A stretch of DNA of 64,000 nucleotides, taken from the IMG/VR virus record IMGVR_UViG_2695420423_000004; one strand, written 5' to 3'. The notes beneath the pieces are model-generated. The model had not been told where the DNA came from. It saw nothing but the letters and a program-made list of their open reading frames with translations, and did no database searches. This document shows, piece after piece, positions 1-64,000 of the stretch. The position numbers and the translations under genes were made by a program. Origin of the DNA: a virus (Duplodnaviria; Heunggongvirae; Uroviricota; Caudoviricetes). Every line of letters starts with the position of its first letter. The stretch's first letter is position 1.

Positions 1-485
1 GCTTCTTTGAATTCCGCGTCGTCTTCAGGTGGCAATGCTGCACGGCGCATCTCCAGCATTTCCATTGCCCAGCCATCAAGCGGCACGATACGCCATTGAT
101 AAGGCACTCCCTCTACAGACACCTCAATATCGTCAATGAACGGTTCCACTTCCAGGACCTGGATATCTTCAGCCAGAGCATTCATATCGCAATCGTAATA
201 ATGCTCTTTACCGCAATGTTTACAGGTGTAGGTGAATGTCTCGACCGGTGTTTCACGGGAGCCGGTAAATATCCACCATAACGCGGTAATCCGGTCCTGC
301 GCCGTCCATGTCAGGGGATCATGTTTCGCGGGTTCAGCCAGCAAGGCTTTTAAATACGCCGTTGTCTGTTGTTCTTGTTCCTCCGGTGTTATCGAGTTGA
401 AACGCATCGCATCAGCAATATTTGGCTGACGGAACTGGATCAATTCAGTTGGCCGCGATGGTAGCGGGAAAAGAGGTAAAAGCAT
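1..485 (-). CDS. hypothetical protein, 5' portion only (gene runs off the left edge)
   Basis: Minus-strand frame open from ATG at 485..483 (AAGGAG 6 nt upstream) to the window edge, N-terminus MLLPLFPLPSRPTELIQF...; absent from the ORF track because its stop lies outside the window; hand translation. Confidence 0.45.
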   Translation of the reverse strand, partial: MLLPLFPLPSRPTELIQFRQPNIADAMRFNSITPEEQEQQTTAYLKALLAEPAKHDPLTWTAQDRITALWWIFTGSRETPVETFTYTCKHCGKEHYYDCDMNALAEDIQVLEVEPFIDDIEVSVEGVPYQWRIVPLDGWAMEMLEMRRAALPPEDDAEFKE

Positions 486-499
486 CCTTGCTCCTTAAT

Positions 500-1111
500 T
501 CAAAGAGAAAAGCTAAAGCCCAGAAGGGAAGCCAAAGAACTTGAGGATTGGTTAAACGTGCTGTGCAATGCGAAGGTCATTGGGAATGACTTAAATTCAG
601 TAACCTGATCTCGCGCATAGGTGACATCGCCGGTAGTGACCGGGAATACCGTCATCTCATTTTCCAGTTTGGTTAAGCCGGAAGACAGCAACCGATAAAT
701 ACGCACATTGAGCAAATATTTAGACGGTATATTCCCGGTACCGTCCGGATTGATTACCCGACTTTTTGCCGTCTTAAACCAGTCCAAAACGAGGCCATCA
801 ACGGTATCCCTGACCATCATTGTTATCTGCCCTGGCGAACGCTCCGTTGGTTGAAGGATATTCCCTCCGCCGATTTTAATCGTTTCATATTCGATGCTGT
901 AATCGTGGTAGGTAATATCTTTGGCAAAGAAGTCTGCCCCCTCCAGTCCATCAACTTCGACAGAGAACTGCCATCCTTGCGCGAACAGCATTTTGTTCAT
1001 GATGATTGACGTCAGCTTACCAACTTCCCGTTCACCAACGCCGGAGCCAAATAATGTCGTCGTTAATGCCGAAGATACATAAGACTTTACTGAAGCAACA
1101 TTAAACCCCAT
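500..1111 (-). CDS. hypothetical protein (P1 morphogenesis/sim-adjacent block by position)
   Basis: 203-aa ORF, tightly packed in a same-strand operon with neighbours; no recognisable motif. Confidence 0.5.
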   Translation of the reverse strand: MGFNVASVKSYVSSALTTTLFGSGVGEREVGKLTSIIMNKMLFAQGWQFSVEVDGLEGADFFAKDITYHDYSIEYETIKIGGGNILQPTERSPGQITMMVRDTVDGLVLDWFKTAKSRVINPDGTGNIPSKYLLNVRIYRLLSSGLTKLENEMTVFPVTTGDVTYARDQVTEFKSFPMTFALHSTFNQSSSSLASLLGFSFSL

Positions 1112-1121
1112 ATCAGCCCTC

Positions 1122-1712
<591 letters not shown>

Positions 1713-1746
1713 TTACCCGATTCTACGAGTAGTCATTTGTGACAGG

Positions 1747-2223
1747 TCATTTTGCGCGCTTCAGACAACCATCTTCAGGTGCCGCGTTGAAAAGCTCTGC
1801 GGCCTTACGTAGCGTAAATGTTGCTATTTTTTTTCCGTCTACGTATGCATCGAATGTTTTAACTTCCATATCAGGGGTATCTGACCAAAAACCATACCAG
1901 TAACTATCACCCACAGAGGAACCGATAGAACTGATAGGATATTCATCATCACCAACTTTCAGCGTTATTTGTTCTTTTTTAGCATCAAATGACTCACCGC
2001 CAGGTTCTGTTTTCATGAGAGTGAGTAGTCGTGTTCCTACTTGATTGGGATCCGTATTATTAAATCCAACATCGCACTCAAATGTAAGCGTATAATTATC
2101 TTTGCTGGAAACAGCATAAGAACGAACACCATGAGTCTCGCCGGTTGACCATTTGCTTACATTTGCCATTGATGAAAATGGAGTAAGCAAAGCAAGAATT
2201 AGAAAAAATCGTTTGATGCGCAT
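1747..2223 (-). CDS. secreted protein with N-terminal signal peptide (sim-region-like by position)
   Basis: 158 aa; N-terminus MRIKRFFLILALLTPFSSMA looks like a Sec signal peptide; lies upstream of immI as the sim genes do in P1. Confidence 0.5.
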   Translation of the reverse strand: MRIKRFFLILALLTPFSSMANVSKWSTGETHGVRSYAVSSKDNYTLTFECDVGFNNTDPNQVGTRLLTLMKTEPGGESFDAKKEQITLKVGDDEYPISSIGSSVGDSYWYGFWSDTPDMEVKTFDAYVDGKKIATFTLRKAAELFNAAPEDGCLKRAK

Positions 2224-2284
2224 TAATTTATCTCCTTTGGATATTAACGATTATCAATATTTTAATTGGTTATCCATAATATAT

Positions 2285-2932
2285 TTACCATTCATAGGGT
2301 AAATTAAGCGCTTTTAAACCTTGCTGAAAGGTATTAAGTGAGCCGTTCTTTTGTTGTTCCATTTGTTCGCGTGCCGCTTTCTCATACTGCTCCATCCGTT
2401 GGTTATACTCTTGCAATTCCTCTGGTGAGAGGTTTCCCATTGGGGAGTTTGTACCCGGCCCCCTGGCCCGCTCTTCAAGCGTACCCTGCACGTTTTGATG
2501 GCGCATTCCTGGGGCATTTCTGATTGAGTCAATGCCATTTCTTACAACGTCTTCTTTATTAACGGCATTGCTCGCCACCAGCACACCCCAGCTAGGAATA
2601 GCAAAATCAGGAGCGGTTTCGCATGCCTTTACCATATAATCGAAAGAGCTTCGATTGATCTCGTTTGCGTCGGGATTTAACAGGCGAGAATATTGATATT
2701 TAGCATTTTCGTTGGTTGCGACTTTATACAGTTCTTGCTGCACCATCGCTTCAGAAAGTTTAAGGCGTTTCATATCTGACAGTAACTTCTTGCGCATGGA
2801 TTCGTCTTGACTGACAGCAAAGCCGTAAACGTGCCCAAGGTATTTCGTATAATCGGTACAAATCTCCTTTACGCTTGATGCTGCATTAACAGTCCCAGCC
2901 ATAAATAATAACGGTAGTAATAGTTTTCTCAT
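2285..2932 (-). CDS. secreted protein with signal peptide (sim-region-like by position)
   Basis: Track ORF 2285..2959; internal start MRKLLLPLLFMAGTVNAAS at 2932 has a GGTGAGG ribosome-binding site and is the likely start. Confidence 0.5.
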   Translation of the reverse strand: MRKLLLPLLFMAGTVNAASSVKEICTDYTKYLGHVYGFAVSQDESMRKKLLSDMKRLKLSEAMVQQELYKVATNENAKYQYSRLLNPDANEINRSSFDYMVKACETAPDFAIPSWGVLVASNAVNKEDVVRNGIDSIRNAPGMRHQNVQGTLEERARGPGTNSPMGNLSPEELQEYNQRMEQYEKAAREQMEQQKNGSLNTFQQGLKALNLPYEW

Positions 2933-3028
2933 TATAACCTCACCTGCCTTATAACTCATTTAGGGTACATATTTTCGCCTTTAAAAAAAAGAGGTTATTA
3001 GATCCAATTGTGTATTTATTAAGCATAT

Positions 3029-3045
3029 AATGCTCTAATAAATTT
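3029..3045 (+). promoter_or_regulatory. C1 repressor operator (Op51-like) at the immI promoter
   Basis: aatgctctaataaattt matches the P1 C1 operator consensus ATTGCTCTAATAAATTT in 16 of 17 positions; overlaps a TATAAT-like -10. Confidence 0.6.
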
Positions 3046-3224
3046 GTATTTTTAAGTCGCGAATGCTATCTTTTCGCATCATATTGACCTTTTAATCGTT
3101 CAGGCTTATAGTTCCGCCGTCGTAGCAAATTCTGCGACCGGGTTTAGCAGCCTGAATGTTAGTGCGGACAACCGCAGATATCCGATATTGCGGTATTTTT
3201 GTGTCCGTAAAACCGCGTTACGCC

Positions 3225-3310
3225 CAAATTATGGTGGGGCGTGATGGGGAGGCTTCGGCCTGCTGGTTTCACTAACGCCAGTCTGCTAACCCCGTCACGT
3301 CCTGCCACCT
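3225..3310 (+). ncRNA. c4: c4-like antisense repressor RNA region (boundaries approximate)
   Basis: Sequence ctgctaacccc (about 3285-3295) is complementary to two GGTTTAGCAGC-type copies upstream (about 3141) and downstream (about 3311), the a1/a'/a2 layout expected for P1 c4; lies between Op51 and icd. Confidence 0.3.
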
Positions 3311-3359
3311 GTTTAGCAGCGGGTAGCAGGTTGTTAAACCTGTTAGTGAGGCCGTAACT

Positions 3360-3581
3360 ATGGTTAATGCCAATCCTTGCGCACGCCAAGAATTCATCTG
3401 GCGTTTCTATTCCTGTAAAAAACACCACTATCACTTCGTTATCGCAGCAACAGAAGACGAAGCACGCTCTCAATTGCCTGATGGCCCCTGCATTTTTACT
3501 GCCCGTTTTTCAACTAACTCGCGCAATTCACTTAGTTACTGGAGCCTCCCCTTCTCTGCCGACGTTCAGGGGGGTTTATGA
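3360..3581 (+). CDS. icd: Icd-like small protein (interference with cell division), overlapping the ant start
   Basis: 73-aa ORF ending 4 nt into the ant ORF; position between c4 region and ant matches P1 immI. Confidence 0.45.
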   Translation: MVNANPCARQEFIWRFYSCKKHHYHFVIAATEDEARSQLPDGPCIFTARFSTNSRNSLSYWSLPFSADVQGGL

Positions 3582-4612
3582 AAACACCTCTCGTCACCCG
3601 TAATGAAATAGCCGAAGCGATCGCCTTGCATACAATCTGTATGCCGACACGGGAGATCCCCGGCGCAATTGCCAACTATTTCATGATAACCAGGCGTTTT
3701 TATACCCGAACAGATAAGGCTGTGATCAACAGGCTACTGATAGCCGAGATCAGGGATTATTTGATTGAACAAGGACGTCTACGTTACGCAACAGTGGCAG
3801 CAGAAATGAGAAAGGAGGCACATAGAATGACCGGTAATAATTTAAATGTTGAAAAACCAGCACCTGTTGCTTCAGCTACGCCAGCACCAGCCCTGAATGT
3901 CATCCCCAACACCGGAGACACAATCGACAGCCAAACATTGTTGAAGATGGTCAATGAGGCACGGAAATTATGTAGCGAAAAACCAGTTCGCAACAATGAT
4001 TTCATTGCCAGAGTTAAGGATGAGCTTGAAGGAGAAACCTACGAAATTTTCGTAGGTCAAAAAAACGGCGCAGAAATAGATATTATAACCATGACCTACA
4101 AACAAGCCCTGCGAGTTGCCGCGCGCGAGTCAAAAGCGGTCCGCCGTTCGCTGATCGACAAACTGGAAGAATTACAGCAGGCAAACTCCCCTACCCCATC
4201 GATCCCCCAAACATTACCAGAAGCCCTACGCCTGGCTGCCGAGTTGGCAGAACAGAAAATGCATCTGGAACAACAGCTGGTGGCCGCAGCACCTAAAGTC
4301 GATTTTGCCGACCGGGTATCAGTGGCTAATGGAATCCTGATCGGTAACTTTGCAAAGGTCGTTGGACTTAAGCAAAACGCCCTTTTCTCATGGTTGCGCC
4401 AGAACGGCATTCTCATGGCTTTTGGTGCGCGCAAAAACGTACCGCGCCAGCAGTACATTAACGCCGGGTATTTCACGGTGAAAGAAGTGGTGCTGGATGA
4501 TGAAAATGGCTATCAGATACGGCTGACGCCACAATTAACGGGTAAAGGCCAGCAGTGGTTAACTCGCAAGCTACTTGATGCTGGTTTGTTAAAACCAGTA
4601 GCAATAGGTTAA
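3578..4612 (+). CDS. ant1: antirepressor Ant (C-terminal KilAC/AntA-type domain)
   Basis: 344 aa; C-terminal half is paralogous to the KilA C-terminus (PEALRLAAELAEQK...TGKGQQWL...LLDAG); immI position. Confidence 0.7.
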   Translation: MKTPLVTRNEIAEAIALHTICMPTREIPGAIANYFMITRRFYTRTDKAVINRLLIAEIRDYLIEQGRLRYATVAAEMRKEAHRMTGNNLNVEKPAPVASATPAPALNVIPNTGDTIDSQTLLKMVNEARKLCSEKPVRNNDFIARVKDELEGETYEIFVGQKNGAEIDIITMTYKQALRVAARESKAVRRSLIDKLEELQQANSPTPSIPQTLPEALRLAAELAEQKMHLEQQLVAAAPKVDFADRVSVANGILIGNFAKVVGLKQNALFSWLRQNGILMAFGARKNVPRQQYINAGYFTVKEVVLDDENGYQIRLTPQLTGKGQQWLTRKLLDAGLLKPVAIG

Positions 4613-4624
4613 CAAAAGAAAAAA

Positions 4625-4650
4625 ACCTGCCAGCAAACTGGCAGGTTTCT
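4625..4650 (+). terminator. intrinsic terminator after ant
   Basis: acctgccag-caaa-ctggcaggt hairpin followed by TTCT. Confidence 0.55.
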
Positions 4651-4690
4651 GAGCAGATCGTCCAACCCGATCTGGATCGAGTCAGAAAAA

Positions 4691-4707
4691 TTTGCTCTAA
4701 TAAATTT
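4691..4707 (+). promoter_or_regulatory. C1 operator (Op53-like) controlling kilA-repL
   Basis: tttgctctaataaattt, 16 of 17 match to the C1 operator consensus, 70 bp upstream of kilA. Confidence 0.65.
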
Positions 4708-4776
4708 CGTTTTCTAAGTGCAAAGAATCACCATTTCGAGCTGGTGATTGAAGGTTGATGCAAATTTGGAGAAAAA

Positions 4777-5577
4777 ATGCAACAAACATTCAATGCGGAT
4801 ATGAATATATCAAACCTTCATCAAAATGTCGATCCTTCAACCACTCTGCCCGTTATTTGTGGTGTTGAAATTACGACCGACCGCGCTGGCCGTTACAACC
4901 TTAATGCTCTACACAGAGCGAGCGGACTCGGTGCCCATAAAGCGCCAGCTCAATGGCTAAGAACGCTGTCAGCCAAACAGCTCATCGAAGAGCTTGAAAA
5001 AGAAACTATGCAGAATTGCATAGTTTCGTTCGAAGGCCGTGGCGGCGGCACTTTTGCCCATGAATTGCTCGCAGTGGAGTACGCAGGCTGGATTTCTCCC
5101 GCGTTTCGGCTGAAGGTAAACCAGACATTTATCGACTATCGAGCCGGAAGATTACAACCTGCTATTCCGAAGAGCCTCCCAGAAGCTCTCCGTTTGGCTG
5201 CTGACCTGGCAGAGCAAAAGCAACGGCTGGAGCAAAAAATGCTGATGGATGCACCTAAAGTCGAATTCGCCGAACGCGTTGCTACCGCCAGCGGGGTTCT
5301 AATCGGCAACTATGCCAAAGTGCTCGGCCTGGGCCAAAACTATCTCTTCACCTGGTTGCGTGATAACGGAATTCTGATCGCAACCGGTGAACGCAGGAAC
5401 GTCCCCAAACAAGAATACATATCCCGTGGGTATTTCACCCTTAAAGAAACCGTGATCGATACAAGCAATGGAAGCAGGATTTCTTTCACGACTCGTATAA
5501 CCGGCAAAGGTCAGCAGTGGCTGATGAAGCGATTGCTTGATGCTGGTGTGCTGGTACCTGTCGCGGCAACGCGCTAA
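4777..5577 (+). CDS. kilA: KilA (KilA-N DNA-binding domain plus KilAC domain)
   Basis: 266 aa, same size as P1 KilA; precedes repL; C-terminus paralogous to Ant. Confidence 0.8.
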   Translation: MQQTFNADMNISNLHQNVDPSTTLPVICGVEITTDRAGRYNLNALHRASGLGAHKAPAQWLRTLSAKQLIEELEKETMQNCIVSFEGRGGGTFAHELLAVEYAGWISPAFRLKVNQTFIDYRAGRLQPAIPKSLPEALRLAADLAEQKQRLEQKMLMDAPKVEFAERVATASGVLIGNYAKVLGLGQNYLFTWLRDNGILIATGERRNVPKQEYISRGYFTLKETVIDTSNGSRISFTTRITGKGQQWLMKRLLDAGVLVPVAATR

Positions 5578-5606
5578 CAGACGTAGTAAGAACCACCAGC
5601 ATTGTA

Positions 5607-6452
5607 ATGCTGGCTAAAGTCACTTTCCTGAGCTGTATAACGATGAGCGATTTTACTTTTTCTGGCTATGAATTGGCCTTCTTTGTAACACACTCCGGTC
5701 TATCCCGTAGCGCCGGGCATATCCTGTCGCAATGTGCAAATCTCGCGGCAACAACCAGTGAATACTTCATTCACAAGCCCCACCGCCTGATCGCGGCAGA
5801 AACTGGTTATAGCCAATCAACCGTCGTTCGTGCATTCCGTGAAGCTGTAAACAAAGGAATTCTATCTGTAGAGATTGTTATCGGCGATCACCGTGAACGT
5901 CGCGCTAACCTGTACCGGTTTACACCATCCTTTTTGGCCTTCGCACAACAAGCCAAAAATGCGCTGATTGAAAGCAAATTAAAGATCTCTTCAGCGGCAA
6001 CCAAGGTTAAAGCTGTTCTCGCTAAGACATTGGCTTTATTTAATTTTTTATCCACACCCCCATGTCAAAATGATACCCCCTCCCCCTGTCAGGATGACGT
6101 GGCAATAAAGAATAAGAAGTCACAAGTTAAAAAAACAAAAAGATCAGTTTCCGGCGGTGCCGGAACGACCAGACTCAAAAAATTGACTTCATGGATCGCT
6201 GAGGCAAAAGCAAAGGCTGACAATCTGCGGTTATCCAAAAAACGCGCTCAAAAACATGAGTTCAAGCAGAAAGTAGAGGCGGCAGCGCGGAAATATGCTT
6301 ACCTGAAGGACAAGCGTTCTCCTGATATTGGCGGGATATCAAACTTCGATAATCTGCCGCATTGCATGACGGTAAACGAAGCTCTTAATGCGGTTTTAGC
6401 CAAAAATAAAGATAACGAAAAATGGGGTATACCGGCAGGATTCAGGGGATGA
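5607..6452 (+). CDS. repL: RepL lytic replication initiator (oriL expected inside)
   Basis: 281 aa, same size as P1 RepL; directly downstream of kilA under the Op53-like operator. Confidence 0.8.
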   Translation: MLAKVTFLSCITMSDFTFSGYELAFFVTHSGLSRSAGHILSQCANLAATTSEYFIHKPHRLIAAETGYSQSTVVRAFREAVNKGILSVEIVIGDHRERRANLYRFTPSFLAFAQQAKNALIESKLKISSAATKVKAVLAKTLALFNFLSTPPCQNDTPSPCQDDVAIKNKKSQVKKTKRSVSGGAGTTRLKKLTSWIAEAKAKADNLRLSKKRAQKHEFKQKVEAAARKYAYLKDKRSPDIGGISNFDNLPHCMTVNEALNAVLAKNKDNEKWGIPAGFRG

Positions 6453-6502
6453 TAGATTGCTCTAATCTGGAGTCACCTGGCGTTTTCAGTTTGAGGTCGG
6501 AG

Positions 6503-6769
6503 ATGCAATCTGATTTTTTACAGTTAGCGATCGCTTTTGCAGGATATGTTTGTATTGGCTTCTGTGTATACATGATCAGCCGAAAAATGCTTGTCGATAT
6601 CGACCGCAAAGAACGAGCAGAGGAGATCTTAGTATGGATTTTCTTTGGCGCGGTCTGGCCATTAGGGATCATGTTTGCTGCAACATTTCTTCGATGTGGA
6701 TATTCACCCTTCCAGGTGATTTCTATAGAAAAAAAGCCAGACATTGATACAATCGTTGCGGGTGCTTGA
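6503..6769 (+). CDS. small membrane protein (hypothetical)
   Basis: Track ORF 6422..6769; internal ATG at 6503 has a GGAG upstream; two hydrophobic segments. Confidence 0.3.
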   Translation: MQSDFLQLAIAFAGYVCIGFCVYMISRKMLVDIDRKERAEEILVWIFFGAVWPLGIMFAATFLRCGYSPFQVISIEKKPDIDTIVAGA

Positions 6770-6870
6770 GGCTATCTGCTTCAGGCATGACCCGAAAAGC
6801 AGATAGAAGAAAGCCCCAGATAACATTACGCGTCCTGCAAGACGCTTAACATTAATCTGAGGCCATATCT

Positions 6871-7077
6871 ATGCTTAGCATACGTAGATTAGCCTCTTAC
6901 CGACCAAAAGGTCAAGGAGAAGCAGGCTATGAAGCAGCAAAAAGCGATGTTAATCGCTCTGATCGTCATCTGTTTAACCGTCATTGTGACGGCACTGGTA
7001 ACGAGGAAAGACCTCTGCGAGGTACGAATCCGAACCGGCCAGACGGAGGTCACTGTCTTCACAGCCTACGAATCTGA
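6871..7077 (+). CDS. mok-like overlapping reading frame of the hok locus
   Basis: 68-aa ORF overlapping the hok frame in a different phase, as mok does in hok/sok loci. Confidence 0.35.
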   Translation: MLSIRRLASYRPKGQGEAGYEAAKSDVNRSDRHLFNRHCDGTGNEERPLRGTNPNRPDGGHCLHSLRI

Positions 7078-7084
7078 AAGGTAA
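6929..7084 (+). CDS. hok: Hok/Gef-family type I toxin (51 aa)
   Basis: Hand translation MKQQKAMLIALIVICLTVIVTALVTRKDLCEVRIRTGQTEVTVFTAYESER is near-identical to the Hok/Gef family (too short for the ORF track); a cggggag-tga-tccccg hairpin follows at 7094-7109. Confidence 0.75.
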   Translation: MKQQKAMLIALIVICLTVIVTALVTRKDLCEVRIRTGQTEVTVFTAYESER

Positions 7085-7384
7085 GAGACCTGGCGGGGAG
7101 TGATCCCCGTCACTCTTCGTGTGTCTGGTAACCTCAATGCACCCTTTTCTCCCCAATAGTGTAAAACACAATGAAGTAGAAGGAGTTATTTCACATCATG
7201 CAAAGATTCAGACCATATCTCCCAATAGCCTTCGCGACATGATGACTTTCAGAAATATCTAGCTGTTAACAAAATTCCATACTTGCTTTGCTAATACCAC
7301 CTAGATTATATATGGAAAAATACACCTAAAACTTAAACAAATTATATCCACAACAAACATCCATCTATTAGGATTAAAATTAAT

Positions 7385-7431
7385 TTAATAATAAATAATA
7401 CAACACCGGTTCATTTTCTAACAAACCGGTG
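7385..7431 (-). terminator. intrinsic terminator downstream of the MazG-like gene
   Basis: caccggt...accggtg hairpin (7404-7431) followed on the minus strand by a T-rich run. Confidence 0.4.
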
Positions 7432-7438
7432 GGCACCA

Positions 7439-8431
7439 TTATTGGAATAACTTACTGATTACATTAAAAACATTAAGGGCGTTACTTGCCACACTAGACA
7501 TCTTGGCTGAATTTTTTTCGATTGAGTCAAGAACACTTTCGACTTCCGATAAAGTTCTTCTGCTATCTGCATCTTTTCCTGAGTCTATCGCATCTTTAAT
7601 TGCAGATATAGCAGACTCTAAATTCTCCTTAAACTCACCTGTCGTCTCATCCTTCAAGAGAAGTTCTAACTCTTGTTTAAGTTTTTCCAATGATGCTCTT
7701 TTCTCATCAGTTTTACTAATCTTCCCTGAATAACTGACACAAACACATTCTCTTTTATTGCAGACAGGACAACCATTTAGATAATAACTTTCAAACGCCT
7801 CGCCAAGATCATCATCTTTAAAAATAATCCCCCATAAAGAAAACAACCAAGCATATATATCAGCACACTCTTCATGAAGATTTTCTTTGTTGTAATTTTT
7901 ATCTTCAATTGATTTAGCATAAGCCTCTTGCAACTCACCCAACTCTTCGAATAACCTGGATGAATGATAAAACCCACCAAAAGTAGACCAAATGGTTCTA
8001 TTCGACGGATAGATGTCATTAATCATTCGTGGCGCATAAGGCGGAAATTGCATAGGTTTAATAGCGTTATATTTATTGAAAAGCTCATCTTTAATTCCTT
8101 TTGCGCTTCTTATTTTCTCTGGCTTTCTGTGTGTTTGAGAACAGGAACAAGGCGCCCCTAAGCAATAAGGACAGCAACTAGGAAATTTTTTATAAAATGC
8201 TTCCTGTGGTTGTATTTCAAGTTTATCACAGATTGCAAAAAGCCAAGACAATGCTTCTATATAGGTATTTTTTAATAATTCTTTATCCTGATTACCATCA
8301 CGAATAAACTCACGTGTTAAATAAGCTGTTTTCCTTGTCAGATAAGAGTACATATACTCAAATGATTTTTCTTCATTTTTTTTGCTGTAAATACCTACAA
8401 TAATATTGCTCATATCATTGATACGTAACAT
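7439..8431 (-). CDS. MazG-like nucleotide pyrophosphohydrolase domain protein with Cys-rich clusters
   Basis: Track ORF 7439..8509 starts at GTG; ATG at 8431 (MLRIND...) has an AAGAGGA site. Motif EELGELQEAYAKS...LHEECADIYAWLFSL is MazG-like; CCPYCLGAPCSCS and CPVCNKRECVCV clusters; AT-rich. Confidence 0.6.
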   Translation of the reverse strand: MLRINDMSNIIVGIYSKKNEEKSFEYMYSYLTRKTAYLTREFIRDGNQDKELLKNTYIEALSWLFAICDKLEIQPQEAFYKKFPSCCPYCLGAPCSCSQTHRKPEKIRSAKGIKDELFNKYNAIKPMQFPPYAPRMINDIYPSNRTIWSTFGGFYHSSRLFEELGELQEAYAKSIEDKNYNKENLHEECADIYAWLFSLWGIIFKDDDLGEAFESYYLNGCPVCNKRECVCVSYSGKISKTDEKRASLEKLKQELELLLKDETTGEFKENLESAISAIKDAIDSGKDADSRRTLSEVESVLDSIEKNSAKMSSVASNALNVFNVISKLFQ

Positions 8432-8728
8432 GACATTCCTCTTAAATAAGCCAATACTTCCTAGAACCATATATGCTTCGACAAAGATTAACGGACATCT
8501 TGCCTTCACAAACTTTGACGCTACATAAATTTAACCATGTGCATACTAAATATTTAAGGTAGAAAAGTATAGGAGTATTTATTAATAGGTAACTGTTAGT
8601 TTACACTCACTTCATACCAGAGTATTTACAAGATGTTATTTTACTCTATTCGCTAGGCGGTGGAATGCGGTTGTATCAAGGGGAGGTAAACCTCCCCCGA
8701 AGAAGATTAAAAGTACAAGGGATAACAC

Positions 8729-9238
8729 TTAATCCCACTCAATCCAGTTGTAGACGATACGAAGTGACGGGCGCACAGCGGCAGTCACATCTTCGGTACT
8801 AAAGTCGATTGCATCACTGTAGATTTTGCAGTCCAACATTTCAATTGTTGTAGCAGCTTTTGTCACAGCGTTAACCCCGGAAGATTTGGATTCAGGGGTA
8901 GCAGCCATCGTGATATCAACATAGTCCTTCGCCGCAATGCGATCTTTAATGAACTGAAGAATATCGCCTTCGATAGTCTCCACGCACTGGACCTGGATTT
9001 CCCCAGAGTTTCGAATTGGACCGTGCTGGTTGAACTTCACACCATTCGGACCATAGTCCTCCACATCCTCGCGGGTCATTTCAGGAATTTGCGACGTGCG
9101 AACCAGTACGCTGATATCTTCATGGCCTGCAAAAGTGAGCTGGAATTCAGAAGATACCAGTCGTTCGCCTTTGGCCGCGTTGGCAGTATAGCGGCCCTTA
9201 ATAAATTTACGGTTTCCCTTAGTGTTATTGTGCCCCAT
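8729..9238 (-). CDS. hypothetical virion protein
   Basis: 169-aa ORF in the operon upstream of the sheath gene. Confidence 0.45.
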   Translation of the reverse strand: MGHNNTKGNRKFIKGRYTANAAKGERLVSSEFQLTFAGHEDISVLVRTSQIPEMTREDVEDYGPNGVKFNQHGPIRNSGEIQVQCVETIEGDILQFIKDRIAAKDYVDITMAATPESKSSGVNAVTKAATTIEMLDCKIYSDAIDFSTEDVTAAVRPSLRIVYNWIEWD

Positions 9239-9249
9239 ATAAAATCCTT

Positions 9250-9831
9250 TTACTGGAACGCCCGAACAATATCGGAGCTGTTATATATCGAAGAACCGGT
9301 CAACTGGAGGTTGACGGTGTTTTTCAGGAAATGCCCATTGCTGTCCCTGGGTGCATCGAGATCGAAACTTATGTCCTGGATAGCGACATCAATGATGTTG
9401 ATCCGGCGACCAATGTTTAGCGTCACACGCTCCGGGATTCGACCGCCAATACTGGCATCTTTAAGTTCCGGGCTAATCATCGCTGACAATGCGGCGATAG
9501 CTCCTGAAACCTCCGTGAATGGGTCAAACAAAGCGATGAAAGTTACTGGCAGCGTGAAAGTCGGCGGTGTTCCCCCCTCCCAAACCATTAAGCTGTTCCA
9601 ACGGGCCACCGACGTTGTTTCAGTACCAACCTGCGCAAAACCACTGAAAGCACCAGCAACAGACCCCATGGACATACCGGTAAACGGCGCTTCCCAATTC
9701 TGGGCCATGTTCATTGCTGCCCCCTGGCTGATATATCCGGTAACCTGGTACTGAGAGTTCGTTAAAGTAACTTTCAGAAATGGCGATACACCATCAGCCT
9801 GGCTGTAAACCCCATAAGGTATAGGTGCCAT
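9250..9831 (-). CDS. hypothetical virion protein
   Basis: 193-aa ORF, same operon. Confidence 0.45.
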   Translation of the reverse strand: MAPIPYGVYSQADGVSPFLKVTLTNSQYQVTGYISQGAAMNMAQNWEAPFTGMSMGSVAGAFSGFAQVGTETTSVARWNSLMVWEGGTPPTFTLPVTFIALFDPFTEVSGAIAALSAMISPELKDASIGGRIPERVTLNIGRRINIIDVAIQDISFDLDAPRDSNGHFLKNTVNLQLTGSSIYNSSDIVRAFQ

Positions 9832-9866
9832 TCAAGTTAAAGGCCGGAGTTCTCCGGCCTCCTCCT

Positions 9867-10682
9867 TTAGCCAAGGCGCTTACGGCGCAGTTTCATTGAC
9901 TTTTTGCGGGCAAGTTTTGCCGCGCCGGTCTGGGCTTTTCGACGCGCTTTTTTCAGCGCCGATTTTTGAGCCGCAGTCAGACGTTTTTTCCGCAGGCGTT
10001 TACGGATGAGTTTGATCTCACCGTTACGAACAACCTTCTTAAATGCTTCAGTCAGCATTTCATCAGAAGTGCCAGCAACAACAAACGCCGCTTCCAGTTC
10101 GTCGCGGTCGTCGCTATCTAAACCAGCGATAGAGGCACCAACATCAGCAGCAGCGTCGTCGTCTTCATCGTCAGCCAGTGCTTCGATCATGTCATCATCT
10201 ACACCGCATGCTGCGAGGAAGTCAGCAACATTTGCCCATGCTTCGTTATAGGCATCGTCCTGTTCTTCTGTAACTTCGGAGTCGTCGTCATCAGAGATAC
10301 CAGCGATAGCCTGAACGAAACCATCAAGGGAGTCGAAAGTCAGATCACCGCTATCAGCCCAGGCGAAAACGGCGTCGGCCGCATCACTCAACGCATTCTG
10401 CATCGCACTTCGATTTGCAGCTTCCAGAATCATCTGGTGCGCCTGTTCAACGGTCCATTCTTTACCGTCTTTCTCTTCCAGGATTTGCTCAGGAGCCGGA
10501 TCAGATGGAACGTTATCGTTAGTCTGTGCCGCCGGTTCCGGATTATTATTAATAACCGGATCTGTTGGCGGTTCGGCGCTTGCTCGGGCAGACTCCATCA
10601 GCTGCACAGGATCAGAGTTCAAAGCGAAACGGGACAGTCCATTCCCCAAAAATGCCCCGGATTGAAAAAAGTTTTTGCTCAT
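9867..10682 (-). CDS. hypothetical protein with acidic core and basic C-terminal tail
   Basis: 271 aa; Asp/Glu-rich middle and KRLRKKRL...RRKRLG end. Confidence 0.45.
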   Translation of the reverse strand: MSKNFFQSGAFLGNGLSRFALNSDPVQLMESARASAEPPTDPVINNNPEPAAQTNDNVPSDPAPEQILEEKDGKEWTVEQAHQMILEAANRSAMQNALSDAADAVFAWADSGDLTFDSLDGFVQAIAGISDDDDSEVTEEQDDAYNEAWANVADFLAACGVDDDMIEALADDEDDDAAADVGASIAGLDSDDRDELEAAFVVAGTSDEMLTEAFKKVVRNGEIKLIRKRLRKKRLTAAQKSALKKARRKAQTGAAKLARKKSMKLRRKRLG

Positions 10683-10691
10683 TGTATTCCC

Positions 10692-12281
10692 TTACTTAAT
10701 AAGCAGCGGTACGCCCTGGATACGACGGGCTACGCCAGTCGGGCAGCAGGCCCAGACTGCTTCCCATTTATCGAATTCCGCCTGCGTAACTTTCAGCACA
10801 TACGGTTCTGTACCGTCAGCATCAGGATCACGAGGAGCCACCAGAGCGCCGGAGGCGACAAAGCGATCTAAAAGTTTGGTCATCCCTTTAGTCAGACCAG
10901 CCGCAGTAATACCGTCCGGGCTATGCTTCATCTGTCGGGCTAACTGGACAAAGAAACGGCTGATTGCATTCATCAGGGATGGGACGTGCTGGAAGTGCAG
11001 ATAGTTATCCTGCGTGCAGCAAGTTAAAGCATCGTCGATGATCATCTGGCCAGAGGTGCCAACAGATACTTTATTGAGACGGCCCTTGACCATTGCTTCT
11101 TCGTCCGGGGTATCTTCCGGATACAGCGGTTGAATTGACGCACGAGCAATGACGGCACGTTCTTCACCAGCCGGTGAGTAATGCCAACCGCCGACATCAG
11201 AGTTTTTCTTGACGCCACGAGCTTTCGCCGCATACGCCGAGCCAGACAGACCGAAGACCACACGGGATTGGGTCCATTTGTCTTTGCAGGAGAACGGGAA
11301 GTGATAGACAGCACAGCTTACATAATCGGTACCAAGTAAACCGGTATCTTCAACAGCAGAGATCGCTTCCGTGTACGTCAATGTCGGTTTGACATCAAAG
11401 AAGCCATCAATCAGGCGATCTGCACAGATTTTACCTAATGCGGTGATAGCCGCATTGTCATAGCAGCCCAAGCCAAGAACAGCGGTGTACATGTACGGCG
11501 CATTGTTCAGCACTTTCACCGCACGCAGGTACGCAGCGGTTGAGATTTTCGACTGATCACCGTTGGTACCACCAGTGAACGCCAACGATTTTTTGTTTGT
11601 TACTTTCGCTGTAGAAATCAGCTCTTCATTAACAACCGCGCGCAGATATTTAGAACGGGCTTCCAGAGCCGTAGGCAGATAACACAAGCGGCCCATGTCA
11701 TCTTTCGCTTCTTCCGCCAAAGACACAGTGTGTGTCTCCAGGGTCGTTACCACACCGAGCGAAGTCGTCTGGGTCAGTTTTAAGAGGAAGCGTTCATTAC
11801 CCGCGCTGTCCGCTGTTGCCGTTTCGATGGTTAACTCACGGGTAGGTGAAATACACGGATCACCATCATCAACGTAGATAGCAAAGGCTTCGCCGCTATC
11901 AAGTTCAATTTCAGAACCATATGGCAACGCACTGTAAGCCGGTTCGCCTGATTCATCGAACATAATAATCGGGAACTTCGCATCATCCGGAACAGCACGG
12001 ACAACATAACCAGACGTTTGCTGAATAGCTTCGTACACATGGCGAATTGGTTCGAACTGTGAGCCGGAGGACGGCTTCAGCGGTTCGCCGAGAACATCTT
12101 CGTAATTGGACTCAGTAACTGCAAGAACAGTAAACGGCTTGCCACGCGCAAATACGCCAATACCAGCCCACAAGCTGCTATTTAATGCAACACCGGTAGA
12201 TAACGTCGCATCGGCATTGATCGGGCTAACAGCGACGCCGGATGCATTACCTAATGACTGTTGAATTGAATATTGAGACAT
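10692..12281 (-). CDS. probable contractile tail sheath protein (P1 gene 22 by position and size)
   Basis: 529-aa ORF next to the putative capsid gene and par locus; assignment by synteny, no motif seen. Confidence 0.5.
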   Translation of the reverse strand: MSQYSIQQSLGNASGVAVSPINADATLSTGVALNSSLWAGIGVFARGKPFTVLAVTESNYEDVLGEPLKPSSGSQFEPIRHVYEAIQQTSGYVVRAVPDDAKFPIIMFDESGEPAYSALPYGSEIELDSGEAFAIYVDDGDPCISPTRELTIETATADSAGNERFLLKLTQTTSLGVVTTLETHTVSLAEEAKDDMGRLCYLPTALEARSKYLRAVVNEELISTAKVTNKKSLAFTGGTNGDQSKISTAAYLRAVKVLNNAPYMYTAVLGLGCYDNAAITALGKICADRLIDGFFDVKPTLTYTEAISAVEDTGLLGTDYVSCAVYHFPFSCKDKWTQSRVVFGLSGSAYAAKARGVKKNSDVGGWHYSPAGEERAVIARASIQPLYPEDTPDEEAMVKGRLNKVSVGTSGQMIIDDALTCCTQDNYLHFQHVPSLMNAISRFFVQLARQMKHSPDGITAAGLTKGMTKLLDRFVASGALVAPRDPDADGTEPYVLKVTQAEFDKWEAVWACCPTGVARRIQGVPLLIK

Positions 12282-12341
12282 AACTTTCCCTGTTATGCGC
12301 CCCGCACGGGGGCGCTATGTTAAACGGAGAACTTCCCCTGA

Positions 12342-14069
12342 TTACTCAGAGTCACCGGCATCAATCGTGTCGCCGCTTATAAAGTTAAGCCCGCCTTTTT
12401 TGGCCATTGTCAGCGTTACACGAGTGAAGTAATCAGCGCCGTTGCGTGGGTGCATATCGTTGATAGCCGAACCCCACAGCGTGGTACGGTTGACCAGCGC
12501 CGGAGTGGTCGGATGCTGGAACGGGATGGCCGGGACAGCATCACCAGTCACGAAGCCTGCTTTACCCGGATTTTCATCACGGACGTAGCACAGCACATCC
12601 ATCGAGCTGAACTGAATGTTCTCTGTCGTTAAGTTCTTACAAATACCAGCAGGTACTTCGTACACTTTCACGTTACCGAACAGGGTACCGATGTAGTGAA
12701 CATACGGAGTCTGGATATAGTCTTCGGCTGGCTGGAAGAAATCCTTCGGCAACTGTTTGAAGAAAGATGCTGCATCAGCACCAGCAAACATCCCCATCGC
12801 ACCAGAAGATTTAACGCGCTCAATAATGTCGCGATATACAGTCTGGAATTTGCCACGAATGATGGTTGCCCATACATCAAAGGACTGGTTAACCGGCAGA
12901 GCGATGTCAAAGGTGTCGGTCGCAAGAGTACGCCAGATCATGATGCGGAGACGCAACATATCCTGTTCATGGGACAGGTATTCTTTCAGGGTGCGGAACT
13001 GTAGGGAACCCAGGTCCAGACCAAATTCACGCTGTGCTTCATACGCTGCCTGTACCGTGTGCTCAGCCGCGATAACGAACTGGCTTGGGAACAGGGTGTA
13101 TTTCTTCATTTCGTGGTTGATCAGCGGGATCAGCTCAGGAGCGGCTTCAATATTGATTTCCGTCTCAATTGCGATCTCAGTGCCTTTATCCGGCGCTTTG
13201 GAGAACGACAGGGCAATCTGACCAATGTTGTAGTTCAGAGAGCAGGTAACAGTGATTTGCTCACCAGCAGCATTAGTAAACGAGTGAAGTAGGCTGCCGG
13301 AACCGTTATCAACAACAGACTTAATACGGTTAACGTAGATGTTAGTGCGACCTTTTCGGATTGGTACATTCTGGCCTTCGAAGTCTTCCATCTTGAAGGT
13401 TGCGGTTTTGCTGGTGCCATCGGAGCTTGCCACCAGCACATAGCGGCGGCGTAACTGGCTGTACACACCGACGGATTGCATGTCCAGAACATCACCAGCA
13501 GCATAAGAACCAAAAGAGGAACCTGCCACGTTAAAGACTTCATAGATGTCGGACTGGTCACGCGTAACCGGAATGAAGGTACACGCATCAGCGGTAGCTG
13601 CCCCCAACTGAACAGGCAGGATCATCGCGAGGAATAAAGGCAGACGCATAACACCGTCAGAAACGCTCATCATCTCTGCTGCGACGGATTCCAGCATCGC
13701 TTTATTAGTGGCATCCATGCTATTGCGGGTGGACTCAATCAGGCAGTTTTCCAGCGTCTGGTGGCAGGAGGCCAGAATTTCCGGACGCGGCATAGATTTA
13801 TGTGCTGCGGCGTAGTCAGCCAGTGCACTTGCCCACGCTGTAGCGATTTGAGCGGTGGCATTATCAGAGATACCCGCAAAAACCGGGTCTTTACGTGCAG
13901 CTTCAAGGATAGATGCGGCACGCGCGGCATCATCTTTAATGAATTGGTTATCAGTACCGAACTGCGCAGTGCTTGCCCAGCCAAGCACAGCTTTAGAGCG
14001 TTTTGCGATATCTGCAATACGATTCTGGTATTCGCGTAAGTTACTCAATTTACTCTTCCTTAAACACAA
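12342..14069 (-). CDS. probable major head protein (P1 gene 23 by position and size)
   Basis: 575-aa ORF immediately next to the par centromere region; assignment by synteny only. Confidence 0.45.
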   Translation of the reverse strand: MCLRKSKLSNLREYQNRIADIAKRSKAVLGWASTAQFGTDNQFIKDDAARAASILEAARKDPVFAGISDNATAQIATAWASALADYAAAHKSMPRPEILASCHQTLENCLIESTRNSMDATNKAMLESVAAEMMSVSDGVMRLPLFLAMILPVQLGAATADACTFIPVTRDQSDIYEVFNVAGSSFGSYAAGDVLDMQSVGVYSQLRRRYVLVASSDGTSKTATFKMEDFEGQNVPIRKGRTNIYVNRIKSVVDNGSGSLLHSFTNAAGEQITVTCSLNYNIGQIALSFSKAPDKGTEIAIETEINIEAAPELIPLINHEMKKYTLFPSQFVIAAEHTVQAAYEAQREFGLDLGSLQFRTLKEYLSHEQDMLRLRIMIWRTLATDTFDIALPVNQSFDVWATIIRGKFQTVYRDIIERVKSSGAMGMFAGADAASFFKQLPKDFFQPAEDYIQTPYVHYIGTLFGNVKVYEVPAGICKNLTTENIQFSSMDVLCYVRDENPGKAGFVTGDAVPAIPFQHPTTPALVNRTTLWGSAINDMHPRNGADYFTRVTLTMAKKGGLNFISGDTIDAGDSE

Positions 14070-14099
14070 GGCACTTGTGTGAATCCCTTTTCGGAAGAG

Positions 14100-14310
14100 A
14101 TTTTATTGAAAGTCACTTGTTGACTTTCTCGCTAAAAGTAATTTTTTAAATTTTTTGTGCGGGGGAGGGGGGCAAGTAAAACAGGCGTGAAACCGTGGGA
14201 ATTTCAGTCTGAAATTTTTCATGAATATCTATATATATCATATATTTATACATGAAATAGACGCGGGACATTTTAGACAGGGGAGGGGGCTAAAGCCGCC
14301 TCCCACCAGC
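14100..14310 (-). promoter_or_regulatory. parS-like partition site region
   Basis: Non-coding AT-rich stretch downstream of parB with ATTTCA heptamer-like repeats, an 8-bp palindrome (gaaagtca/tgactttc) and two flanking GGGGAGGGGG tracts. Confidence 0.35.
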
Positions 14311-14314
14311 GGGA

Positions 14315-15280
14315 TTATTCCCCAGCAGACATTTTCCCAATGATTTTTTTTATTGCTTCGTCAATTTCAGTTTGCACTTCAGACGGGAGTCTGGAGAACT
14401 CGTAGGCGACAACCCGTTTTTTCGGATCGGACTTCTTTCGGGCATATTGGCGACGGTCAGAGAAGTCTCGCAGCTTCTCAACCACCACAGATTTAACCGG
14501 CGCGGGCTTCAGGCTTTTGCTTTCCGCTTTGAAGATAGCCAGTATCTTCGCTTTATCCTCTTTCGCGCCCTCAGTCTCTGCAATTCGTTCGCGCACCGTA
14601 TCAACCAGCTCTTCAATCGGCACGCTTTTAGCGTTAGCATCCTCGGCGATCTGGAGCAGTAACTGGTAATCTGGAAGGGCGAGATCGCTGGCTACGGGGA
14701 AGACAGCAATCATCTCATCCGGCACCGCGGCAGCCTGGAAAGCTCGCGTCACTTTAGCCTTTGAAATGTTCTCAGCGCGGGCGATCTCTTCTTTGGTCAT
14801 GCTCTTACCATACATAACCTCGAAGCGTTTACCCAGTTCGCGCAGGGTGTGTTCGCGGGCTGTCTGGATATCAATGGCCAGCTGGCGTGCATCCGCCAGG
14901 CTGATCTCATCTTTCGTCACCAGAATCTCAAATTTCGTTTCATTGAAGATACACGCAGCGCGGCGACGTGATCCGTCCAATACCTCAATGCGCTCCCCAA
15001 CCATACGACCGATAGCCGGGAAGAACTGTTGCAATTTAATGGTGCGGGAAATATCGCTTACCGACTCAGGTGTGAGCAGAGACTGATCGCGGCCGTTAAC
15101 TGCCGGGTCAACGAACGTGCGCGACTCAATCTCACCACTCAGCACAACGGTAAGCAAAAATTTAGCCTGGCGGCCAGATTTTAGGGTAAAGGTTTTGGTG
15201 CCTTCACTGCCTTCAAGCATGCGAGCAAACTCGGAGCTATTCTTGCCCAGCACTCGTCCACGGGAAACTATTTTTTTCAT
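14315..15280 (-). CDS. parB: ParB partition protein
   Basis: 321 aa, ParB-like; overlaps the parA stop by 4 nt. Confidence 0.85.
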   Translation of the reverse strand: MKKIVSRGRVLGKNSSEFARMLEGSEGTKTFTLKSGRQAKFLLTVVLSGEIESRTFVDPAVNGRDQSLLTPESVSDISRTIKLQQFFPAIGRMVGERIEVLDGSRRRAACIFNETKFEILVTKDEISLADARQLAIDIQTAREHTLRELGKRFEVMYGKSMTKEEIARAENISKAKVTRAFQAAAVPDEMIAVFPVASDLALPDYQLLLQIAEDANAKSVPIEELVDTVRERIAETEGAKEDKAKILAIFKAESKSLKPAPVKSVVVEKLRDFSDRRQYARKKSDPKKRVVAYEFSRLPSEVQTEIDEAIKKIIGKMSAGE

Positions 15281-16488
15281 GCCGCCTCACCCCTAACAAA
15301 CTCAATTCGATCAAACACAGCCTTAGTGAAACGCTCGGCCTCGGTTCGTGCCTTCTTCAGCGCCTCTGCACTGCCTGGATACGATTGCGGGTTGGCACTG
15401 ATTACGGTGTCGAAAGACTCGCCGCATCGCTCAAATCCATCCAGACGAGGCAGAGAAGAGTCCAGAATGTTGCTGGCGTAAACCTCACGCGCAAGGCTGT
15501 GTGATGTCTCGTGATCGCGCTTGCCGGTCATCTTCGACATAAAACCAATGCTGGCGCTTAAACGCGGTTCTACGCCTTCCTCCTCCAGTTGCTCCAGCAT
15601 TTCTGGCAGACGGGTGAGATATTTCAGTGTTGAGTGGAAGTCAACCTGGGCTGGTGGGGTAGGGGTAAGCAGCAAATCGCTGGCCGCCAGACCGTTGAGC
15701 AGGAACGGATCCAGGTGTGGACCGGTATCAATAAAGATAAAGTCATAATCATCCGCAACACGATCAATGATATTGCGTCGAAGGATTTCGTACTGATTTT
15801 GTCCGGGAAGATGCTCTTCAACCAGCTCTTTCCATTGGCTGGCAACAAAGCCATCGTCGATAGAGGCTGGAATCACGTCTACGCCAGGAACGATGGTCGG
15901 ACGAATCACCTCTTTGCGTAGCGTCTCCGCGTCCAGGTCGTTCAGCATCGCCTGCGCGGCGGTTTCCAGGATGGAACCAATACTGTGAGTATGGTCGAGG
16001 AACATTGTGCTGGATGCCTGAGGGTCAAGGTCAATTACCAGAATGCGCAGATCGTGACGCAGTAAATCCTGATGCACACGCAGAGCGTGCGCCAACGTGA
16101 CTGTGGAAACCGTTTTGGATACGCCACCCTTCAGGTTTACGACAAAAATAACGTAAGGCGATTTGTGAATGTCGCGATATTTTGGGATCTTACGGTGGGC
16201 ATAGATATCAATGACGTTCTGGATGGTCAGCGCGTACTGTTCAACGTTACCGACCTGTTTCTTGTTGAACTGGTACCCATCATCTTCCATCTCTTTGATG
16301 GCCTGCTCCACAATGCGGCGGCTCAGCTTCGGCAACTTTGCCACAGCGTTACGAGTGAACGTCTGATAATACTCGGTCTGATTGAACTCTTTGCGCTGAT
16401 CTTCAATATCCTGACTCATGGCCTTAAGTAATGCGCTTGCACGAAGAGCTATGGTGCCGACACCGCCGTAATCGCGTTTCATCATCAT
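15277..16488 (-). CDS. parA: ParA partition ATPase
   Basis: 403 aa; Walker A VNLKGGVSKT; P1/P7-type ParA with N-terminal extension. Confidence 0.85.
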   Translation of the reverse strand: MMMKRDYGGVGTIALRASALLKAMSQDIEDQRKEFNQTEYYQTFTRNAVAKLPKLSRRIVEQAIKEMEDDGYQFNKKQVGNVEQYALTIQNVIDIYAHRKIPKYRDIHKSPYVIFVVNLKGGVSKTVSTVTLAHALRVHQDLLRHDLRILVIDLDPQASSTMFLDHTHSIGSILETAAQAMLNDLDAETLRKEVIRPTIVPGVDVIPASIDDGFVASQWKELVEEHLPGQNQYEILRRNIIDRVADDYDFIFIDTGPHLDPFLLNGLAASDLLLTPTPPAQVDFHSTLKYLTRLPEMLEQLEEEGVEPRLSASIGFMSKMTGKRDHETSHSLAREVYASNILDSSLPRLDGFERCGESFDTVISANPQSYPGSAEALKKARTEAERFTKAVFDRIEFVRGEAA

Positions 16489-16595
16489 CTCCTTATCATT
16501 ACGTATGAGTGAATTGTACGTTTGATTCTGCTACGTGCAACTTATTTTGATTCGTGCGTAAATTATTGCACGTAAAGAAATGGCGATGAGGCTAT

Positions 16596-16881
16596 TAGAT
16601 GTGTGCTGGAGGGATGATGCAGGACCAGAATGTGCGATAGAGGGAAGTCGCATTGAATTATGTGTTGTGGAGGGATCGCTGGTATCAAATATGTGCGCTG
16701 AAGGGAAAGATAGAAGATTAGATGTGCGCTGGAGGGAAACTTGGATGGTTAGATGTGTGCTGGAGGGAATGTCTGGGCAAACTGCGTGGCGCAACCCTCC
16801 AGCGCACACCAAAAACAGGAAAATGGGCAGGCATTCCCGGCAGCGCACATTTTTCAAATGCAGCTGCCCTCCAGCACACAC
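16596..16881. repeat. incA iteron array (about 9 RepA-binding repeats, both orientations)
   Basis: GATGTGTGCTGGAGGGA-type 19-bp repeats and their reverse complements, immediately downstream of repA. Confidence 0.75.
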
Positions 16882-17742
16882 TTATTCGGGAAGTTTCAGC
16901 TTTGGATTGCGAGAATGGACGATTACAAAACTTTCCCGGCCTTTCTTCTCAATTGAACAGTCGAGATAGCCGATTGTTTTAAGCTGTTCTATCGCTTTCT
17001 TAATGATACGGTTTTGCTCGCCAACAGCTGACTGCAAAGCCAGGCGCTCACGGATTCGCGCGAACGATAGCGGCAACGGGTTCTGCGGAAGGCTTTCGAT
17101 GAAAGTGTAAATGGCTTGTGCAGCTTCTTTCTTCGGAAGGGCACGCAAGGCGTGGTGTTGCAACAGAACGCGATAATCAAGCTGGAACAGCTCCCAGAGC
17201 TTCGAATCGGCCTCCAGCTCTATCAGATCAAGATCAGCATCAAAACGCCCGACCTTCAGAAGACCAGTCTGATAGCCGCCTTTAGCATCTTTTCCGCGCT
17301 TAAAAGCGATACCCTTGTTACGCAAGCGTCCAAGTGATTCATGAATGGTTAAACGCAGTTTCGCATCCAGACGTTTTGAGGGGAAACCACAGGCTTTAGC
17401 GAATTCCTGAAACGATAACTGGATGGTGTTTGAGGACAAGCCGTATTTGCTGAACGCGTAGATGACACCGATCCACGTTTTGAAATCAGTATCCATATCG
17501 AGTCGAGGACCGGTGATTTTAATATCATCGTAACCCTCGGCTTTAGCTATCTCCAGCTGGGAAAACGCTTTGGTGGCATCAATCTCTTTACTTTCTCCTT
17601 TGCTCTTTGATGGCTTCGGAACGAATACCCCCAAGCGCATCAATGCTACAGGCTGGACAGTGTTGTTTGAATTAACTGTTAGTTCTTTTGCCTTACTTTC
17701 AATGTCTGCGTAAAGAATATCGGAGATAAATGATTGATTCAT
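16882..17742 (-). CDS. repA: RepA plasmid replication initiator
   Basis: 286 aa, same size as P1 RepA; flanked by iteron arrays. Confidence 0.85.
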   Translation of the reverse strand: MNQSFISDILYADIESKAKELTVNSNNTVQPVALMRLGVFVPKPSKSKGESKEIDATKAFSQLEIAKAEGYDDIKITGPRLDMDTDFKTWIGVIYAFSKYGLSSNTIQLSFQEFAKACGFPSKRLDAKLRLTIHESLGRLRNKGIAFKRGKDAKGGYQTGLLKVGRFDADLDLIELEADSKLWELFQLDYRVLLQHHALRALPKKEAAQAIYTFIESLPQNPLPLSFARIRERLALQSAVGEQNRIIKKAIEQLKTIGYLDCSIEKKGRESFVIVHSRNPKLKLPE

Positions 17743-17799
17743 ATTACTTTTTCCGAATTGTGTGGATAGTTTTTATAAGTGGTGATAACTACCCAGGCT

Positions 17800-17905
17800 T
17801 TCCCGTCAGCACACATCCTATATCCCGCCAGCACACATTAGCAACCCGTCAGCACACATTTTTATCCCTCCAGCACACATCGTTTTCCCTCCAGCACACA
17901 TCGCG
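17800..17905. repeat. incC iterons (5 direct repeats) of the plasmid origin
   Basis: Five CAGCACACAT-core repeats upstream of repA. Confidence 0.75.
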
Positions 17906-17939
17906 ATACACTTCTAAGCCAGACGTGGCGCGGCCTGCA

Positions 17940-18020
17940 ACGATCAGGGATCTATATGGATCTAATTGGGATCTGTATGGACCTAATTATTGGATCTACC
18001 CAGTGGATAATGTGGATAAG
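17940..18020. other. oriR core: five GATC (Dam) sites plus tandem DnaA boxes
   Basis: GATC at 17942, 17949, 17960, 17971, 17993; agtggataa and tgtggataa DnaA boxes at 18002-18019; matches P1 oriR architecture. Confidence 0.65.
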
Positions 18021-18025
18021 TGAAA

Positions 18026-18046
18026 AACCGGCCAACATAGCCGGTT
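18026..18046. terminator. hairpin, possible bidirectional terminator
   Basis: aaccggc-caacata-gccggtt between oriR and the convergent minus-strand gene. Confidence 0.35.
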
Positions 18047-18059
18047 GGAAGGAAGGGTA

Positions 18060-18452
18060 TTATTCTACGCTTTCGATAAGAAGACCATGTTCATAGCATT
18101 TAAGCTCATCGCCTTCATACAGGAACTGGTATCCAATACCACCATATTCAGGCACATTAGGGAATAACTCATCACTTACCGAAGAACAAATCACACCAAT
18201 GCAGCGATCAACGCCTTCTCGTTCTTCAGTGCTGAAAAAATCCTCTTCGGTAAGAACATGAGTGCATTGCTCATCAGCATAGGTCGGAAATACATGCTCG
18301 ATGCAATCCGGGTGTTTTAAACCAAGCTGATCGGCAAGCTCGAAAGCATGACGGTATTGTTCAGATCCTGGCTTGCCAACAGTGATTTGCTCAATTTTGT
18401 AGATTGAAGTCGCTTTGTTGATAGTTTGCTTTACTGTTACTTTATCAGACAT
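18060..18452 (-). CDS. hypothetical protein
   Basis: 130-aa ORF. Confidence 0.5.
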   Translation of the reverse strand: MSDKVTVKQTINKATSIYKIEQITVGKPGSEQYRHAFELADQLGLKHPDCIEHVFPTYADEQCTHVLTEEDFFSTEEREGVDRCIGVICSSVSDELFPNVPEYGGIGYQFLYEGDELKCYEHGLLIESVE

Positions 18453-18463
18453 AAAAATCCCTT

Positions 18464-18796
18464 TTAGTTACCGCTGATAGCGCGGTTGTAATCATTAACG
18501 TTGCGATTCTTCCTGTTAATCCCCATCAGCATCGTTTCTGTATCAAGGATATAGGCTGGCAGATCATCAAAATATTCACTGCTAAACTCTGGCATCCTGC
18601 ACATAAATGCACTTTTGGGGGCAGGGTGATTAACCTTTGTCGGCGTCGGCGTTAAATTCGCTGATCGACTCCCGGAGCAACCGCTGAGTGTCAACAGGAA
18701 TGCGCTGGCGAACACTACCCGACGCAACCAGTTGTTTCTGAACTTCAGCTTTTCGTTCCATTTGTCTGTCTGCATACTTCGCTTGTTCTGATTCAT
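18464..18796 (-). CDS. lipoprotein, o-spanin-like (Rz1-like)
   Basis: Lipobox LTLSGC; Pro-rich LTPTPTKVNHPAPK; gene starts inside the upstream gene in another frame. Confidence 0.4.
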   Translation of the reverse strand: MNQNKRSMQTDKWNEKLKFRNNWLRRVVFASAFLLTLSGCSGSRSANLTPTPTKVNHPAPKSAFMCRMPEFSSEYFDDLPAYILDTETMLMGINRKNRNVNDYNRAISGN

Positions 18797-19052
18797 TTTT
18801 CACTTCCTGGCTGTGAAAATGTTGATCCGCTTTATTCATCGTCTCAATGGTCTGGTTAAGATCAATGATTGACTTATCGCGCTCCTTAACAGCCTGATCA
18901 AGGCTGCCAATTTTTTCCAAGGCTTGCTTTAACTGATAACGTTCCCATGCAAACCCAGCACCAACAAGTACGCAAATCAGGACAAGAACACCAGTAACAG
19001 CAAGTTTCTCCTTCAAAGACAAAGCTGTTTTTAACGTTGAAAAAAACGACAT
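18630..19052 (-). CDS. membrane-anchored coiled-coil protein, i-spanin-like (Rz-like)
   Basis: 140 aa; N-terminal transmembrane segment VTGVLVLICVLVGAGFAW then a charged coiled-coil region; overlaps the lipoprotein gene. Confidence 0.4.
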   Translation of the reverse strand: MSFFSTLKTALSLKEKLAVTGVLVLICVLVGAGFAWERYQLKQALEKIGSLDQAVKERDKSIIDLNQTIETMNKADQHFHSQEVKNESEQAKYADRQMERKAEVQKQLVASGSVRQRIPVDTQRLLRESISEFNADADKG

Positions 19053-19091
19053 TTCTTCCTCCTGAAGAAAAATTATCTGTGAAGTCCTTTG

Positions 19092-19880
19092 TTAAAGTGT
19101 CGCCTTGTTTAATTCATCAAGAACAGAATCAGGAACCAAAGCTGCGACTGCGCTGGCGGTGCTGGCCTTATTTGCTGATGCTTCCGCCAGCGCGGTTCCG
19201 ATAGCATGGTTATAAGCAGTTATGGCTACGCTGGCGCTTTCCTTCGCTCGTTCATACTGCTGTTGCAATGCTGCTACCGGTACTGTTGTCTGGTCGAAAA
19301 AAGCACCAAATTGTTCAGTAGCTTCCTTCAGTGCTTCAACTTGTTGTTCTGTCAGTGCTGGTGGGGGAGTCACTGCGCCGCCACCTGAATCAGAGCCTAA
19401 CGAGCTTCCTGAGCCTGTGTTAAGGGTCTGGTTAATGTCCCCCATAGCAGCGACTAAACTCGACGCATTAAGCGCATTTACAGCGTCCTCAAGCGATTTC
19501 GTTGTAGTCGCGTCACCAATGGCAATAGAGATCGGCAGTTCTGAAACTTCTCGCTCATTAGCACGACAGTAAACATCCCAACCAATATCGAGTTGAAGGA
19601 GCATTGACAGATCAGCATAACCAGCCAACAGGTCCGCGTGCTGAGTTGCCAGTTCTCCAATGTTCGTTAAGCCGGTTGTGGTTGTTCTGATCGTTGAAAC
19701 ATAGCTGGTAATAGTGTCGGGATAGACAATTGTATCCAGAATTAATCCGGTCAATTCTTCTGCAAGCAGTTTTGCTGTGTTAGCACTGTTTCGTGCCGAT
19801 GTTATGGCACCAGGTGTTTTCATCCCACCGGCGGCGGCCAATTTTTTATATGCGGATAACTGGTAGTCTTTTTCCAGCAT
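19092..19880 (-). CDS. hypothetical protein
   Basis: Track ORF 19092..19937; ATG at 19880 has an AGGAG 5 nt upstream and avoids overlap with the upstream gene. Confidence 0.5.
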   Translation of the reverse strand: MLEKDYQLSAYKKLAAAGGMKTPGAITSARNSANTAKLLAEELTGLILDTIVYPDTITSYVSTIRTTTTGLTNIGELATQHADLLAGYADLSMLLQLDIGWDVYCRANEREVSELPISIAIGDATTTKSLEDAVNALNASSLVAAMGDINQTLNTGSGSSLGSDSGGGAVTPPPALTEQQVEALKEATEQFGAFFDQTTVPVAALQQQYERAKESASVAITAYNHAIGTALAEASANKASTASAVAALVPDSVLDELNKATL

Positions 19881-19888
19881 GATATCTC

Positions 19889-20173
19889 CTAACTTACCTG
19901 AACCAGGCCGTCTCCGGACGCTACGGTAGATCCGCATGAAACAGGGTCACCAACGCATACGATCCCTTTACCATTGACGGTAAACCATGCCCTGGTTGAT
20001 ATAGCTTGCCCACCGTGCGTACTGTTTCCATCGGTATGCTGTGCATATTGCTTACCATCAACTAACACTTCGACTCCGTTGACTTTAAGTAGTGGTTCAC
20101 TCTCTACAGGAGGCCTGGATGGGAATCCTCCGTGCCCCGAACAAATGCTGTCTTTTGTTGCAATACTTGCCAC
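19889..20173 (-). CDS. small Gly/Cys-containing protein (hypothetical)
   Basis: 94-aa ORF. Confidence 0.4.
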   Translation of the reverse strand: MASIATKDSICSGHGGFPSRPPVESEPLLKVNGVEVLVDGKQYAQHTDGNSTHGGQAISTRAWFTVNGKGIVCVGDPVSCGSTVASGDGLVQVS

Positions 20174-20254
20174 GCCATCACCAATTATTTGCTCTGATTT
20201 TCGTTATTTTAACTTAAGTTATTTGTGGGCTGTATGGCGTTTACTTATTACAAA

Positions 20255-20271
20255 ATTGCTCTAATAAATAT
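20255..20271 (+). promoter_or_regulatory. C1 operator upstream of the uhr-hrdC-dmt operon
   Basis: attgctctaataaatat, 16 of 17 consensus match. Confidence 0.6.
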
Positions 20272-20342
20272 TGTTTTTTGTGTCGTATTTTCGGTACCAT
20301 TCAGCCATCGCCCTTCAATGGGCATTTGTTTGGAGTCGTCAG

Positions 20343-20627
20343 ATGCAGATGGAGCTAATAAGCCGCAAAGAGTTCGATAGCCGTGTAACCAGCGGTGAAC
20401 TCGACAACTTGCAGGCTATCAAGGTGAAAGAAGGCTTTTGCCTCATTGGGAATCAGAGCGGAACAAATCGCGTTTTTATGCTTCGCCGTACGGATTTGAA
20501 GCCATTTGTCTGGAAGAACGAAATTGGTCCCAGCTCATACGCTCAAACGAGGGGGTGCCACAACCTGGCCTTTTTCTACAAAGACGAGCTTTCTGTGGTT
20601 GATATTCAAGGGTTACAACATGTTTAA
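20343..20627 (+). CDS. small protein upstream of hrdC (uhr-like by position)
   Basis: Track ORF 20271..20627; ATG at 20343 with GGAG upstream, outside the operator. Confidence 0.45.
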
Positions 20628-21525
20628 GCACTGGAAAAACATTACTATTTATAAACTTTCTCGTGAGGCGGATCTGACCGACTTAGAAGATAAAAAGAAA
20701 ATGATCCTTTTCACGCCATGCGGTAGTCAGGATATGGCCAAGTTCGGTTTTGTATCTCCATTTGGTGATAATTCCGAAGTTATCGCTATGCATGGAAATG
20801 GTTTTATCCTTGTTGAAGCAAAGCGCGAAACAAAAATTCTTCCCCCGCCGGTTATCCAGCGAGCTATTCAAGAAAAAATTGAAAAACTTGAGCAAGAACA
20901 AGCGCGTAAACTGAAGAAAACAGAGAAGGACTCCCTGAAAGACGAAGTTCTGCATTCTCTTCTGCCACGGGCTTTTTCAAAGTTTTCTGTTATCCAGGCG
21001 ATCTACGACGGTTCAACTAAACGTATCTATATCAATGCCAGCTCGCGGCAGGCAGAGGATATGCTCGCGCTTATGCGTAAATCTCTGGGTTCTCTTCCTG
21101 TTGTTCCCCTAAGTGTTGAAAATCCCATTGAATTAACGCTGACCGACTGGGTACGTGATGGTAGTGCTCCACAGGGATTTCAAATGGGGGATGCGGCAGA
21201 ACTTAAGGCAGTGCTTGAGGATGGCGGTATTGCCCGAGTGAAAAAGCAGGATTTGGGAAGCGATGAAATTTCCACACACCTGGAAGCTGGCAAGCTCGTT
21301 ACTAAGTTGGCACTCGACTGGCAGAACCGCATTAAATTTACACTGGACCATAACTTCAGCCTTACCAGCGTCAAATTTGCGGATGAATTGCTTGAGCAGA
21401 ACTCTGATATTGATAGTGAAGATGTTGCGCAGCGACTGGACGCAGATTTCTTCCTGTTGACCAGTGAAATTTCGTGCCTGGTTGATGCTCTGGTAAATGC
21501 CCTTGGTGGAGAGGCTAAGCAGTGA
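20620..21525 (+). CDS. hrdC: RdgC-like recombination-associated protein (HrdC)
   Basis: From ATG 20620: [16 protein letters not shown]...[14 protein letters not shown]..., clear similarity to the E. coli RdgC N-terminus; 301 aa. Confidence 0.8.
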
Positions 21526-23786
21526 AAGAGCTGTGCTATGGATCTGTTTGCAGTGGAATTGAAGCCGCGAGTATTGCCTGGGAACCGTTGGGTATGCGTC
21601 CGGCGTGGTTTGCTGAAATCGAGCCTTTTCCATCTGCCGTTCTTGCGCACCGCTGGCCCCATGTCGCCAACCTTGGCGACATGACAAAACTTGCCAAAAA
21701 AGTCCTGGCTGGGGAAATCGAATCCCCTGATGTGCTCGTCGGGGGTACGCCTTGTCAGGCATTCAGTATCGCGGGCTTACGTGGTGGGCTTGATGATGAA
21801 CGCGGCGCGCTAACTTTGAAGTATGTGGAGCTTGCAAATGCAATTGACGACAAACGGTCTGAGTCCTTCCTCAAACCGACAGTTATCGTCTGGGAAAATG
21901 TCCCAGGAGTCCTGTCATCGGCAGATAACGCCTTCGGATGTTTCCTTGCCGGATTGGCTGGAGAAGATGCGCCATTTGAACCAGGTGATCGACCTGAATC
22001 AGGAAAAAGTAACGCGTTCTGGCGGTGGGATGGCAAAACCGGTTGCCATGCTCCAAAGTGGCCGCAGTGTGGTTGTATTTATGGACCGCAGCGAAAGGTG
22101 GCCTGGAGAATCCTTGATGCCCAATACTTCGGAGTGGCACAACGACGCCGACGCGTGTTTGTTGTCGCAAGTGCTCGAACAGACTTCGATCCCGCAACGG
22201 TACTTTTTGAGTTCGAAGGCGTGCGCCGGAATATTGCGCCGAGCCGAAAAAAGAAGGAAATCGCTTCCGCCATTACTGCAAATGGCGCTGCAATCAGTGG
22301 CGAAAGCCTAAATCCATGCCTACACGCTGGCATGTCCCCCGGTATGAAATCGACGAAATCCGTAAACGGTTTCAGGATGGCGGCATTTGGGGAATATATT
22401 GACGATGAAACCGCATCGACAGTAAAGGCAAGAGACTTTAAAGATGCCACTGACCTTGCCGTTTTTAGCAGCACTGGAGCAGGTTTTTGGTCAGAAGGGC
22501 ATGGTACATTGCGGGCGCGTGAGCAAGAAAGCCATGAGCATCTTGTTACATTGGCTTTTCCTGAGCGTATGAGTGGTACACAACATGCAGCAACTAAGAA
22601 TACTTCACCATCTCTAATGGCTCAAAATCCAACTGCTGTTTGCTATGAAGTAAGAAACGAAGAAGTAGCTGTCCGCCGTCTTACCCCTGTCGAATGTGAG
22701 AGACTTCAAGGTTTTCCTGATGGGCATACATTGATCCCTACGGAAAAGCGTAAAAAAGTTAATTCAGATGAACTGGCATATCTGCACAATCACTATCCAG
22801 ATTTAAGCGAAGAAGAGGCCGCAATGCTTGCAGCTGACGGACCGCGTTACAAAGCGATCGGCAATAGTATGGCGATACCAGTAATGCGCTGGATTGGCGA
22901 TCGGATTGCCAAGGCTGCATGTCGGCAGAAGGAAGGGAGTGAAACAAAAGAGCGAAAAGTTAAACCAGCGGCAGAATTCGAACGGTCCATATTCAAATGG
23001 GCTGGTGGAAAATTTGGTGTTCTGGAACAAATCTTTCGCTATTTGCCAGAAGGGAAGCGCCTGATTGAACCTTTCGTTGGTGGCGGAGCTGTCTTCATGA
23101 ATGCCGGATACCAGGAAAATCTGCTAAATGATGTGAATGCTGACCTGATTAACTTTTACAAGACTCTGCAACGCGAGGCGCATTCACTTATCACTCTGGC
23201 ACATCGTTTCTTCCAGGACTACAACACGCAGGAAGGATACCTGGCAGTACGGAATGCGTTTAACAAACAAGTCTATGATGATTTACATCGCGCAGCGGCG
23301 TTTTTGTTCCTGAACCGACATTGTTTTAACGGATTGACGCGTTACAACCAAGCCGGTGAGTTCAATGTCGGTTATGGGAAGTATAAAACTCCGTATTTCC
23401 CATTGCAGGAGATGGAAGCCTTCCTTGGTGCGGAAGGGCGTTCTGAGTTTGTATGTGGTGATTTTGCTGCGGTGATTGAAGCTGCCGGAGAAGGAGATGT
23501 CATCTTTTGCGATCCGCCGTATGAACCGCTCCCAAATACAGAGGGATTCACGAACTATTCCGGTCATGACTTTAAGTTTGAAGAGCAAAAACGCCTGGCG
23601 TCTCTGTTGACGGATGCTCATCGCCGAGGTGCAAAGGTTCTCATTACTAACAGTGGCGCGCCAAACATCAGAGAACTTTATCAGGACAGTGGCTTCAGAG
23701 TGGAACCTCTTTTTGCCAGACGTTCTGTGTCTTGTAAGGGGGACACTCGAGGTGTTGCTCATGACGTTATAGCAATATTGCTCTAA
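21522..23786 (+). CDS. dmt: bifunctional DNA methyltransferase Dmt (C5-cytosine domain plus Dam-like N6-adenine domain)
   Basis: 754 aa, the size of P1 Dmt; N-terminal cytosine-MTase-like region, C-terminal DPPY motif (IFCDPPYEP). Confidence 0.85.
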
Positions 23787-23793
23787 TAAATTT
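23777..23793 (+). promoter_or_regulatory. C1 operator (perfect consensus) overlapping the dmt stop; part of a palindrome
   Basis: attgctctaataaattt, 17 of 17; embedded in the 16-bp palindrome ctaataaatttattag. Confidence 0.65.
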
Positions 23794-23970
23794 ATTAGTG
23801 TAATATCGCCTCAATGAATCGTGATTTATAGAGCGATTTAGCTGTTAGCCGCGACAGGCGCGGCGGCAAGTATGGCGGGGTAGTGACTCCTTCCCCCTCA
23901 TGACGCCGAGTTGCCAGGTTGACCATACGCCTAAGTGGCAACACCGAAGTGCGTTACGAGCTTCCAGTTT

Positions 23971-23996
23971 GCCCATCTTCGGGTGGGCGTTTTTTT
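23971..23996 (+). terminator. intrinsic terminator after dmt
   Basis: gcccatc-ttcg-ggtgggc hairpin followed by T7. Confidence 0.6.
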
Positions 23997-24461
23997 CAGG
24001 GTTTTCGTCATGGTTAGCGACTTTGCGGCGGTTTAGAAACTGACCATTAAAGTAAATGCAAACGATGATCTGATGATGGTAGCGGCCTAAGAAGCCAGAC
24101 GCCACGGGGTATGAGTCGTCCCCCGTCAAAAAATCGACCGCAGAGTGTCCCCGTCTGTGTATTAGGGAACGGGGAGGCACAACAGGTAAGGGCGCTGGTG
24201 TGATTAACCAGATGAACGAGAAGGGGCCATCTGTTGGTCAGCGTCCTTTCCTGTTGCGTCTTCTTTTCAGCGTAACAGCGGTGCTTAACAGCACTTTGGG
24301 TACAGTTCCACGAATTTACGGGTATATCCCGTCATGCTGAAAGCGCTAATCACGCTGGAAGCCAGGGTTATGCATCCCCTGTTACCGAATTGCAGCCAGG
24401 GCGCGGTGCGCCGAAAAGCATACGGAGGTGGAAGCCCTCGCCGGAGACGTACCCGGCAAGT

Positions 24462-24536
24462 GATGGTGTAGCTCAGCGGTAGAGCAGTTGGCTGTTAACC
24501 AACTGGTCGGTGGTTCGAATCCACCCACCATCGCCA
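24462..24536 (+). tRNA. trnA: tRNA-Asn (anticodon GTT)
   Basis: Hand-folded cloverleaf: acceptor gatggtg/caccatc, anticodon loop ctGTTaa, T-loop ttcgaat, encoded CCA. Confidence 0.8.
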
Positions 24537-24541
24537 CTTTA

Positions 24542-24628
24542 GGGGAGTTAGTCCGTAGGGGTAGCGGGGTAGACTGTAAATCTACTGTCATTGCGACTCG
24601 GGTGGTTCGACTCCATCACTCCCCACCA
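24542..24628 (+). tRNA. tRNA-like gene with long variable arm, anticodon GTA (Tyr-like)
   Basis: Acceptor ggggagt/actcccc, anticodon stem-loop gtaga-ctGTAaa-tctac nearly identical to E. coli tRNA-Tyr, T-loop ttcgact, CCA; the D-arm is atypical. Confidence 0.5.
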
Positions 24629-24632
24629 AATT

Positions 24633-24708
24633 GCCGATTTAGCTCAGTTGGTAGAGCAGTCGCTTTGTAAGCGAATGGTCAGCGGTTCGATCCCGTTAAT
24701 CGGCACCA
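24633..24708 (+). tRNA. trnT: tRNA-Thr (anticodon TGT)
   Basis: Acceptor gccgatt/aatcggc, anticodon loop ttTGTaa, T-loop ttcgatc, CCA. Confidence 0.8.
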
Positions 24709-25290
24709 ACATAACAGGTAAGAGCATTCTCCCTTATGGGGCCTGGCTTAAATGCATCGAGTGCTCTTACCGTTGTGATGAAGTGCAGCTCTTTGAAGCA
24801 ACCAGAAGATAAGCATCTGGCTTCACAACATAAACCGCAGGAACGACCAATAAACGGTAGTCCGTATGGAGAACACCCCGTTGAGGAAGAGGCCTGGCCG
24901 GAACCGTAACCGGCACTACAACGTTGAGAACACTGGCGTAACGGGGTCATATCCCAATCTACGAATAAATGTTGCGTTGCAGCGTGACAACCAGTGTTCT
25001 CAACATTGTGGTGAATGCACAGGCTGATGTGCCGCAACTACAGTAGTGCGCGCTTTGCGGGGCTTGCTACAACCCTGTGTCGGAGTTCAGCACCGACCAT
25101 CACAGTTTGATTCTCTGGCATGAGCATAACGCTGAAATAAGTCCAGCCTGGTGCGGCCCGATCACCCGCCGTTAGCTCCACGAAACGGAGCACGTAACAG
25201 GTAAGAGCATTCTCCTGTAACGGGTTCATATCCCAATCTACAGGTCCACCAAGAATGCTCTTTCCGTTGCGGTGAATGCGGCTAAGCGCA
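24709..25290 (+). repeat. non-coding region with duplicated hairpin-forming modules
   Basis: Exact 20-mer aacaggtaagagcattctcc at 24713 and 25196 (partial third copy at 24181); 24-mer taacgggg(t)tcatatcccaatctac at 24939 and 25218; several inverted repeats. Confidence 0.4.
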
Positions 25291-25421
25291 CGCGGGGAAA
25301 TGGTTATATCAGTCCATTCATTTCTCCTTGTTTCCCCGTCCACGGTGGATAACCAGCCAAAGGACACCGGGAGGCACCCGGCACCGCAGCTTTTTTATTC
25401 GTTAAATAATGGAGTGAGAGG

Positions 25422-25658
25422 ATGCAGAACAATCCGAACAAATGTCGAACGCTATGGGTGCGGTTATATATTTATGCCGTCCTCTGTTTGATTGTGTCAC
25501 TGGTTCTGTATGTTTGGCTTTTGCCAAATATGATCTCATCTAACAGCACAATACTTGTATTGTTGGGAGTCCTTCTCGCGCTCATTTACCCGGCTTTCGC
25601 AGTAGTCTTTTTTCGTGAAAAAACCAGGAAATTAATTAATGAAAAAAACGTTGATTAG
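25422..25658 (+). CDS. small membrane protein upstream of plp (upl-like by position)
   Basis: 78 aa with two hydrophobic segments. Confidence 0.45.
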   Translation: MQNNPNKCRTLWVRLYIYAVLCLIVSLVLYVWLLPNMISSNSTILVLLGVLLALIYPAFAVVFFREKTRKLINEKNVD

Positions 25659-26466
25659 TGCAGCGATTATTTTGGGTTCTTTATGTCTGACCGGATGCGA
25701 TCGGGTAGAGCCAGGTAACGTAGGGATCAAAGTAAATAAGCTGGGGGATGATAAAGGTATCGGTGAAGTAGTTGGTGTTGGTCGCTACTGGACAGGCTTG
25801 AATACTGAAGTTTATATCTTCCCGACCTTTAAGCAAATGAAGACATACGATGAGCCGTTCAGCTTCCAGATGAGCGACGGAACAACCATTGGTTACCACA
25901 TCGGCGTAGCCTACAAGGTTGATCCAGCAAAAGTCACAACGGTATTTCAGACCTATCGCAAAGGTGTAGATGATATTACTGATACCGATCTACGCCAGAA
26001 GGTTGCAGATGCTCTGAACCGGTTAGCCAGCAAAATGACCACCGACAAATTTATCGACGGTGGCAAATCTGAATTGCTTGATGCAGCCCTTAAAGACATT
26101 CAGGAAGAAATGACGCCAATCGGCATTCAGGTGATGAGCCTCTCTTATGTAGGTAAGCCAGAATACCCGCCAACAGTTATTGACAGTATTAACGCCAAAG
26201 TCACGGCAAACCAAAAAACCCTGCAACGCGAGCAAGAGGTCAAACAACGTGAAGCAGAGGCCAACATGCTGCGCGCGGAAGCTGCCGGACAGGCTGATGC
26301 TATTCGCACAAAAGCCCAGGCCGAAGCTGATGCCATTCGTTTACGTGGTGAAGCTCTGCGCCAGAACCCCGGTGTTATGGAGTTGGAAGCGATCAACAAA
26401 TGGAACGGTACATTACCGCAGTATATGACCAGTAATACCGCTGTTCCGTTTGTTCCGGTGAAATAA
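25639..26466 (+). CDS. plp: lipoprotein with SPFH/band-7-like domain (Plp-like)
   Basis: 275 aa; lipobox LCLTGC; coiled-coil Ala/Glu-rich C-terminal region. Confidence 0.65.
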   Translation: MKKTLISAAIILGSLCLTGCDRVEPGNVGIKVNKLGDDKGIGEVVGVGRYWTGLNTEVYIFPTFKQMKTYDEPFSFQMSDGTTIGYHIGVAYKVDPAKVTTVFQTYRKGVDDITDTDLRQKVADALNRLASKMTTDKFIDGGKSELLDAALKDIQEEMTPIGIQVMSLSYVGKPEYPPTVIDSINAKVTANQKTLQREQEVKQREAEANMLRAEAAGQADAIRTKAQAEADAIRLRGEALRQNPGVMELEAINKWNGTLPQYMTSNTAVPFVPVK

Positions 26467-26493
26467 AAGCGTAAGCAAAATTGGCAGTAATCC

Positions 26494-26569
26494 GGCCCTT
26501 TAGCTCAGTGGTTAGAGCTGGCGACTCATAATCGCACGGTCACCGGTTCAAGTCCGGTAGGGGCCACCA
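26494..26569 (+). tRNA. trnI: tRNA-Ile2 (anticodon CAT, lysidine type)
   Basis: Near-identical to E. coli ileX over the whole length; anticodon loop ctCATaa, CCA. Confidence 0.8.
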
Positions 26570-26849
26570 TATTTGGTTGTAACACGGCGTCTGGCACATG
26601 CGTCGTTAGCGGTCTGGTGACGTTAAAAGGGGGGAACCTTGCCCCTAGCTCAGGCAACGAACCAGGTAGCCGGAATGTGCAAGCCACCGTTTGTTGTTTC
26701 TCGGGTAAAGGGATTCACCATCCTGGCGATTCGGTGTGACAGCCGGGAAGAGTCCGGCGCATTAATCCTAATTTTCTGGTGATGACTCATATCGTTAGGA
26801 GTGATTTGAGTATGCCGATTATATCTGACATTCAGCACGCCTGGGTGGA

Positions 26850-28220
26850 GTGCTAATGTCTGCATCCCCTCTTGAATCCATGCCAAATTCCCTTAGTGCA
26901 GAACAAGCTGTACTTGGTGGCTTAATGCTTGATAACTGCCGCTGGGATGAAGTTGCAGATCGTATAGTTGCTGATGATTTTTATACCAGTGCTCATCGTG
27001 AAATTTTCAGTGAGATGGAGAGGTTATTAAGTCATGGCAAACCGATTGATTTGATAACACTTGCTGAAGCACTTGAACAGAACGGTAAATTAGAACGCGC
27101 CGGTGGTTTTGCGTACCTTGCGGAGATGTCAAAGAACACGCCCAGCGCGGCAAATATTTGTGCTTATGCGGATATCGTTCGTGAACGCGCGGTTGTTCGT
27201 GAAATGATTTCCGTCGCAAATGAAATAGCCGAAGCTGGATATGCGCAGGATGGCAGGGGCAGCAATGAATTGCTGGATATGGCCGAGCGCCGCGTTTTTG
27301 AAATAGCTGAAAAACGACAAAAGAGCGGTAGTGGTCCAAAAGATATCGCCAGCATTCTCGATGCAACGGTATCTCGCATAGAAGAGTTGTTTCAGCGACC
27401 ACATGATGGTGTAACGGGGCTTGATACGGGATTTACCGATCTCAATAAGAAGACGGCAGGGCTTCAGCCGTCCGAACTCATCATTGTCGCCGCCCGCCCA
27501 TCTATGGGGAAGACCACGTTTGCGATGAATCTCGTCGAAAATGCCGCAGTTCGTAACGATAAGCCCGTATTGGTTTTTAGCCTTGAGATGCCGAGCCACC
27601 AGCTGATGATGCGCTCACTGGCTTCTCTTGCACGCGTTGATCAGACTCGTATTCGGACAGGGCAACTTAACGACGAGGATTGGGCGCGGGTTTCTGGCGC
27701 AATGGGTATTCTGTTGGACAAGCAGAATATTTTTATTGATGACTCAAGCGCCCTGACGCCGACAGAGCTACGTTCCCGCGCTCGTCGTGTTTATAAAGAA
27801 AATGGTGGTTTGAGCATGATTATGATCGACTACCTGCAACTTATGCGCGTCCCCGAGCTGCAAGATAACCGAACGCTGGAAATTGCCGAGATTTCTCGCT
27901 CACTGAAGGCGTTGGCGAAGGAATTACAAGTACCGGTGGTGGCATTGTCACAACTTAATCGATCGCTTGAACAGCGTGCGGACAAACGACCGGTAAATTC
28001 AGATTTACGTGAATCAGGAGCAATTGAGCAGGACGCAGACCTGATTATGTTTCTGTATCGCGACGAAGTTTATCACCCGGATAGCGAAATGAAGGGCATT
28101 GCCGAGGTAATTATCGGAAAGCAACGAAATGGCCCAATTGGCACGGTGAGATTGGCTTTTAACGGCCAATACTCACGGTTTGATAACTATGCCGGTGCTG
28201 ACTGGCAAGAGGATTATTAA
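26850..28220 (+). CDS. ban: Ban, DnaB-family replicative helicase
   Basis: 456 aa, collinear with E. coli DnaB; Walker A ARPSMGKTTF. Confidence 0.9.
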   Translation: MLMSASPLESMPNSLSAEQAVLGGLMLDNCRWDEVADRIVADDFYTSAHREIFSEMERLLSHGKPIDLITLAEALEQNGKLERAGGFAYLAEMSKNTPSAANICAYADIVRERAVVREMISVANEIAEAGYAQDGRGSNELLDMAERRVFEIAEKRQKSGSGPKDIASILDATVSRIEELFQRPHDGVTGLDTGFTDLNKKTAGLQPSELIIVAARPSMGKTTFAMNLVENAAVRNDKPVLVFSLEMPSHQLMMRSLASLARVDQTRIRTGQLNDEDWARVSGAMGILLDKQNIFIDDSSALTPTELRSRARRVYKENGGLSMIMIDYLQLMRVPELQDNRTLEIAEISRSLKALAKELQVPVVALSQLNRSLEQRADKRPVNSDLRESGAIEQDADLIMFLYRDEVYHPDSEMKGIAEVIIGKQRNGPIGTVRLAFNGQYSRFDNYAGADWQEDY

Positions 28221-29218
28221 TGCAATGGAATGAGGAAAAGCCGATGAACATCCTGATCATTGGGCGAAAATTTGCAGCCATCAGTGATGTGAAAACATAT
28301 ACGGAGATGTGGTCTTATAACCTGGCCTGCGCCTTTAGTGAGGCAGGGGTAACATTGCAATACCATCGTCCATATTCCCCTGGCGTCGAAAGCCCCGAGG
28401 ATTATGTTGAAGCTGTGTTGACTGCTGCGACAGCATGTTCTGCGAAGGCCATTTTGGCACCAGGATTGAGGTATTTTACTACGGTACCCAGGGAAATAGG
28501 CATGCAACTGTGTCGCCGATTCTCTGGATGGGTAGCCCAGGTATATGACGGTTCTATGCTGGATTCGGCACCAGTCGATATTACTTTTACTGTCCGCGAT
28601 GATACCTGGCGGTACCTGGATAATCCCGGTCGGTTAGAACGTCATAATCGCTTTAACAAACATGTTGGATGGGCAGCGAATCAGGAGCTGTTCCATCTGG
28701 AAACCAAAACGGACGATGTTCTGCGTATTTTTGTAGACCACGCTGCATTTGATGTTAGTGGTTTTGATCACTCCTTAAGTATCCTTATGAACCTTCAGCG
28801 TCTGACCGTTCCGTATGAGGCCAGAACGTTGACTGATGACGGATTGGTTACCATTGATCCGGGGAATATTTCGGTAACTCCATACAGGCGGACGCCGGTG
28901 CCAGCAACCGAATTTGCAGCTGAATTGCGTAAGAGTGACGTTTTTATCGTTACGCATCCCGAAAGCCTTGGATTAACTGTTCTTGAGGCGGCAATGTGCG
29001 GGGCGTTGGTATTAACGCCTCCCGATTGCCTTCCGCCAGATCGCCTGGCTTTGGTGAACCATATGGTTATCAAGTCGCGGATTGATTGGGATGAGGTTAT
29101 TGCTCGCGTTGATCGCGTGAAAAATGCTGAAAAGGTCCAGTGTCACACCTGGTCGGCAATTGCGGAAAAGATGCTTGAGACGTTTATCACGCAGAAACCG
29201 TCGCGCGGTAACGGATAA
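28220..29218 (+). CDS. glycosyltransferase-like protein downstream of ban
   Basis: 332 aa; C-terminal THPESLGLTVLEAAMCGALVL resembles the GT-B (GT4-like) sugar-donor motif. Confidence 0.5.
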   Translation: MQWNEEKPMNILIIGRKFAAISDVKTYTEMWSYNLACAFSEAGVTLQYHRPYSPGVESPEDYVEAVLTAATACSAKAILAPGLRYFTTVPREIGMQLCRRFSGWVAQVYDGSMLDSAPVDITFTVRDDTWRYLDNPGRLERHNRFNKHVGWAANQELFHLETKTDDVLRIFVDHAAFDVSGFDHSLSILMNLQRLTVPYEARTLTDDGLVTIDPGNISVTPYRRTPVPATEFAAELRKSDVFIVTHPESLGLTVLEAAMCGALVLTPPDCLPPDRLALVNHMVIKSRIDWDEVIARVDRVKNAEKVQCHTWSAIAEKMLETFITQKPSRGNG

Positions 29219-29240
29219 AAAATTGAACCCGTCATAACAG

Positions 29241-29263
29241 AAAAGCCCGAACGCCGGGCTTTT
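29241..29263. terminator. bidirectional intrinsic terminator between convergent operons
   Basis: A4-gcccg-aacgc-cgggc-T4. Confidence 0.55.
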
Positions 29264-29264
29264 C

Positions 29265-32411
<3,147 letters not shown>

Positions 32412-42915: not shown

Positions 42916-43431
42916 ATGGCGCTAACACACCGCGAACTCTGTCAGATTGCGTACAAGTTCCTTAAGCGCAACGGGTTCAAGGTTTGTTTTCATGACCGCT
43001 TTATAGCTGTAACCAGTACCGGAGAACAGCCAGATGCTATGGGATTCAGAAATTCAGCATCATGCCTGATAGAGGCGAAGTGTTCTCGTGCTGACTTGTT
43101 GGCAGATAGAAAAAAGCGTTTTCGTAAAAATCCGTCTCTTGGAATGGGCGACTGGCGATTCTTTATTAGTGAGCCGGGAATTATTTCAATTGAGGATTTA
43201 CCACCTGGCTGGGGATTACTTCACGTTGTTAACGGAAGAGTACGGAAAGTACATGGGTGGCCCAAGGGTAATTGCTGTTGGGGTAATCCTGACGATAAGC
43301 CATTTACTGGAAATAAGCAGGTTGAATGCGATTACATGTTATCTGCATTAAGGCGCATGGAGTTGAGAGGGCACCTTAATGAAATATATGACGGTGTAAT
43401 TGTTAATAAGAAAGAAGGAAACGCGGCATGA
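42916..43431 (+). CDS. hypothetical protein
   Basis: Track ORF 42874..43431; ATG at 42916 with AAGGAGAGTGAT upstream. Confidence 0.5.
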   Translation: MALTHRELCQIAYKFLKRNGFKVCFHDRFIAVTSTGEQPDAMGFRNSASCLIEAKCSRADLLADRKKRFRKNPSLGMGDWRFFISEPGIISIEDLPPGWGLLHVVNGRVRKVHGWPKGNCCWGNPDDKPFTGNKQVECDYMLSALRRMELRGHLNEIYDGVIVNKKEGNAA

Positions 43432-43814
43432 TCACTATTACCAAAGAGCGACTACTGACAATCAAGCAGTGGCGCGAAACATACGGACCTGATAGCAACG
43501 TTGTACTGCCAGCAGAAGAAGCGGAAGAACTGGCGCGGATTGCGCTGGCATCACTGGAAGCAAAACCAATAGGTGCATTCCACATTGCAGAACAGCAAGT
43601 TGACGGCACAAGTGACTACCTCAAGGATGGAGAATGGCCTATTGATAATGGAATTATTGAGGTCTACGCCGCTCCACCCGTTCCAGTAGTACCGGAAGAA
43701 AAACCAATGCCTAATCCTCTTAGCATGTACGCGGTTGATGCTGTTGCCGCTATTGCAGAGGTGAGAGGCTGGAATGCCTGCCGCGCGGCTATGCTTCATG
43801 GGAAAGGAAAGTGA
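43428..43814 (+). CDS. hypothetical protein
   Basis: 128-aa ORF; its N-terminal segment is shared with the 44247 gene (REQAQKIIEA / ELARIALASLEA-like). Confidence 0.45.
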   Translation: MITITKERLLTIKQWRETYGPDSNVVLPAEEAEELARIALASLEAKPIGAFHIAEQQVDGTSDYLKDGEWPIDNGIIEVYAAPPVPVVPEEKPMPNPLSMYAVDAVAAIAEVRGWNACRAAMLHGKGK

Positions 43815-43815
43815 T

Positions 43816-44037
43816 ATGGCTAACTCATTACTTGAAACCTGCAACAACTGGCAGATTCAGAGGGCGGAGATTTTATCTCGCAATCCAGATATGGCAATGA
43901 CAATCGATAATCTGGATACGCTAATTGAACGTACCGTGCGTTCTGCAATTGATATAGCACGTCGAGTTGACTGGGATTTCAGAGAAGCGGAGCGGCTTGC
44001 TAAAGAGCAGGAGAAAGCAGCGGGTAAAGGAGACTGA
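43816..44037 (+). CDS. hypothetical small protein
   Basis: ATG at 43816 with the same AAGGAAAGTGATATGGC start context as the 42916 gene. Confidence 0.4.
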   Translation: MANSLLETCNNWQIQRAEILSRNPDMAMTIDNLDTLIERTVRSAIDIARRVDWDFREAERLAKEQEKAAGKGD

Positions 44038-44038
44038 T

Positions 44039-44236
44039 ATGGATAAAAACACCACTGCTTACTGGAATCTGTCACTTGATACCGAATGCCCAAAATGCGG
44101 TCACAATTTCGATCTGCTTTGTGATGCTGATTTCTGGGAGTTTTCTGGAGCTAAACAGGCATGTGAAGAAATAAAAGGTTACGAAACATGCTGTCCAGAA
44201 TGTAACCATGAATTTAAAACAGATTTCGTGTATTGA
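44039..44236 (+). CDS. zinc-ribbon small protein
   Basis: MDKNTTAYWNLSLDTECPKCGH...CCPECNH; AAAGGAGA site upstream. Confidence 0.45.
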   Translation: MDKNTTAYWNLSLDTECPKCGHNFDLLCDADFWEFSGAKQACEEIKGYETCCPECNHEFKTDFVY

Positions 44237-44246
44237 GGCATAACAA

Positions 44247-45152
44247 ATGACCACTATTACCAGAGAACAGGCACAGAAAATTATTGAAGCAGCCGATGAG
44301 GTTATTAGTGCGCTGGCCGGAACTAACGAGGATGTTCACCCTGGTAGCGATAACATGCTACGCCTGTGGGATGACCTGAATGACCGTTACGCGCCGCCGG
44401 AAGTTGTGCGTGAGCTGGCGCGTATCGTGCTGGCATCGCTGGAAGCAGAACCAGTTGCTTATATTTTCAAACATCCGGCCGGGAAATTATTCTGGGCTTT
44501 AACGGATGAAAGCAATAAAGAGCAAGCGGACGTTATTCCTGTTTATGCTGCCGCGCCTGCGTCGGTTGTGCCGGATGATGCATCAGGGGCGCTTGCTTAT
44601 GCTTACAAAGAGCTTACGCCTGAGATTATGCGCGGTCATATCGCTGTATTCGAGCGATATGGAATAGCCCCAAACGATAGCATTACCACAATTCAGGCAC
44701 TGCGAATCGCGCTGGATGGCATAGAGCGGAGCGACGCCATGCTTCATGGTGCCGAAACTGTAAGCCAAACTTACAAGTTGCCTCCCCTGTCATCCAGCGA
44801 AGTAAACGACGCGGCATGGAAATTACACAACATGCTGACTGAACACGGCCTGCTAAATGGGCGTCAGTTCAACAATCTGAAAGGTTGCTTCTATGAGGCA
44901 TTAAAGGTCGCAATGCGCAACTATCCGGCAACTCCGGATAGTTGGATAAGCTGTAGTGAGCGAATGCCGGATACCAAAACAGCCGTTCTTGTTGCCGTGG
45001 AGTTTGACAGGAAAGGTGACTGGCGAATGAAATGGGCGACTTACATCCCGGGGCATCCTGACGCTAATGATGGGTGGATAATTCCTGGTGCGTCGTGGAA
45101 ACCGTCACACTGGATGCCGCTACCAGAACCGCCGCAGGAGGTGAATCAATGA
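44247..45152 (+). CDS. hypothetical protein with DUF551-like C-terminus
   Basis: 301 aa; C-terminal SERMP...W.PSHWMPLPEPP. Confidence 0.5.
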   Translation: MTTITREQAQKIIEAADEVISALAGTNEDVHPGSDNMLRLWDDLNDRYAPPEVVRELARIVLASLEAEPVAYIFKHPAGKLFWALTDESNKEQADVIPVYAAAPASVVPDDASGALAYAYKELTPEIMRGHIAVFERYGIAPNDSITTIQALRIALDGIERSDAMLHGAETVSQTYKLPPLSSSEVNDAAWKLHNMLTEHGLLNGRQFNNLKGCFYEALKVAMRNYPATPDSWISCSERMPDTKTAVLVAVEFDRKGDWRMKWATYIPGHPDANDGWIIPGASWKPSHWMPLPEPPQEVNQ

Positions 45153-45216
45153 GCTGGCCTGAAGCATTCACCACGGTAGGAATTGTGATGGCGGCAGCAC
45201 TGGGTTTGTATTCAAT

Positions 45217-45468
45217 TTGTCGCTGGTGGTAACGATGGGAAAAATAACTTTTGTAGTCGAATTTGAGGATGGCAAAGAGCCACCTGTTAGCGCCAATCTT
45301 GATGTTGCTGGTGGCAGGCTTGTTTCGGTTCTATTTGGTGACTACCGAGATGATTTCTTCCAACCAGAAGAAGTTGATGTAGTGCGAGAAGCATTAAATG
45401 AGCTAAGTGTTGATAACGATGATGCTCATGCGGAAATCATCAAAAAAATGGAATTGCTAACTTACTAA
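45217..45468 (+). CDS. hypothetical small protein
   Basis: 83-aa ORF. Confidence 0.4.
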   Translation: MSLVVTMGKITFVVEFEDGKEPPVSANLDVAGGRLVSVLFGDYRDDFFQPEEVDVVREALNELSVDNDDAHAEIIKKMELLTY

Positions 45469-45956
45469 ATTATTAATTTGTAGTGCCATCATCTATAACA
45501 CCGATAGGAATTGAACGATGTCAAAAATGCCCAAAATAGATGTTTTTATTTTCTCAGCAATTGTTGGCTTTGGTTTTACTGCTGGAGTGCAGTTTTGTAT
45601 TGCGTGGGGAAAAATTATCAACTACCTATGGAGTTGTTTTATTCAGTGAGGTAAGTATGTGGAGAGGTAATAGTCATGGCAGAAGCCAGATGATACTTAC
45701 CGAATATAAGCTAGACCACAAAACCAATAAATCACGTTCAGTATATTTGCTCCGGCACAATAGCCGCGTAAGGAATACCGTGCTGGAGCAAAACCTGACC
45801 GTTGAAATGGATAATTTTGGGAACTTCAAGCCAACAATTGCGCTTGATGATTTCCCGCGTGGTTTAAGCGAAAGAGAAGCAATGCTGAAATTAGCAGAAT
45901 GGCTACAAAGATTAAGCATTGCTATTGAAGATAACTGGTCTGAACCTTAAATTTAT

Positions 45957-46331
45957 ATGATGACACTAAAACATTTTCTTGACCGCCCATTATGGGCGGC
46001 AGCCGCAGGCTATGACTTTAATTATATGGATTGCATGTCTTATACCGCCAATGCATACGACTATTCCTTCAGTCTGCTGCTTAATTCTTTAAGAATATTG
46101 CCGCAAACAGAAGTTGGAGAGCTTCATTTATGGCTATTGGGCTTTATCGCGGCTGGAGTTGGTATTGCTGTATGGCCTTTTATTTTCTGGCTGGTGGCTG
46201 TTGTAGTGTGGTTTAAGTGCAAGACGTACCGGAGAAAGTATTTCTTAGGTGATGGAATGACTGATATTGCCAAAATGAACATTGAAAAATGGACTAAGGA
46301 ATGTGAAAAGAAATGGCGCAAAAAGAAATGA
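45957..46331 (+). CDS. hypothetical membrane protein
   Basis: 124 aa with hydrophobic segment LWLLGFIAAGVGIAVWPFIFWLVAVVVWF. Confidence 0.4.
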   Translation: MMTLKHFLDRPLWAAAAGYDFNYMDCMSYTANAYDYSFSLLLNSLRILPQTEVGELHLWLLGFIAAGVGIAVWPFIFWLVAVVVWFKCKTYRRKYFLGDGMTDIAKMNIEKWTKECEKKWRKKK

Positions 46332-47245
46332 CCAGAATCACTGAAGAGCGTATATCAGAGATTATTTCCCGTATCGAAATGTATGGTCACGGTGCTGGAT
46401 ATACGGCAGATGAAGTATTGGCACTTGCCCAAATGGCTTTGGCGGCTTGCAAAGATGATAAAAAAATGAAGTTTATCGACTTGTTAGTGAAGGAACTGCC
46501 TAAGTGCGGCGGGTGGCCTGATGGAATGAGTTATTGTTACCTACCCAGTGTCAATTTAATGGCACCATGCGCGACTTTTGCTTTTGGCTCAGACCACAAA
46601 AAAGACACTTTCTTTGGGCGCAATTTTTGTTGTGAGATTGAGCTTCCAATTGGTGACCTTGATAGCGATGAATACCAGTCAGTTGTCACTCGCGAACAAT
46701 ACGAATCAGCTCTCATAGCGTCGCAGAAAGTCGAGTTCAATGGTGATGAACTTGAAAGTAAGACTTACAGGTTGGATTTTGGGCAATGGCTGGAACAGCA
46801 ACGCGGGAAAATCGATGTGGACTGTGGTTGTGTGTCCACTGAAACATTCATGCACTGGCTGCGGGTAGCTTACGAGGCTGGCAACTATCCGGATATTCCG
46901 GATAGTTCGGTGCCAGCACCAGGAAAGGGCGTCACCGGTGAACGTATCCGAATTAAGCCGCATGTTTATCGCGAACTGGTTAACCGTCTCCACGATACAG
47001 CGATCAAGTGTGCTGGCACCCAGCAATTACGAGAAAGAATTAGCCGTGTTTTGGGCGACGTTATTACACCAGATCATCATACACAAGCCGAGAAAAGTGG
47101 CCTGGAAAGGTGTCACCTTGAGGCGGCATTAAACATTAAGCCGGGGCATACGCTTGGCATTATTGATGCACTATTGGTTCATAAGATGGCCAGGGCTTTA
47201 TTGCCGCTGGTGGATGCTGGCGATACAAGCGAGGGTGAAGTATGA
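46313..47245 (+). CDS. hypothetical protein
   Basis: 310-aa ORF. Confidence 0.5.
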   Translation: MAQKEMTRITEERISEIISRIEMYGHGAGYTADEVLALAQMALAACKDDKKMKFIDLLVKELPKCGGWPDGMSYCYLPSVNLMAPCATFAFGSDHKKDTFFGRNFCCEIELPIGDLDSDEYQSVVTREQYESALIASQKVEFNGDELESKTYRLDFGQWLEQQRGKIDVDCGCVSTETFMHWLRVAYEAGNYPDIPDSSVPAPGKGVTGERIRIKPHVYRELVNRLHDTAIKCAGTQQLRERISRVLGDVITPDHHTQAEKSGLERCHLEAALNIKPGHTLGIIDALLVHKMARALLPLVDAGDTSEGEV

Positions 47246-47604
47246 GAGTTGCAGATCACATCAAACACCTTGAAAGAATTATCGAAAACGGTGAACTCTT
47301 AAGAGATCAGATGAGACGCACGGCAGAAGTCAGAGAGGCGATAATCCGCAGTCAGGCTGGTAAATTAAAGCAATTATCAGAGATTAACGCGCTATACAAG
47401 AACAGACGTAACCGGGCGGCGCTGCGGCTTCAGAAAGCACGTAATGAAATTAAATTGGTGGAGGCAAAACTGAAAAAACAGATTCAGCGTTACGATCAGC
47501 AAGATGCTTTTTATGCCGCCATCAAGGCGGCTGCTAATGAAATAGGCATCTGGAAGTTGCTGGTGGAGAAAGCAAAGACGAAGTTAAATGCCAACGAAAG
47601 CTGA
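47242..47604 (+). CDS. hypothetical coiled-coil protein
   Basis: 120-aa ORF. Confidence 0.45.
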   Translation: MRVADHIKHLERIIENGELLRDQMRRTAEVREAIIRSQAGKLKQLSEINALYKNRRNRAALRLQKARNEIKLVEAKLKKQIQRYDQQDAFYAAIKAAANEIGIWKLLVEKAKTKLNANES

Positions 47605-47678
47605 ACTACAGGTACCCACCAGCACATACAGAAAATGATTGTTTCCACATCAAGGAGATTTTAATGTTTCACTGAACA

Positions 47679-47816
47679 TTAAGTAAGCCAGTGCATAATT
47701 CCATTTTTTACTGACCTTAAAAGCAAAATCAAAACGATGATGAGGATGATCGCCAGAATCTGGCTAATAACAGGCGCATCTAAAAATGCACTCAGGAACT
47801 GAAAAAAAGCAGTCAT
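47679..47816 (-). CDS. candidate 45-aa hydrophobic peptide
   Basis: Hand translation MTAFFQFLSAFLDAPVISQILAIILIIVLILLLRSVKNGIMHWLT; AAGGA upstream; convergent with the early operon; below the ORF-track cut-off. Confidence 0.3.
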   Translation of the reverse strand: MTAFFQFLSAFLDAPVISQILAIILIIVLILLLRSVKNGIMHWLT

Positions 47817-48265
47817 TAAGGTGGTTCCTTGTCAAATGTAAAGGAGCACTTGCTCACGTTGACGTAGAAACCCAACCCCTATATAGTTGGATTCGGTGAA
47901 AGAAAGTCGTTAACGTGAGCTTACGGCACATGTTTTCGGAACAACATCAGGGAACGGCTAATTCCTTGATGCGGATGGGGTCTGTAATGCAGACCCTATC
48001 TATTAACGTCATGATTGCATCTCAAATTTTCTCCTTATCTTCATTAATCAAAATTCATTTCATTTGTGAAACATCACAATATTTAGAAAATGGCCCTCTT
48101 GCAAGTGCATAACTTTGTGGATAAATCAGGAAGAAAAAAGTTGATTCTGCGCACGGCAAGGCAGATAAGCTGTGCACAAAAATCAATGGGAAAAGAAAAA
48201 AAATTAAAAGTTACTTTGCTGGTTAAATAATAGTCGTTACGCAATTGTTCTGGATGGGATTTGAT

Positions 48266-48517
48266 ATGCACGATTGGAATATTGCAGCTAAAAGTCAGGA
48301 AGAACGGGATAAGGTTAACGTTGATCTGGCTGCCAGCGGTGTGGCGTACAAAGAGCGATTGAACATACCTGTCATAGCTGAACAGGTAGCCCGCGAGCAA
48401 CCAGAGAATCTGCGCACCTATTTCATGGAACGGTTACGGCACTATCGGCAGTTAAGCCTCCAGTTGCCAAAAGGGAGCGATCCGGTGTATCAGAACGAGG
48501 ATGCACCAAAAAAATAA
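48266..48517 (+). CDS. hot: Hot, homologue of DNA polymerase III theta subunit (HolE)
   Basis: From ATG 48266: ...[36 protein letters not shown] aligns with E. coli HolE. Confidence 0.7.
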
Positions 48518-48602
48518 CGGCAAGATGGGGGAGAAATGTGATTAGCCCCCAGCGTGGCGCGCCTACAAACCCCGCTTTCACAAACTATGCCTTTTCAATG
48601 TA

Positions 48603-48622
48603 TACTGTATGAATAAACAGTA
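48603..48622 (+). promoter_or_regulatory. LexA box (SOS box) upstream of humD
   Basis: tactgtatgaataaacagta fits CTGT-N8-ACAG, 19 bp upstream of the humD start. Confidence 0.55.
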
Positions 48623-48640
48623 TCATTGAGGTAAAACGCT

Positions 48641-49030
48641 ATGGGCTTCCCTTCTCCTGCGGCGGATTATGTTGAAAGCCGAATTTCTCTTGATCAGCAG
48701 ATAATTAGACATCCTTCAGCGACCTACTTCATGCGGGCAGCTGATAGCCATCACCGTGAGGGAATATTGCAGGGTGCTTTGCTGGTGGTTGATTCCTCGC
48801 TTACTCCGGTTGATGGTTCTCTGCTTGTGTGCGCTATGGAGGGTGAATATCGCATAAAGAGATACAGGAAGTATCCGCGCCAGCACCTGGAGGATTTAAG
48901 CACCGGGAAGAAAGAGGCGTTACCAGTAGATGACGATGGATACACGGGCAGTAATGCTGTTTTTGGTGTGATCACTCATGTCATCAATGATGCCCGAAGT
49001 GGGGAATTTGATGATTGTCCGGTTATTTAA
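48641..49030 (+). CDS. humD: HumD, UmuD-like peptidase S24 protein
   Basis: 129 aa, UmuD'-like; downstream of the LexA box. Confidence 0.8.
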   Translation: MGFPSPAADYVESRISLDQQIIRHPSATYFMRAADSHHREGILQGALLVVDSSLTPVDGSLLVCAMEGEYRIKRYRKYPRQHLEDLSTGKKEALPVDDDGYTGSNAVFGVITHVINDARSGEFDDCPVI

Positions 49031-49102
49031 GCTGCAAAGTGCTGGTGCTTTATGCCTGTGAAGTTTATAATTGTGTACACATAACGAGTACACGAGGTGT
49101 TT

Positions 49103-49324
49103 ATGCAATCCATTAACTTCCGTACCGCGCGTGGCAACCTTTCTGAAGTGCTCAACAATGTTGAAGCCGGGGAAGAGGTTGAAATCACCCGCAGAGGCCG
49201 TGAGCCAGCAGTAATTGTCAGCAAGGCTACTTTCGAAGCCTACAAAAAAGCGGCGCTGGATGCTGAATTTGCATCCCTGTTTGACACCCTGGACTCCACC
49301 AACAAGGAACTGGTTAACCGATAA
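49103..49324 (+). CDS. phd: Phd antitoxin
   Basis: [73 protein letters not shown] recognised as P1 Phd (73 aa). Confidence 0.9.
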
Positions 49325-49704
49325 TGAGGCATATATCACCGGAAGAACTTATTGCGCTTCATGATGCGAATATAAGCCGCTACGGCGGCCTGCCGGGAAT
49401 GTCTGATCCGGGTAGGGCAGAGGCCATTATCGGGAGAGTTCAGGCCAGAGTTGCCTACGAAGAGATCACCGACCTTTTCGAAGTCTCCGCCACCTACCTG
49501 GTGGCTACAGCGAGAGGGCATATATTCAATGATGCCAATAAGCGTACCGCGCTAAACAGTGCGCTGCTATTTCTACGCCGTAACGGGGTGCAGGTATTTG
49601 ATTCACCTGAACTGGCAGACCTTACCGTAGGCGCTGCGACTGGCGAGATATCTGTATCTTCTGTCGCCGACACGTTACGTAGATTGTATGGTTCTGCGGA
49701 GTAG
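49324..49704 (+). CDS. doc: Doc toxin (Fic-fold kinase)
   Basis: 126 aa, recognised as P1 Doc; overlaps the phd stop. Confidence 0.9.
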
Positions 49705-49708
49705 ATTA

Positions 49709-49888
49709 ATGGCACGCAAATACAACAAATTGTCCCGTGAAGCGTTAAAGATGCTTCTTGATGGCGTGAGTCGCCGCAAGGTAAAGCAATACCTGGTTGG
49801 TAAGCAAATTGGAGTCAGGACCGCTATTGCTGTGTTATGCCGTCAGGAAATGGTTGTGCTTAAACAGAGAATGCCGGGCAGCAGATAA
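49709..49888 (+). CDS. small protein downstream of doc (pdcA-like by position)
   Basis: Track ORF 49688..49888; internal ATG MARKYNKL... assumed. Confidence 0.35.
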   Translation: MARKYNKLSREALKMLLDGVSRRKVKQYLVGKQIGVRTAIAVLCRQEMVVLKQRMPGSR

Positions 49889-49915
49889 AGCCCAATCAGT
49901 GATTAAAGGTGTGAT

Positions 49916-50959
49916 GTGAAAGCCGTAATTACTCCATTTGTACAGAAAGAGCTTGGCCTCGCCACGTTCAAAGTGGATCAGGAGGTCAGAAAGCTGGTGG
50001 AGGCTGGCCGTAAATTTATTATGGAGCCGGTGCCGCGTGAGTTAATCGAGCACATGGAAGACGGCCTCGTTGTTACCGAGCAAACCATGGCAACAAATGA
50101 GGCGTTGCAGCCGTTTTTTAACAGCGATGAACTGTTTCGCCGTATTGGTGGAATTGACGCGCTGGTGGCGTGGTTGCGTAGGAAAGAGGGTCAATGCCAG
50201 GCCGCAGATCGTAGTTGGTGTGACAACCATATTGTCCACGCTGAACGAGACAATAGCGCGGTGTTGTTGTGCTGGCATCACGATAACCATTACCGGATGC
50301 GTGGTTTTAATGAGCTGAAAGAAACGCTGCACAATAATCGCGTTAACTGGATACTGGATGTCGCCCGTCAGGAAATGGGCCTTTCAAATAGCCATGATTT
50401 AAGTATTCAGGAGCTGTGCTGGTGGGCTTTCATGCGCAACATGATGCACCTGATGCCGGAAGAAGTCTGCCGCATATCAATAAATAAGATGAAGGCTACT
50501 CCGCAGGATAGCGGACCTCTGAAAGAGGCGGATATTCGCCCGTATGACGATCGCGCTACAGCATATGTTCAGATGATGGAAGAACGCGCCGCGCCGATGC
50601 GTGCAAAAGTATGCCCTGTGGATGTTGACTCCGACCCTGGCATGGCGCATTTCAAAATACCAAAACTGCAATCGCTAAAATTACCTGAGTACATGGACTT
50701 TGTTGCTTCCCGTCCATGCTGTGGGTGTGGAGCTGCGGGAGCTGGCGCTCACATTACGCCTTATATCGTTCGTCATAGTCGATTATGCGCACATGACATT
50801 TACGCAATTCCTCTGTGCCAGTCATGCCAGCGTGATATTGAGCGTGACCGCGATAATTGGGAGAAGACGCACGGTAGGTTGGCGATGCATCAACGATTGT
50901 TCTTTGATTACGCGCTTGGAGTGGGCGTTATCACAAGTCATTCGTCGAGTGTTAGATAA
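49916..50959 (+). CDS. Cys-rich protein downstream of doc (pdcB-like by position)
   Basis: 347 aa; CCGCGAAGAG...CQSCQ Cys cluster. Confidence 0.5.
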
Positions 50960-50960
50960 A

Positions 50961-50977
50961 ATTGCTCTAATGTATTG
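50961..50977 (+). promoter_or_regulatory. C1 operator upstream of lpa
   Basis: attgctctaatgtattg, 13 of 17, core ATTGCTCTAAT intact. Confidence 0.5.
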
Positions 50978-51047
50978 CTATTTCTTTAATCGAGGGTATT
51001 ATATTCCACGTTGATTAGTTGACATGGGCTAATCAGTAGGTGACAGG

Positions 51048-51500
51048 ATGTTACTTAACTGGCAGGGACGCCACTTCATGGAAATAAATCACTCACGAAT
51101 AACATCGTACGAGATTGCGGATTACATGATCCGCACTAAATCTCTTCTATCAGCGAAAGAACTCGCAGCAATTCTTGAAAAGGAATACCCGCATCTGGAT
51201 GTCGATAAGCGCGATGTTTATCTGCGCTTAAAGGCTATCGCTGTGTCTAAGTATTCGTCTGTTTTGATAGATGACAGTACACGCCCACGTAGATTTCAGA
51301 TCCACTCTCTGAATCCTGAATTCTTTCGCCGTAGCCGCGCTCCGCGCCGGTTTGATGAAAAACTCCAGAACGAACTCTATATGACGCAGGACGAAAAGGA
51401 ACGCCGGGAGCACCAGCCTTGGGTAATGGCGCGTCAACTTTTCAATAAGGTGGCCCGTCAGCACCGTCATTACGGTAATGCCACATCCGCACGTATCTGA
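51048..51500 (+). CDS. lpa: Lpa, late promoter activator (gene 10)
   Basis: 150-aa ORF between the pdc region and pacA, preceded by a C1 operator; assignment by synteny; alternative start at 51078. Confidence 0.65.
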   Translation: MLLNWQGRHFMEINHSRITSYEIADYMIRTKSLLSAKELAAILEKEYPHLDVDKRDVYLRLKAIAVSKYSSVLIDDSTRPRRFQIHSLNPEFFRRSRAPRRFDEKLQNELYMTQDEKERREHQPWVMARQLFNKVARQHRHYGNATSARI

Positions 51501-51585
51501 TTGATTGCTTGCCCGTTCCGGGCCTTTTGACATGTGACTTTCGTTACCCTCGCGTCAAAAAGAGTTTTTACGAAAGGAAGCATAA

Positions 51586-52779
51586 GTGACCTGGGACGAT
51601 CACAAGAAGAATTTTGCTCGCCTGGCGCGAGATGGTGGTTACACCATCGCACAGTATGCCGCCGAGTTTAATCTTAACCCTAATACCGCACGTCGTTATC
51701 TCCGTGCCTTCAAAGAAGACACCAGGACTACGGACAGCCGCAAGCCAAATAAGCCAGTCAGGAAGCCACTAAAAAGCATGATCATTGATCACTCTAATGA
51801 TCAACATGCAGGTGATCACGTTTCGGCTGAAATAGCGGAAAAACAAAGAGTTAATGCCGTTGTCAGTGCCGCAGTCGAGAATGCGAAGCGCCAAAATAAG
51901 CGCATAAATGATCGTTCAGATGATCATGACGTGATCACCCGCGCCCACCGGACCTTACGTGATCGCCTGGAACGCGACACCCTGGATGATGATGGTGAAC
52001 GCTTTGAATTCGAAGCTGGCGATTACCTGATAGATAACGTTGAAGCGCGGAAGGCCGCGCGCGCTATGTTGCGTCGGTCCGGGGCCGATGTTCTGGAAAC
52101 CACTCTTCTGGAAAAGTCTCTTTCTCATCTCCTTATGCTGGAGAACGCCAGGGATACGTGTATTCGCCTGGTGCAGGAAATGCGCGATCAGCAAAAAGAC
52201 GATGATGAAGGTACTCCGCCTGAATACCGTATCGCGAGCATGCTAAACAGCTGTTCCGCGCAGATAAGCAGCCTGATCAACACCATTTACAGCATCCGGA
52301 ATAACTATCGAAAAGAAAGCCGGGAGGCGGAAAAGCACGCTTTATCTATGGGGCAAGCTGGCATTGTTAAGCTGGCATACGAACGAAAGCGTGAAAATAA
52401 CTGGTCAGTGCTGGAAGCGGCTGAATTCATCGAGGCGCATGGAGGAAAAGTGCCTCCCCTGATGCTGGAGCAAATCAAAGCCGATCTGCGTGCTCCTAAG
52501 ACCAATACCGATGATGAGGAAAACCAAACAGCATCTGGCGCTCCATCACTTGAAGATCTGGATAAAATCGCGCGAGAACGGGCCGCCAGCCGCCGCGCTG
52601 ATGCGGCATTGTGGATTGAGCATCGTAGAGAAGAAATTGCCGATATCGTCGATACAGGTGGTTATGGTGATGTCGATGCGGAAGGCATATCAAACGAAGC
52701 ATGGCTTGAACAGGATCTGGACGAAGACGAGGAGGAAGACGAAGAAGTTACCCGCAAACTGTACGGGGATGATGATTAA
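51586..52779 (+). CDS. pacA: PacA, terminase small subunit
   Basis: 397 aa, GTG start; contains the pac hexamer clusters. Confidence 0.85.
51779..51964 (+). other. pac packaging site
   Basis: Four TGATCA hexamers (51779, 51786, 51798, 51813), about 90 bp spacer, then TGATCG/TGATCA/TGATCA (51909, 51921, 51932) and one more at 51959; the 4+3 layout of P1 pac. Confidence 0.75.
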
Positions 52780-54263
52780 TGGCCAGAAGTTGCGTAACGG
52801 ACCCACGTTGGCGCGAGCTGGTGGCGCTATATCGTTATGACTGGATTGCGGCCGCTGATGTGTTGTTTGGGAAGACACCAACCTGGCAGCAGGATGAGAT
52901 CATTGAGTCCACGCAGCAGGACGGCAGTTGGACAAGTGTGACCTCCGGCCATGGTACTGGTAAATCGGATATGACGAGTATCATTGCAATACTCTTCATC
53001 ATGTTTTTCCCCGGCGCTCGCGTCATTCTGGTCGCTAACAAAAGACAGCAAGTCCTTGATGGTATTTTCAAATACATAAAGAGCAATTGGGCTACTGCTG
53101 TTAGCAGATTCCCGTGGTTGTCGAAGTATTTCATTCTTACAGAAACGTCTTTTTTTGAGGTGACTGGCAAGGGTGTTTGGACAATATTGATAAAGTCCTG
53201 TCGCCCCGGAAATGAGGAGGCGTTGGCTGGTGAACACGCCGATCATCTCTTGTATATCATCGACGAAGCGTCGGGTGTGAGTGATAAAGCATTCAGTGTG
53301 ATAACAGGTGCGCTGACCGGTAAGGATAACCGTATTCTGCTTCTTTCCCAGCCTACGCGACCTTCAGGCTATTTCTACGATTCACACCACAGACTAGCTA
53401 TTCGCCCGGGAAATCCTGATGGATTGTTTACTGCGATAATACTGAATAGTGAAGAATCTCCGCTTGTAGATGCAAAATTTATACGAGCAAAACTTGCGGA
53501 GTATGGCGGTCGTGATAACCCCATGTACATGATCAAAGTACGTGGTGAATTTCCCAAATCTCAAGATGGCTTTCTTCTTGGTCGTGATGAGGTTGAGCGG
53601 GCGACGCGGCGAAAGGTCAAGATTGCCAAAGGATGGGGCTGGGTTGCATGTGTTGACGTTGCTGGTGGCACAGGACGAGATAAGTCCGTTATTAATATCA
53701 TGATGGTGTCCGGCCAGCGAAATAAACGCCGTGTAATCAACTATCGTATGCTGGAATACACAGACGTTACAGAAACGCAGTTAGCCGCCAAGATTTTCGC
53801 AGAATGTAACCCAGAACGGTTCCCGAACATAACCATAGCTATTGATGGCGATGGCTTGGGGAAATCGACGGCTGATCTAATGTACGAACGCTATGGCATT
53901 ACCGTCCAGCGTATCCGCTGGGGTAAAAAGATGCACAGCCGTGAAGATAAAAGCCTTTATTTCGATATGCGCGCTTTCGCGAATATTCAGGCGGCAGAAG
54001 CTGTAAAATCAGGGCGTATGAGGCTTGATAAGGGGGCTGCGACTATAGAGGAAGCATCAAAGATACCGGTAGGGATAAATTCCGCAGGTCAATGGAAGGT
54101 GATGTCAAAGGAAGATATGAAGAAAAAACTCAACCTGCACTCACCGGACCATTGGGATACATATTGTTTCGCTATGTTGGCGAACTATGTTCCCCAAGAT
54201 GAAGTGCTTAGCGTCGAAGACGAAGCGCAGGTTGATGAAGCTCTGGCATGGCTTAATGAATAA
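52779..54263 (+). CDS. pacB: PacB, terminase large subunit
   Basis: 494 aa immediately after pacA. Confidence 0.8.
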
Positions 54264-54288
54264 CAATTTGACCATGCCGGATGGAAAA

Positions 54289-55140
54289 CTATTGCGCGCT
54301 TTCGGGGTTGCTGTTTACTGGCTGCCCCTTCTTAGTTTTACGGCTGCGCGTAACTGATGCGGCTGATTTGACCTTTTTCTCTTCGCGAGTGATGGCAATT
54401 TGTTTTTTTACATTTTCAATATCTGCCAGGCGATATATTTTTGCCTGCGGCCAGCGGTCGCAGATGATCGGTTCTATAGAGTCATAAAGGCTAAATTTTG
54501 CTTTCTCGAATTCACCGTTGATGATGATTCCATCACGGAGAGTTTCATCGCAGATAAACACACCACACAGCGGCACATGGTAACTAACTGATTTACCATC
54601 ATTGTAGTTAGGGCTACTGGAAATGTAATGGACGCGCAGCATTGTTTCGCTAAAGCCGTGTACACGCATACGGAATTTTTCATCCTCCGGGTACTGCTTC
54701 ATTAGCTCTTTTGTTGCTTCCAGGTTCTCTATGTATTTCGCACTGTGCTCATTGATCCCCGCGCTTTTCTGGATGCGAATGTCCTTATCAATCAGATGAA
54801 TAATGCGGCCAGCGGTCATGTTGACGCTGTTCACAGCTTCTGTCTGATAAGTAGTAACCTTACGCACACCGCGAAGGATGTTAGGCACTGGATATAAAAT
54901 AGTCTTTGGGATATTGAGGTCTGGGTACTGTTCCAGTTCCCGCGCCATTAAAGTCCATTTATCAATTTCAGCCTGAATGCTGTCCGTTTCTTTGAACGGC
55001 AGAACGACAACCGGGCGAACAGGACGACCGTCGCTGGCGGCATCAACGTGTTGGGCGCGTGCAACAGCTTTTTTTAGAAAGAGATCCCTGAAGCTGACGA
55101 ACTCCTGGTACAGTTGTTCGCCGTAGACATAATTTATCAT
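54289..55140 (-). CDS. c1: C1 repressor of lysis
   Basis: 283 aa, the size of P1 C1; convergent with pacB; coi and operators upstream; loxP-cre adjacent. Confidence 0.85.
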   Translation of the reverse strand: MINYVYGEQLYQEFVSFRDLFLKKAVARAQHVDAASDGRPVRPVVVLPFKETDSIQAEIDKWTLMARELEQYPDLNIPKTILYPVPNILRGVRKVTTYQTEAVNSVNMTAGRIIHLIDKDIRIQKSAGINEHSAKYIENLEATKELMKQYPEDEKFRMRVHGFSETMLRVHYISSSPNYNDGKSVSYHVPLCGVFICDETLRDGIIINGEFEKAKFSLYDSIEPIICDRWPQAKIYRLADIENVKKQIAITREEKKVKSAASVTRSRKTKKGQPVNSNPESAQ

Positions 55141-55233
55141 TGATCCTCCTCCAGAATTGACATGGCCAACAACTCACAGCGGATTACACTGGGAGTTGTT
55201 GGCCACCATTATAGAAGGATCCAACGAAAATAA

Positions 55234-55250
55234 TAGATTTATTAGTGCAT
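55234..55250 (-). promoter_or_regulatory. C1-operator-like site between coi and c1
   Basis: Reverse complement aatgcactaataaatc, variant of the consensus. Confidence 0.4.
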
Positions 55251-55460
55251 TTATTGTGAGTCTGGCTGGTTAGTGGCCATGAGATATTCGATTGTGTCAG
55301 TGAGATCATCCAGGTCGTCTTGGGTGATGCGGTACTCCTGATTGGATATCTTTGAGTAGTGTTCAGCAATGGCGCGGGCAGCGTCGGTTTCGGCGGGGTC
55401 TACAGATAAAGCGTTAGAGCAATGTCTAACGTCGTCGATGGTTGGTGGAATGAAAGCCAT
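55251..55460 (-). CDS. coi: Coi, C1 inactivator
   Basis: 69 aa, directly upstream of c1 on the same strand. Confidence 0.8.
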   Translation of the reverse strand: MAFIPPTIDDVRHCSNALSVDPAETDAARAIAEHYSKISNQEYRITQDDLDDLTDTIEYLMATNQPDSQ

Positions 55461-55539
55461 AATTATGCCTCACTGTATTGACAACACAGAGCCTGAAGCT
55501 CTGACCTACTGTTTCACCCATGATCCATGCTGGGGTAAT

Positions 55540-55653
55540 CTAACAACATTGCGCTGTGTGTAAGATGAGCAATGCATAGCTGTAATGCCGTTGTATAAGG
55601 TTTCCCTGTTTGCTCATTTCCTTCTGAGCCGCTCTACAACGCTGAAGACACAT
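55540..55653 (-). CDS. small ORF upstream of coi (imc-like by position)
   Basis: 37-aa hand-translated ORF between the operator cluster and coi. Confidence 0.25.
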   Translation of the reverse strand: MCLQRCRAAQKEMSKQGNLIQRHYSYALLILHTAQCC

Positions 55654-55700
55654 TAAATAGTGAATCCAAAGTCGTATTACGAAACGGCGGCAAAACTATA

Positions 55701-55715
55701 ATTTATTAGAGCAAT
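55701..55715 (-). promoter_or_regulatory. C1 operator (Op99-cluster-like)
   Basis: atttattagagcaat is the reverse complement of attgctctaataaat. Confidence 0.6.
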
Positions 55716-55781
55716 TGTCAAACAACTATGAAAAACAATCCAGTTTTTGGCTGGTGGAGTGGGATTTTTCTCTCAAAATTT

Positions 55782-55798
55782 ATTGCTCTAATAATTCT
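55782..55798 (+). promoter_or_regulatory. C1 operator (Op99-cluster-like)
   Basis: attgctctaataattct, 14 of 17. Confidence 0.55.
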
Positions 55799-55841
55799 TG
55801 ATTTTTATGCGCAGCTGGACGTAAACTCCTCTTCAGACCTA

Positions 55842-55875
55842 ATAACTTCGTATAGCATACATTATACGAAGTTAT
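55842..55875 (+). other. loxP: loxP site-specific recombination site
   Basis: Exact ATAACTTCGTATA-GCATACAT-TATACGAAGTTAT. Confidence 0.97.
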
Positions 55876-55889
55876 CTTAAGGGTTATTG

Positions 55890-55970
55890 AACATGATCAA
55901 TTTACCTGTAAATCCATACAGTTCAATACCTTATCAGGTCAAATAGTGATCACTTGATCATTTGATCAAG
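55890..55970 (+). promoter_or_regulatory. cre promoter region with clustered GATC (Dam) sites
   Basis: GATC at 55895, 55948, 55956, 55964 between loxP and cre. Confidence 0.4.
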
Positions 55971-56293
55971 GTTGCGCTACGTAAAATCTGTGAAATGTTG
56001 GCAGTGTTAGTGCTCCAGATTTCGCGTAGCGCACTTAGCACCACCAATCAATCAGAGGTGAAAAATGGGATATTCAGCTGCTAAAGTGTCCACTCATATT
56101 GAGCTTGAGAAAAACCGTGGTTACTGGCGGGCAAAAGGGTTTGATCGTGATAGTTGTCAACTGTCATTATCGCGCGGTGAAGAGAAAATAGAACGCACGC
56201 GCGGTCGCTGGCGTTTCTATGACGAGAACCATAAACAGGTAAAGGCAGAGCCGATCCTGTACACTTTACTTAAAACCATTATCTGAGTGTTAA

Positions 56294-57325
56294 ATGTCCA
56301 ATTTACTGACCGTACACCAAAATTTGCCTGCATTACCGGTCGATGCAACGAGTGATGAGGTTCGCAAGAACCTGATGGACATGTTCAGGGATCGCCAGGC
56401 GTTTTCTGAGCATACCTGGAAAATGCTTCTGTCCGTTTGCCGATCGTGGGCGGCATGGTGCAAGTTGAATAACCGGAAATGGTTTCCCGCAGAACCTGAA
56501 GATGTTCGCGATTATCTTCTATATCTTCAGGCGCGCGGTCTGGCAGTAAAAACTATCCAGCAACATTTGGGCCAGCTAAACATGCTTCATCGTCGGTCCG
56601 GGCTGCCACGACCAAGTGACAGTAATGCTGTTTCACTGGTCATGCGACGGATCCGAAAAGAAAACGTTGATGCCGGTGAACGTGCAAAACAGGCACTGGC
56701 GTTCGAACGCACTGATTTCGACCAGGTTCGTTCACTCATGGAAAATAGCGATCGCTGCCAGGATATACGTAATCTGGCATTTCTGGGGATTGCTTATAAC
56801 ACCCTATTACGTATAGCCGAAATTGCCAGGATCAGGGTTAAAGATATCTCACGTACTGACGGTGGGAGAATGTTAATCCATATTGGCAGAACGAAAACGC
56901 TGGTTAGCACCGCAGGTGTAGAGAAGGCACTTAGCCTGGGGGTAACTAAACTGGTCGAGCGATGGATTTCTGTCTCTGGTGTGGCTGATGATCCGAATAA
57001 CTACTTGTTTTGCCGTGTCAGAAAAAATGGTGTTGCCGCGCCATCTGCCACCAGCCAGCTATCAACTCGCGCCCTGGAAGGGATTTTTGAAGCAACTCAT
57101 CGATTGATTTACGGCGCTAAGGATGACTCTGGTCAGAGATACCTGGCCTGGTCTGGACACAGTGCCCGTGTCGGAGCCGCGCGAGATATGGCCCGCGCCG
57201 GAGTTTCAATACCGGAGATCATGCAAGCTGGTGGCTGGACCAACGTAAATATTGTCATGAACTATATCCGTAACCTGGATAGTGAAACGGGGGCAATGGT
57301 GCGCCTGCTGGAAGATGGCGATTAG
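56294..57325 (+). CDS. cre: Cre recombinase (tyrosine recombinase)
   Basis: 343 aa, MSNLLTVHQNLPALPVDATSDEVRKNLMDMFRDRQAFSEHTWKMLLSVCRSWAAWCKLNNRKWFPAEPEDVRDYLLYLQARGLAVKTIQQHLGQLNMLHRRSGLPRPSDSNAVSLVMRRIRKENVDAGERAKQALAFERTDFDQVRSLMENSDRCQDIRNLAFLGIAYNTLLRIAEIARIRVKDISRTDGGRMLIHIGRTKTLVSTAGVEKALSLGVTKLVERWISVSGVADDPNNYLFCRVRKNGVAAPSATSQLSTRALEGIFEATHRLIYGAKDDSGQRYLAWSGHSARVGAARDMARAGVSIPEIMQAGGWTNVNIVMNYIRNLDSETGAMVRLLEDGD, recognised as Cre. Confidence 0.97.
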   Translation: MSNLLTVHQNLPALPVDATSDEVRKNLMDMFRDRQAFSEHTWKMLLSVCRSWAAWCKLNNRKWFPAEPEDVRDYLLYLQARGLAVKTIQQHLGQLNMLHRRSGLPRPSDSNAVSLVMRRIRKENVDAGERAKQALAFERTDFDQVRSLMENSDRCQDIRNLAFLGIAYNTLLRIAEIARIRVKDISRTDGGRMLIHIGRTKTLVSTAGVEKALSLGVTKLVERWISVSGVADDPNNYLFCRVRKNGVAAPSATSQLSTRALEGIFEATHRLIYGAKDDSGQRYLAWSGHSARVGAARDMARAGVSIPEIMQAGGWTNVNIVMNYIRNLDSETGAMVRLLEDGD

Positions 57326-57342
57326 CCGTTCATTTGCACTTG

Positions 57343-57359
57343 ATTGCTCTAATTATTTG
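57343..57359 (+). promoter_or_regulatory. C1 operator upstream of cra
   Basis: attgctctaattatttg. Confidence 0.5.
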
Positions 57360-57375
57360 ATATTTATGGTGACGC

Positions 57376-57687
57376 ATGCGGAAGGATTTCAAAATAGACG
57401 GAAAATATGTGGTGCTGTCTGTAAGCTCTCAAATTCAGTCACCATCTGTCATTGTCACCGTAAAGTTGAGCGATAGGATGCCTGATATCGACTCGATATC
57501 TGTTGCGTTCCCCGTTAAAAGCATGCGGAGTGCTGAACATTTTGTGATGAATGCAACGGAGGAGGAAGCGCGGCGCGGGCTTACTAGAGTGATGGTGGAA
57601 TTTGGCGAACTCCTGGGTAAGGTAAACAATGCCCTTTCAATCAGTTCAGCAAGATCCAAAGCGTTAACAGCTTCCATGATGAAATAA
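57376..57687 (+). CDS. cra: Cra-like protein (cre-associated, by position)
   Basis: 103-aa ORF directly after cre. Confidence 0.55.
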   Translation: MRKDFKIDGKYVVLSVSSQIQSPSVIVTVKLSDRMPDIDSISVAFPVKSMRSAEHFVMNATEEEARRGLTRVMVEFGELLGKVNNALSISSARSKALTASMMK

Positions 57688-57818
57688 AAAAAGCCTGGCA
57701 AGGAGCCAGGCTGCACAAAAGAGCGGTTTTGTATTCCGCATCCAATCAATCAAGAAGGAGTATAGCACACAGGTACTGAAGTGAAAAAATGTGATTCGCG
57801 ATTAACAAAATATCTACC

Positions 57819-57835
57819 ATTGCTCTAATTGATTG
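57819..57835 (+). promoter_or_regulatory. C1 operator upstream of ref
   Basis: attgctctaattgattg, followed by a second partial copy attgctataat. Confidence 0.55.
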
Positions 57836-57902
57836 CTATAATTAAGCCGCAGTTTTTGTCAACTACGAAGACGTTGCCATTACTTAACTCCTTGACATCA
57901 TT

Positions 57903-57928
57903 GGCGGCCATTAGGCCGCCTTTTTTTT
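57903..57928 (+). terminator. hairpin plus T8 in the ref leader
   Basis: ggcggcc-atta-ggccgcc followed by tttttttt, ending 6 nt before the ref ATG. Confidence 0.5.
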
Positions 57929-57933
57929 GCCAT

Positions 57934-58494
57934 ATGAAAACAATCGAACAAAAACTTGAACAGCGCCGCGAGTGGCAGAAGGCAGCCAGAGAACGAGCGA
58001 TCGCTCGGCAACGGGAAAAGTTGGCTGACCCCGCCTGGCGAGAATCGCAATATCAGAAAATGCGGGATTCTATCGACCGCCGTATCGCTAAACAGAAAGA
58101 GCGCCCACCAGCCAGCAAAACGCGGAAAAGTGCGGTAAAGATAAAATCTCGTGGCTTGAAGGGGCGAACATCGACAGCGGAGGAACGGAGCATCGCCAAT
58201 GCTCTTGGCGCTCTCCCCTGCATTGCCTGCTACATGCATGGAGTAATATCTGAAGAGGTATCTCTGCACCATATCTCCGGTCGTACCGCGCCGGGTTGTC
58301 ACAAAAAGCAATTGCCCCTTTGTAGATGGCACCACCAGCATGCAGCACCGGCTGAAGTAAGAGAAAAATACCCCTGGCTGGTCCCTGTTCATGCCGATGG
58401 TGTGGTTGGAGGCAAGAAAGAATTCACCTTGCTGAACAAGTCAGAGATGGAGTTGCTGGCTGACGCCTATGAGATGGCAAACATCATGCACTAA
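57934..58494 (+). CDS. ref: Ref, recombination enhancement function (HNH-type nuclease)
   Basis: Track ORF 57829..58494; ATG at 57934 (MKTIEQKLEQ...) gives 186 aa; Cys/His cluster CIACYMH...HH...C..HH. Confidence 0.75.
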   Translation: MKTIEQKLEQRREWQKAARERAIARQREKLADPAWRESQYQKMRDSIDRRIAKQKERPPASKTRKSAVKIKSRGLKGRTSTAEERSIANALGALPCIACYMHGVISEEVSLHHISGRTAPGCHKKQLPLCRWHHQHAAPAEVREKYPWLVPVHADGVVGGKKEFTLLNKSEMELLADAYEMANIMH

Positions 58495-58683
58495 TAAATA
58501 TATTATTTTTAATCTGAAATAATTGACAACTGACAAGTGACTTCAGTCAGAATCATCACATGCCCGGTACGGATGGATCCCTTTTCAAATATTCCATGGA
58601 CGGCACAGTCTGAGTACCGGGCGCTACCTTCAGTTGTATTGCTAAGCCGCCGCTGGTGGCTTTTCTTTTTTGTAGGGGGCGCT

Positions 58684-59325
58684 ATGGATAAGAAAATATG
58701 CGTTGTTTCGATGAGCGTCGGCAAACCGGCGTCAATGACTGCTGCATGGATCAACAATGAGCTAATAATGGCTGAGCGGACCAGCTACCCTGAACGCCGC
58801 CGCGATATGGAACTCCAGCTGCTGCGCGAATTGCGAGAAAAAGAGGAAAAGGGTTTTATCGTGCTGGTGGAAGAGGAAAACAGCTTTATTACTGGTCGAG
58901 TTGGCCAGCGTGTAAGGTTGCGCGATCCCTTCATGAACGGCAGGCCGGTACTAATTGAGGCAATGCAGATTTATAAGGAGCTGGAACGCCAGAAAGCAAT
59001 CAAGTTACCGCGCAAGGAATCCGGCAAATACATCCTCCACCAAAGCATCTTCGATTCCGAACACGATAAAAAAGGCGATGAATTTTTCAACATCAACTGG
59101 AGCGAAATAACGACAGAGCATGTTCTGACGTTACTATGTTGCTTTGCGACGGAATACAACAACGTTGCCAGCGCCGACTACATCAGGGCAATGGCTGGAG
59201 AAGTTGAGGCACGCCAGGAACCATCGTTACTAAGCCCTCTGATTAACATAATTCGCGGCACCCAAACGCTGGCACAAAAACAGGTGCCTAAGGGAGTATT
59301 AACAGGAAAAGGAAATTATCTATAA
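58684..59325 (+). CDS. mat: Mat-like particle maturation protein (by position)
   Basis: Track ORF 58537..59325; ATG at 58684 (MDKKICVVSMSV...) with AGGGGG upstream. Confidence 0.55.
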   Translation: MDKKICVVSMSVGKPASMTAAWINNELIMAERTSYPERRRDMELQLLRELREKEEKGFIVLVEEENSFITGRVGQRVRLRDPFMNGRPVLIEAMQIYKELERQKAIKLPRKESGKYILHQSIFDSEHDKKGDEFFNINWSEITTEHVLTLLCCFATEYNNVASADYIRAMAGEVEARQEPSLLSPLINIIRGTQTLAQKQVPKGVLTGKGNYL

Positions 59326-59381
59326 ACGTCAATGCATTAGGGTATACTTCTCCGTAGAACTATAAGTAAATGGAGTAAGTA

Positions 59382-60686
59382 ATGAGCGAGTATATAGAAA
59401 TTGCCTATGCAGCGGCTACACATAGGCTGTGCTTTCTTACAGGCACTGGATTTTCAAAGGCTGTTTCTGATGATAAAGCCCCAAGTTGGCAATCTTTATT
59501 GGAGCAACTGTGCGGTTTATTGAAGGATGGTGACTCACTCAAAGAGGAATTATTTCCTGATGGAAAAGCAAAAGACCTTAGCCTTGAAGAAGCTGCTCAG
59601 GTTATTGCACTAAAATTTATACTTTCGGGGAAAAATATTTACCAAGAGATTGAGAAAATCATAGCCTCAATCGAACTTGATCCATCAATTGAATATATTC
59701 AAGACTTTTTCAAAGAAAACACATTTAAAGTAATTACGACAAATTATGACAAGTTAGCAGAAAAGCTGGCTGGAGAGAATCGAACGTGTACAATCACCCC
59801 CGGCCTGCCAATTCCAAAATATAATTGTGAGGTTAAAGTCTACCATGTTCACGGTTCTATAGACTCCCCATCAGACATGGTTGTTACTAGCGAGGATTAT
59901 TTCAGATTTATAAATGGTAATTCTTACTTTTCTAATAAACTAAGCACAGTTCTACATGAAAACACTATTGTTATCCTTGGCTATTCTCTAAGTGACGCGA
60001 ACCTAAAGGCTATTATAAATGAATATAAGGTATTTTCACGGGACAACGTAATGTCCTCCAATATTTTCCTTGTTTCCCGAGGGGAACTATTGCAACCTAT
60101 TAAAGATTACTATTTTTCCTGCTATGGGGTTAGGGTTATAGATAAAACAGAGGTATCTGATTTCTTTAGAAAACTTAACGATAAAATTCCAGAAGCAAAA
60201 AAAATAAAAGACAAATTGAGGCACTCAATCAAATCGGTAATAAAAAACGGAAGAGAGTATAAAATAGAGTTCTTGAAGCTAGAGGATTCTTTTTATCATA
60301 TCATTTCCTCCATTTCATCATCTGGATATAGCTGGAATAATGAAAATGTATTAAATGTTTTTTGTAATATAATAGATAAAAAAATAGAACTTACTAAAAA
60401 GCCTGGCGCATGGGAGCAGTATGAACACCTGGCAAAATGGCTTATTTATTTCGGTAGTTTATTTGAAGTAAAAGGAACCAATTTTGAGAAAAAATACATA
60501 CATGCGGTTGAACACTCAATGACTTATATGAATAAACCTTACGAAACAGGCTACTCATGGCTAGCATATCTAGCCTGGAAAACAAAATGGCCTTCACTGA
60601 CAGCATCTAACCGCTCTCTTATTAAGAATGAGATGGAAGATATCCCGCTACAACAGATTCACGATATTGTATCTAAGTTTATATAG
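59382..60686 (+). CDS. SIR2-like (SIR2_2-type) domain protein with uncharacterised C-terminal domain; candidate anti-phage effector
   Basis: 434 aa; FLTGTGFS (18-25), ITTNYD (118-123, Asn121), YHVHGS (154-159, His157), ILGYSLSD; AT-rich; GGAG site; occupies the P1 res-mod position. Confidence 0.8.
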   Translation: MSEYIEIAYAAATHRLCFLTGTGFSKAVSDDKAPSWQSLLEQLCGLLKDGDSLKEELFPDGKAKDLSLEEAAQVIALKFILSGKNIYQEIEKIIASIELDPSIEYIQDFFKENTFKVITTNYDKLAEKLAGENRTCTITPGLPIPKYNCEVKVYHVHGSIDSPSDMVVTSEDYFRFINGNSYFSNKLSTVLHENTIVILGYSLSDANLKAIINEYKVFSRDNVMSSNIFLVSRGELLQPIKDYYFSCYGVRVIDKTEVSDFFRKLNDKIPEAKKIKDKLRHSIKSVIKNGREYKIEFLKLEDSFYHIISSISSSGYSWNNENVLNVFCNIIDKKIELTKKPGAWEQYEHLAKWLIYFGSLFEVKGTNFEKKYIHAVEHSMTYMNKPYETGYSWLAYLAWKTKWPSLTASNRSLIKNEMEDIPLQQIHDIVSKFI

Positions 60687-60695
60687 TATATTTAT

Positions 60696-60722
60696 CTCCG
60701 GCCTAATCTCCCTAGGCCGGAG
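60696..60722. terminator. bidirectional terminator between the SIR2-like gene and the lxc-like gene
   Basis: Perfect 10-bp stem ctccggccta / taggccggag with a 7-nt loop. Confidence 0.6.
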
Positions 60723-60727
60723 AGTTC

Positions 60728-60976
60728 TTAATCAGCATTCAGAAGCAATGCGTTATCTATGATGATCTGCTCCCATTCTTCGAATGCCCGGTCGCGGACG
60801 CCCTGGGGAACACTGTTTGTTTTGAAATCGACGACCGTCCGCCATTTCCCGTCCGGACGGTACATGCGCAGAGCTTTACTTCCCCCTTCCCTGCGCACCT
60901 CAACGTTATGCTTGTCAGCAAACTCTTGTAATGCTCGTAGCGTCCCATGCTTTACTGTGTAGTATCGCTTTTTCAA
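60728..60976 (-). CDS. small protein (lxc-like by position and size)
   Basis: 82-aa ORF, 4-nt overlap with the upstream gene; downstream of the darB-like gene as lxc is in P1. Confidence 0.45.
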   Translation of the reverse strand: MKKRYYTVKHGTLRALQEFADKHNVEVRREGGSKALRMYRPDGKWRTVVDFKTNSVPQGVRDRAFEEWEQIIIDNALLLNAD

Positions 60977-61413
60977 GTTTTCTCTCCAGCCTGTGCCAAG
61001 GCTTCAACTTCCAAATCGTAAGACTCAAACTCATAGTCCTGGTCGTCAACTTCTTCAGGCACTGGCAGTAAATGCCAGGCTGAGTATATCTGACCATTAT
61101 CAAAACGCTCCTGGCTGTAGAGCGTCGCGGCTATGAGTGTTAGCGCCGGGCGGTCATAACGGTAAATTTTGCGAACGTCACGGTCAACGAGACGACCGAA
61201 ATTACCATAACCGCGCTCCAGTAATAATTTTTTAATTTCCGGCCAGTATGGACCATAGCTGCGGTACAGGCGGGGATTTTTCAGTAATCGCCCGCGTAGC
61301 CCTGACAGGAAGAAATCAACGTATTCGTCTTCTGTCTTTCCTAACAACGCTGTACGGAGTACCGCCTCAAGATATGTTTTATTCGGTTTTATTGTATCAG
61401 ATAGTGTGGCCAT
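60973..61413 (-). CDS. small protein (ulx-like by position)
   Basis: 146-aa ORF between the darB-like gene and the lxc-like gene. Confidence 0.4.
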   Translation of the reverse strand: MATLSDTIKPNKTYLEAVLRTALLGKTEDEYVDFFLSGLRGRLLKNPRLYRSYGPYWPEIKKLLLERGYGNFGRLVDRDVRKIYRYDRPALTLIAATLYSQERFDNGQIYSAWHLLPVPEEVDDQDYEFESYDLEVEALAQAGEKT

Positions 61414-61446
61414 ATTATGCGACGCCCGGCGAACCGGGCGCTCCTG

Positions 61447-63951
61447 TTATGCGTATTGTTGGATGACGGCCAGAACGTCCGCCACGTTGTGTTTTGTCTC
61501 GATAATCCACCAGTTACCCGGGAAATCGCTGTTCTTCGCCTTCGCTGGCAGCCAGCGAGCGCCGAATTTCGCCTTGATTGCGTCTTTCGCACGGAAAAGA
61601 ACGCCTTTCATGCCTGAGGCTTCCTGAAGCCCAAATACCTCGCCAGCGGCGAATTTTGGTGCGTACATCATCTTCAGGTCGGCGGTGGATACGCGATAAT
61701 TCAGACCAAGAGACTGAGCTATGCTGGTGGCATCACCCTGTATTGATGATAACTCTTCTTGTTTCTCGTTTCTGGCGGCAATCTCTTCCTCCGTGATGTT
61801 GCCAAGGGCTAGGTTTATCCGATCAGCGTCGGCCTGTTTCTCTTCATCGGTGCGCCCGGCAAGAACCGTGTTAATTCTCTGCAATATCTCCACATGATTC
61901 TTGCGCATGCTGAGCAATTCCGGCGTAACCTCGTTAAGATCCACCAGCCCAAGGATGGCAAGGTCGGAAAACATTGATACCAGGTTGTAGGTCATGCGAT
62001 AGCTGAGTTGACCATAGGCTGATGGCAACTTCACCGCATCCATTTGATAGGCATCCATAAATTTAGAGCCGTCGTTTACGACATCCGCTATTGCAGGTGT
62101 GATTTTCCCTGTGGTGGCGGCCTCCCTGATTGCTGTTACCCACGATTGAGTCAGCGCGGCGACTGCATGATTCAGATTGGCTTCCCGTTCTGCTTCGATG
62201 CGCGCGCTTGCTGCGTCCATTGCCTGCTTGATCTCGGCTTTATTGCTGTAAATGCCAATGGTGCCAAACTGTGCTGTGGTGATCTCATAATCTGACGCCC
62301 GGAACTCATTGGTACCGAAAATGGCATTGGTGACTTCAAGTTCAGAATCCCCGTTACGAGTAGCCCCCTGGCTTGTTTTTTCCGGCATTCTGGCGATCGC
62401 ATCCGCTATTTTCTCCTGAATTGCTTCAGGGGATAGCGTATCTCCGTATGACGCGATTACATCGCCATAATTGGAGCCAAACAATTCAACCAGGAATGTT
62501 TCTGCCGAACGGATCTGGCGGTTATTCCCTTCCGACATCATACCAAGCACCCATTTTGCAATTGACGACTTCAGCGCGCCGTCACGGCGATCCGGGTAAA
62601 CCGCATGCTTCAGTGGGTCCGTATAGGTACCAACAAAATCAATGCTATAGCCTGACTCTGTAGTCTGAACGCCGTACGAGTCAGTTATTTTGATCATGCC
62701 GCGCTGCTGGAAACGGTAGAAATCGTCACAGGAAATGATGTCGTTAATCCCGGCGATGGAGACGCCACCACTGATTTTCTGCATAACAGCATCTTCATCG
62801 GGAGTTACATCCACCTGTTTATCCAGCGTCTTCACATCCCAGTTACCCGATTTGGTGCCTTTGAAGGTAAAGATGATCTCCACGTCTGCGCGCTGGCTGT
62901 CGAAGTCCAGCGACTTAATGCGAACGATATCACCGGCACAATCGTAGTATTGGCCTACACGCCATGAGCGATCGCCGATAACAAGGAACTCACTCGCATG
63001 GTTAACCAGGTCAGGATCAACATCCAGAATGCCTTTATTTATTGCATCCTCCACCAGCGGGCGCAGGCGTTTGATATCCGTCGCGGCCTTCTGAGTACGG
63101 TTCAATAATTTCTCATAGCGGGAGATGGCTTGAGAGATATTAGCCTTGCGCTGAATGGCGCTTTTCAACGACGCGCGATACTGTGCTAACAACGTACGGT
63201 CTGTGTGATGGACGCTACCCCAGCGGGCTTTCCAGTCTGCGTTATCAGCTGCTTTGGCCATTACCGCCTGTTTGAATTTAGCTACCTCGGCGGTGGTCTT
63301 TTCAAGTTCCGCTTTGCTTCGCTCTAATTCAGCGGTAAGTACCTCCACATCCTCGCCAGCTGCGTGCTGCGCCTTGATGTAGTTCTGAAGGTCGATAGTA
63401 GCCTGTTCTTTCTGGCGAGCGCGTTGCGCGGCTTTCGCCTTATCCATTTGAACCTGCATCATTGCCAGACGTTCGCCATCATCCTTAGCGGTATACATCT
63501 GCATTTCGATCATATCGTTGGCGTCGGCGTTCTCCATTTCTGACTTATCTGAACGGAGGATATCGGAGATCCAGCCTGCTTTACGCTTCAGCGTCTTCAG
63601 TCGGTATTCATCGAAAGAACCCTTGCCGCAGTAGTAGTGAACGCGAACGCTTGCACGGTTGGAGCCAACTCGGGCACCGCGACCGTTACGCTGTGCGATA
63701 CTGGCTGGTGTCCATGGCAACGTCAGATGATGGATGTCAGTCGTTCCTCGATGCAGGTTGATACCCACCTCTGCCTTTTTGTTGCAGATGATGATCGGAG
63801 TCCGGCCCTCCTGGAAGTCGGCTGCAATCTTTTCCAGACCGCCCAACGACATTTCATTCTGCTGCGCGATATAGGCGTCATACAGAGCCATTTGCTCGTT
63901 GTAGGGGTTTGGGGAGCAATGGAACCAAAAACCAACGTAAGAGTCTACCAT
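61447..63951 (-). CDS. darB: DarB-like protein, C-terminal region (begins inside a helicase C-terminal domain)
   Basis: 834-aa ORF; N-terminus carries helicase motifs (TPIIICNKKAEVGINL and QRNGRGARVG); in-frame TGA 3 codons upstream of the ATG while another frame stays open to the window edge. Confidence 0.55.
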   Translation of the reverse strand: MVDSYVGFWFHCSPNPYNEQMALYDAYIAQQNEMSLGGLEKIAADFQEGRTPIIICNKKAEVGINLHRGTTDIHHLTLPWTPASIAQRNGRGARVGSNRASVRVHYYCGKGSFDEYRLKTLKRKAGWISDILRSDKSEMENADANDMIEMQMYTAKDDGERLAMMQVQMDKAKAAQRARQKEQATIDLQNYIKAQHAAGEDVEVLTAELERSKAELEKTTAEVAKFKQAVMAKAADNADWKARWGSVHHTDRTLLAQYRASLKSAIQRKANISQAISRYEKLLNRTQKAATDIKRLRPLVEDAINKGILDVDPDLVNHASEFLVIGDRSWRVGQYYDCAGDIVRIKSLDFDSQRADVEIIFTFKGTKSGNWDVKTLDKQVDVTPDEDAVMQKISGGVSIAGINDIISCDDFYRFQQRGMIKITDSYGVQTTESGYSIDFVGTYTDPLKHAVYPDRRDGALKSSIAKWVLGMMSEGNNRQIRSAETFLVELFGSNYGDVIASYGDTLSPEAIQEKIADAIARMPEKTSQGATRNGDSELEVTNAIFGTNEFRASDYEITTAQFGTIGIYSNKAEIKQAMDAASARIEAEREANLNHAVAALTQSWVTAIREAATTGKITPAIADVVNDGSKFMDAYQMDAVKLPSAYGQLSYRMTYNLVSMFSDLAILGLVDLNEVTPELLSMRKNHVEILQRINTVLAGRTDEEKQADADRINLALGNITEEEIAARNEKQEELSSIQGDATSIAQSLGLNYRVSTADLKMMYAPKFAAGEVFGLQEASGMKGVLFRAKDAIKAKFGARWLPAKAKNSDFPGNWWIIETKHNVADVLAVIQQYA

Positions 63952-64000
63952 CGCCGTTCAGTCCCTTCTTCCCATGCATTTGCATCAACATTGCAATTAC

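Follow-up and report, generated by a model that had tools for sequence, protein, structure and literature searches.

A probable hok-mok-sok type I toxin-antitoxin module carried as cargo by a P1-like phage-plasmid

Introduction

The founding member of the hok/sok systems is the hok/sok locus (parB) of plasmid R1. In R1 the mok frame overlaps hok out of frame, and the Sok RNA is antisense to the translation-initiation region of mok. The work of the Gerdes laboratory describes a pairing between the 5′ and 3′ ends of the mRNA, through the tac and fbi sequences, and a sok promoter that overlaps the SD region of hok. The phd-doc module is a type II system, consisting of a protein antitoxin that is degraded by ClpXP and a kinase toxin.

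The closest studied relative of the locus described here is hokW-sokW (mokW), which is carried by the Stx2 prophage Sp5 and by phage 933W. It has been shown to be a working pair of toxin and RNA antitoxin (PMC8621323). Following deletion of hokW-sokW, growth arrest occurred approximately 40 minutes later and phage release was halved, and a lysis-assisting role was assigned to the pair (PMC8621323).

The DNA analysed here, referred to as the window, is a stretch of 64,000 nucleotides with a hok locus close to the repL gene. The kind of system, its subgroup and the exact toxin in its exact genomic position are already contained in public annotation, where hundreds of plasmids have the toxin recorded as HokD. 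The public records of these plasmids annotate the hok ORF only and omit mok, Sok and the boundaries of the hok mRNA. The coordinates given here complete the annotation of mok, Sok and the mRNA ends, with little significance beyond correct annotation. No paper on hok/sok in P1-like phage-plasmids was found in the literature searched, where the mentions of hok concern other plasmids; such a paper may exist.

Genomic setting of the locus

The following features lie on the 5′ side of the hok locus:
4777-5577: kilA, with KilA-N and ANT domains
5607-6452: repL, directly 5′ of the hok locus
6704-6719: terminator-like hairpin with a T run, just 5′ of the hok promoter

The 64-kb window is a P1-like phage-plasmid. 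It contains the c4 antisense RNA and tRNA genes, and phd-doc is located at 49103-49701, with 100% (Phd) and 99.2% (Doc) identity to the P1 sequences. When the stretch from repL to bplB was used as a query, the aligned parts, repL included, were 97.9% identical to reference P1, and the P1 record holds a repL CDS at the position equivalent to that of the window repL. Similarity to reference P1 ends at approximately 6467, within the C1 operator Op55/Orlf, where the window reads ATTGCTCTAATCTGGAG and P1 reads ATTGCTCTAATTATAAC. Similarity to other hok loci is confined to the stretch from approximately 6748-6760 through 7144. The hok module thus has sharp boundaries. The terminator-like hairpin at 6704-6719 may insulate hok against read-through from repL.

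The window contains a single hok locus, located directly 3′ of the lytic replicon kilA-repL. This position would suit a module whose main role is lytic. On induction Sok would vanish and Hok would damage the inner membrane early, leading to faster growth arrest and lysis and to the release of more phage. The closest characterised relative, hokW-sokW of Sp5, behaves in this way (PMC8621323), and lambdoid and Stx prophages commonly carry hok loci of this subgroup. However, the Sp5 effect is only two-fold, and nothing visible in the sequence connects sok transcription to the induction of P1. P1-like elements are plasmids, on which post-segregational killing is the classical and directly selectable function of hok/sok. 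A mainly lytic role is thus considered rather unlikely, although it is compatible with stabilisation and the roles are not exclusive.

The repL-bplB interval is equivalent to the ‘variable region 5’ of a survey that covered 77 P1-like elements (PMC9603915). Its cargo is variable, consisting of rlfA/rlfB/pmgF in reference P1, rapA/rapB in P7 and an IS in RCS47. The interval is a cargo hotspot, with different accessory genes in different P1-like elements, and in many of these elements variable region 5 holds a type I toxin-antitoxin module where reference P1 has rlfA/rlfB/pmgF.

Residence in a cargo hotspot would also be in keeping with phage defence by exclusion or abortive infection. An invading phage that shuts off host transcription would allow Sok to decay, and Hok would kill or cripple the cell before the infection cycle is completed. 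In the part of PMC8621323 that cites the work, hok/sok of R1 on a high-copy plasmid is credited with a 42% reduction in T4 plating and a reduction of about 85% in plaque size. The protective effect was modest and depended on a high copy number, while P1 prophages exist at low copy number, and the locus showed no feature specific to defence. Defence is very unlikely to be the main function of the module. Stabilisation of the plasmid prophage is the reading preferred here.

The toxin gene and the mok frame

Two overlapping reading frames form the coding part of the locus:
6929-7084, plus strand: hok toxin gene of 51 aa, with the SD sequence AAGGAG at 6914-6919, the AUG at 6929 and the last base of the stop codon at 7084
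6871-7077, plus strand: mok ORF of 68 aa, in the +1 frame relative to hok, with the SD sequence GAGG at 6859-6862 and the AUG at 6871

The Hok protein matches the Pfam family PF01848 (HOK_GEF) with 78.7 bits against a cut-off of 22 (E 2.4e-22), and the match covers the whole 42-position model. It also matches PHROG 251, ‘MokW-like host killing’, with 110.7 bits. Against the NCBIfam Hok subfamily model the score is 49.5, under the cut-off of 73 for that model. The translation is identical to WP_001313475.1, ‘type I toxin-antitoxin system toxin HokD’, and to AXF39175.1, ‘MokW’. In Pfam, neither the Mok product nor RepL had a match, and the same held for the MazG-like protein encoded on the 3′ side of the locus. 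The neighbours of hok were likewise without a match in NCBIfam, except for a chance-level, far sub-threshold one for the MazG-like protein.

The 68-codon mok ORF spans both the SD sequence and the AUG of hok. Its start codon is kept in nearly all of the 31 loci of the family alignment described below. In hokW, the HokD-type loci, most HokC-type loci and the Photorhabdus loci, the mok AUG lies 57 nt 5′ of that of hok and in frame with it, so that Mok is an extended Hok of 68-70 aa. The frame comparison found mok in frame in 933W and in the recovered loci L006, L007, L010 and L014.

The window differs from this pattern by one extra base in GGTCAAGG, which gives a mok-hok offset of 58 nt. The same offset is found in the near-identical loci L004 and L005, and also in L024 and L026. 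In the window the extra T falls within GGTCAAGG at 6910-6917 and shifts mok to the +1 frame, in which Mok becomes a peptide unrelated to Hok (68 aa in the window). The in-frame mok, a trait of the HokD/HokW subgroup, is consequently absent in the window, L004 and L005 as the result of a 1-nt insertion. The sequence of Mok is not conserved across the loci; what is conserved is reading across the hok start. A conserved mok frame that crosses the hok start would fit the accepted model of translational coupling.

The hok mRNA and its fold

The signals and structural elements of the hok mRNA are as follows:
6726-6753, plus strand: hok promoter found by scan, with a -35 TAGAAA, a 16-nt spacer and a TG-extended -10 TACAAT (9/12 matches, with TG)
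6760-7144, plus strand: regulatory unit of the hok mRNA, with GGGUGCUUGAGG at its 5′ end, fbi at its 3′ end and a predicted start at approximately 6760
6760-6771, plus strand: tac (5′ translational-activator) box, paired with 7132-7144 in the full-length minimum free energy (MFE) fold
7132-7144, plus strand: fbi (fold-back inhibition) box CCUCAAUGCACCC, paired with the 5′ end of the mRNA
6894-6900, plus strand: CUCUUAC box, paired with GUAAGAG at 7081-7087 at the hok stop codon and closing the coding region (helix 4)
7092-7111, plus strand: conserved GC-rich stem-loop of the 3′ UTR, GGCGGGGA-GUGA-UCCCCGUC (helix 14)

In the relatives, a -10-like hexamer lies equally far from a conserved GGG start. 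The Rfam model RF01794 matches 6760-6934 on the hok-sense strand over the full length of the model, with a score of 113.9 bits (gathering score 59). This match supports the homology of the region and says nothing on the strand of Sok. A placement of Sok on the plus strand, drawn from the plus-strand Rfam ‘sok’ match, was rejected, as the model ends at the hok AUG and sokW, which is annotated and has been studied by experiment, is antisense.

The structure was examined in an alignment of 31 loci, made up of the window mRNA, hokW of 933W and 29 loci recovered from genomes of Escherichia, Shigella, Kluyvera, Citrobacter, Pantoea, Photorhabdus and others. A consensus structure was obtained with RNAalifold on a MAFFT alignment, and the controls consisted of partners slid by 1-3 columns and of 500 shuffles. 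The helices returned by RNAalifold comprise the 5′-3′ closing helix, leader hairpins, a helix sequestering the hok start, the CUCUUAC/GUAAGAG helix and the stem of the 3′ UTR. Across the 31 loci, 98.0% of cells hold standard pairs, against 35-46% in the slid controls. Compensatory double changes were recorded at 17 pairs, against 0-5 in the slid controls. None of the 500 shuffles matched the observed value on four of five measures, while the fifth, the number of further pair types, was reached by 159 of them.

The individual helices contribute differently to this signal. Helix 4 (CUCUUAC/GUAAGAG) is 100% paired and almost invariant, and hence provides little covariation evidence. Helix 14, the 3′ UTR stem-loop, is paired in 97% of cases and has two pairs with a compensatory change among the 31 loci. 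Position 4 of the tac-fbi helix covaries, with U-A in 18 sequences and C-G in 11. MAFFT offsets the second half of this helix between the E. coli-type loci, which have one bulged base, and the Photorhabdus-type loci. Column-based counts therefore cover just 6/12 tac-fbi pairs, and the remainder was tested sequence by sequence. In all 31 loci the 5′-terminal 14 nt pair best with the 3′-terminal 16 nt, as compared with the other 16-nt windows tested on the same mRNA.

When the mRNA was truncated from its 3′ end in silico, the 5′ end switched to a local hairpin with 6778-6793 in the MFE fold; no clear unmasking of the mok SD sequence was seen in the MFE folds of the truncated mRNAs. For tac and fbi to pair, fbi need not be terminal on the mRNA. 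The GC-rich stem-loop at 7092-7111 is not followed by a U run. Its candidacy as the hok terminator was rejected on this ground, and as a conserved internal stem situated 21 nt 5′ of fbi.

The Sok antisense RNA

Two features were assigned to the opposite strand:
approximately 6879 to approximately 6809, minus strand: Sok antisense RNA of about 71 nt, transferred through the alignment from the annotated sokW of 933W
6886-6915, minus strand: sok promoter, assigned by alignment to relatives, with a -35 TTGACC at 6915-6910, an 18-nt spacer and a -10 TAATCT at 6891-6886

In the 933W record sokW is annotated as a 71-nt RNA antisense to the leader. In its predicted fold, the window Sok has a single-stranded 5′ tail of 15 nt, followed by one long hairpin and then a U-rich tail. 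The stability of this fold, -30.4 kcal/mol (z = -4.56), was not equalled by any of 200 shuffles. Sok overlaps both the mok SD sequence (6859-6862) and the mok AUG (6871).

The -35 and -10 of sok are kept across the 31 loci. A generic sigma-70 consensus scan found the hok promoter and did not report that of sok, and the assignment of the latter therefore rests on homology. The scan missed it because the -10 matches the consensus at just 3/6 positions. The -10 TAATCT aligns with TAACCT of sokW, which was mutated experimentally for the ‘pro-less’ construct (primers YO-421/422, PMC8621323). Takada et al. reported that the promoter-less sokW construct unmasked the toxicity of HokW (PMC8621323). At the level of sequence, an antisense Sok gene is present opposite the mok initiation region.

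Much of this agrees with the first-pass annotation of the region, which had proposed a hok/mok-type type I locus beside repL on an element also carrying phd-doc. The Hok/Gef toxin ORF that it read at 6929-7084 is confirmed by PF01848 (78.7 bits over the full model). Alignment to the family gives, besides this match, identity at 47/51 positions with HokW and at 48/51 with HokD-type sequences. Both this ORF and the overlapping out-of-frame mok-like ORF of 68 aa at 6871-7077 are contained in the ORF list, repL (5607-6452) is directly upstream, and phd-doc was found at 49103-49701. The antisense promoter and sok RNA fold looked for on the minus strand are both predicted, the former at 6915-6886 and the latter with the z-score given above. 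The GC-rich hairpin, placed at 7094-7109, is real, and that span proved to be the core of a stem-loop that extends over 7092-7111. Chance does not account for any of these features.

Distribution and the MazG-like cassette

Positions 6700-7260 were compared with PLSDB, and the hok allele was counted at an identity of at least 95%. The query matched 570 plasmids, approximately 477 of them at or above this threshold, and also 83 phage records. Most of the matched plasmids (457/570) are typed as non-mobilizable, and the examples examined among the top matches are IncY. In most plasmid matches the similarity ends at window position 7147-7156, and only ten plasmids match through the junction.

The DNA beyond this junction, at approximately 7157-8700, forms a cassette with a MazG-like gene. 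It was found in 17 PLSDB plasmids only, all of them at least 99.7% identical. The encoded protein has a weak match to NTP-pyrophosphohydrolase (PHROG 2245, E 4e-6). The GC content of the cassette is 34.1%, against 49.9% for the hok module. In relatives of the MH422554 type, hok is followed directly by a terminator and bplB. The suggestion in the first-pass annotation that hok may have arrived together with the AT-rich MazG-like gene is contradicted by the plasmid counts (approximately 477 against 17), by the difference in GC content and by the MH422554-like relatives, which have hok, terminator and bplB without the cassette. Given these counts, hok was resident first and the cassette was acquired later in a sub-lineage. 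The module itself (6748-7144) differs from that of plasmid CP074369 by one base. High identity of this kind among plasmids reflects recent common ancestry and supports selection only weakly.

A bidirectional terminator, AAAAAAGCUCC-CGAA-GGAGCUUU, lies between the cargo and bplB in reference P1, MH422554, L004 and L005. In the hok-bearing relatives it starts approximately 18 nt 3′ of fbi. A terminator within approximately 45 nt of fbi is present in L004-L007, L010, L017-L024 and MH422554. The window lacks the post-fbi terminator of its relatives, which is replaced by the MazG-like cassette, and no terminator-like site was found on the plus strand between 7100 and 8800. As a result, the 3′ end of the hok mRNA and the timing of its activation are uncertain, and the primary transcript of hok may extend, in antisense, through part of the MazG-like gene or beyond. 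A terminator after fbi is usual in the hok/sok family and is not defining. It is not required for membership, since the functional hokW locus likewise has no obvious terminator in the 45 nt after fbi.

The GC-rich hairpin of the 3′ UTR is also a site of insertion. Seven of the 17 plasmids with the MazG-like cassette were missing from the full-length junction matches of the 6700-7260 query. In both sister plasmids examined from these seven, IS421 lies within the hairpin. The hokC locus L016 shows ends of the same IS at the same stem, and the hairpin is therefore a recurrent IS target. The window holds its undisrupted form.

The lost terminator and the insertions could be taken to mean that the locus looks intact and is crippled. 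Long read-through antisense into the MazG-like gene would cause processing-dependent activation to fail, and the locus would be a decaying passenger, like most chromosomal hok loci of K-12. Pedersen and Gerdes are said to have found in 1999 that the K-12 loci were inactivated by nearby IS elements, which would count in the same direction. Against this, the coding and regulatory elements of the window are all intact, with the single base difference from CP074369 over the whole module. The tac-fbi pairing can also form with fbi away from the 3′ end, and hokW functions without an obvious terminator after fbi. A crippled locus is accordingly judged improbable, and the reading of an intact, stabilising module is retained.

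Proposed mechanism and role

On the genes, signals, pairings and covariation described above, the locus, part of the cargo between repL and bplB on a P1-like phage-plasmid, is likely to be a hok-mok-sok type I module that is intact and belongs to the HokD/HokW subgroup. Its most likely role would be post-segregational stabilisation alongside phd-doc. Expression, RNA half-lives, toxicity and role are attributed to it by homology.

The mechanism proposed is that of R1 hok/sok and hokW-sokW, transferred by homology. A stable hok mRNA would be made from the promoter at 6726-6753 and would be kept translationally silent by the pairing of tac (6760-6771) with fbi (7132-7144). Slow trimming of the 3′ end would take off fbi, and local refolding of the 5′ end would then expose both the ribosome-binding site of mok (6859-6873) and the target of Sok. 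While the element is present, the short-lived Sok (6879 to approximately 6809) would pair with the leader, blocking the translation of mok, and the duplex would be cleaved. No Hok would be made, as the translation of hok is expected to depend on ribosomes reading mok. Should sok be lost or no longer transcribed, Sok would decay first and the matured mRNA would be translated. The 51-aa Hok would insert in the inner membrane, after which the cell would stop growing or die.

Since the same P1-like phage-plasmid carries phd-doc (49103-49701), a second addiction-type module is plausible. For a plasmid prophage of low copy number, stabilisation is what one would most directly expect, and it would not be exclusive with an aid to lysis or with phage exclusion. 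In these carriers of resistance genes, hok/sok may add to phd-doc in making the element hard to lose.

It may also be asked whether the module is tuned to coexist with the hok/sok copies of resident prophages and to serve the lytic cycle of the phage, which seems improbable at present. Among close relatives, no other part of the module diverges nearly as much as the Sok recognition segment at 6863-6884. Were the module so tuned, this divergence would stop chromosomal SokW and SokD RNAs from neutralising it. The position after the lytic replicon, together with the loss of the terminator in this lineage, might then couple Hok to induction and aid lysis in the manner of hokW.

Relation to described hok/sok systems

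The module at approximately 6748-7144 is 87.5-90.5% identical in nucleotide sequence to the annotated mok/hok/sok loci of 933W, VT2-Sakai and Rac, and its homology to hokD loci covers the same span. Within the HokD/HokW subgroup, DNA identity over the module is 86-90.5%. Compared with hokW-sokW, nucleotide identity is 87.5% over the whole module (approximately 6757-7144), and Hok is identical at 47/51 positions. The two loci share the order of tac, Sok hairpin, mok start, sok promoter, hok, GC hairpin and fbi, as well as the length and position of Sok, and both are carried by a temperate phage. The 5′-tail/target segment of Sok is only 64% identical between them, whereas the flanking parts are 93-96% identical. 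MokW is an in-frame N-terminal extension of HokW with 70 aa, whereas mok of the window is in the +1 frame and encodes an unrelated 68 aa. The extra T gives the window an improved sok -35, TTGACC, in place of TTGCCT in sokW. The carrier of hokW-sokW is an integrated lambdoid prophage, and that of the window locus is a plasmid prophage.

The same architecture and presumed mechanism are found in hok/sok (parB) of R1, and both are located on low-copy plasmids. The fold and pairings of the window mRNA are the structural hallmarks of the R1 hok mRNA, and the out-of-frame Mok is also as in R1. Hok is only 42% identical to R1 Hok, and the Sok hairpin of the window is longer. Post-segregational killing has been demonstrated for R1; for the window locus the role is assigned by homology.

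The hokD gene (relF) of the E. coli K-12 Qin prophage supplies the closest protein name in NCBI annotation, and Hok is identical at 48/51 positions to the HokD-type sequences recovered (L006 and others). The relBE-linked hokD lacks the hok leader, mok and sok, with unrelated sequence upstream in L012, whereas the window has the complete regulatory unit. The label ‘HokD’ is therefore one of similarity and not of equivalence. The phd-doc module of P1 is an addiction module that shares the element with hok/sok, and its presumed benefit, the killing or arrest of plasmid-free cells, is shared as well. As a type II system, it is unrelated to hok/sok in both sequence and mechanism.

Boundaries and neighbourhood of the hok cassette

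Compared with reference P1, the hok cassette has its left edge within the C1 repressor operator Op55/Orlf (window 6456-6472). The first 11 of the 17 operator bases are retained (ATTGCTCTAAT) and the remainder is different. In P1, rlfA/rlfB may be subject to immunity control; the cargo in the window may be too, if C1 can still bind the altered operator.

6422-6769, + strand: ORF upstream of hok; small protein with two TM helices and a usual length of 81 aa, PHROG 3772 (function unknown)

This two-helix protein is frameshifted in the window by a 1-nt deletion at 6692-6693, where TTCTTC-GATG stands against TTCTTCTGATG in CP074369 and MH422554. The shifted ORF extends into the hok promoter and the start of the hok mRNA. 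The deletion could be a true mutation or a sequencing error.

On the right, an AT-rich cassette has taken the place of the bidirectional terminator separating hok from bplB.

7157-8700: AT-rich MazG-like cassette, 34.1% GC
7439-8509, minus strand: MazG-like gene, 356-aa product, PGAP name ‘MazG-like family protein’

The 356-aa protein has a weak match to the NTP-pyrophosphohydrolase PHROG 2245 (E 4e-6), no match in Pfam and a chance-level match only in NCBIfam. A role in phage counter-defence or as a nucleotide-signal hydrolase is a guess. The only carriers of the cassette in PLSDB are 17 plasmids, all of which are P1-like with at least 99.7% identity.

Hok fragments 100% identical to the window Hok were also observed on two very small contigs from assemblies of unrelated genera, one of 275 bp assigned to Acinetobacter idrijaensis and one of 431 bp assigned to Xanthomonas pisi. 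These most likely represent assembly contamination with enterobacterial or P1-like DNA, not real occurrences.

The hok 3′ UTR hairpin

The conserved GC-rich hairpin in the hok 3′ UTR is interrupted by IS421 (IS4/IS186-like) in both of the sister plasmids examined.

L052 1086-2500 (plasmid CP020936) and L053 (plasmid CP063732): IS421-interrupted hok hairpin, equivalent to window 7092-7111

In these plasmids, the fbi box, which pairs with the 5′ end of the mRNA, is split off from hok by the element. Five further plasmids with the MazG-like cassette, absent among the matches that align through the hok/MazG-like boundary, may be in the same state. A chromosomal hokC locus (L016) has the same IS ends in this stem. 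IS insertion into the hairpin is therefore recurrent, and the IS421-carrying alleles are natural mutants of the hok 3′ end. In the window itself, the single base difference from plasmid CP074369 across 6748-7144 is T for C at 7110, which converts a G-C pair of the hairpin to G-U.

The hok leader and its antisense target

The Rfam family RF01794, named ‘sok antitoxin (CssrC)’, matches window 6760-6934 on the hok-sense strand and its consensus terminates at the hok AUG. It is therefore a model of the hok mRNA leader and not of the antisense Sok RNA, and strand calls based on it are to be inverted.

Among close HokD/HokW-type relatives, divergence within the module is greatest in the target of the single-stranded Sok 5′-tail (window 6863-6884; A2 columns 106-131). 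Mean identity is 65% there, versus 84-89% in hok and in the leader parts on either side of the target. The pattern is consistent with diversified antisense specificity, which would restrict cross-neutralisation among co-resident hok/sok copies.

The mok reading frame in the Hok family

Comparison of the mok frame at window 6910-6917 and at loci L001 and L006-L044 revealed that the relation of mok to hok is variable within the family. The aligned mok ORF ends after 19 codons in L017, L018 and L023. In the window, L004, L005, L024 and L026, a single additional T places mok in the +1 frame and at the same time improves the sok -35 element. In hokW (the Stx phage Sp5/933W copy), HokD-type, most HokC-type and the Photorhabdus loci, mok is in the hok frame, giving an extended Hok of ~70 aa.

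Follow-up and report, generated by a model that had tools for sequence, protein, structure and literature searches.

A predicted class II tRNA-Tyr gene of coliphage type within an exchangeable tRNA cassette of a P1-like phage-plasmid

Described relatives of the gene and of its operon

The closest described setting for the tRNA gene considered here is the ban operon of the phages P1 (NC_005856) and P7 (AF503408). Both annotate only three tRNA genes, Asn (trnA), Thr (trnT) and Ile (trnI), as the original prediction had stated for P1. A Tyr gene is absent from both, and no more than 2 nt separate Asn from Thr. In the stretch of DNA analysed here (64,000 nucleotides of the viral record IMGVR_UViG_2695420423_000004, hereafter the window) the ban operon holds four tRNA genes, Asn, Tyr, Thr and Ile. 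The operon, its operator/promoter, the dicF-like region and trnI are common to the window and to P1 and P7, and the flanks are about 98-100% identical. A non-functional copy annotated in reference P1 had been named as a finding that would speak against a working gene; reference P1 lacks the element altogether. A tRNA-Tyr in P1-like elements is already known in so far as it is routinely annotated in public records, and our full-text literature searches found no description of a tRNA-Tyr in P1-like elements or of the phage Ro157c2YLVW, which carries the nearest phage copy.

Functional evidence is available for a homologue in phage T5. The tRNA-Tyr of T5 (T5t22) is 83.5% identical to the gene in the window and shares with it the arrangement of connector, D-stem and loop, with a compensatory D-stem (CUGU/GCAG) and with variable and T arms identical to those of the window gene. 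According to the T5 record, replacement of the anticodon turns this tRNA into an effective amber suppressor. Moreover, phage confronted with retron-Eco7, a system that depletes host tRNA-Tyr through its PtuAB effectors, is rescued by T5-family tRNA-Tyr, and mutations in the anticodon or the stems abolish this effect (Azam et al. 2024, PMC11555353). That study included the T5 tRNA-Tyr in its tests and also covers the tRNA-Tyr of SP15 and KpP_HS106 (PMC11555353). The amber-suppressor derivative and the rescue from retron-Eco7 together show that the T5 tRNA-Tyr acts in translation. The T5 rescue required a very strong phage promoter, and over-expressed E. coli tRNA-Tyr was equally effective (PMC11555353), which is why we regard it as a dosage effect. 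The two genes differ in their setting: the T5 gene has its own strong promoter (P14a) and belongs to a virulent phage, whereas the gene in the window belongs to a temperate plasmid prophage, where a repressor controls its operon.

Structure of the tRNA-Tyr gene and of its phage family

ARAGORN recognised four tRNA genes in the window, namely Asn(gtt), Tyr(gta), Thr(tgt) and one with a CAU anticodon (Table 1). The tRNA-Tyr gene is located at 24542-24628 on the plus strand, has a length of 87 nt with the anticodon at position 35, and is separated by 5 nt from the preceding tRNA-Asn and by 4 nt from the following tRNA-Thr. The Rfam model RF00005 likewise matches positions 24542-24625 along its full extent (model positions 1-71) with 41.9 bits, against a gathering threshold of 29 bits (E = 1.7e-5 for the whole window, 3e-8 locally).

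The acceptor stem comprises 7 bp (GGGGAGU/ACUCCCC) and is followed by the connector UAGU, a D-stem CCGU/GCGG and the D-loop AGGGGUA. The anticodon arm (GUAGA-CUGUAAA-UCUAC) has a loop of 7 nt with U33, and the variable region of 15 nt includes a 3-bp stem, i.e., the long variable arm of a class II tRNA. In the T-arm (GGUGG-UUCGACU-CCAUC) a 5-bp stem encloses the loop UUCGACU, which fits the motif UUCRANY, and the 3' end consists of the discriminator A73 and an encoded CCA. Standard pairs are formed in 24 of the 24 cloverleaf positions, so that no pair is broken, and the cloverleaf is also the minimum free energy (MFE) fold of the single sequence. The folding energy itself does not stand out from that of shuffled sequence (z = -0.67), which is usual for tRNAs and uninformative. 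The long variable arm, A73 and the pair G1-C72, which we take to be the identity elements of tyrosyl-tRNA synthetase (TyrRS), are all present. With these results the description given in the original prediction (an element of 87 nt with a 7-bp acceptor stem, a long variable arm, a T-loop and an encoded CCA, set 5 nt and 4 nt from its neighbours) was confirmed by the ARAGORN call and by segmentation of the sequence, and the tRNA predictor that it had proposed as a check does call a tRNA-Tyr, in agreement with Rfam.

The near-identity of the anticodon stem-loop with that of E. coli tRNA-Tyr, likewise noticed beforehand, amounts to a single compensated base pair, as K-12 tyrU has GCAGA-CUGUAAA-UCUGC in this arm. 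E. coli tyrU and tyrT share with the window gene the class II structure, the loop CUGUAAA, A73, G1-C72, the long variable arm and the encoded CCA. Over the full length, by contrast, tyrU and the window gene are only 68.9% identical.

Much closer relatives are found in phages. The 87-nt sequence matches 1,524 phage records, 1,359 of them over at least 80% of its length. Identity to the window gene is 90-95% in 450 records. By group it is 90-95% in Tequatrovirus and Vequintavirus, about 85% in Jiaodavirus and 77-85% in the T5-like and FelixO1-like members. The T4-like (Tequatrovirus, e.g., RB18) and rV5-like (Vequintavirus, e.g., LL12) copies are 92-93% identical, have a length of 87 nt and the same layout of the D-arm, and their variable and T arms are identical to those of the window gene. 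They differ from it in the two extra bases of the connector, in one D-loop base, in position 26 and in compensated pairs of the anticodon stem, and they are part of large tRNA arrays of virulent phages, in the order Ile-Tyr-Asn in RB18 and Arg-Tyr-Ser in LL12. Judged by these homologues, the window gene belongs to a widespread tRNA-Tyr family of lytic coliphages.

For the analysis of covariation, 15 sequences were aligned, chosen from BLAST hits at different degrees of divergence in T4-like, rV5-like, Certrevirus, Jiaodavirus, T5-like, Epseptimavirus, FelixO1-like and Enterococcus phages. With the 4-nt connector, 98.9% of the cells in this alignment form standard pairs, and compensatory changes occur in 14 of the 24 pairs. 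None of 500 shuffles reached the observed values, and slid controls paired at 47-63%. A73, G1-C72 and the loop bases U33-A38 are invariant across the 15 members, and C32 is nearly so, being replaced by U in one member. Two independent predictors, the MFE cloverleaf and the covariation among homologues place the element far beyond chance.

Members of the family score low with the generic Rfam model. Against 53.4 bits for host tyrU, the copies of RB18 and LL12 obtain 30.2 and 29.9 bits, and those of T5-like and FelixO1-like phages remain below the Rfam threshold. As all these phage copies score lower than the window copy, its 41.9 bits are high for the phage tRNA-Tyr family. Most phage records annotate the members as tRNA-Tyr, with the occasional label 'tRNA-OTHER', 'Pseudo', 'Val' or 'Trp'.

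The D-arm had been described as atypical from the outset, and correctly so: the connector has 4 nt where the canonical tRNA has 2 nt (positions 8-9). In the window gene the 4-nt connector leads into a 4-bp stem with a 7-nt loop, as compared with 2 nt, 3 bp and 11 nt in host tyrU, and the distance from the acceptor stem to the anticodon stem is 20 nt in both. This register was chosen by the Rfam alignment and, independently, by the MFE fold. ARAGORN forces a 2-nt connector and draws just two D-stem pairs. Across the 15 aligned members the D-stem is 100% paired in the 4-nt register, with 2 compensatory pairs, and only 28% paired in the canonical 2-nt register, which we consequently reject. An optional fifth pair between connector base 4 and position 26 was also considered and is not conserved on inspection of the family alignment. 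Compensatory D-stem variants of T5-like phages comprise UCGU/GCGA in addition to the one seen in T5 itself. The family layout can be summarised as a connector UA+NN, a 4-bp stem YYGU/GCRR and a loop of 7-8 nt, to which the window gene conforms. Because the shifted register both pairs and covaries across the family, we interpret the odd D-arm as a conserved, evidently selected family trait and not as decay.

Similar D-arms with a 4-nt connector also occur in diverse phage tRNA-Tyr genes of IMG/VR. A pattern scan of IMG/VR viral contigs yielded about 120 such genes, which are at most 78% identical and too diverse for a clean alignment, and they were kept out of the covariation set.

The Asn-Tyr-Thr cassette and its distribution

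The ban operon in the window is arranged in the order operator/promoter, dicF-like region, tRNA genes, SPFH lipoprotein gene (in the place of tciABC), trnI and ban (Table 1). A scan with the sigma-70 consensus found no promoter nearer to the tRNA genes and missed the annotated P1ban as well; the promoter was consequently assigned from the P1 annotation. As a terminator-like hairpin separates P1ban from the tRNA genes and no nearer promoter was found, transcription of the tRNA genes would need either read-through or an unrecognised promoter.

Table 1. Features of the ban operon region, with positions counted from the first base of the window
Feature	Position	Strand	Basis and remarks
Op72 (Oban a/b), C1 repressor operator overlapping the P1ban promoter	23777-23806	+	Identical to annotated P1 NC_005856, by alignment
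P1ban promoter elements	-35 23778-23783; -10 23801-23806	+	P1 annotation; start of the ban operon
dicF-like region	23904-24006	+	P1 annotation transferred at 98-99% identity; between promoter and tRNA genes
Terminator-like hairpin with T-run	23967-23989	+	Terminator scan; end of the dicF-like region
tRNA-Asn(GUU)	24462-24536	+	ARAGORN; Rfam 75.5 bits; first gene of the cassette
tRNA-Tyr(GUA)	24542-24628	+	ARAGORN; Rfam 41.9 bits; MFE cloverleaf; covariation; 100% identical to tRNA-Tyr of MH160767
tRNA-Thr(UGU)	24633-24708	+	ARAGORN; Rfam 67.8 bits; third gene of the cassette
Long imperfect hairpin without T-run	24716-24772	+	Directly 3' of tRNA-Thr; MFE -33.9 kcal/mol, z = -4.2
SPFH/Band-7 lipoprotein gene	25639-26466	+	ORF list; Pfam PF01145, 9.7e-31; at the position of P1 tciA/B/C
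tRNA-Ile2 (CAU; 'Met' in ARAGORN), P1 trnI	26494-26569	+	Rfam 64.7 bits; 100% identical to P1
ban, DnaB-like replicative helicase	26850-28220	+	Pfam DnaB_C 1e-107, DnaB 2.8e-35; distal operon gene

The similarity to P1 changes abruptly along the operon. P1 and P7 match the window at 98-99% identity from Op72/P1ban via the dicF-like region as far as the opening bases of tRNA-Asn, and from about position 24781 the identity to P1 is again about 100%, as it is in trnI. The segment in between diverges. The tRNA-Asn of the window is 89.5% identical to that of P1, 96% to that of phage N4 and 100% to that of the phage-plasmid CMS-2020a, and its tRNA-Thr is 87% identical to P1 trnT, 98.7% to the CMS-2020a gene and 80.5% to that of N4. 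The region 24700-24780 also has a low identity to P1 and forms part of the divergent cassette; its long hairpin may serve as a processing or stability element. Since Asn and Thr are divergent alleles too, the whole cassette differs from P1 and P7, and the difference is not a mere insertion of Tyr. As judged from these alignments, a three-gene Asn-Tyr-Thr cassette is shown to have replaced the two-gene Asn-Thr cassette of P1 and P7.

The array of phage N4, Asn-Ser(UGA)-Thr, has the same order of the outer genes, the same spacers of 5 nt and 4 nt and the same right junction CCA-AATT-GC. Its middle gene, in contrast, is not homologous to the window Tyr gene. A derivation of the Tyr gene by remoulding of the N4 tRNA-Ser(UGA), which occupies the same slot, was rejected, as the two are only 58% identical and their arms do not align. 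In CMS-2020a the Asn-Tyr-Thr block (window 24458-24714) is present at 98.4% identity, and the 1.5 kb upstream of it match nothing in the 64-kb window. This sharing of the block with an unlike backbone, together with the P1-like flanks in the window, suggests an exchangeable module. We interpret the block as behaving like a discrete cassette of about 320 bp, bounded at or near tRNA gene ends, exchanged between backbones and of mosaic origin.

The cassette is common among plasmids. The full-length block is present in 243 PLSDB plasmids, mainly of Escherichia and Shigella, with the best match (100%) in a plasmid of E. fergusonii, and in 269 of 5,426 complete E. coli genomes, where it is always located on plasmids and is 97-100% identical. 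RefSeq/PGAP labels it 'tRNA-Tyr | tRNA-Thr | tRNA-Asn' without a pseudogene flag. In the same complete genomes the P1-type Asn/Thr junction occurs in about 400-480 and the conserved upstream region in 545-561. The Tyr-bearing cassette is clearly a common allele. Among the P1-like cassettes of complete E. coli genomes its share is about one third or higher, a fraction that is approximate since the counts of 269, 400-480 and 545-561 do not add up and the junction query probably matches other phage-plasmid lineages as well.

Function and alternative explanations

We consider it very probable that positions 24542-24628 encode an intact, functional class II tRNA-Tyr of a circulating coliphage family, which lies in an exchanged cassette and supplements the decoding of Tyr codons in lytic growth. 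By the P1 annotation and the identity to it, the array would be co-transcribed from the C1-repressed P1ban (Op72) upon derepression of the prophage. Following the general course of tRNA processing in E. coli, RNase P would cut at each downstream 5' end and free the upstream tRNA with a trailer of 4-5 nt, and exonucleases would trim this short trailer to the encoded CCA. Host TyrRS would charge the product by way of the GUA anticodon, A73 and the long variable arm, as the identity elements and the experiments with the T5 homologue suggest. With its UGU and AAA motifs the loop should permit the usual modifications of queuosine-34 and A37. The charged tRNA would then join the pool that reads UAC and UAU during lytic growth, and such a topping up of tRNA-Tyr is the most likely role of the gene.

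The benefit probably combines the supply of a slightly higher phage demand for Tyr codons with a reserve against losses from the host's tRNA-Tyr pool. The ORFs of the window show a modest enrichment of Tyr codons (31.9 vs 25.7 per 1000; TAT 18.0 vs 12.2) in a crude comparison of ATG-started ORFs of at least 120 aa with a single 49-kb host sample that is rich in ribosomal-protein genes. In the same comparison ACA is enriched 1.8-fold and ATA 3.3-fold, which are the codons served by the classical tRNAs of P1. The tRNA-Tyr is dispensable, since P1 and P7 fare well without it.

The original prediction had left two options, an additional tRNA-Tyr and a pseudo-tRNA in decay. The predictor calls, the pairing and the covariation in the family support the former, and we reject a decayed copy that is no longer processed or charged as extremely improbable. 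Decay might be suspected from the off-register D-arm with only two pairs drawn by ARAGORN, from an Rfam score below the 65-76 bits of the neighbouring tRNA genes, and from the few phage records in which family members are labelled 'tRNA-OTHER' or 'Pseudo'. On the other side, distant phages share the layout of the D-arm, with covariation in its stem, host tyrU itself reaches only 53.4 bits, and experimentally supported members of the family score below the window copy. Moreover, every stem pair is intact, compensatory changes mark the differences from relatives, the identity elements, the T-loop and the CCA are intact, and PGAP, which annotates the gene, raises no pseudogene flag. A tRNA-shaped element with a role outside translation, either as RNase P punctuation in the ban-operon transcript or as a target of recombination or attachment, is hardly credible. 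It is true that tRNA-like structures can act as processing signals and that the boundaries of the cassette coincide with the ends of tRNA genes. A mere processing signal, however, would not need an anticodon loop, A73 and CCA that are invariant or nearly so in the family, and the T5 homologue acts in decoding. P1-like elements, which persist as plasmid prophages, are not known to integrate at tRNA genes, and this counts against an attachment target.

The remaining explanations accept a functional tRNA and differ in the reason for its upkeep. A nearly neutral passenger, which came with a cassette swap when similar tRNA genes of co-infecting phages recombined and which has stayed with little selective advantage, is unlikely in our view. 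The cassette is indeed a mosaic, with an Asn gene 96% identical to N4, a Tyr gene 92-93% identical to T4-like and rV5-like copies and flanks about 98-100% identical to P1. Both types of cassette are common (269 genomes with Asn-Tyr-Thr and about 400-480 with the Asn/Thr junction), and P1 and P7 are fully viable without the Tyr gene. Against a passenger stands the intact state of the gene, with all stems paired, in hundreds of plasmids at 97-100% identity, and also the strong purifying selection with compensatory changes in the wider family, although these data describe the family as a whole and not the P1-like lineage. It is possible, if rather doubtful, that counter-defence is the main reason for its upkeep, in that a translational tRNA-Tyr refills a pool depleted or cleaved by host immunity. 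The retron-Eco7 rescue by T5-family tRNA-Tyr, which requires a functional tRNA (PMC11555353), is consistent with this explanation, given the 83.5% identity of the window gene to that of T5, and so is the weakness of the codon-usage rationale for Tyr in comparison with ACA and ATA. [quoted passage not shown] The T5 rescue, on the other hand, depended on a very strong promoter and was equalled by E. coli tRNA-Tyr when over-expressed, which points to dosage, and the anticodon loop of the window gene is that of the host, such that it would resupply the pool and not escape cleavage. A more far-reaching version is quite improbable, in which Asn-Tyr-Thr is a mobile counter-defence cassette, made up of tRNA modules of virulent phages (N4-like Asn and T4-, rV5- or T5-type Tyr) swapped into the C1-controlled ban operon. 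Upon induction it would replace the host Tyr and Asn tRNAs, both with UQU loops, that are destroyed by retron-Eco7-type effectors or colicin-E5-type nucleases, and the D-arm with its 4-nt connector could alter recognition by nucleases.

The practical value of a functional tRNA-Tyr at this locus is modest. The statement that P1 encodes Asn, Thr and Ile tRNAs is true of the reference phage and not of many of its relatives. The tRNA cluster of P1-like elements emerges as a small exchangeable cassette, which illustrates recombination between temperate phage-plasmids and virulent phages. Likewise, the conserved non-canonical D-arm lowers the scores of generic models and sometimes results in annotations as 'pseudo' or 'other'. 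A temperate phage-plasmid with a tRNA-Tyr behind a repressor-controlled promoter would be an easy test case for retron evasion by temperate elements, and there is a small upside should the cassette be a counter-defence module in temperate phage-plasmids.

Compared with known systems the element is real but ordinary, as it belongs to a well-populated coliphage family and has been annotated in hundreds of plasmids as well as in the nearest phage. Among phage records vB_EcoM-Ro157c2YLVW (MH160767 / NC_050153) comes closest, being 99.2% identical over window positions 24300-24900 and 100% identical over the Tyr gene. It is annotated with tRNA-Asn, tRNA-Tyr(gta) and tRNA-Thr in the same order and with the same spacers, on a Punavirus-type backbone like that of the window. 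P1-like RefSeq plasmids such as pE2855-2 (NZ_AP018798) have the same Asn-Tyr-Thr order and spacers, again with an annotated tRNA-Tyr. By this comparison the window holds another copy of the allele carried by Ro157c2YLVW and the P1-like plasmids, from which it differs in nothing of substance.

Hairpins on either side of the tRNA genes

Upstream of the Asn-Tyr-Thr tRNA block of the window, the dicF-like region closes with a terminator-like hairpin (23967-23989) followed by a T-run, and a putative terminator therefore lies between the C1-controlled promoter P1ban and the tRNA genes. The long hairpin beyond tRNA-Thr (-33.9 kcal/mol, z = -4.2) has no T-run, and is a candidate processing or stabilising element. 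Since it falls within the stretch that diverges from P1, it moves together with the cassette.

Features of the window outside the tRNA genes, with coordinates and strand
Feature	Position	Strand	Remark
C4 antisense RNA and the a1/b1 sites it targets	3106-3158 and 3227-3312	+	
sok antitoxin RNA	6760-6934	+	Rfam RF01794, 113.9 bits
dicF-like region	23904-24006	+	so annotated in P1; conserved in the window
Long imperfect hairpin	24716-24772	+	directly 3' of tRNA-Thr
Lipoprotein (275 aa) with SPFH/Band-7 domain	25639-26466	+	Pfam 9.7e-31

D-arm layout and annotation of phage tRNA-Tyr genes

Distant kin of the tRNA-Tyr were observed in metagenomic phages, namely on the IMG/VR viral contigs L058, L096 (2348-2434), L071, L068 (6159-6243) and L045. 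Judged by eye, these genes too seem to have a 3-4-nt connector, a short D-loop and a D-stem of 3-4 bp of the form CCG(C)/(G)CGG. The non-canonical arrangement of the D-arm may thus be widespread among phage tRNA-Tyr genes, also outside the coliphage family.

Within that family the labels of individual members vary, and include "tRNA-Pseudo-GTA/OTHER", tRNA-Val and tRNA-Trp (e.g., MZ398246 IME178, OL656107 UAB_60, MZ079855 vB_Kpn_3 and NC_055831). These look like annotation artefacts, the apparent mislabelling arising because the generic tRNA scores of the family are low.

A further tRNA-like element, 87 nt long and absent from the window, is present in identical form in P7 (L003 2263-2349) and in the phage-plasmid CMS-2020a (CP054387; L006 2239-2325), about 450-500 nt 3' of tRNA-Thr. 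It is a tRNA-Ser(tga) according to ARAGORN but scores under the gathering threshold of the Rfam tRNA model, and the P7 record (AF503408) bears no annotation for it. Its MFE structure comprises a terminal helix of 9 bp, a D-like stem of 5 bp closed by a 3-nt loop, and a long variable arm, together with G73-CCA. This shape may resemble that of the 8/4 or 9/3 "allo-tRNAs".

P1-type features of the window

The C4 RNA together with the a1/b1 sites is the immI immunity region of P1, the presence of which confirms the window as a P1-type element. The sok match implies a post-segregational killing module of the hok/sok type on this P1-like element.

The homologue of the SPFH/Band-7 lipoprotein in the closest phage record is labelled "putative serine protease". 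In P1, tciA, tciB and tciC lie between tRNA-Thr and the tRNA-Ile2 gene trnI, whereas in the window this position is taken by the lipoprotein gene.

Follow-up and report, generated by a model that had tools for sequence, protein, structure and literature searches.

A repeated RNA hairpin module beside the tRNA genes of a P1-like phage belongs to a widespread, apparently undescribed family

Main finding

The repeat-rich stretch between the tRNA genes and the next gene of a P1-like phage genome does not code for protein; the repeats in it form structured RNA elements, read on the + (ban-operon) strand. Four lines of evidence support this: compensatory changes in the hairpin arms, an excess of G·U over A·C pairs, higher covariance model scores on the + strand, and tRNA genes that lie on the same strand as the elements. 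The repeats are copies of a single hairpin module, with three copies (A, B, and C) downstream of the tRNA genes and a fourth (U) upstream of them. They are not a local duplication; the same family occurs across many unrelated phages, including lambda, which a preliminary description of this DNA overlooked. The module family is widespread and apparently constitutes an undescribed RNA structure.

Locus and module architecture

The window, by which we mean the whole 64,000-nucleotide (64 kb) stretch that was analysed, is a P1-like phage or plasmid. It carries dmt at 21522-23786, genes for tRNA-Asn, tRNA-Tyr, and tRNA-Thr at 24462-24708, a tRNA gene with a CAT anticodon at 26494, and ban at 26850. 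The repeat stretch falls between tRNA-Thr and the next + strand gene, within the C1-controlled leader of the ban operon. Against P1, RCS47, P7, and hundreds of IncY-type plasmids, it shows 94-99% identity, and positions 23800-25450 correspond to about 68.7-70.2 kb in P1 coordinates. According to the P1 and P7 records, the ban operon has a C1-controlled promoter/operator at the dmt end, upstream of the stretch, and everything from the dmt end to ban is read on the + strand. The features of the region, all on the + strand, are as follows.

23998-24175, + strand: ssrA-like element with resume context AUUAAAGUAAAU and a 10-codon tag (GCA to GCC, then UAA) at 24058-24090
24178-24258, + strand: module U, upstream of the tRNA genes (the "partial third copy" of the preliminary description), with base CACAAC/GUUGCG and stem GGUAAGGGCGCUGG/UCAGCGUCCUUUCC
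24462-24708, + strand: tRNA-Asn(GUU), tRNA-Tyr(GUA), and tRNA-Thr(UGU), from ARAGORN and Rfam
24710-24777, + strand: module A hairpin, with base CAUAAC/GUUGUG, bulged A at 24716, stem GGUAAGAGCAUUC/GAGUGCUCUUACC, and 29-nt apex
24778-24830, + strand: module A tail, comprising AUGAAGUGC, the hairpin GAAGCAACCAGAAGAUAAGCAUCUGGCUUC (24795-24824), and CACAAC
24832-24913, + strand: conserved 5' leader of module B, with small hairpins including GCCGGAACCGUAACCGGC
24914-25013, + strand: module B hairpin, from CACUACAAC-GUUGAGAACACUGG to CCAGUGUUCUCAAC-AUUGUGGUG, with 23-nt arms that are 91% complementary
25011-25032, + strand: module B tail ("type 1"), comprising GUGAAUGC and the small hairpin GCACA-GGCUGA-UGUGC
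25117-25192, + strand: conserved 5' leader of module C, with a GAUCAC-loop hairpin (about 25153-25169) and the hairpin CUCCACGAAACGGAG (25176-25190)
25193-25271, + strand: module C hairpin, with base CGUAAC/GUUGCG, bulged A at 25199, U·U at 25202/25263, and stem GGUAAGAGCAUUCU/AGAAUGCUCUUUCC
25268-25396, + strand: STnc100-like closed domain, with helix UGCGGUG/CACCGCA, conserved CACCGGGAGGCACCCGGCACC, and a U-tract at 25391-25396

Each module is built on a 6 bp base helix (CAYAAC/GUUGYG). Above it, in many copies after an A bulge, come 2 bp, a single position occupied by U·U or U-A, and a further 10-13 bp, and the whole helix is irregular and about 20-22 bp long. The apex is highly variable (5-123 nt) and freely replaceable. 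On the 3' side, the conserved tail GUGAAUGC (AUGAAGUGC in module A) is followed by a small hairpin, the stem of which covaries across the family (GCGCA/UGCGC, GCACA/UGUGC, GCGUA/UACGU, and GCGAA/UUCGC). Module A begins 2 nt past the 3' end of tRNA-Thr (24708).

A scan of the 64 kb with the covariance model R1 returned the four module sites and no others. Module A scored 42.4 bits on the + strand versus 14.3 on the - strand, and module C scored 41.0 versus 13.7. Module B was matched over its tail and hairpin at 25.6 bits (E = 0.0017), and module U, which is without the GUGAAUGC tail, scored 18.1 bits on the + strand and 16.3 on the - strand. Separately, the extended structure contains a candidate alternative pairing of GUUGUGGUG with a downstream CAYCAC.

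The repeats reported in the preliminary description are real and can be assigned to parts of the module. The exact 20-mer AACAGGTAAGAGCATTCTCC, found at 24713 and 25196 and nowhere else in the 64 kb, is the 5' arm common to modules A and C; it is not expected by chance, as no such repeat arose in 100 shuffles even with three mismatches allowed. The 24-mer TAACGGGGTCATATCCCAATCTAC at 24939, repeated with one mismatch at 25218 and likewise not expected by chance, is an apical motif common to modules B and C (24939-24962 and 25218-25241, respectively) and is present in 9 of 75 distinct family members. In module B, the apex also contains a second small hairpin. The partial third copy was borne out by an 88% match between 24178-24193 and 24710-24725. 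Strong inverted repeats were found at 24914-24936/24991-25013 (23 nt, 91%), 24717-24729/24759-24771, and 25200-25213/25252-25265, as had been described. The preliminary description had also taken the second copy for a compacted form of the first, which is partly right: module C combines the outer stem of A with the apical motif of B.

Covariation and strand

To examine the helix, we aligned 69 distinct copies using just the two arms of each stem, linked through an artificial loop. Of the cells in the long helix, 95.1% were paired, and 11 of 19 pairs had changed on both sides. None of 500 shuffles reached any of the observed pairing measures, and pairing was just 32-54% in a control in which the partner was slid by 1-3 columns. 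The small tail hairpin of "type 1" copies covaried too. Folding and covariation across relatives had been put forward as a check on the preliminary description, and compensatory changes were indeed found across many phages.

Helix positions contained 113 G·U versus 18 A·C combinations, although this excess is somewhat inflated because the selection of copies admitted G·U and not A·C. An excess of G·U over A·C is expected of RNA read on the + strand. Relative to shuffled sequences, folding of 24706-25400 gave z = -7.3 on the + strand versus z = -3.9 on the - strand.

The module family outside the window

Sensitive BLAST searches revealed the region to be a mosaic, the pieces of which recur separately in unrelated phages, each inside an unannotated gap of 500-1000 nt. 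Such pieces were found in Klebsiella MK54, Sashavirus, P22-like phages, SSU5-like plasmids, Citrobacter phiNP, and Klebsiella and Cronobacter prophages. Sashavirus, P22-like phages, and SSU5-like Klebsiella plasmids carry the tail segment of module A with 83-93% identity. The leader of module B is 87% identical to a non-coding gap in Citrobacter phage phiNP, and that of module C matches the Q-S gap of Klebsiella prophages with 84% identity, preceded there by a tRNA-Gly. Mosaicism also extends to close relatives: a deletion in SJ46 spans exactly from one copy of the 24-mer to the other, in P7 and D6 a tRNA-Ser cassette sits between conserved arms, and the apex of module A differs between P1 and the window.

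We scanned IMG/VR with the 14-mer CGTTGTGGTGAATG and obtained about 75 distinct modules, after dropping as chance the approximately 40% of matches without a module. The module is also present in Ackermannviridae and in prophages of many Enterobacterales genera. In lambda, a copy scoring 50.7 bits lies a few nucleotides past the T-run that ends 6S RNA (tR'), in the late leader between Q and S, at an estimated 44.79-44.87 kb on the lambda map. A 41-nt probe spanning the 3' arm and tail matched 1136 of 5426 complete E. coli genomes, with no annotated feature overlapping it among the matches listed, and about 15 Enterobacterales genera have prophages that share one identical 28-mer of the tail. 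R1 also detected modules absent from its training set, on the tRNA strand in each case, in Sa179lw (51.2 bits), SJ46 (46.4 bits), pTIC (32.3 bits), and the virulent Ackermannviridae phage phiEa2809 (32.0 and 26.2 bits).

The modules have a characteristic setting. They reside in ORF-free gaps with a median length of 940 nt, and roughly 70-75% of flanking ORFs are co-oriented with the module (45 of 64 upstream and 52 of 69 downstream). A tRNA gene is located within 400 nt of 23 of the 75 distinct modules and is on the same strand in all 23. Modules start 1-2 nt past tRNA-Thr in P1-like phages or past tRNA-Ser in P7 and pMCR-1-P3. A terminator-like T-run precedes 17 of 75 modules, and a hairpin ends at most 8 nt upstream of 52 of 75, as compared with 159 of 375 random positions (42%).

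Scanning Rfam, as the preliminary description had advised, named no module family at either gathering or E ≤ 10 thresholds and returned tRNAs, a sub-threshold STnc100 match, and microRNA noise; no family in Rfam 15 covers the hairpin module. Our literature search found no other description of it, and a P1 RNA-seq preprint does not mention the region.

Possible role in processing and stability

What might these modules do? Our best guess, which we put a little below an even chance, is that they serve as cis-acting punctuation for the processing and stability of a tRNA- and sRNA-rich transcript. The preliminary description had likewise suggested RNA processing sites for the long c1-controlled transcript. 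Modules would fold during transcription, directly adjoining a small hairpin, a terminator hairpin, or the 3' end of a tRNA. Upon release of the upstream tRNA or terminated RNA, the downstream RNA would begin with a base-paired 5' end and would thereby be protected. The long duplex would be a plausible substrate for RNase III, which could thus part tRNAs, small RNAs, and the downstream mRNA from one another. An RNase III site would be expected to have a near-continuous duplex of about 20 bp or more, and the module offers 6 + 2 + 10-13 bp with one bulge and one mismatch. The 3'-most product, consisting of module C, the STnc100-like domain, and the U-tract, would probably be a stable small RNA. 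Finally, the conserved arms may double as recombination joints that swap tRNA genes and apical inserts between phages, which could explain the mosaic pattern seen in the deletion of SJ46, in the tRNA-Ser insert of P7 and D6, and in the differing apices of module A.

A generic processing hairpin leaves some of the conservation unexplained. The GGCUGA loop, the GUGAAUGC tail, the U·U position, and the base helix are all conserved in sequence, which points to a specific protein or RNA partner; the punctuation model names no such partner.

An ssrA-like tag element and a possible trans-acting RNA

The main rival reading, which we consider somewhat unlikely, is that the modules are domains of a larger non-coding RNA that acts in trans on translation or ribosome rescue or binds a host factor. 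The simplest such gene would run from a promoter through the ssrA-like tag element, a pair of small hairpins, and the long hairpin to an STnc100-like domain and a terminator. Inserted tRNA genes and duplicated modules would have stretched it in P1-like phages, and the hairpin would function as a scaffold or protein-binding arm.

This reading draws on the element directly upstream of module U, which starts 120 nt past the start of the tag. The element can be aligned to E. coli ssrA over UUUGCG, the resume codon, the tag, and post-stop sequence including UAAUAACCUG. Its tag encodes ANDDLMMVAA* and has no start codon. Homologues were found in 265 phage records of very different kinds. All 31 of 31 validated elements have 10 codons with the pattern AN[DE]...[AV]A*, in nine variants that include synonymous changes, and a hairpin module starts 101-122 nt past the tag start in 28 of the 31. 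Rfam's tmRNA_permuted matched the tag region of three phages at 28-33.5 bits. In Sa179lw and MK54, a strong promoter-like site (TTGACA-17-TAGATT) is situated just upstream of the element, and the module is on the strand opposite to the flanking structural genes, inside what appears to be an independent, promoter-driven non-coding RNA gene. This setting fits a trans-acting RNA better than it fits punctuation, and conservation of the tail and loop sequences beyond the needs of pairing points in the same direction.

On the other hand, neither ARAGORN nor Rfam recognised a tRNA-like domain in the tag element. ARAGORN found no tmRNA at default settings, and we rejected its calls at relaxed thresholds, which recovered the tag but placed the tRNA-like domains inconsistently. 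Scores for tmRNA in Rfam (24-33.5 bits) were below the gathering score of 47. Moreover, most modules, including that of lambda and modules A-C of the window, are without an adjacent tag element, and the linkage of all the pieces in one molecule is putative. In a survey of tmRNA genes from 2014, mycobacteriophages and Bacillus phage G were the only phages listed with ssrA (PMC4131195).

A bolder proposal, which we regard as speculative and improbable, is that the modules form the structural core of a phage RNA system that has so far gone unrecognised and has at its centre an ssrA-derived tag element without a tRNA-like domain. Such a unit might hijack, mimic, or block host trans-translation or another ribosome-linked process. 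If true, a unit of tag element, long hairpin, and STnc100-like domain would sit beside tRNA genes in many enterobacterial phages, its carriers including P1-like phages, Ackermannviridae, N4-like phages, several siphoviruses, and HK620, and the copies in the repeat stretch would be duplicated arms of it.

The STnc100-like domain and possible Hfq-type small RNAs

The tail of module C runs into a closed multi-stem domain (25268-25388), followed by the U-tract. Rfam family RF02076 (STnc100) matched 25268-25388 with 37.8 bits (E = 3e-6) over model positions 31-147 of 206, which is below the gathering score of 47 bits, and matched the homologue from an E. albertii P1-like plasmid with 47.3 bits, just above it. 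The window segment has the closing helix of STnc100 (UGCGGUG...CACCGCA), and its GGAGGCACCCGGCACC is exactly the consensus. The segment is best named STnc100-like. STnc100, a prophage sRNA, is a relative of PasD and occurs in Q-S regions as well as downstream of stx2. The Pas sRNAs depend on Hfq and have been detected by RIL-seq (bioRxiv 10.64898/2026.05.13.724894; PMC8550237). The earlier suggestion of structured small RNAs fits the 3' end of the region, where module C precedes the STnc100-like domain and U-tract.

One might then ask whether each module is itself an Hfq-type base-pairing sRNA, or the precursor of one, of the prophage STnc100/Pas kind, with the hypervariable apex or the G/U-rich tail as its specificity element. 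We consider this quite unlikely. The continuation of module C into the STnc100-like domain is in its favor, as is the combination of conserved stems with variable apices, and the tail CGUUGUGAUG presumably resembles the seed of GcvB. However, a U-tract follows just one of the four copies in the window, and the conserved parts of the module are paired although seeds are usually single-stranded. Canonical STnc100 loci also possess a promoter-like site of their own and lack a long upstream hairpin, so that they share nothing but the tail domain with the region studied here.

A possible role as DNA elements

We also weighed the view that the modules are DNA-level elements, either inverted-repeat recombination joints or miniature mobile elements, and that their RNA structure is incidental. 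The break-points of the mosaic coincide with the conserved arms, the SJ46 deletion lies between two repeat copies, and copies occur in many unrelated phages, all of which would agree with this view. Nevertheless, we think it very improbable given the strand asymmetry in G·U versus A·C and in + versus - strand scores, the fixed orientation to tRNA genes, and the conservation of a tail on one side only. Transposases and target-site duplications were not noted in an unsystematic look. A miniature mobile element or DNA recombination site should be orientation-independent with symmetric arms, unlike the strand-asymmetric modules with their fixed orientation to tRNA genes.

Annotated genes and other identities

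The P1 record AF234172 annotates two minus-strand genes over the repeat stretch, plp ("putative lipoprotein") and upl. The preliminary description had seen no convincing ORF here, and our analysis concurs: there are just two minus-strand ORFs, of 113 and 109 aa, at 24696-25037 and 25038-25367, with TTG/GTG starts. Although PHROG families exist for the upl-like ORF, these matches only reflect annotations of P1-like genomes, and neither ORF has a Pfam match. The ends and lengths of the ORFs shift among relatives that are 91-99% identical. The plp-like ORF varies from 96 to 143 aa, always with a TTG or GTG start, and extends antisense into tRNA-Thr, while the upl-like ORF has 63, 109, 61, or 47 aa or is missing. 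Relatives differ by indels of 161 and 254 nt, neither of which is divisible by three. A search of 23600-26900 for promoter-like sites came up empty on both strands. Neither the P7 record nor partial gene tables of RefSeq plasmids contain a CDS in this stretch. Compensatory changes in both arms of a hairpin are also unlike a product of selection on protein, and it is only the near-identity of relatives that makes the minus-strand ORFs persist. The conservation of frame, start, and length, with protein-level homologues, that genuine genes should show is absent, and we reject the encoding of Plp and Upl here as extremely unlikely. When plp and upl were knocked down by CRISPRi in P1, plaques showed no phenotype (PMC10695390), which implies that any role of the region is accessory.

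Several other identities were dismissed. The proposed remnant of a self-splicing intron did not hold up, as no intron family matched 23700-25500 in Rfam at E ≤ 10. Additional tRNA or tRNA-like genes were rejected because ARAGORN and Rfam call just Asn, Tyr, Thr, and Met(CAT); a T-loop-like hairpin occurs in 13 of 75 module apices, with no cloverleaf. Resemblance of the 24-mer to the tRNA-Tyr anticodon arm (68%) looks like chance, and ARAGORN finds no tRNA pseudogene there. YrlA (RF02553) matched weakly over genuine tRNAs only (15.2 bits in the window and 25.6 in D6, with a gathering score of 69), and the AgvB and AsxR families in Rfam had no matches in the modules. The integron attC motif, RYYYAAC/GTTRRRY, is only loosely like CAYAAC/GUUGYG and was not judged a match. 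Finally, the 3' arm contains UGCUCUUU or UGCUCUUA, which we take to resemble the boxA of rrn and nut sites. A boxA was rejected because this sequence is base-paired and is replaced in many copies, including by the commonest variant, GAGAAUCCUUAGC.

Significance

These results add a covariation-supported RNA structure that is missing from Rfam 15 and unannotated in RefSeq. They also argue for correcting the P1 reference, in which plp and upl are most likely the mirror image of a structured RNA rather than genes. The sites that modules occupy are the most heavily transcribed non-coding stretches of these phages, home to tRNA genes, Shiga-toxin genes, and prophage sRNAs, and an RNA element shared among them bears on the expression and exchange of such cargo genes. 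The fixed coupling to an ssrA-like tag further offers a testable link between phage tRNA islands and ribosome rescue.

Comparison with known systems

The tag element shares with tmRNA its resume context, a 10-codon AN[DE]...[AV]A tag, and post-stop sequence. It differs in that neither the tRNA-like domain nor pseudoknots PK1 and PK2-4 were recognised.

The nearest named family is STnc100, for the tail domain alone. STnc100 and the window segment have in common the closing helix (UGGUG/CACCA), the leading GGUGAAU, and CACCGGGAGGCACCCGGCACC, and both are phage-borne and located in non-coding stretches of highly transcribed operons. In contrast to STnc100, the window segment is without the first 30 and last 59 model positions, and the hairpin module falls outside the Rfam model.

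Stable or large structured RNAs are known to accompany phage tRNA genes, such as the T4 species 1 and 2 RNAs, ROOL, and GOLLD. Like these, the module is non-coding, structured, phage-borne, and co-located and co-oriented with tRNA genes. Unlike ROOL and GOLLD, it is a short repeated unit rather than one large fold, and Rfam at E ≤ 10 returned no ROOL, GOLLD, or other family match for it.

The module is most reminiscent of the RNase III hairpins of T7 (early and late) and of lambda (N-leader, sib, and late-leader). Both form irregular duplexes roughly two helical turns long, interrupted by an internal mismatch, and both are positioned between functional units of long phage transcripts. RNase III processing sites were reportedly mapped in Q-mediated lambda late RNA by Daniels et al. 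in 1988, and lambda's homologous copy of the module is in the late leader, the region to which those sites reportedly belong. To our knowledge, known RNase III sites differ from the module in being without its conserved single-stranded tail, second hairpin, and hypervariable apex, and they do not form one sequence family across unrelated phages. The RNase III hairpins of T7 and lambda are the closest functional analogy.

An ssrA-like element precedes the hairpin modules

Upstream of the hairpin modules, we found an ssrA-like element that joins a tmRNA-type resume context to a 10-codon tag, which in the window reads ANDDLMMVAA*. The element was located in the window and at four further comparison loci, one of which (L255) is phage Bp4:

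Window 23998-24175, ssrA-like element, with the tag at 24058-24090
L006, about 1330-1470, ssrA-like element
L254, 1195-1375, ssrA-like element
L255, 1183-1340, ssrA-like element
L256, 1183-1340, ssrA-like element

The element was alignable with E. coli ssrA, and no tRNA-like domain was recognised within it. Nine tag variants occurred among 31 instances, all 31 of which kept a length of 10 codons. In total, 265 phage records spanning many families carry the element. A hairpin module is nearly always present after it, starting 101-122 nt past the start of the tag.

In phage Bp4, odd tRNA-like genes lie on either side of the element, at 1010-1081 and 1373-1451. The one called as tRNA-Ala(CGC) received only a weak Rfam score, and the one called as tRNA-Cys(ACA) lies 12 nt past the element. 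Instead of tRNAs, these flanking genes might be pieces of one RNA together with the ssrA-like element.

Immediately 5' of the element in the window, a strong intrinsic terminator (23967-23996) closes the counterpart of the P1 record's 'dicF-like region' (about 23900-23996), in which Rfam returned no match to DicF.

Annotation and gene content differ among P1-like elements

P1-like elements differ in tRNA content at a locus corresponding to:

Window 24542-24628, variable tRNA locus
L007, 1646-1732, variable tRNA locus
L009, 1896-1982, variable tRNA locus
L010, 2307-2393, variable tRNA locus

A tRNA-Tyr(GUA) is present in the window and a few relatives and is missing from P1. P7, D6, pMCR-1-P3, and pTIC have a tRNA-Ser(UGA) whose variable arm is long. 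This tRNA-Ser is unannotated in P7, and the D6 annotation assigns it to the wrong strand. Rfam considered it tRNA-Sec-like, with a score below threshold.

Two genes of the P1 reference record (AF234172) map to the module region:

Window 24696-25037, minus strand, plp, labeled 'putative lipoprotein' in the P1 record
Window 25038-25367, minus strand, upl

Most likely, both annotations are artefacts, each a mirror image of structured RNA on the opposite strand.

Further downstream, where P1 has tciA-tciB-tciC, window 25422-26466 instead holds an SPFH/Band 7 gene and a small ORF for a membrane protein, matching the PHROG category 'membrane protein'. Elsewhere, at 3106-3312 and 6760-6934, Rfam identified C4 with its a1/b1 targets, the immunity RNAs expected of P1, along with a sok antitoxin RNA; all are ordinary features of P1-like elements.

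Module repeats, arms, and tails

Relative to window 24938-24962 and 25217-25241, Salmonella phage SJ46 (L008, 1679-1703) is missing the 254 nt between the two copies of the 24-mer. This loss is the product that would be expected from recombination between the copies.

The exact 28-mer of the conserved module tail was also found, by genome contig search, in contigs L375, L376, and L378, labeled as Martelella alba, a Geobacteraceae MAG, and an Acidobacteriota MAG; all three probably derive from enterobacterial phages and are present as contamination.

The module 3' arms, whose commonest form contains UGCUCUUU or UGCUCUUA, are exemplified by:

Window 24762-24786, module 3' arm
Window 25256-25279, module 3' arm

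UGCUCUUU and UGCUCUUA appear similar to boxA of the rrn and lambda nut sites, and the tail CGUUGUGAUG/GUUGUGGUG appears similar to the G/U-rich seed of GcvB.

Follow-up and report, generated by a model that had tools for sequence, protein, structure and literature searches.

Which gene stands in the place of the P1 restriction–modification locus in the P1-like element analysed here, and what might it do for its carrier? In P1 the interval between mat and lxc holds res and mod, with an IS5 element inside mod, and the corresponding interval of P7 likewise holds res/mod. In the window (the whole 64,000-nucleotide stretch of viral DNA that was analysed) c1, cre, ref and mat lie 5′ of this interval, and lxc, ulx and darB lie 3′ of it on the opposite strand, in the order seen in P1. 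When the P1 res–mod region was compared with the whole window by tblastx and blastn, no match was obtained. The interval contains a single gene on the plus strand (59382–60686; ATG start, TAG stop at 60684–60686) that encodes a protein of 434 residues with a SIR2 domain followed by a helical domain. Its GC content is 0.352, as against 0.485 for mat, 0.485 for lxc–ulx and 0.474 for the entire window, and a GGAG ribosome-binding site (59372–59375) is located 6 nt 5′ of the ATG. These results bear out the sequence-only reading of this DNA, which had placed a lone SIR2-like ORF of this length, AT-rich relative to its flanks and with its own ribosome-binding site, between mat and the lxc/ulx/darB block, where P1 carries res/mod, and had seen no res or mod homologue in the window. 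As judged from the alignments, the SIR2 gene takes the place that res/mod has in P1.

The borders of the replacement are sharp. The alignments with the backbones of P1 and RCS47 end at 59321–59325, which is the stop codon of mat (58684–59325, plus strand; maturation control), as annotated in RefSeq for the identical plasmid locus (L001, 5303–5944). Backbone homology restarts at 60714 in the comparison with RCS47 and at 60728 in the comparison with P1, the latter being exactly the stop of lxc (60728–60976, minus strand), the modulator of C1 beyond which ulx and darB are found. In RCS47 the site is empty, with 39 bp from mat to lxc. Because homology breaks at these points, the insert can be described as a low-GC cassette of approximately 1.4 kb, with its own leader and hairpin, set between the convergent stops of mat and lxc. 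The 56-bp leader (59326–59381, plus strand) includes the GGAG ribosome-binding site and is missing from P1 and RCS47. The hairpin 3′ of the stop codon (60695–60723, plus strand) is also part of the cassette, its left arm lying outside the backbone homology, and consists of an 11-bp perfect stem, in which 7 of the pairs are GC, and a loop of 7 nt. It had been put forward as a perfect bidirectional terminator at 60696–60722. The perfect repeat is real, but it scores terminator-like on the plus strand only, where it has the tail GTTCTTAA; termination in both directions is unsupported because the minus-strand side continues with TAAATATA, which is no T-run.

In P1-like elements the stretch between mat and lxc is a hotspot for defence genes, and it also holds further candidate cargo. 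Across the P1-like elements compared, this slot contains res/mod, CapRel-SJ46, the SIR2 gene or other cargo, or is empty. The restriction–modification occupants are EcoP1I (P1) and EcoP7 (P7). In phage SJ46 the slot contains a 373-residue RelA/SpoT gene in the same orientation as the SIR2 gene; its product matches PDB 7ZTB over its full length (833 bits) and is CapRel-SJ46, a validated single-polypeptide defence system. The slot of JL22 holds a PIN_12 protein with a match to PDC-S34, and that of Ro157c2 holds an EAL and AraC-HTH pair. The SIR2 cassette is thus an insert bounded by the mat and lxc stops at a site where relatives carry validated defence systems. It is, moreover, a common one. 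The P1-like lxc–ulx backbone was found in 699 of 5,426 complete Escherichia coli genomes and the window-type SIR2 gene in 70 of these 5,426 (71 of its 72 places being on plasmids), and a second SIR2 lineage was found in 64. EcoP1I-type res was present in 88 of the same genomes (57 on plasmids) and CapRel-SJ46 in 14. Counts of 70 and 64 against 699 imply that about 19% of P1-like elements hold a SIR2 cassette, and the two lineages together are commoner than res/mod in complete E. coli genomes.

The N-terminal part of the protein (residues 1–254; 59382–60143, plus strand) is assigned to the SIR2_2 family on the basis of Pfam, PDB profile matches and a predicted structure. Pfam SIR2_2 (PF13289) aligns with residues 117–253 at E = 2e-23 and 83.4 bits against a cutoff of 24.5, spanning profile positions 3–141 of 141, and ten divergent family members score 66–95 bits with the same profile. 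All of the hallmark motifs that had been picked out by eye were recovered, namely GTGFS at residues 21–25 (with GxG at codons 21–23), TTNYD at 119–123, HVHGS at 155–159 and ILGYSLSD at 198–205. The second of these contains Asn121 (59742–59744) followed by Asp123, and the third contains His157 (59850–59852). The GxG glycines G21 and G23, N121, D123 and H157 are invariant in 31 close relatives; in an alignment of 20 sequences with identities down to 24%, TTNYD and H157-G158 are invariant, and G21 and G23 are at least 90% conserved. Cysteines occur at positions 17, 44, 136, 149, 247 and 328, and neither a CxxC motif nor a zinc-binding Cys tetrad was found in the 434-residue protein. The AlphaFold model (pLDDT 81.6, pTM 0.79) shows residues 1–253 as a seven-stranded Rossmann SIR2 domain. 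The criteria given by Bonhomme et al. (2024) for the immune SIRim subfamily are GxG, xxNxD, a catalytic histidine, the lack of a zinc-binding Cys tetrad and a Rossmann sheet with no fewer than seven strands, and by motifs, cysteines and predicted strands the SIR2 domain of the window protein fits this subfamily.

The nearest relatives of known structure point in the same direction. A search of all PDB sequences with the family profile retrieved DSR2, ThsA and KomC over residues 51–257 and nothing further. Foldseek comparison of the full model with the PDB likewise matched DSR2, ThsA and KomC in the SIR2 core only; no PDB match was obtained for the whole two-domain architecture, and a Foldseek search of the viral structures in BFVD gave nothing significant.

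The C-terminal part of the protein (residues 255–434; 60144–60683, plus strand) is a putative sensor or regulatory module. These 180 residues contain 13.3% lysine and matched no Pfam family and no PDB sequence, which agrees with the initial description of a Lys-rich region lacking any recognised motif. Residues 258–419 of the AlphaFold model are all-α, and the domain is confidently predicted to be a HEAT/ARM-like α-solenoid; it had been said not to resemble a SLOG domain, and indeed neither SLOG nor Macro was matched by Pfam in this region. A weak Pfam OTU alignment on residues 272–340 was dismissed as noise (E = 0.014–0.064, below cutoff, in one of 20 members). When a profile of the C-terminal domain was run against 1.84 billion representatives, the domain occurred exclusively as a fusion to SIR2, in proteins 406–480 residues long. 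Across the family it is less conserved than its partner, the mean majority frequency being 0.67 versus 0.79 for SIR2. Between the closest pair of alleles of the window gene it carries 13 nonsynonymous and 3 synonymous changes, as against 4 and 10 in the SIR2 domain, a contrast that consists of small counts (approximately 30 substitutions), and the replacements cluster at residues 320–341. Within the domain, W344, Q346, Y347, W353, S392, W393, Y396, W399, W403, N410 and R411 form a cluster that is invariant in the 31 close relatives. The aromatic residues of this cluster could line a pocket for a small molecule, or an interface between the two domains, instead of a protein-binding face.

The family to which the protein belongs is large and mobile and shows no conserved partner. 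A total of 661 homologues were found at E ≤ 1e-3, mostly full length, and the SIR2 gene is therefore no chance ORF. The best 120 of these 661, leaving aside a near-identical cluster representative, are 423–465 residues long and 54–61% identical to the query over 95–100% of its length; the named homologues among them come almost entirely from Gammaproteobacteria, and one is from Delftia. In PHROGs the full-length family is phrog_7567, with function not assigned. The gene was not found in the INPHARED phage collection and is present in records filed as plasmids. Ten genomic contexts were inspected, including that of the window, and the P1-like slot loci among the material were L001, L017, L018 and L021. 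Homologues were located at the integrase end of a lambdoid prophage beside the host ccm genes in E. coli chromosomes, in a type I restriction–modification/GmrSD island of Marinobacter and on a GmrSD-containing contig of Vibrio cholerae. In Pseudomonas putida the gene adjoins an OLD-ATPase/UvrD (Gabija-type) pair and a DUF4917 gene, and a second Gabija-type pair is adjacent on a plasmid-like contig with ParA/ParE. In a further case an integrase fragment and an HNH gene lie alongside, and in two contexts the homologue is surrounded by ordinary genes. As had been anticipated for the TIR, HerA, STAND and Argonaute partners of other immune SIR2 proteins, none of these, nor any SMC gene, was found as a neighbour in the window or in the nine other contexts. 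Moreover, when the ORFs next to the gene in five contexts were compared all against all by BLASTP, no similarity was found (every E > 0.1), and no hidden partner gene emerged from those five. The SIR2 gene stands alone and accompanies mobile elements and defence islands.

From these sequence comparisons, the SIR2 gene very probably constitutes by itself an uncharacterised anti-phage system. A defence role is favoured because the slot otherwise holds the EcoP1I and EcoP7 restriction–modification systems and the validated CapRel-SJ46, and because the gene has no conserved neighbour and recurs in mobile-element and defence-island contexts. Its best reading, by analogy, would be that of a compact DSR2 analogue that parallels its slot-mate CapRel-SJ46, in which the C-terminal domain inhibits the toxic N-terminal enzyme and senses a phage capsid protein. 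In favour of this reading, the nearest solved relatives, DSR2, ThsA and KomC, are defence NADases, and both the replacements between the closest alleles and the lower conservation concentrate in the C-terminal domain. In the mechanism that we propose, the P1-like phage-plasmid would carry the gene to shield its lysogen from other phages. The N-terminal SIR2 domain would be an NAD+ hydrolase that is held off in uninfected cells, and the family-specific C-terminal α-solenoid, a protein-binding type of fold, would provide regulation and sensing. On infection, the solenoid would most likely bind a phage-made protein; this binding would free or assemble the SIR2 domain, and the resulting collapse of NAD+ would leave the infected cell no longer able to support phage growth, that is, abortive infection. 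The elements that we infer are that the protein is an NADase, that it protects against phage, that it senses a protein directly and that it acts by abortive infection. As a whole, a one-protein NAD+-depleting abortive-infection system in which the C-terminal solenoid senses infection, probably through a phage protein, is favoured, if by no wide measure; a role in defence and NADase chemistry are both likelier than this overall reading, and direct sensing of a protein is less likely than it.

Two known systems illustrate the proposed logic and its limits. DSR2 resembles the window protein in being the product of a single gene with an N-terminal immune SIR2 NADase followed by helical repeats, and the structure of DSR2 in complex with the phage tail tube protein has been solved. 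Among solved structures, DSR2 also matches the SIR2 core best (E = 5.5e-11 over residues 51–257; Foldseek E = 1e-10). However, DSR2 has approximately 1000 residues compared with 434 here, and, as the sequence-only reading had pointed out, the window protein is much shorter than the DSR proteins in general (~1000–1260 residues). The NCBIfam equivalogs for Dsr2 and Dsr1 score 30.3 and 21.1 bits against cutoffs of 1400 bits, with only the SIR2 core aligning. TM-scores to the query are approximately 0.47 both for full-length DSR2 and for its isolated SIR2 domain; since the two are equal, only the SIR2 core matches DSR2, and the C-terminal domain contributes nothing. Furthermore, the C-terminal profile of the window protein retrieved no DSR2-sized proteins. 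A single gene for SIR2 and a helical putative sensor, as in DSR, is therefore best taken as a likeness of logic and not as homology of the sensor. CapRel-SJ46 shares with the window gene its slot, its orientation and, putatively, the arrangement of an N-terminal toxic enzyme and a C-terminal sensor, although its enzyme is a toxSAS and not a SIR2 domain, its fold is unrelated and there is no sequence similarity between the two.

The same SIR2 core is also shared with ThsA of the Thoeris system, and this raises the possibility of an orphan effector that is gated by a signal, in which the NADase would be turned on when the C-terminal domain binds a small molecule, be it an isomer of cADPR, a cyclic nucleotide or some modified nucleotide, and this signal would come from a sensor encoded elsewhere in the host or from the infecting phage. 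ThsA has a related SIR2 NADase core and is similar in size (~476 residues), and its PADLOC profiles are among the best matches to the SIR2 core, with 62 bits for ThsA1 and 53 bits for the other, although these profiles align with residues 117–236 only; the ThsA structures matched in the PDB searches include 6lhx, 8bto and 7uxt. The tight cluster of invariant aromatic and polar residues in the C-terminal domain could likewise form a pocket for such a molecule. However, ThsA ends in a signal-binding SLOG (or Macro) domain and depends on ThsB, a TIR protein, whereas the C-terminal domain here is a predicted α-solenoid and not SLOG, Macro, SAVED or CARF. A TIR-domain ThsB gene was found neither in the window flanks nor in the nine other contexts, and in none of the ten is the SIR2 gene linked to a TIR gene, a cyclase gene or any other gene for making a signal. 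Moreover, cassettes that move as one gene must be self-sufficient. Gating by a signal made elsewhere is therefore considered unlikely.

Expression is the weakest point of the defence reading. The gene has the same orientation as mat and begins 56 bp 3′ of it. Neither a consensus σ70 promoter nor a terminator was detected in the 56-bp leader that separates mat from the SIR2 gene; read-through from the mat promoters, of which P1 has one that is controlled (repressed) by C1 and one that is late, is therefore possible, and the gene may be only weakly expressed in the lysogen. Such an arrangement would suit a gene that is co-transcribed with mat and serves the P1-like element itself in its lytic or late phase, for example by using NAD+ or modifying proteins for takeover, by countering host defence or by excluding competitors at induction. 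A true protein deacylase is part of the same alternative, and 'NAD-dependent protein deacylase' is indeed the RefSeq product name. Classical deacylating sirtuins bind their substrate by means of a zinc-binding Cys tetrad (Bonhomme et al., 2024). This tetrad is missing here, as is any CxxC motif, and Pfam reports SIR2_2 only, not the classical SIR2 family; the deacylase name is probably misleading, because the protein fits the immune SIR2 criteria. A role confined to the element is further opposed by the homologues that lie outside phage late operons, at the prophage integrase end, in restriction–modification islands and beside Gabija, and by the other cargo of the slot, which protects the lysogen. 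Service to the element itself, deacylation included, is improbable to the same degree as gating by a distant signal.

The remaining matches to known defence proteins are confined to the effector domain. The sequence-only reading would have been overturned by a characterised defence family matching over the full length; every PADLOC match (PDC-S25, ThsA, LmuA, Dsr2 and generic SIR2) is limited to the SIR2 core, and Dsr2 and Dsr1 fall far below their cutoffs. The best PADLOC match is PDC-S25 (84.6 bits), by name a single-gene SIR2 candidate family to which the phage family phrog_2695 is comparable. The profiles of these two families have 517–531 positions (517–528 for PDC-S25), but only profile positions 127–278 align, corresponding to the SIR2 core, and PDC-S25 is itself an unvalidated candidate for which a single incidental mention was found in the literature. 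LmuA (SIR2 type), SIR2-HerA, KomC and the SIR2 protein of short-pAgo systems have the immune SIR2 effector domain in common with the window protein, yet all belong to multi-gene systems whose partners (LmuB, HerA, KomB and Argonaute, respectively) are missing near the window gene and in the other contexts. In the case of SIR2-HerA (Nezha)/PD-T7-2, no HerA-type ATPase neighbour and no PADLOC PD-T7-2 match were found. A Sir2 homologue described by Vassallo et al. was also considered and is most likely the HerA-linked PD-T7-2, not a member of the window family. In the case of LmuA of Lamassu, the 433-position PADLOC profile is collinear with residues 20–219 (E = 1.5e-13), and the gene might on this basis be taken for an orphaned SIR2-type LmuA effector that has lost LmuB and LmuC. 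This is very unlikely, however: the match ends with the SIR2 core, the C-terminal profile retrieved only the window family among the representatives searched, and no SMC-like or LmuC-like neighbour occurs in the ten contexts, those of the most divergent members included.

Comparison of alleles indicates that the SIR2 gene is under purifying selection. The window lineage comprises three alleles at one locus, whose nucleotide identities are 100, 97.7 and 92.3%; pairwise dN/dS values are 0.12–0.34, and in all but one of the 70 carrier genomes 80% or more of the reading frame is covered. Although the slot is highly variable and is empty in RCS47, as would suit a decaying or functionless passenger in a recombination hotspot, this reading is effectively refuted by these selection data together with a length held at 431–437 residues across genera at 55–60% identity and with the invariance of the catalytic residues.

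The second lineage (P0006) occupies the same slot (L021) and has 58% protein identity to the window protein. The gene bodies of the two lineages are approximately 65–70% identical and their 3′ hairpins differ, whereas the 56-bp leader together with the first three codons differs at one position. The leader sequence was found only in P1-like loci. A more specific idea, which we put forward as tentative and regard as rather doubtful, is that the protein would be a minimal pattern-recognition NADase whose solenoid of ~180 residues binds a conserved phage protein directly and unlocks the SIR2 domain, with neither a partner nor a second messenger, and that P1-like elements would swap the 58%-identical alleles by means of the 56-bp leader and lxc stop as recombination anchors, thereby altering which phages are excluded.

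The combination of a SIR2 effector and a putative sensor in one gene is a known principle, not a new one. It had been suggested that the architecture might be undescribed; it was found neither in the PADLOC 2023, Pfam 2025 and NCBIfam 2026 profiles nor among the PDB 2026 structures, and literature searches on P1-like SIR2, single-gene SIR2 and phage-plasmid defence yielded no paper on the window family, whose proteins carry generic names in public records. To this extent the suggestion stands, and the architecture is probably, but not certainly, undescribed.

SIR2 NADases form one of the major classes of bacterial immune effector, with relatives in eukaryotic immunity, and P1-like elements are known carriers of resistance genes. 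The well-understood single-gene SIR2 systems are DSR1 and DSR2, and at less than half their length the window protein, with a putative sensor domain seen in no other architecture, would offer a compact means of studying how a sensor controls SIR2. If the pattern-recognition idea above is true, it would be a tractable model for this gating, and no smaller SIR2 sensor-effector would be known. The mat–lxc hotspot has already yielded CapRel-SJ46. As SIR2 cassettes are carried by approximately one in five P1-like phage-plasmids, they are likely to influence how susceptible E. coli from clinical and livestock sources is to phages, an effect that would bear on phage therapy.

The mat-lxc slot that holds the SIR2 gene in the window is occupied by a range of cargo in related elements. 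In Salmonella phage SJ46 the gene found there is CapRel-SJ46 (L025:2472-3593), a well-studied fused toxin-antitoxin that senses capsid, so that CapRel-SJ46 and the window SIR2 gene lie in the same interval of their respective P1-like elements. Because CapRel-SJ46 also sits there, P1-like elements seem to have a defence hotspot in the mat-lxc slot; a literature search found no paper presenting it as one. Two further cargoes of the slot are uncharacterised. Phage JL22 encodes a 315-aa PIN_12 protein (L026:1769-2719), the C-terminus of which matches the PADLOC candidate PDC-S34, and phage Ro157c2YLVW carries a divergent EAL-domain gene paired with an AraC-type HTH gene (L027:1186-2760).

A second SIR2 lineage was also located in exactly this slot, in another P1-like element (Logan ERR10789601 contig; L021:7001-8308, the counterpart of window 59382-60686). 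The encoded protein belongs to the same SIR2 plus helical family and is only 58% identical to the window protein. Among the 5,426 complete E. coli genomes of the ecoli_genomes collection, the SIR2 cassettes of the two lineages in P1-like elements number 70 (window lineage) and 64 (second lineage), the latter including a further subgroup of 22 at 80–90% identity. Both plasmid-borne EcoP1I-type res (57) and CapRel-SJ46 (14) are less frequent than the SIR2 cassettes, and the textbook P1 res/mod arrangement is a minority state of the locus in these genomes.

The two SIR2 lineages share a 56-bp leader which, together with the first three codons, contains a single differing position (window 59326-59391; L021:6945-7010). 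Beyond the third codon, identity falls sharply to ∼ 65–70%. The leader was not found in P1, in RCS47 or in non-P1 homologues of the SIR2 gene. This near-identical segment may act as an anchor for recombination when alleles are swapped, or alternatively it may be a constrained regulatory element. Within the window lineage, six substitutions, N320D, N322K, N329D, E336D, K340E and P341S, set the window allele apart from both other alleles; they group within codons 320–341 (window 60339-60404), roughly a single pair of helices in the C-terminal domain. The cluster could mark a patch that determines specificity, or else a short stretch exchanged by recombination.

The current name given to these proteins by the NCBI annotation pipeline is ‘SIR2 family NAD-dependent protein deacylase’. 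The window protein lacks the Cys tetrad with which deacylating sirtuins bind zinc, and its SIR2 domain belongs to the immune SIR2_2 class; the name therefore probably misstates the activity. In addition, two distant family members, one from Pseudomonas putida and one from a ParA/ParE plasmid-like contig, directly adjoin a Gabija-type pair comprising an OLD-family ATPase and a UvrD helicase (L013:3235-6328 and L029:5385-8679, respectively). This adjacency may reflect a functional pairing, or may have arisen by chance because defence genes cluster in islands.

On the mat side of the slot, the stretch from the P1-style mat start (about 58573) to the RefSeq-annotated start (58684) contains a strong hairpin that resembles a terminator and has a T-run (AAGCCGCCGCTGGTGGCTT TTCTTTTTTG; window 58644-58662, + strand). 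On the other side, a long darB-type ORF in the window runs on to at least 63951. Plasmid pHNTH9F11-2 carries a SIR2 gene 100% identical to that of the window. The gene table of this plasmid lists no darB after ulx, and an IS26 transposase gene follows ∼ 1.5 kb downstream (L001:8033-10252); as the table is incomplete, darB loss is only suggested. If this loss is real, the anti-restriction gene beside the mat-lxc slot is not always retained.

Follow-up and report, generated by a model that had tools for sequence, protein, structure and literature searches.

What interrupts darB at the edge of this DNA? The window analysed here, a stretch of 64,000 nt, ends in the 3' part of a darB-like gene whose beginning is missing, and the original prediction explained the interruption by a frameshift, a split gene or a sequencing error. 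We found that the gene is indeed interrupted, but the cause is neither a frameshift nor a sequencing error: the DNA beyond position 63903 is foreign and belongs to a transposon. The split darB is thus very probably the edge of a Tn5563-like transposon of the Tn3 family lying inside the gene, in other words an insertional knockout.

We began from the ORF at the window edge. An ORF of 834 aa does run on the minus strand from an ATG at 63951 (61447..63951), and an in-frame TGA stands three codons before it (63960-63958), with more stops farther upstream, as had been described. The helicase C-terminal motifs noted in its first 100 residues correspond to a Pfam Helicase_C match at residues 34-96; this match covers profile positions 49-110 of 110, so that the ORF retains the domain's distal part only. 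P1 DarB is a protein of 2255 aa (AAQ13985.1 / YP_006479.1), the size quoted beforehand, in which Pfam places N6_Mtase/Eco57I at residues 145-290, a SNF2/ResIII lobe at 833-911 and Helicase_C at 1455-1517. Residues 17-834 of the ORF align with P1 DarB 1438-2255 over 818 codons with no gaps and 11 substitutions, and with the closest plasmid, CP088419.1, with 3 substitutions. This collinearity leaves nothing to repair and removes the indel suspected at 63940-63960.

The part of the ORF that is truly darB therefore occupies 61447..63903 on the minus strand, comprising codons 1438-2255 of P1 DarB and the stop codon (61447-61449). Its assignment rests on megablast identities of 97-100%, the gap-free protein alignment and Pfam Helicase_C, and it encodes the distal Helicase_C and the C-terminal region. 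An intact DarB would be a single protein of about 2255 aa with a capsid-targeting signal, an N6-methyltransferase and both SNF2-type helicase lobes. Here residues 1-1437 are missing, and with them the capsid-targeting signal, N6_Mtase/Eco57I, the SNF2/ResIII lobe and the start of Helicase_C. The flanking genes ulx, lxc, mat, ref, c8 and cre are collinear between P1 and the window.

Similarity to P1-like replicons stops at a single base. When 61400-64000 was compared by megablast with phage genomes, 18 P1-type records matched at 97.4-99.3% identity, and all alignments begin at query base 98, which is window position 63903. An 8-kb query (56000-64000) was covered over at least 80% by 260 P1-like plasmids, and among the matches listed all the best ones end at 63903. 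The darB side was matched by 908 records in PLSDB and by 591 among 5,426 complete E. coli genomes (RefSeq), and the junction was spanned by 0/908 and 0/591 of them. In P1 coordinates the break lies at nt 12925, where DarB codon 1438 begins. Aligning the region to P1 darB had been proposed as a check on a frame change; the P1 DNA upstream of the break cannot be aligned to the window, and homology ends at 63903. The N-terminal half had been expected upstream in another frame, yet 63904-64000 shows no resemblance to DarB residues ~1400-1437 in any of its three frames, and slippery-site frameshifting is likewise rejected. No darB 5' sequence was found within the 64-kb window.

The 97 bases beyond the break (63904-64000) are instead identical (100%, E = 3e-43) to a transposon end found in at least 96 plasmids, mostly of Klebsiella; plasmids with the 100% match annotate the sequence as the end of a recombinase gene. 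Relatives at ~87% identity occur in Pseudomonas, Aeromonas and IncP-6 plasmids. A four-way alignment gives a clean chimera, with transposon sequence up to ...CCCCAAACCCC and darB from TACAACGAG onward. One transposon-target joint is therefore visible, with 97 nt of the element: a resolvase 3' end, a 38-bp repeat and then darB.

The repeat, GGGGTTTGGGGAGCAATGGAACCAAAAACCAACGTAAG, is an exact match on the plus strand at 63904..63941 and represents a terminal inverted repeat of the Tn3 family (Tn5563/Tn5044 subgroup). Its form, GGGG...ACGTAAG, is that of Tn3-family terminal repeats, which measure ~38 bp, start with GGGG and end internally in ...TAAG, and Tn5563a shares conserved 38-bp repeats with other members of the family (PMC4133298). 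The window holds one exact copy, where shuffled sequences predict 0 by chance, and no second copy lies inside the 64 kb. The outer GGGG adjoins darB, and the junction falls exactly there, as would be expected of a joint made by a transposase.

On the inner side of the repeat, the last 18 codons of tnpR, a serine resolvase gene, occupy 63945..64000 on the minus strand (...NCNVDANAWEEGTERRW, followed by TAG at 63947-63945). The gene and the darB fragment thus point the same way, and the stop codon is three bases from the inner boundary of the repeat. This tip is the C-terminus of a 306-aa recombinase encoded by pKAZ2 and the Klebsiella plasmids, with Pfam Resolvase and HTH_7 on the full protein. 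A TnpR adjoining the element end, another Tn3-family feature, is thus seen here from its 3' tip only. On the other side of the joint, the junction alignment singles out the five darB bases next to the transposon (63899..63903; TACAA in the darB sense, TTGTA on the plus strand) as a candidate target-site duplication. TACAA is the 5-bp duplication that would be expected from a simple insertion, since the same element in pKAZ2 is flanked by the 5-bp duplication TATGA.

We further investigated the identity of the element through pKAZ2 (KR827391), which carries a near-complete copy. There the repeat is present as an inverted pair with 1 mismatch, bounding a 6.9-kb element with TATGA as a direct duplication on both sides. 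The element encodes the 306-aa serine resolvase, an RHH_6 antitoxin, a PIN_3 toxin and a Tn3-type transposase (DUF4158 + DDE_Tnp_Tn3), the tnpA gene being interrupted by an IS. This organisation is the one listed as '<tnpR A> T> tnpA>' for Tn5563a, Tn1412, Tn5044 and TnXc5 of the Tn3 subgroup (PMC7157771).

Comparison with Tn5563 itself (pMHW-1, IncP-6) brings the relationship closer. The tnpR-proximal repeat is identical in the window and in Tn5563 (38/38 bases), and the pKAZ2 element shares with Tn5563 the order of a leftward tnpR, an RHH antitoxin, a PIN toxin and a rightward tnpA. Both resolvases are long (~306-309 aa) and end a few bases from the repeat. Tn5563 and Tn5563a, carried by pRA2 and IncP-6 plasmids, are placed in the Tn5044 sub-branch of the Tn3 subgroup of the Tn3 family. 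Tn5563 is credited with 39-bp repeats and 5-bp duplications (PMC4785139); ends of the Tn5563a type enter AT-rich DNA, generate 5-6-bp duplications and also move non-autonomous derivatives in trans (PMC4133298). The element is nevertheless not Tn5563, which we rejected: the repeat is identical, but the resolvases share 69% identity and the DNA inside the repeat ~87% over its first 71 nt. The pKAZ2 copy also lacks the merR/T/P cargo of Tn5563. From these comparisons the element is best described as a sister of Tn5563.

The pKAZ2 record labels the proteins 'Tn5045 resolvase/transposase'. We did not retain this name: Tn1013, which forms the backbone of Tn5045, is a member of the Tn21/Tn501 group (PMC7765201), whereas the organisation here is of the Tn5563 type. 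A text search of the literature with the repeat sequence found no paper, and a registered name for the element was not found.

The same end also occurs in clinical plasmids. Klebsiella and E. coli clinical plasmids (resolvase WP_022631165.1) and pKAZ2 are identical to the window end over 97/97 bases, and unlike in the window the target is neither darB nor a P1-like replicon in any of them. The context in the clinical plasmids varies: either blaSHV-12 lies close to the end, or the end precedes another resolvase, a YafQ toxin, a tnpA that is truncated, and a class 1 integron with arr-2, aac(6')-Ib and rmtF.

The junction could be traced to its source. The exact 834-aa protein has been deposited once, as CTS14120.1, 'defense against restriction protein [Escherichia coli]', on CXZU01000025.1 (72,702 bp), a contig of the draft E. 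coli assembly GCA_001284005.1, where it begins 49 nt from the contig end. Over its last 12,554 bases the window matches that end exactly, so that position 64000 is the end of the contig; this accounts for the 49 nt of sequence seen upstream of the ATG. The contig thus stops 97 nt into the transposon, and a transposase gene would lie past its end. Short-read assemblies often break at repeats and mobile elements, and the break most likely reflects an element that the assembly graph contained more than once or could not place unambiguously. Outside the transposon end, the window is collinear with an intact 94.6-kb IncY P1-like plasmid, pF16EC0278-2, the last block (48272-63903) being 99.44% identical. 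By P1 coordinates, the 5' half of darB would lie in the ~23 kb of plasmid absent from the contig.

Among the collections searched, the junction is known from this one public draft contig only: it was absent from INPHARED phages, PLSDB, RefSeq complete E. coli, GTDB genome contigs, IMG/VR and JGI metagenomes. A protein search with the predicted N-terminal fragment (DarB 1-1438 followed by KGFGEQWNQKPT) found no 1450-aa representative, fragments being merged in a DarB cluster of 16,340 members. Literature searches with the assembly, contig and protein accessions returned spurious matches only.

Taken at face value, the reading frames at the edge do resemble a frameshift. In that explanation a natural or programmed shift, or a sequencing error, near 63940-63960 splits a continuous darB, so that the beginning of the gene is read in another frame, and the superficial pattern is there: an in-frame stop lies just upstream of the ORF, and another minus-strand frame is open to the window edge, as had been pointed out. 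That frame (VIAML...GSV*, 63878..64000) consists of 40 codons and closes at a TGA at 63880-63878 and not, as first placed, at about 63887. We consider it a non-coding chance frame running across the resolvase end, the repeat and darB, since it crosses the joint of two unrelated sequences and is neither the resolvase frame nor the DarB frame. The real coding frame at the edge is the third minus-strand frame, in which the true upstream gene, tnpR, is read. With transposon DNA at 100% identity upstream of 63903, and neither nucleotide nor protein similarity to darB there in any frame, a frameshift is barely conceivable. The 834-aa ORF is itself chimeric: its first 16 codons, MVDSYVGFWFHCSPNP, derive from the transposon, are read across the resolvase 3' end and the 38-bp repeat, and are fused in frame to DarB 1438-2255. 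Gene callers see this ORF because the repeat has no stop in the frame of darB and the resolvase gene's last codons and stop overlap an ATG (cgATGgTAG).

An artefact of assembly has somewhat more to say for itself. The last 97 nt could have been misjoined to darB, as a chimeric contig end, with the gene intact in the cell; the junction does lie at the very end of a draft contig and is unique among the collections searched. However, a random misjoin that hits to the base the outer end of the repeat recognised by the transposase would be an extreme coincidence, and darB and the repeat share no joint sequence able to mislead a de Bruijn graph, which makes an artefact highly improbable. A more serious competitor accepts the transposase and places the complexity elsewhere: the junction could belong to an unresolved cointegrate with the donor plasmid, or to an intramolecular product in which an adjacent deletion or inversion removed or relocated the 5' half of darB. 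Such a structure and a simple insertion share the same visible junction and differ only beyond the window. Tn3-family elements transpose replicatively through cointegrates (PMC7157771), large hybrid plasmids with darB exist (records of 140-267 kb), in clinical plasmids the same end belongs not to an intact transposon but to mosaics that also contain another resolvase and a class 1 integron, and the window is devoid of darB 5' sequence. Against this, the element encodes a resolvase, normally quick to resolve cointegrates, the remaining window is collinear with the intact 94.6-kb plasmid, and the 5' half of darB would, by P1 coordinates, simply sit on the unassembled remainder. We therefore regard a complex structure as unlikely, while giving it far more weight than a misjoin.

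Insertion into darB remains the best explanation of the locus. A member of the Tn5563/Tn5044 subgroup of the Tn3 family, or else a derivative that has the same end but is non-autonomous, would have inserted between DarB codons 1438 and 1439 in a P1-like IncY phage-plasmid of E. coli. Given the established mechanism of the Tn3 family (PMC7157771), it would have transposed replicatively from another replicon into darB, followed by resolution of the cointegrate. The outcome would be a simple insertion flanked by the TACAA duplication, with the 5' part of darB on another contig; this is the most likely configuration, and we hold it to be probable among all those considered. It predicts a far joint in which ...GATAGCGAAATACAA is followed directly by GGGGTTT(G/A)GGGAGCAATGG...

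With such an insertion darB is almost certainly inactivated, to judge from a fragment that lacks the methyltransferase, the helicase N-lobe, the proximal Helicase_C and the N-terminal capsid-targeting signal. The N-terminal 30 residues of DarB constitute this signal (PMC9024508), and the fragment would be unable to enter the capsid and protect injected DNA from type I (EcoK/EcoB) restriction. Phage progeny are accordingly predicted to show sensitivity to type I restriction. No effect is expected on plasmid maintenance or on virion production, given that lysogens of P1 delta-darB remain viable and produce virions (PMC9024508). The chimeric ORF might still be transcribed and translated by read-through from tnpR, which is co-directional with the fragment and whose stop overlaps the ATG; this is speculative, as is our expectation that its product has no functional role. 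A scan of 63500-64000 for promoters and terminators showed nothing informative close to the junction.

The transposon may also have carried cargo, possibly resistance genes, onto a transducible replicon. P1-like phage-plasmids carrying resistance are documented (PMC9600943). It is conceivable, if on balance doubtful, that beyond the contig end the element continues as a multidrug-resistance mosaic, in which case a P1-like phage-plasmid of E. coli would have taken up a resistance region of the Klebsiella type within its own anti-restriction gene. Were this so, the plasmid would be a transducible carrier of resistance with a host range narrowed by the loss of DarB.

Disruption of darB has precedents. 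In p1_025943 (NZ_CP027199.1), a P1-like IncY plasmid of E. coli, darB is split by the Tn3-family element IS3000, and the methyltransferase and helicase ORFs are annotated separately. That case differs from the present one in the transposon, of the IS3000 subgroup, in the site, and in a downstream fragment of 1830 aa as against 834 aa here. The protein database further contains many DarB variants of 810-2065 aa that are truncated or carry internal deletions. Disruption of darB is common, and the allele in the window belongs to a routine, well-known class of events and was already deposited and annotated. It is a further example of transposons landing, in P1-like phage-plasmids, in an anti-defence gene that the phage can do without. 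Its annotation should read darB::Tn, a disrupted gene with the end of a mobile element, and not a frameshifted gene or an 834-aa 'helicase'.

The chimeric 834-aa ORF (61447-63951, minus strand), in which 16 transposon-derived codons precede residues 1438-2255 of DarB, starts at the very end of the resolvase gene. At 63945-63951, its ATG overlaps the last Trp codon and the TAG stop of the resolvase (cgATGgTAG), and the two genes are co-directional. Given this overlap and shared direction, the DarB fragment could, judging from the sequence, be expressed through read-through transcription and coupled re-initiation. A promoter/terminator scan of 63500-64000 found no promoter-like site near the darB/transposon junction (63903/63904).

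The same transposon end, comprising the 38-bp terminal inverted repeat (63904-63941) and the 306-aa resolvase (3' tip at 63945-64000), is found, identical, in Klebsiella and E. coli clinical plasmids (L003, NZ_CP032188.1; L006; L007). Unlike in the pKAZ2 element, the resolvase end is not followed there by the RHH/PIN/tnpA module but by genes for a second resolvase (191 aa) and a toxin of the YafQ family, together with a truncated tnpA and a class 1 integron carrying arr-2, a group II intron, aac(6')-Ib and rmtF. An 8.4-kb plasmid carries blaSHV-12 near the identical end. These arrangements look like mosaics generated by resolvase-site recombination. The alignment of the Klebsiella plasmid L003 with the window runs 5 nt beyond the repeat, and four of the five bases outside the transposon end agree (L003 6996-7000; window 63899-63903). 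This agreement with the darB side is probably a coincidence or reflects an AT-rich target preference.

Damage to darB is frequent among public P1-like sequences (protein clusters P0006-P0044 and P0081; L005). It includes DarB variants of 1154-2065 aa with in-frame internal deletions and N-terminal fragments of ~810-898 aa, many of them 823 aa, while in plasmid p1_025943 (L005, NZ_CP027199.1 41640-55943) darB is split by an IS3000 insertion.

Elsewhere in the window, a single 434-aa SIR2_2-domain protein (ORF 59382..60686, plus strand, within 59320-60727) stands where P1 carries IS5 and res and mod, the EcoP1I type III restriction-modification genes, all absent here. This variant is common to many P1-like E. 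coli plasmids (protein cluster of 827 members), so the replacement looks like an exchange of defense genes at a known variable locus. When the window was compared by megablast with the closest complete P1-like plasmid, CP088419.1, seven blocks had no match of at least 200 bp (1741-2792, 6467-8706, 14219-16594, 18035-18459, 40103-42177, 43575-45222 and 47214-48271). Their flanks share 92-99% identity with CP088419.1, and the blocks presumably belong to the mosaic variable regions that P1-like plasmids usually carry.
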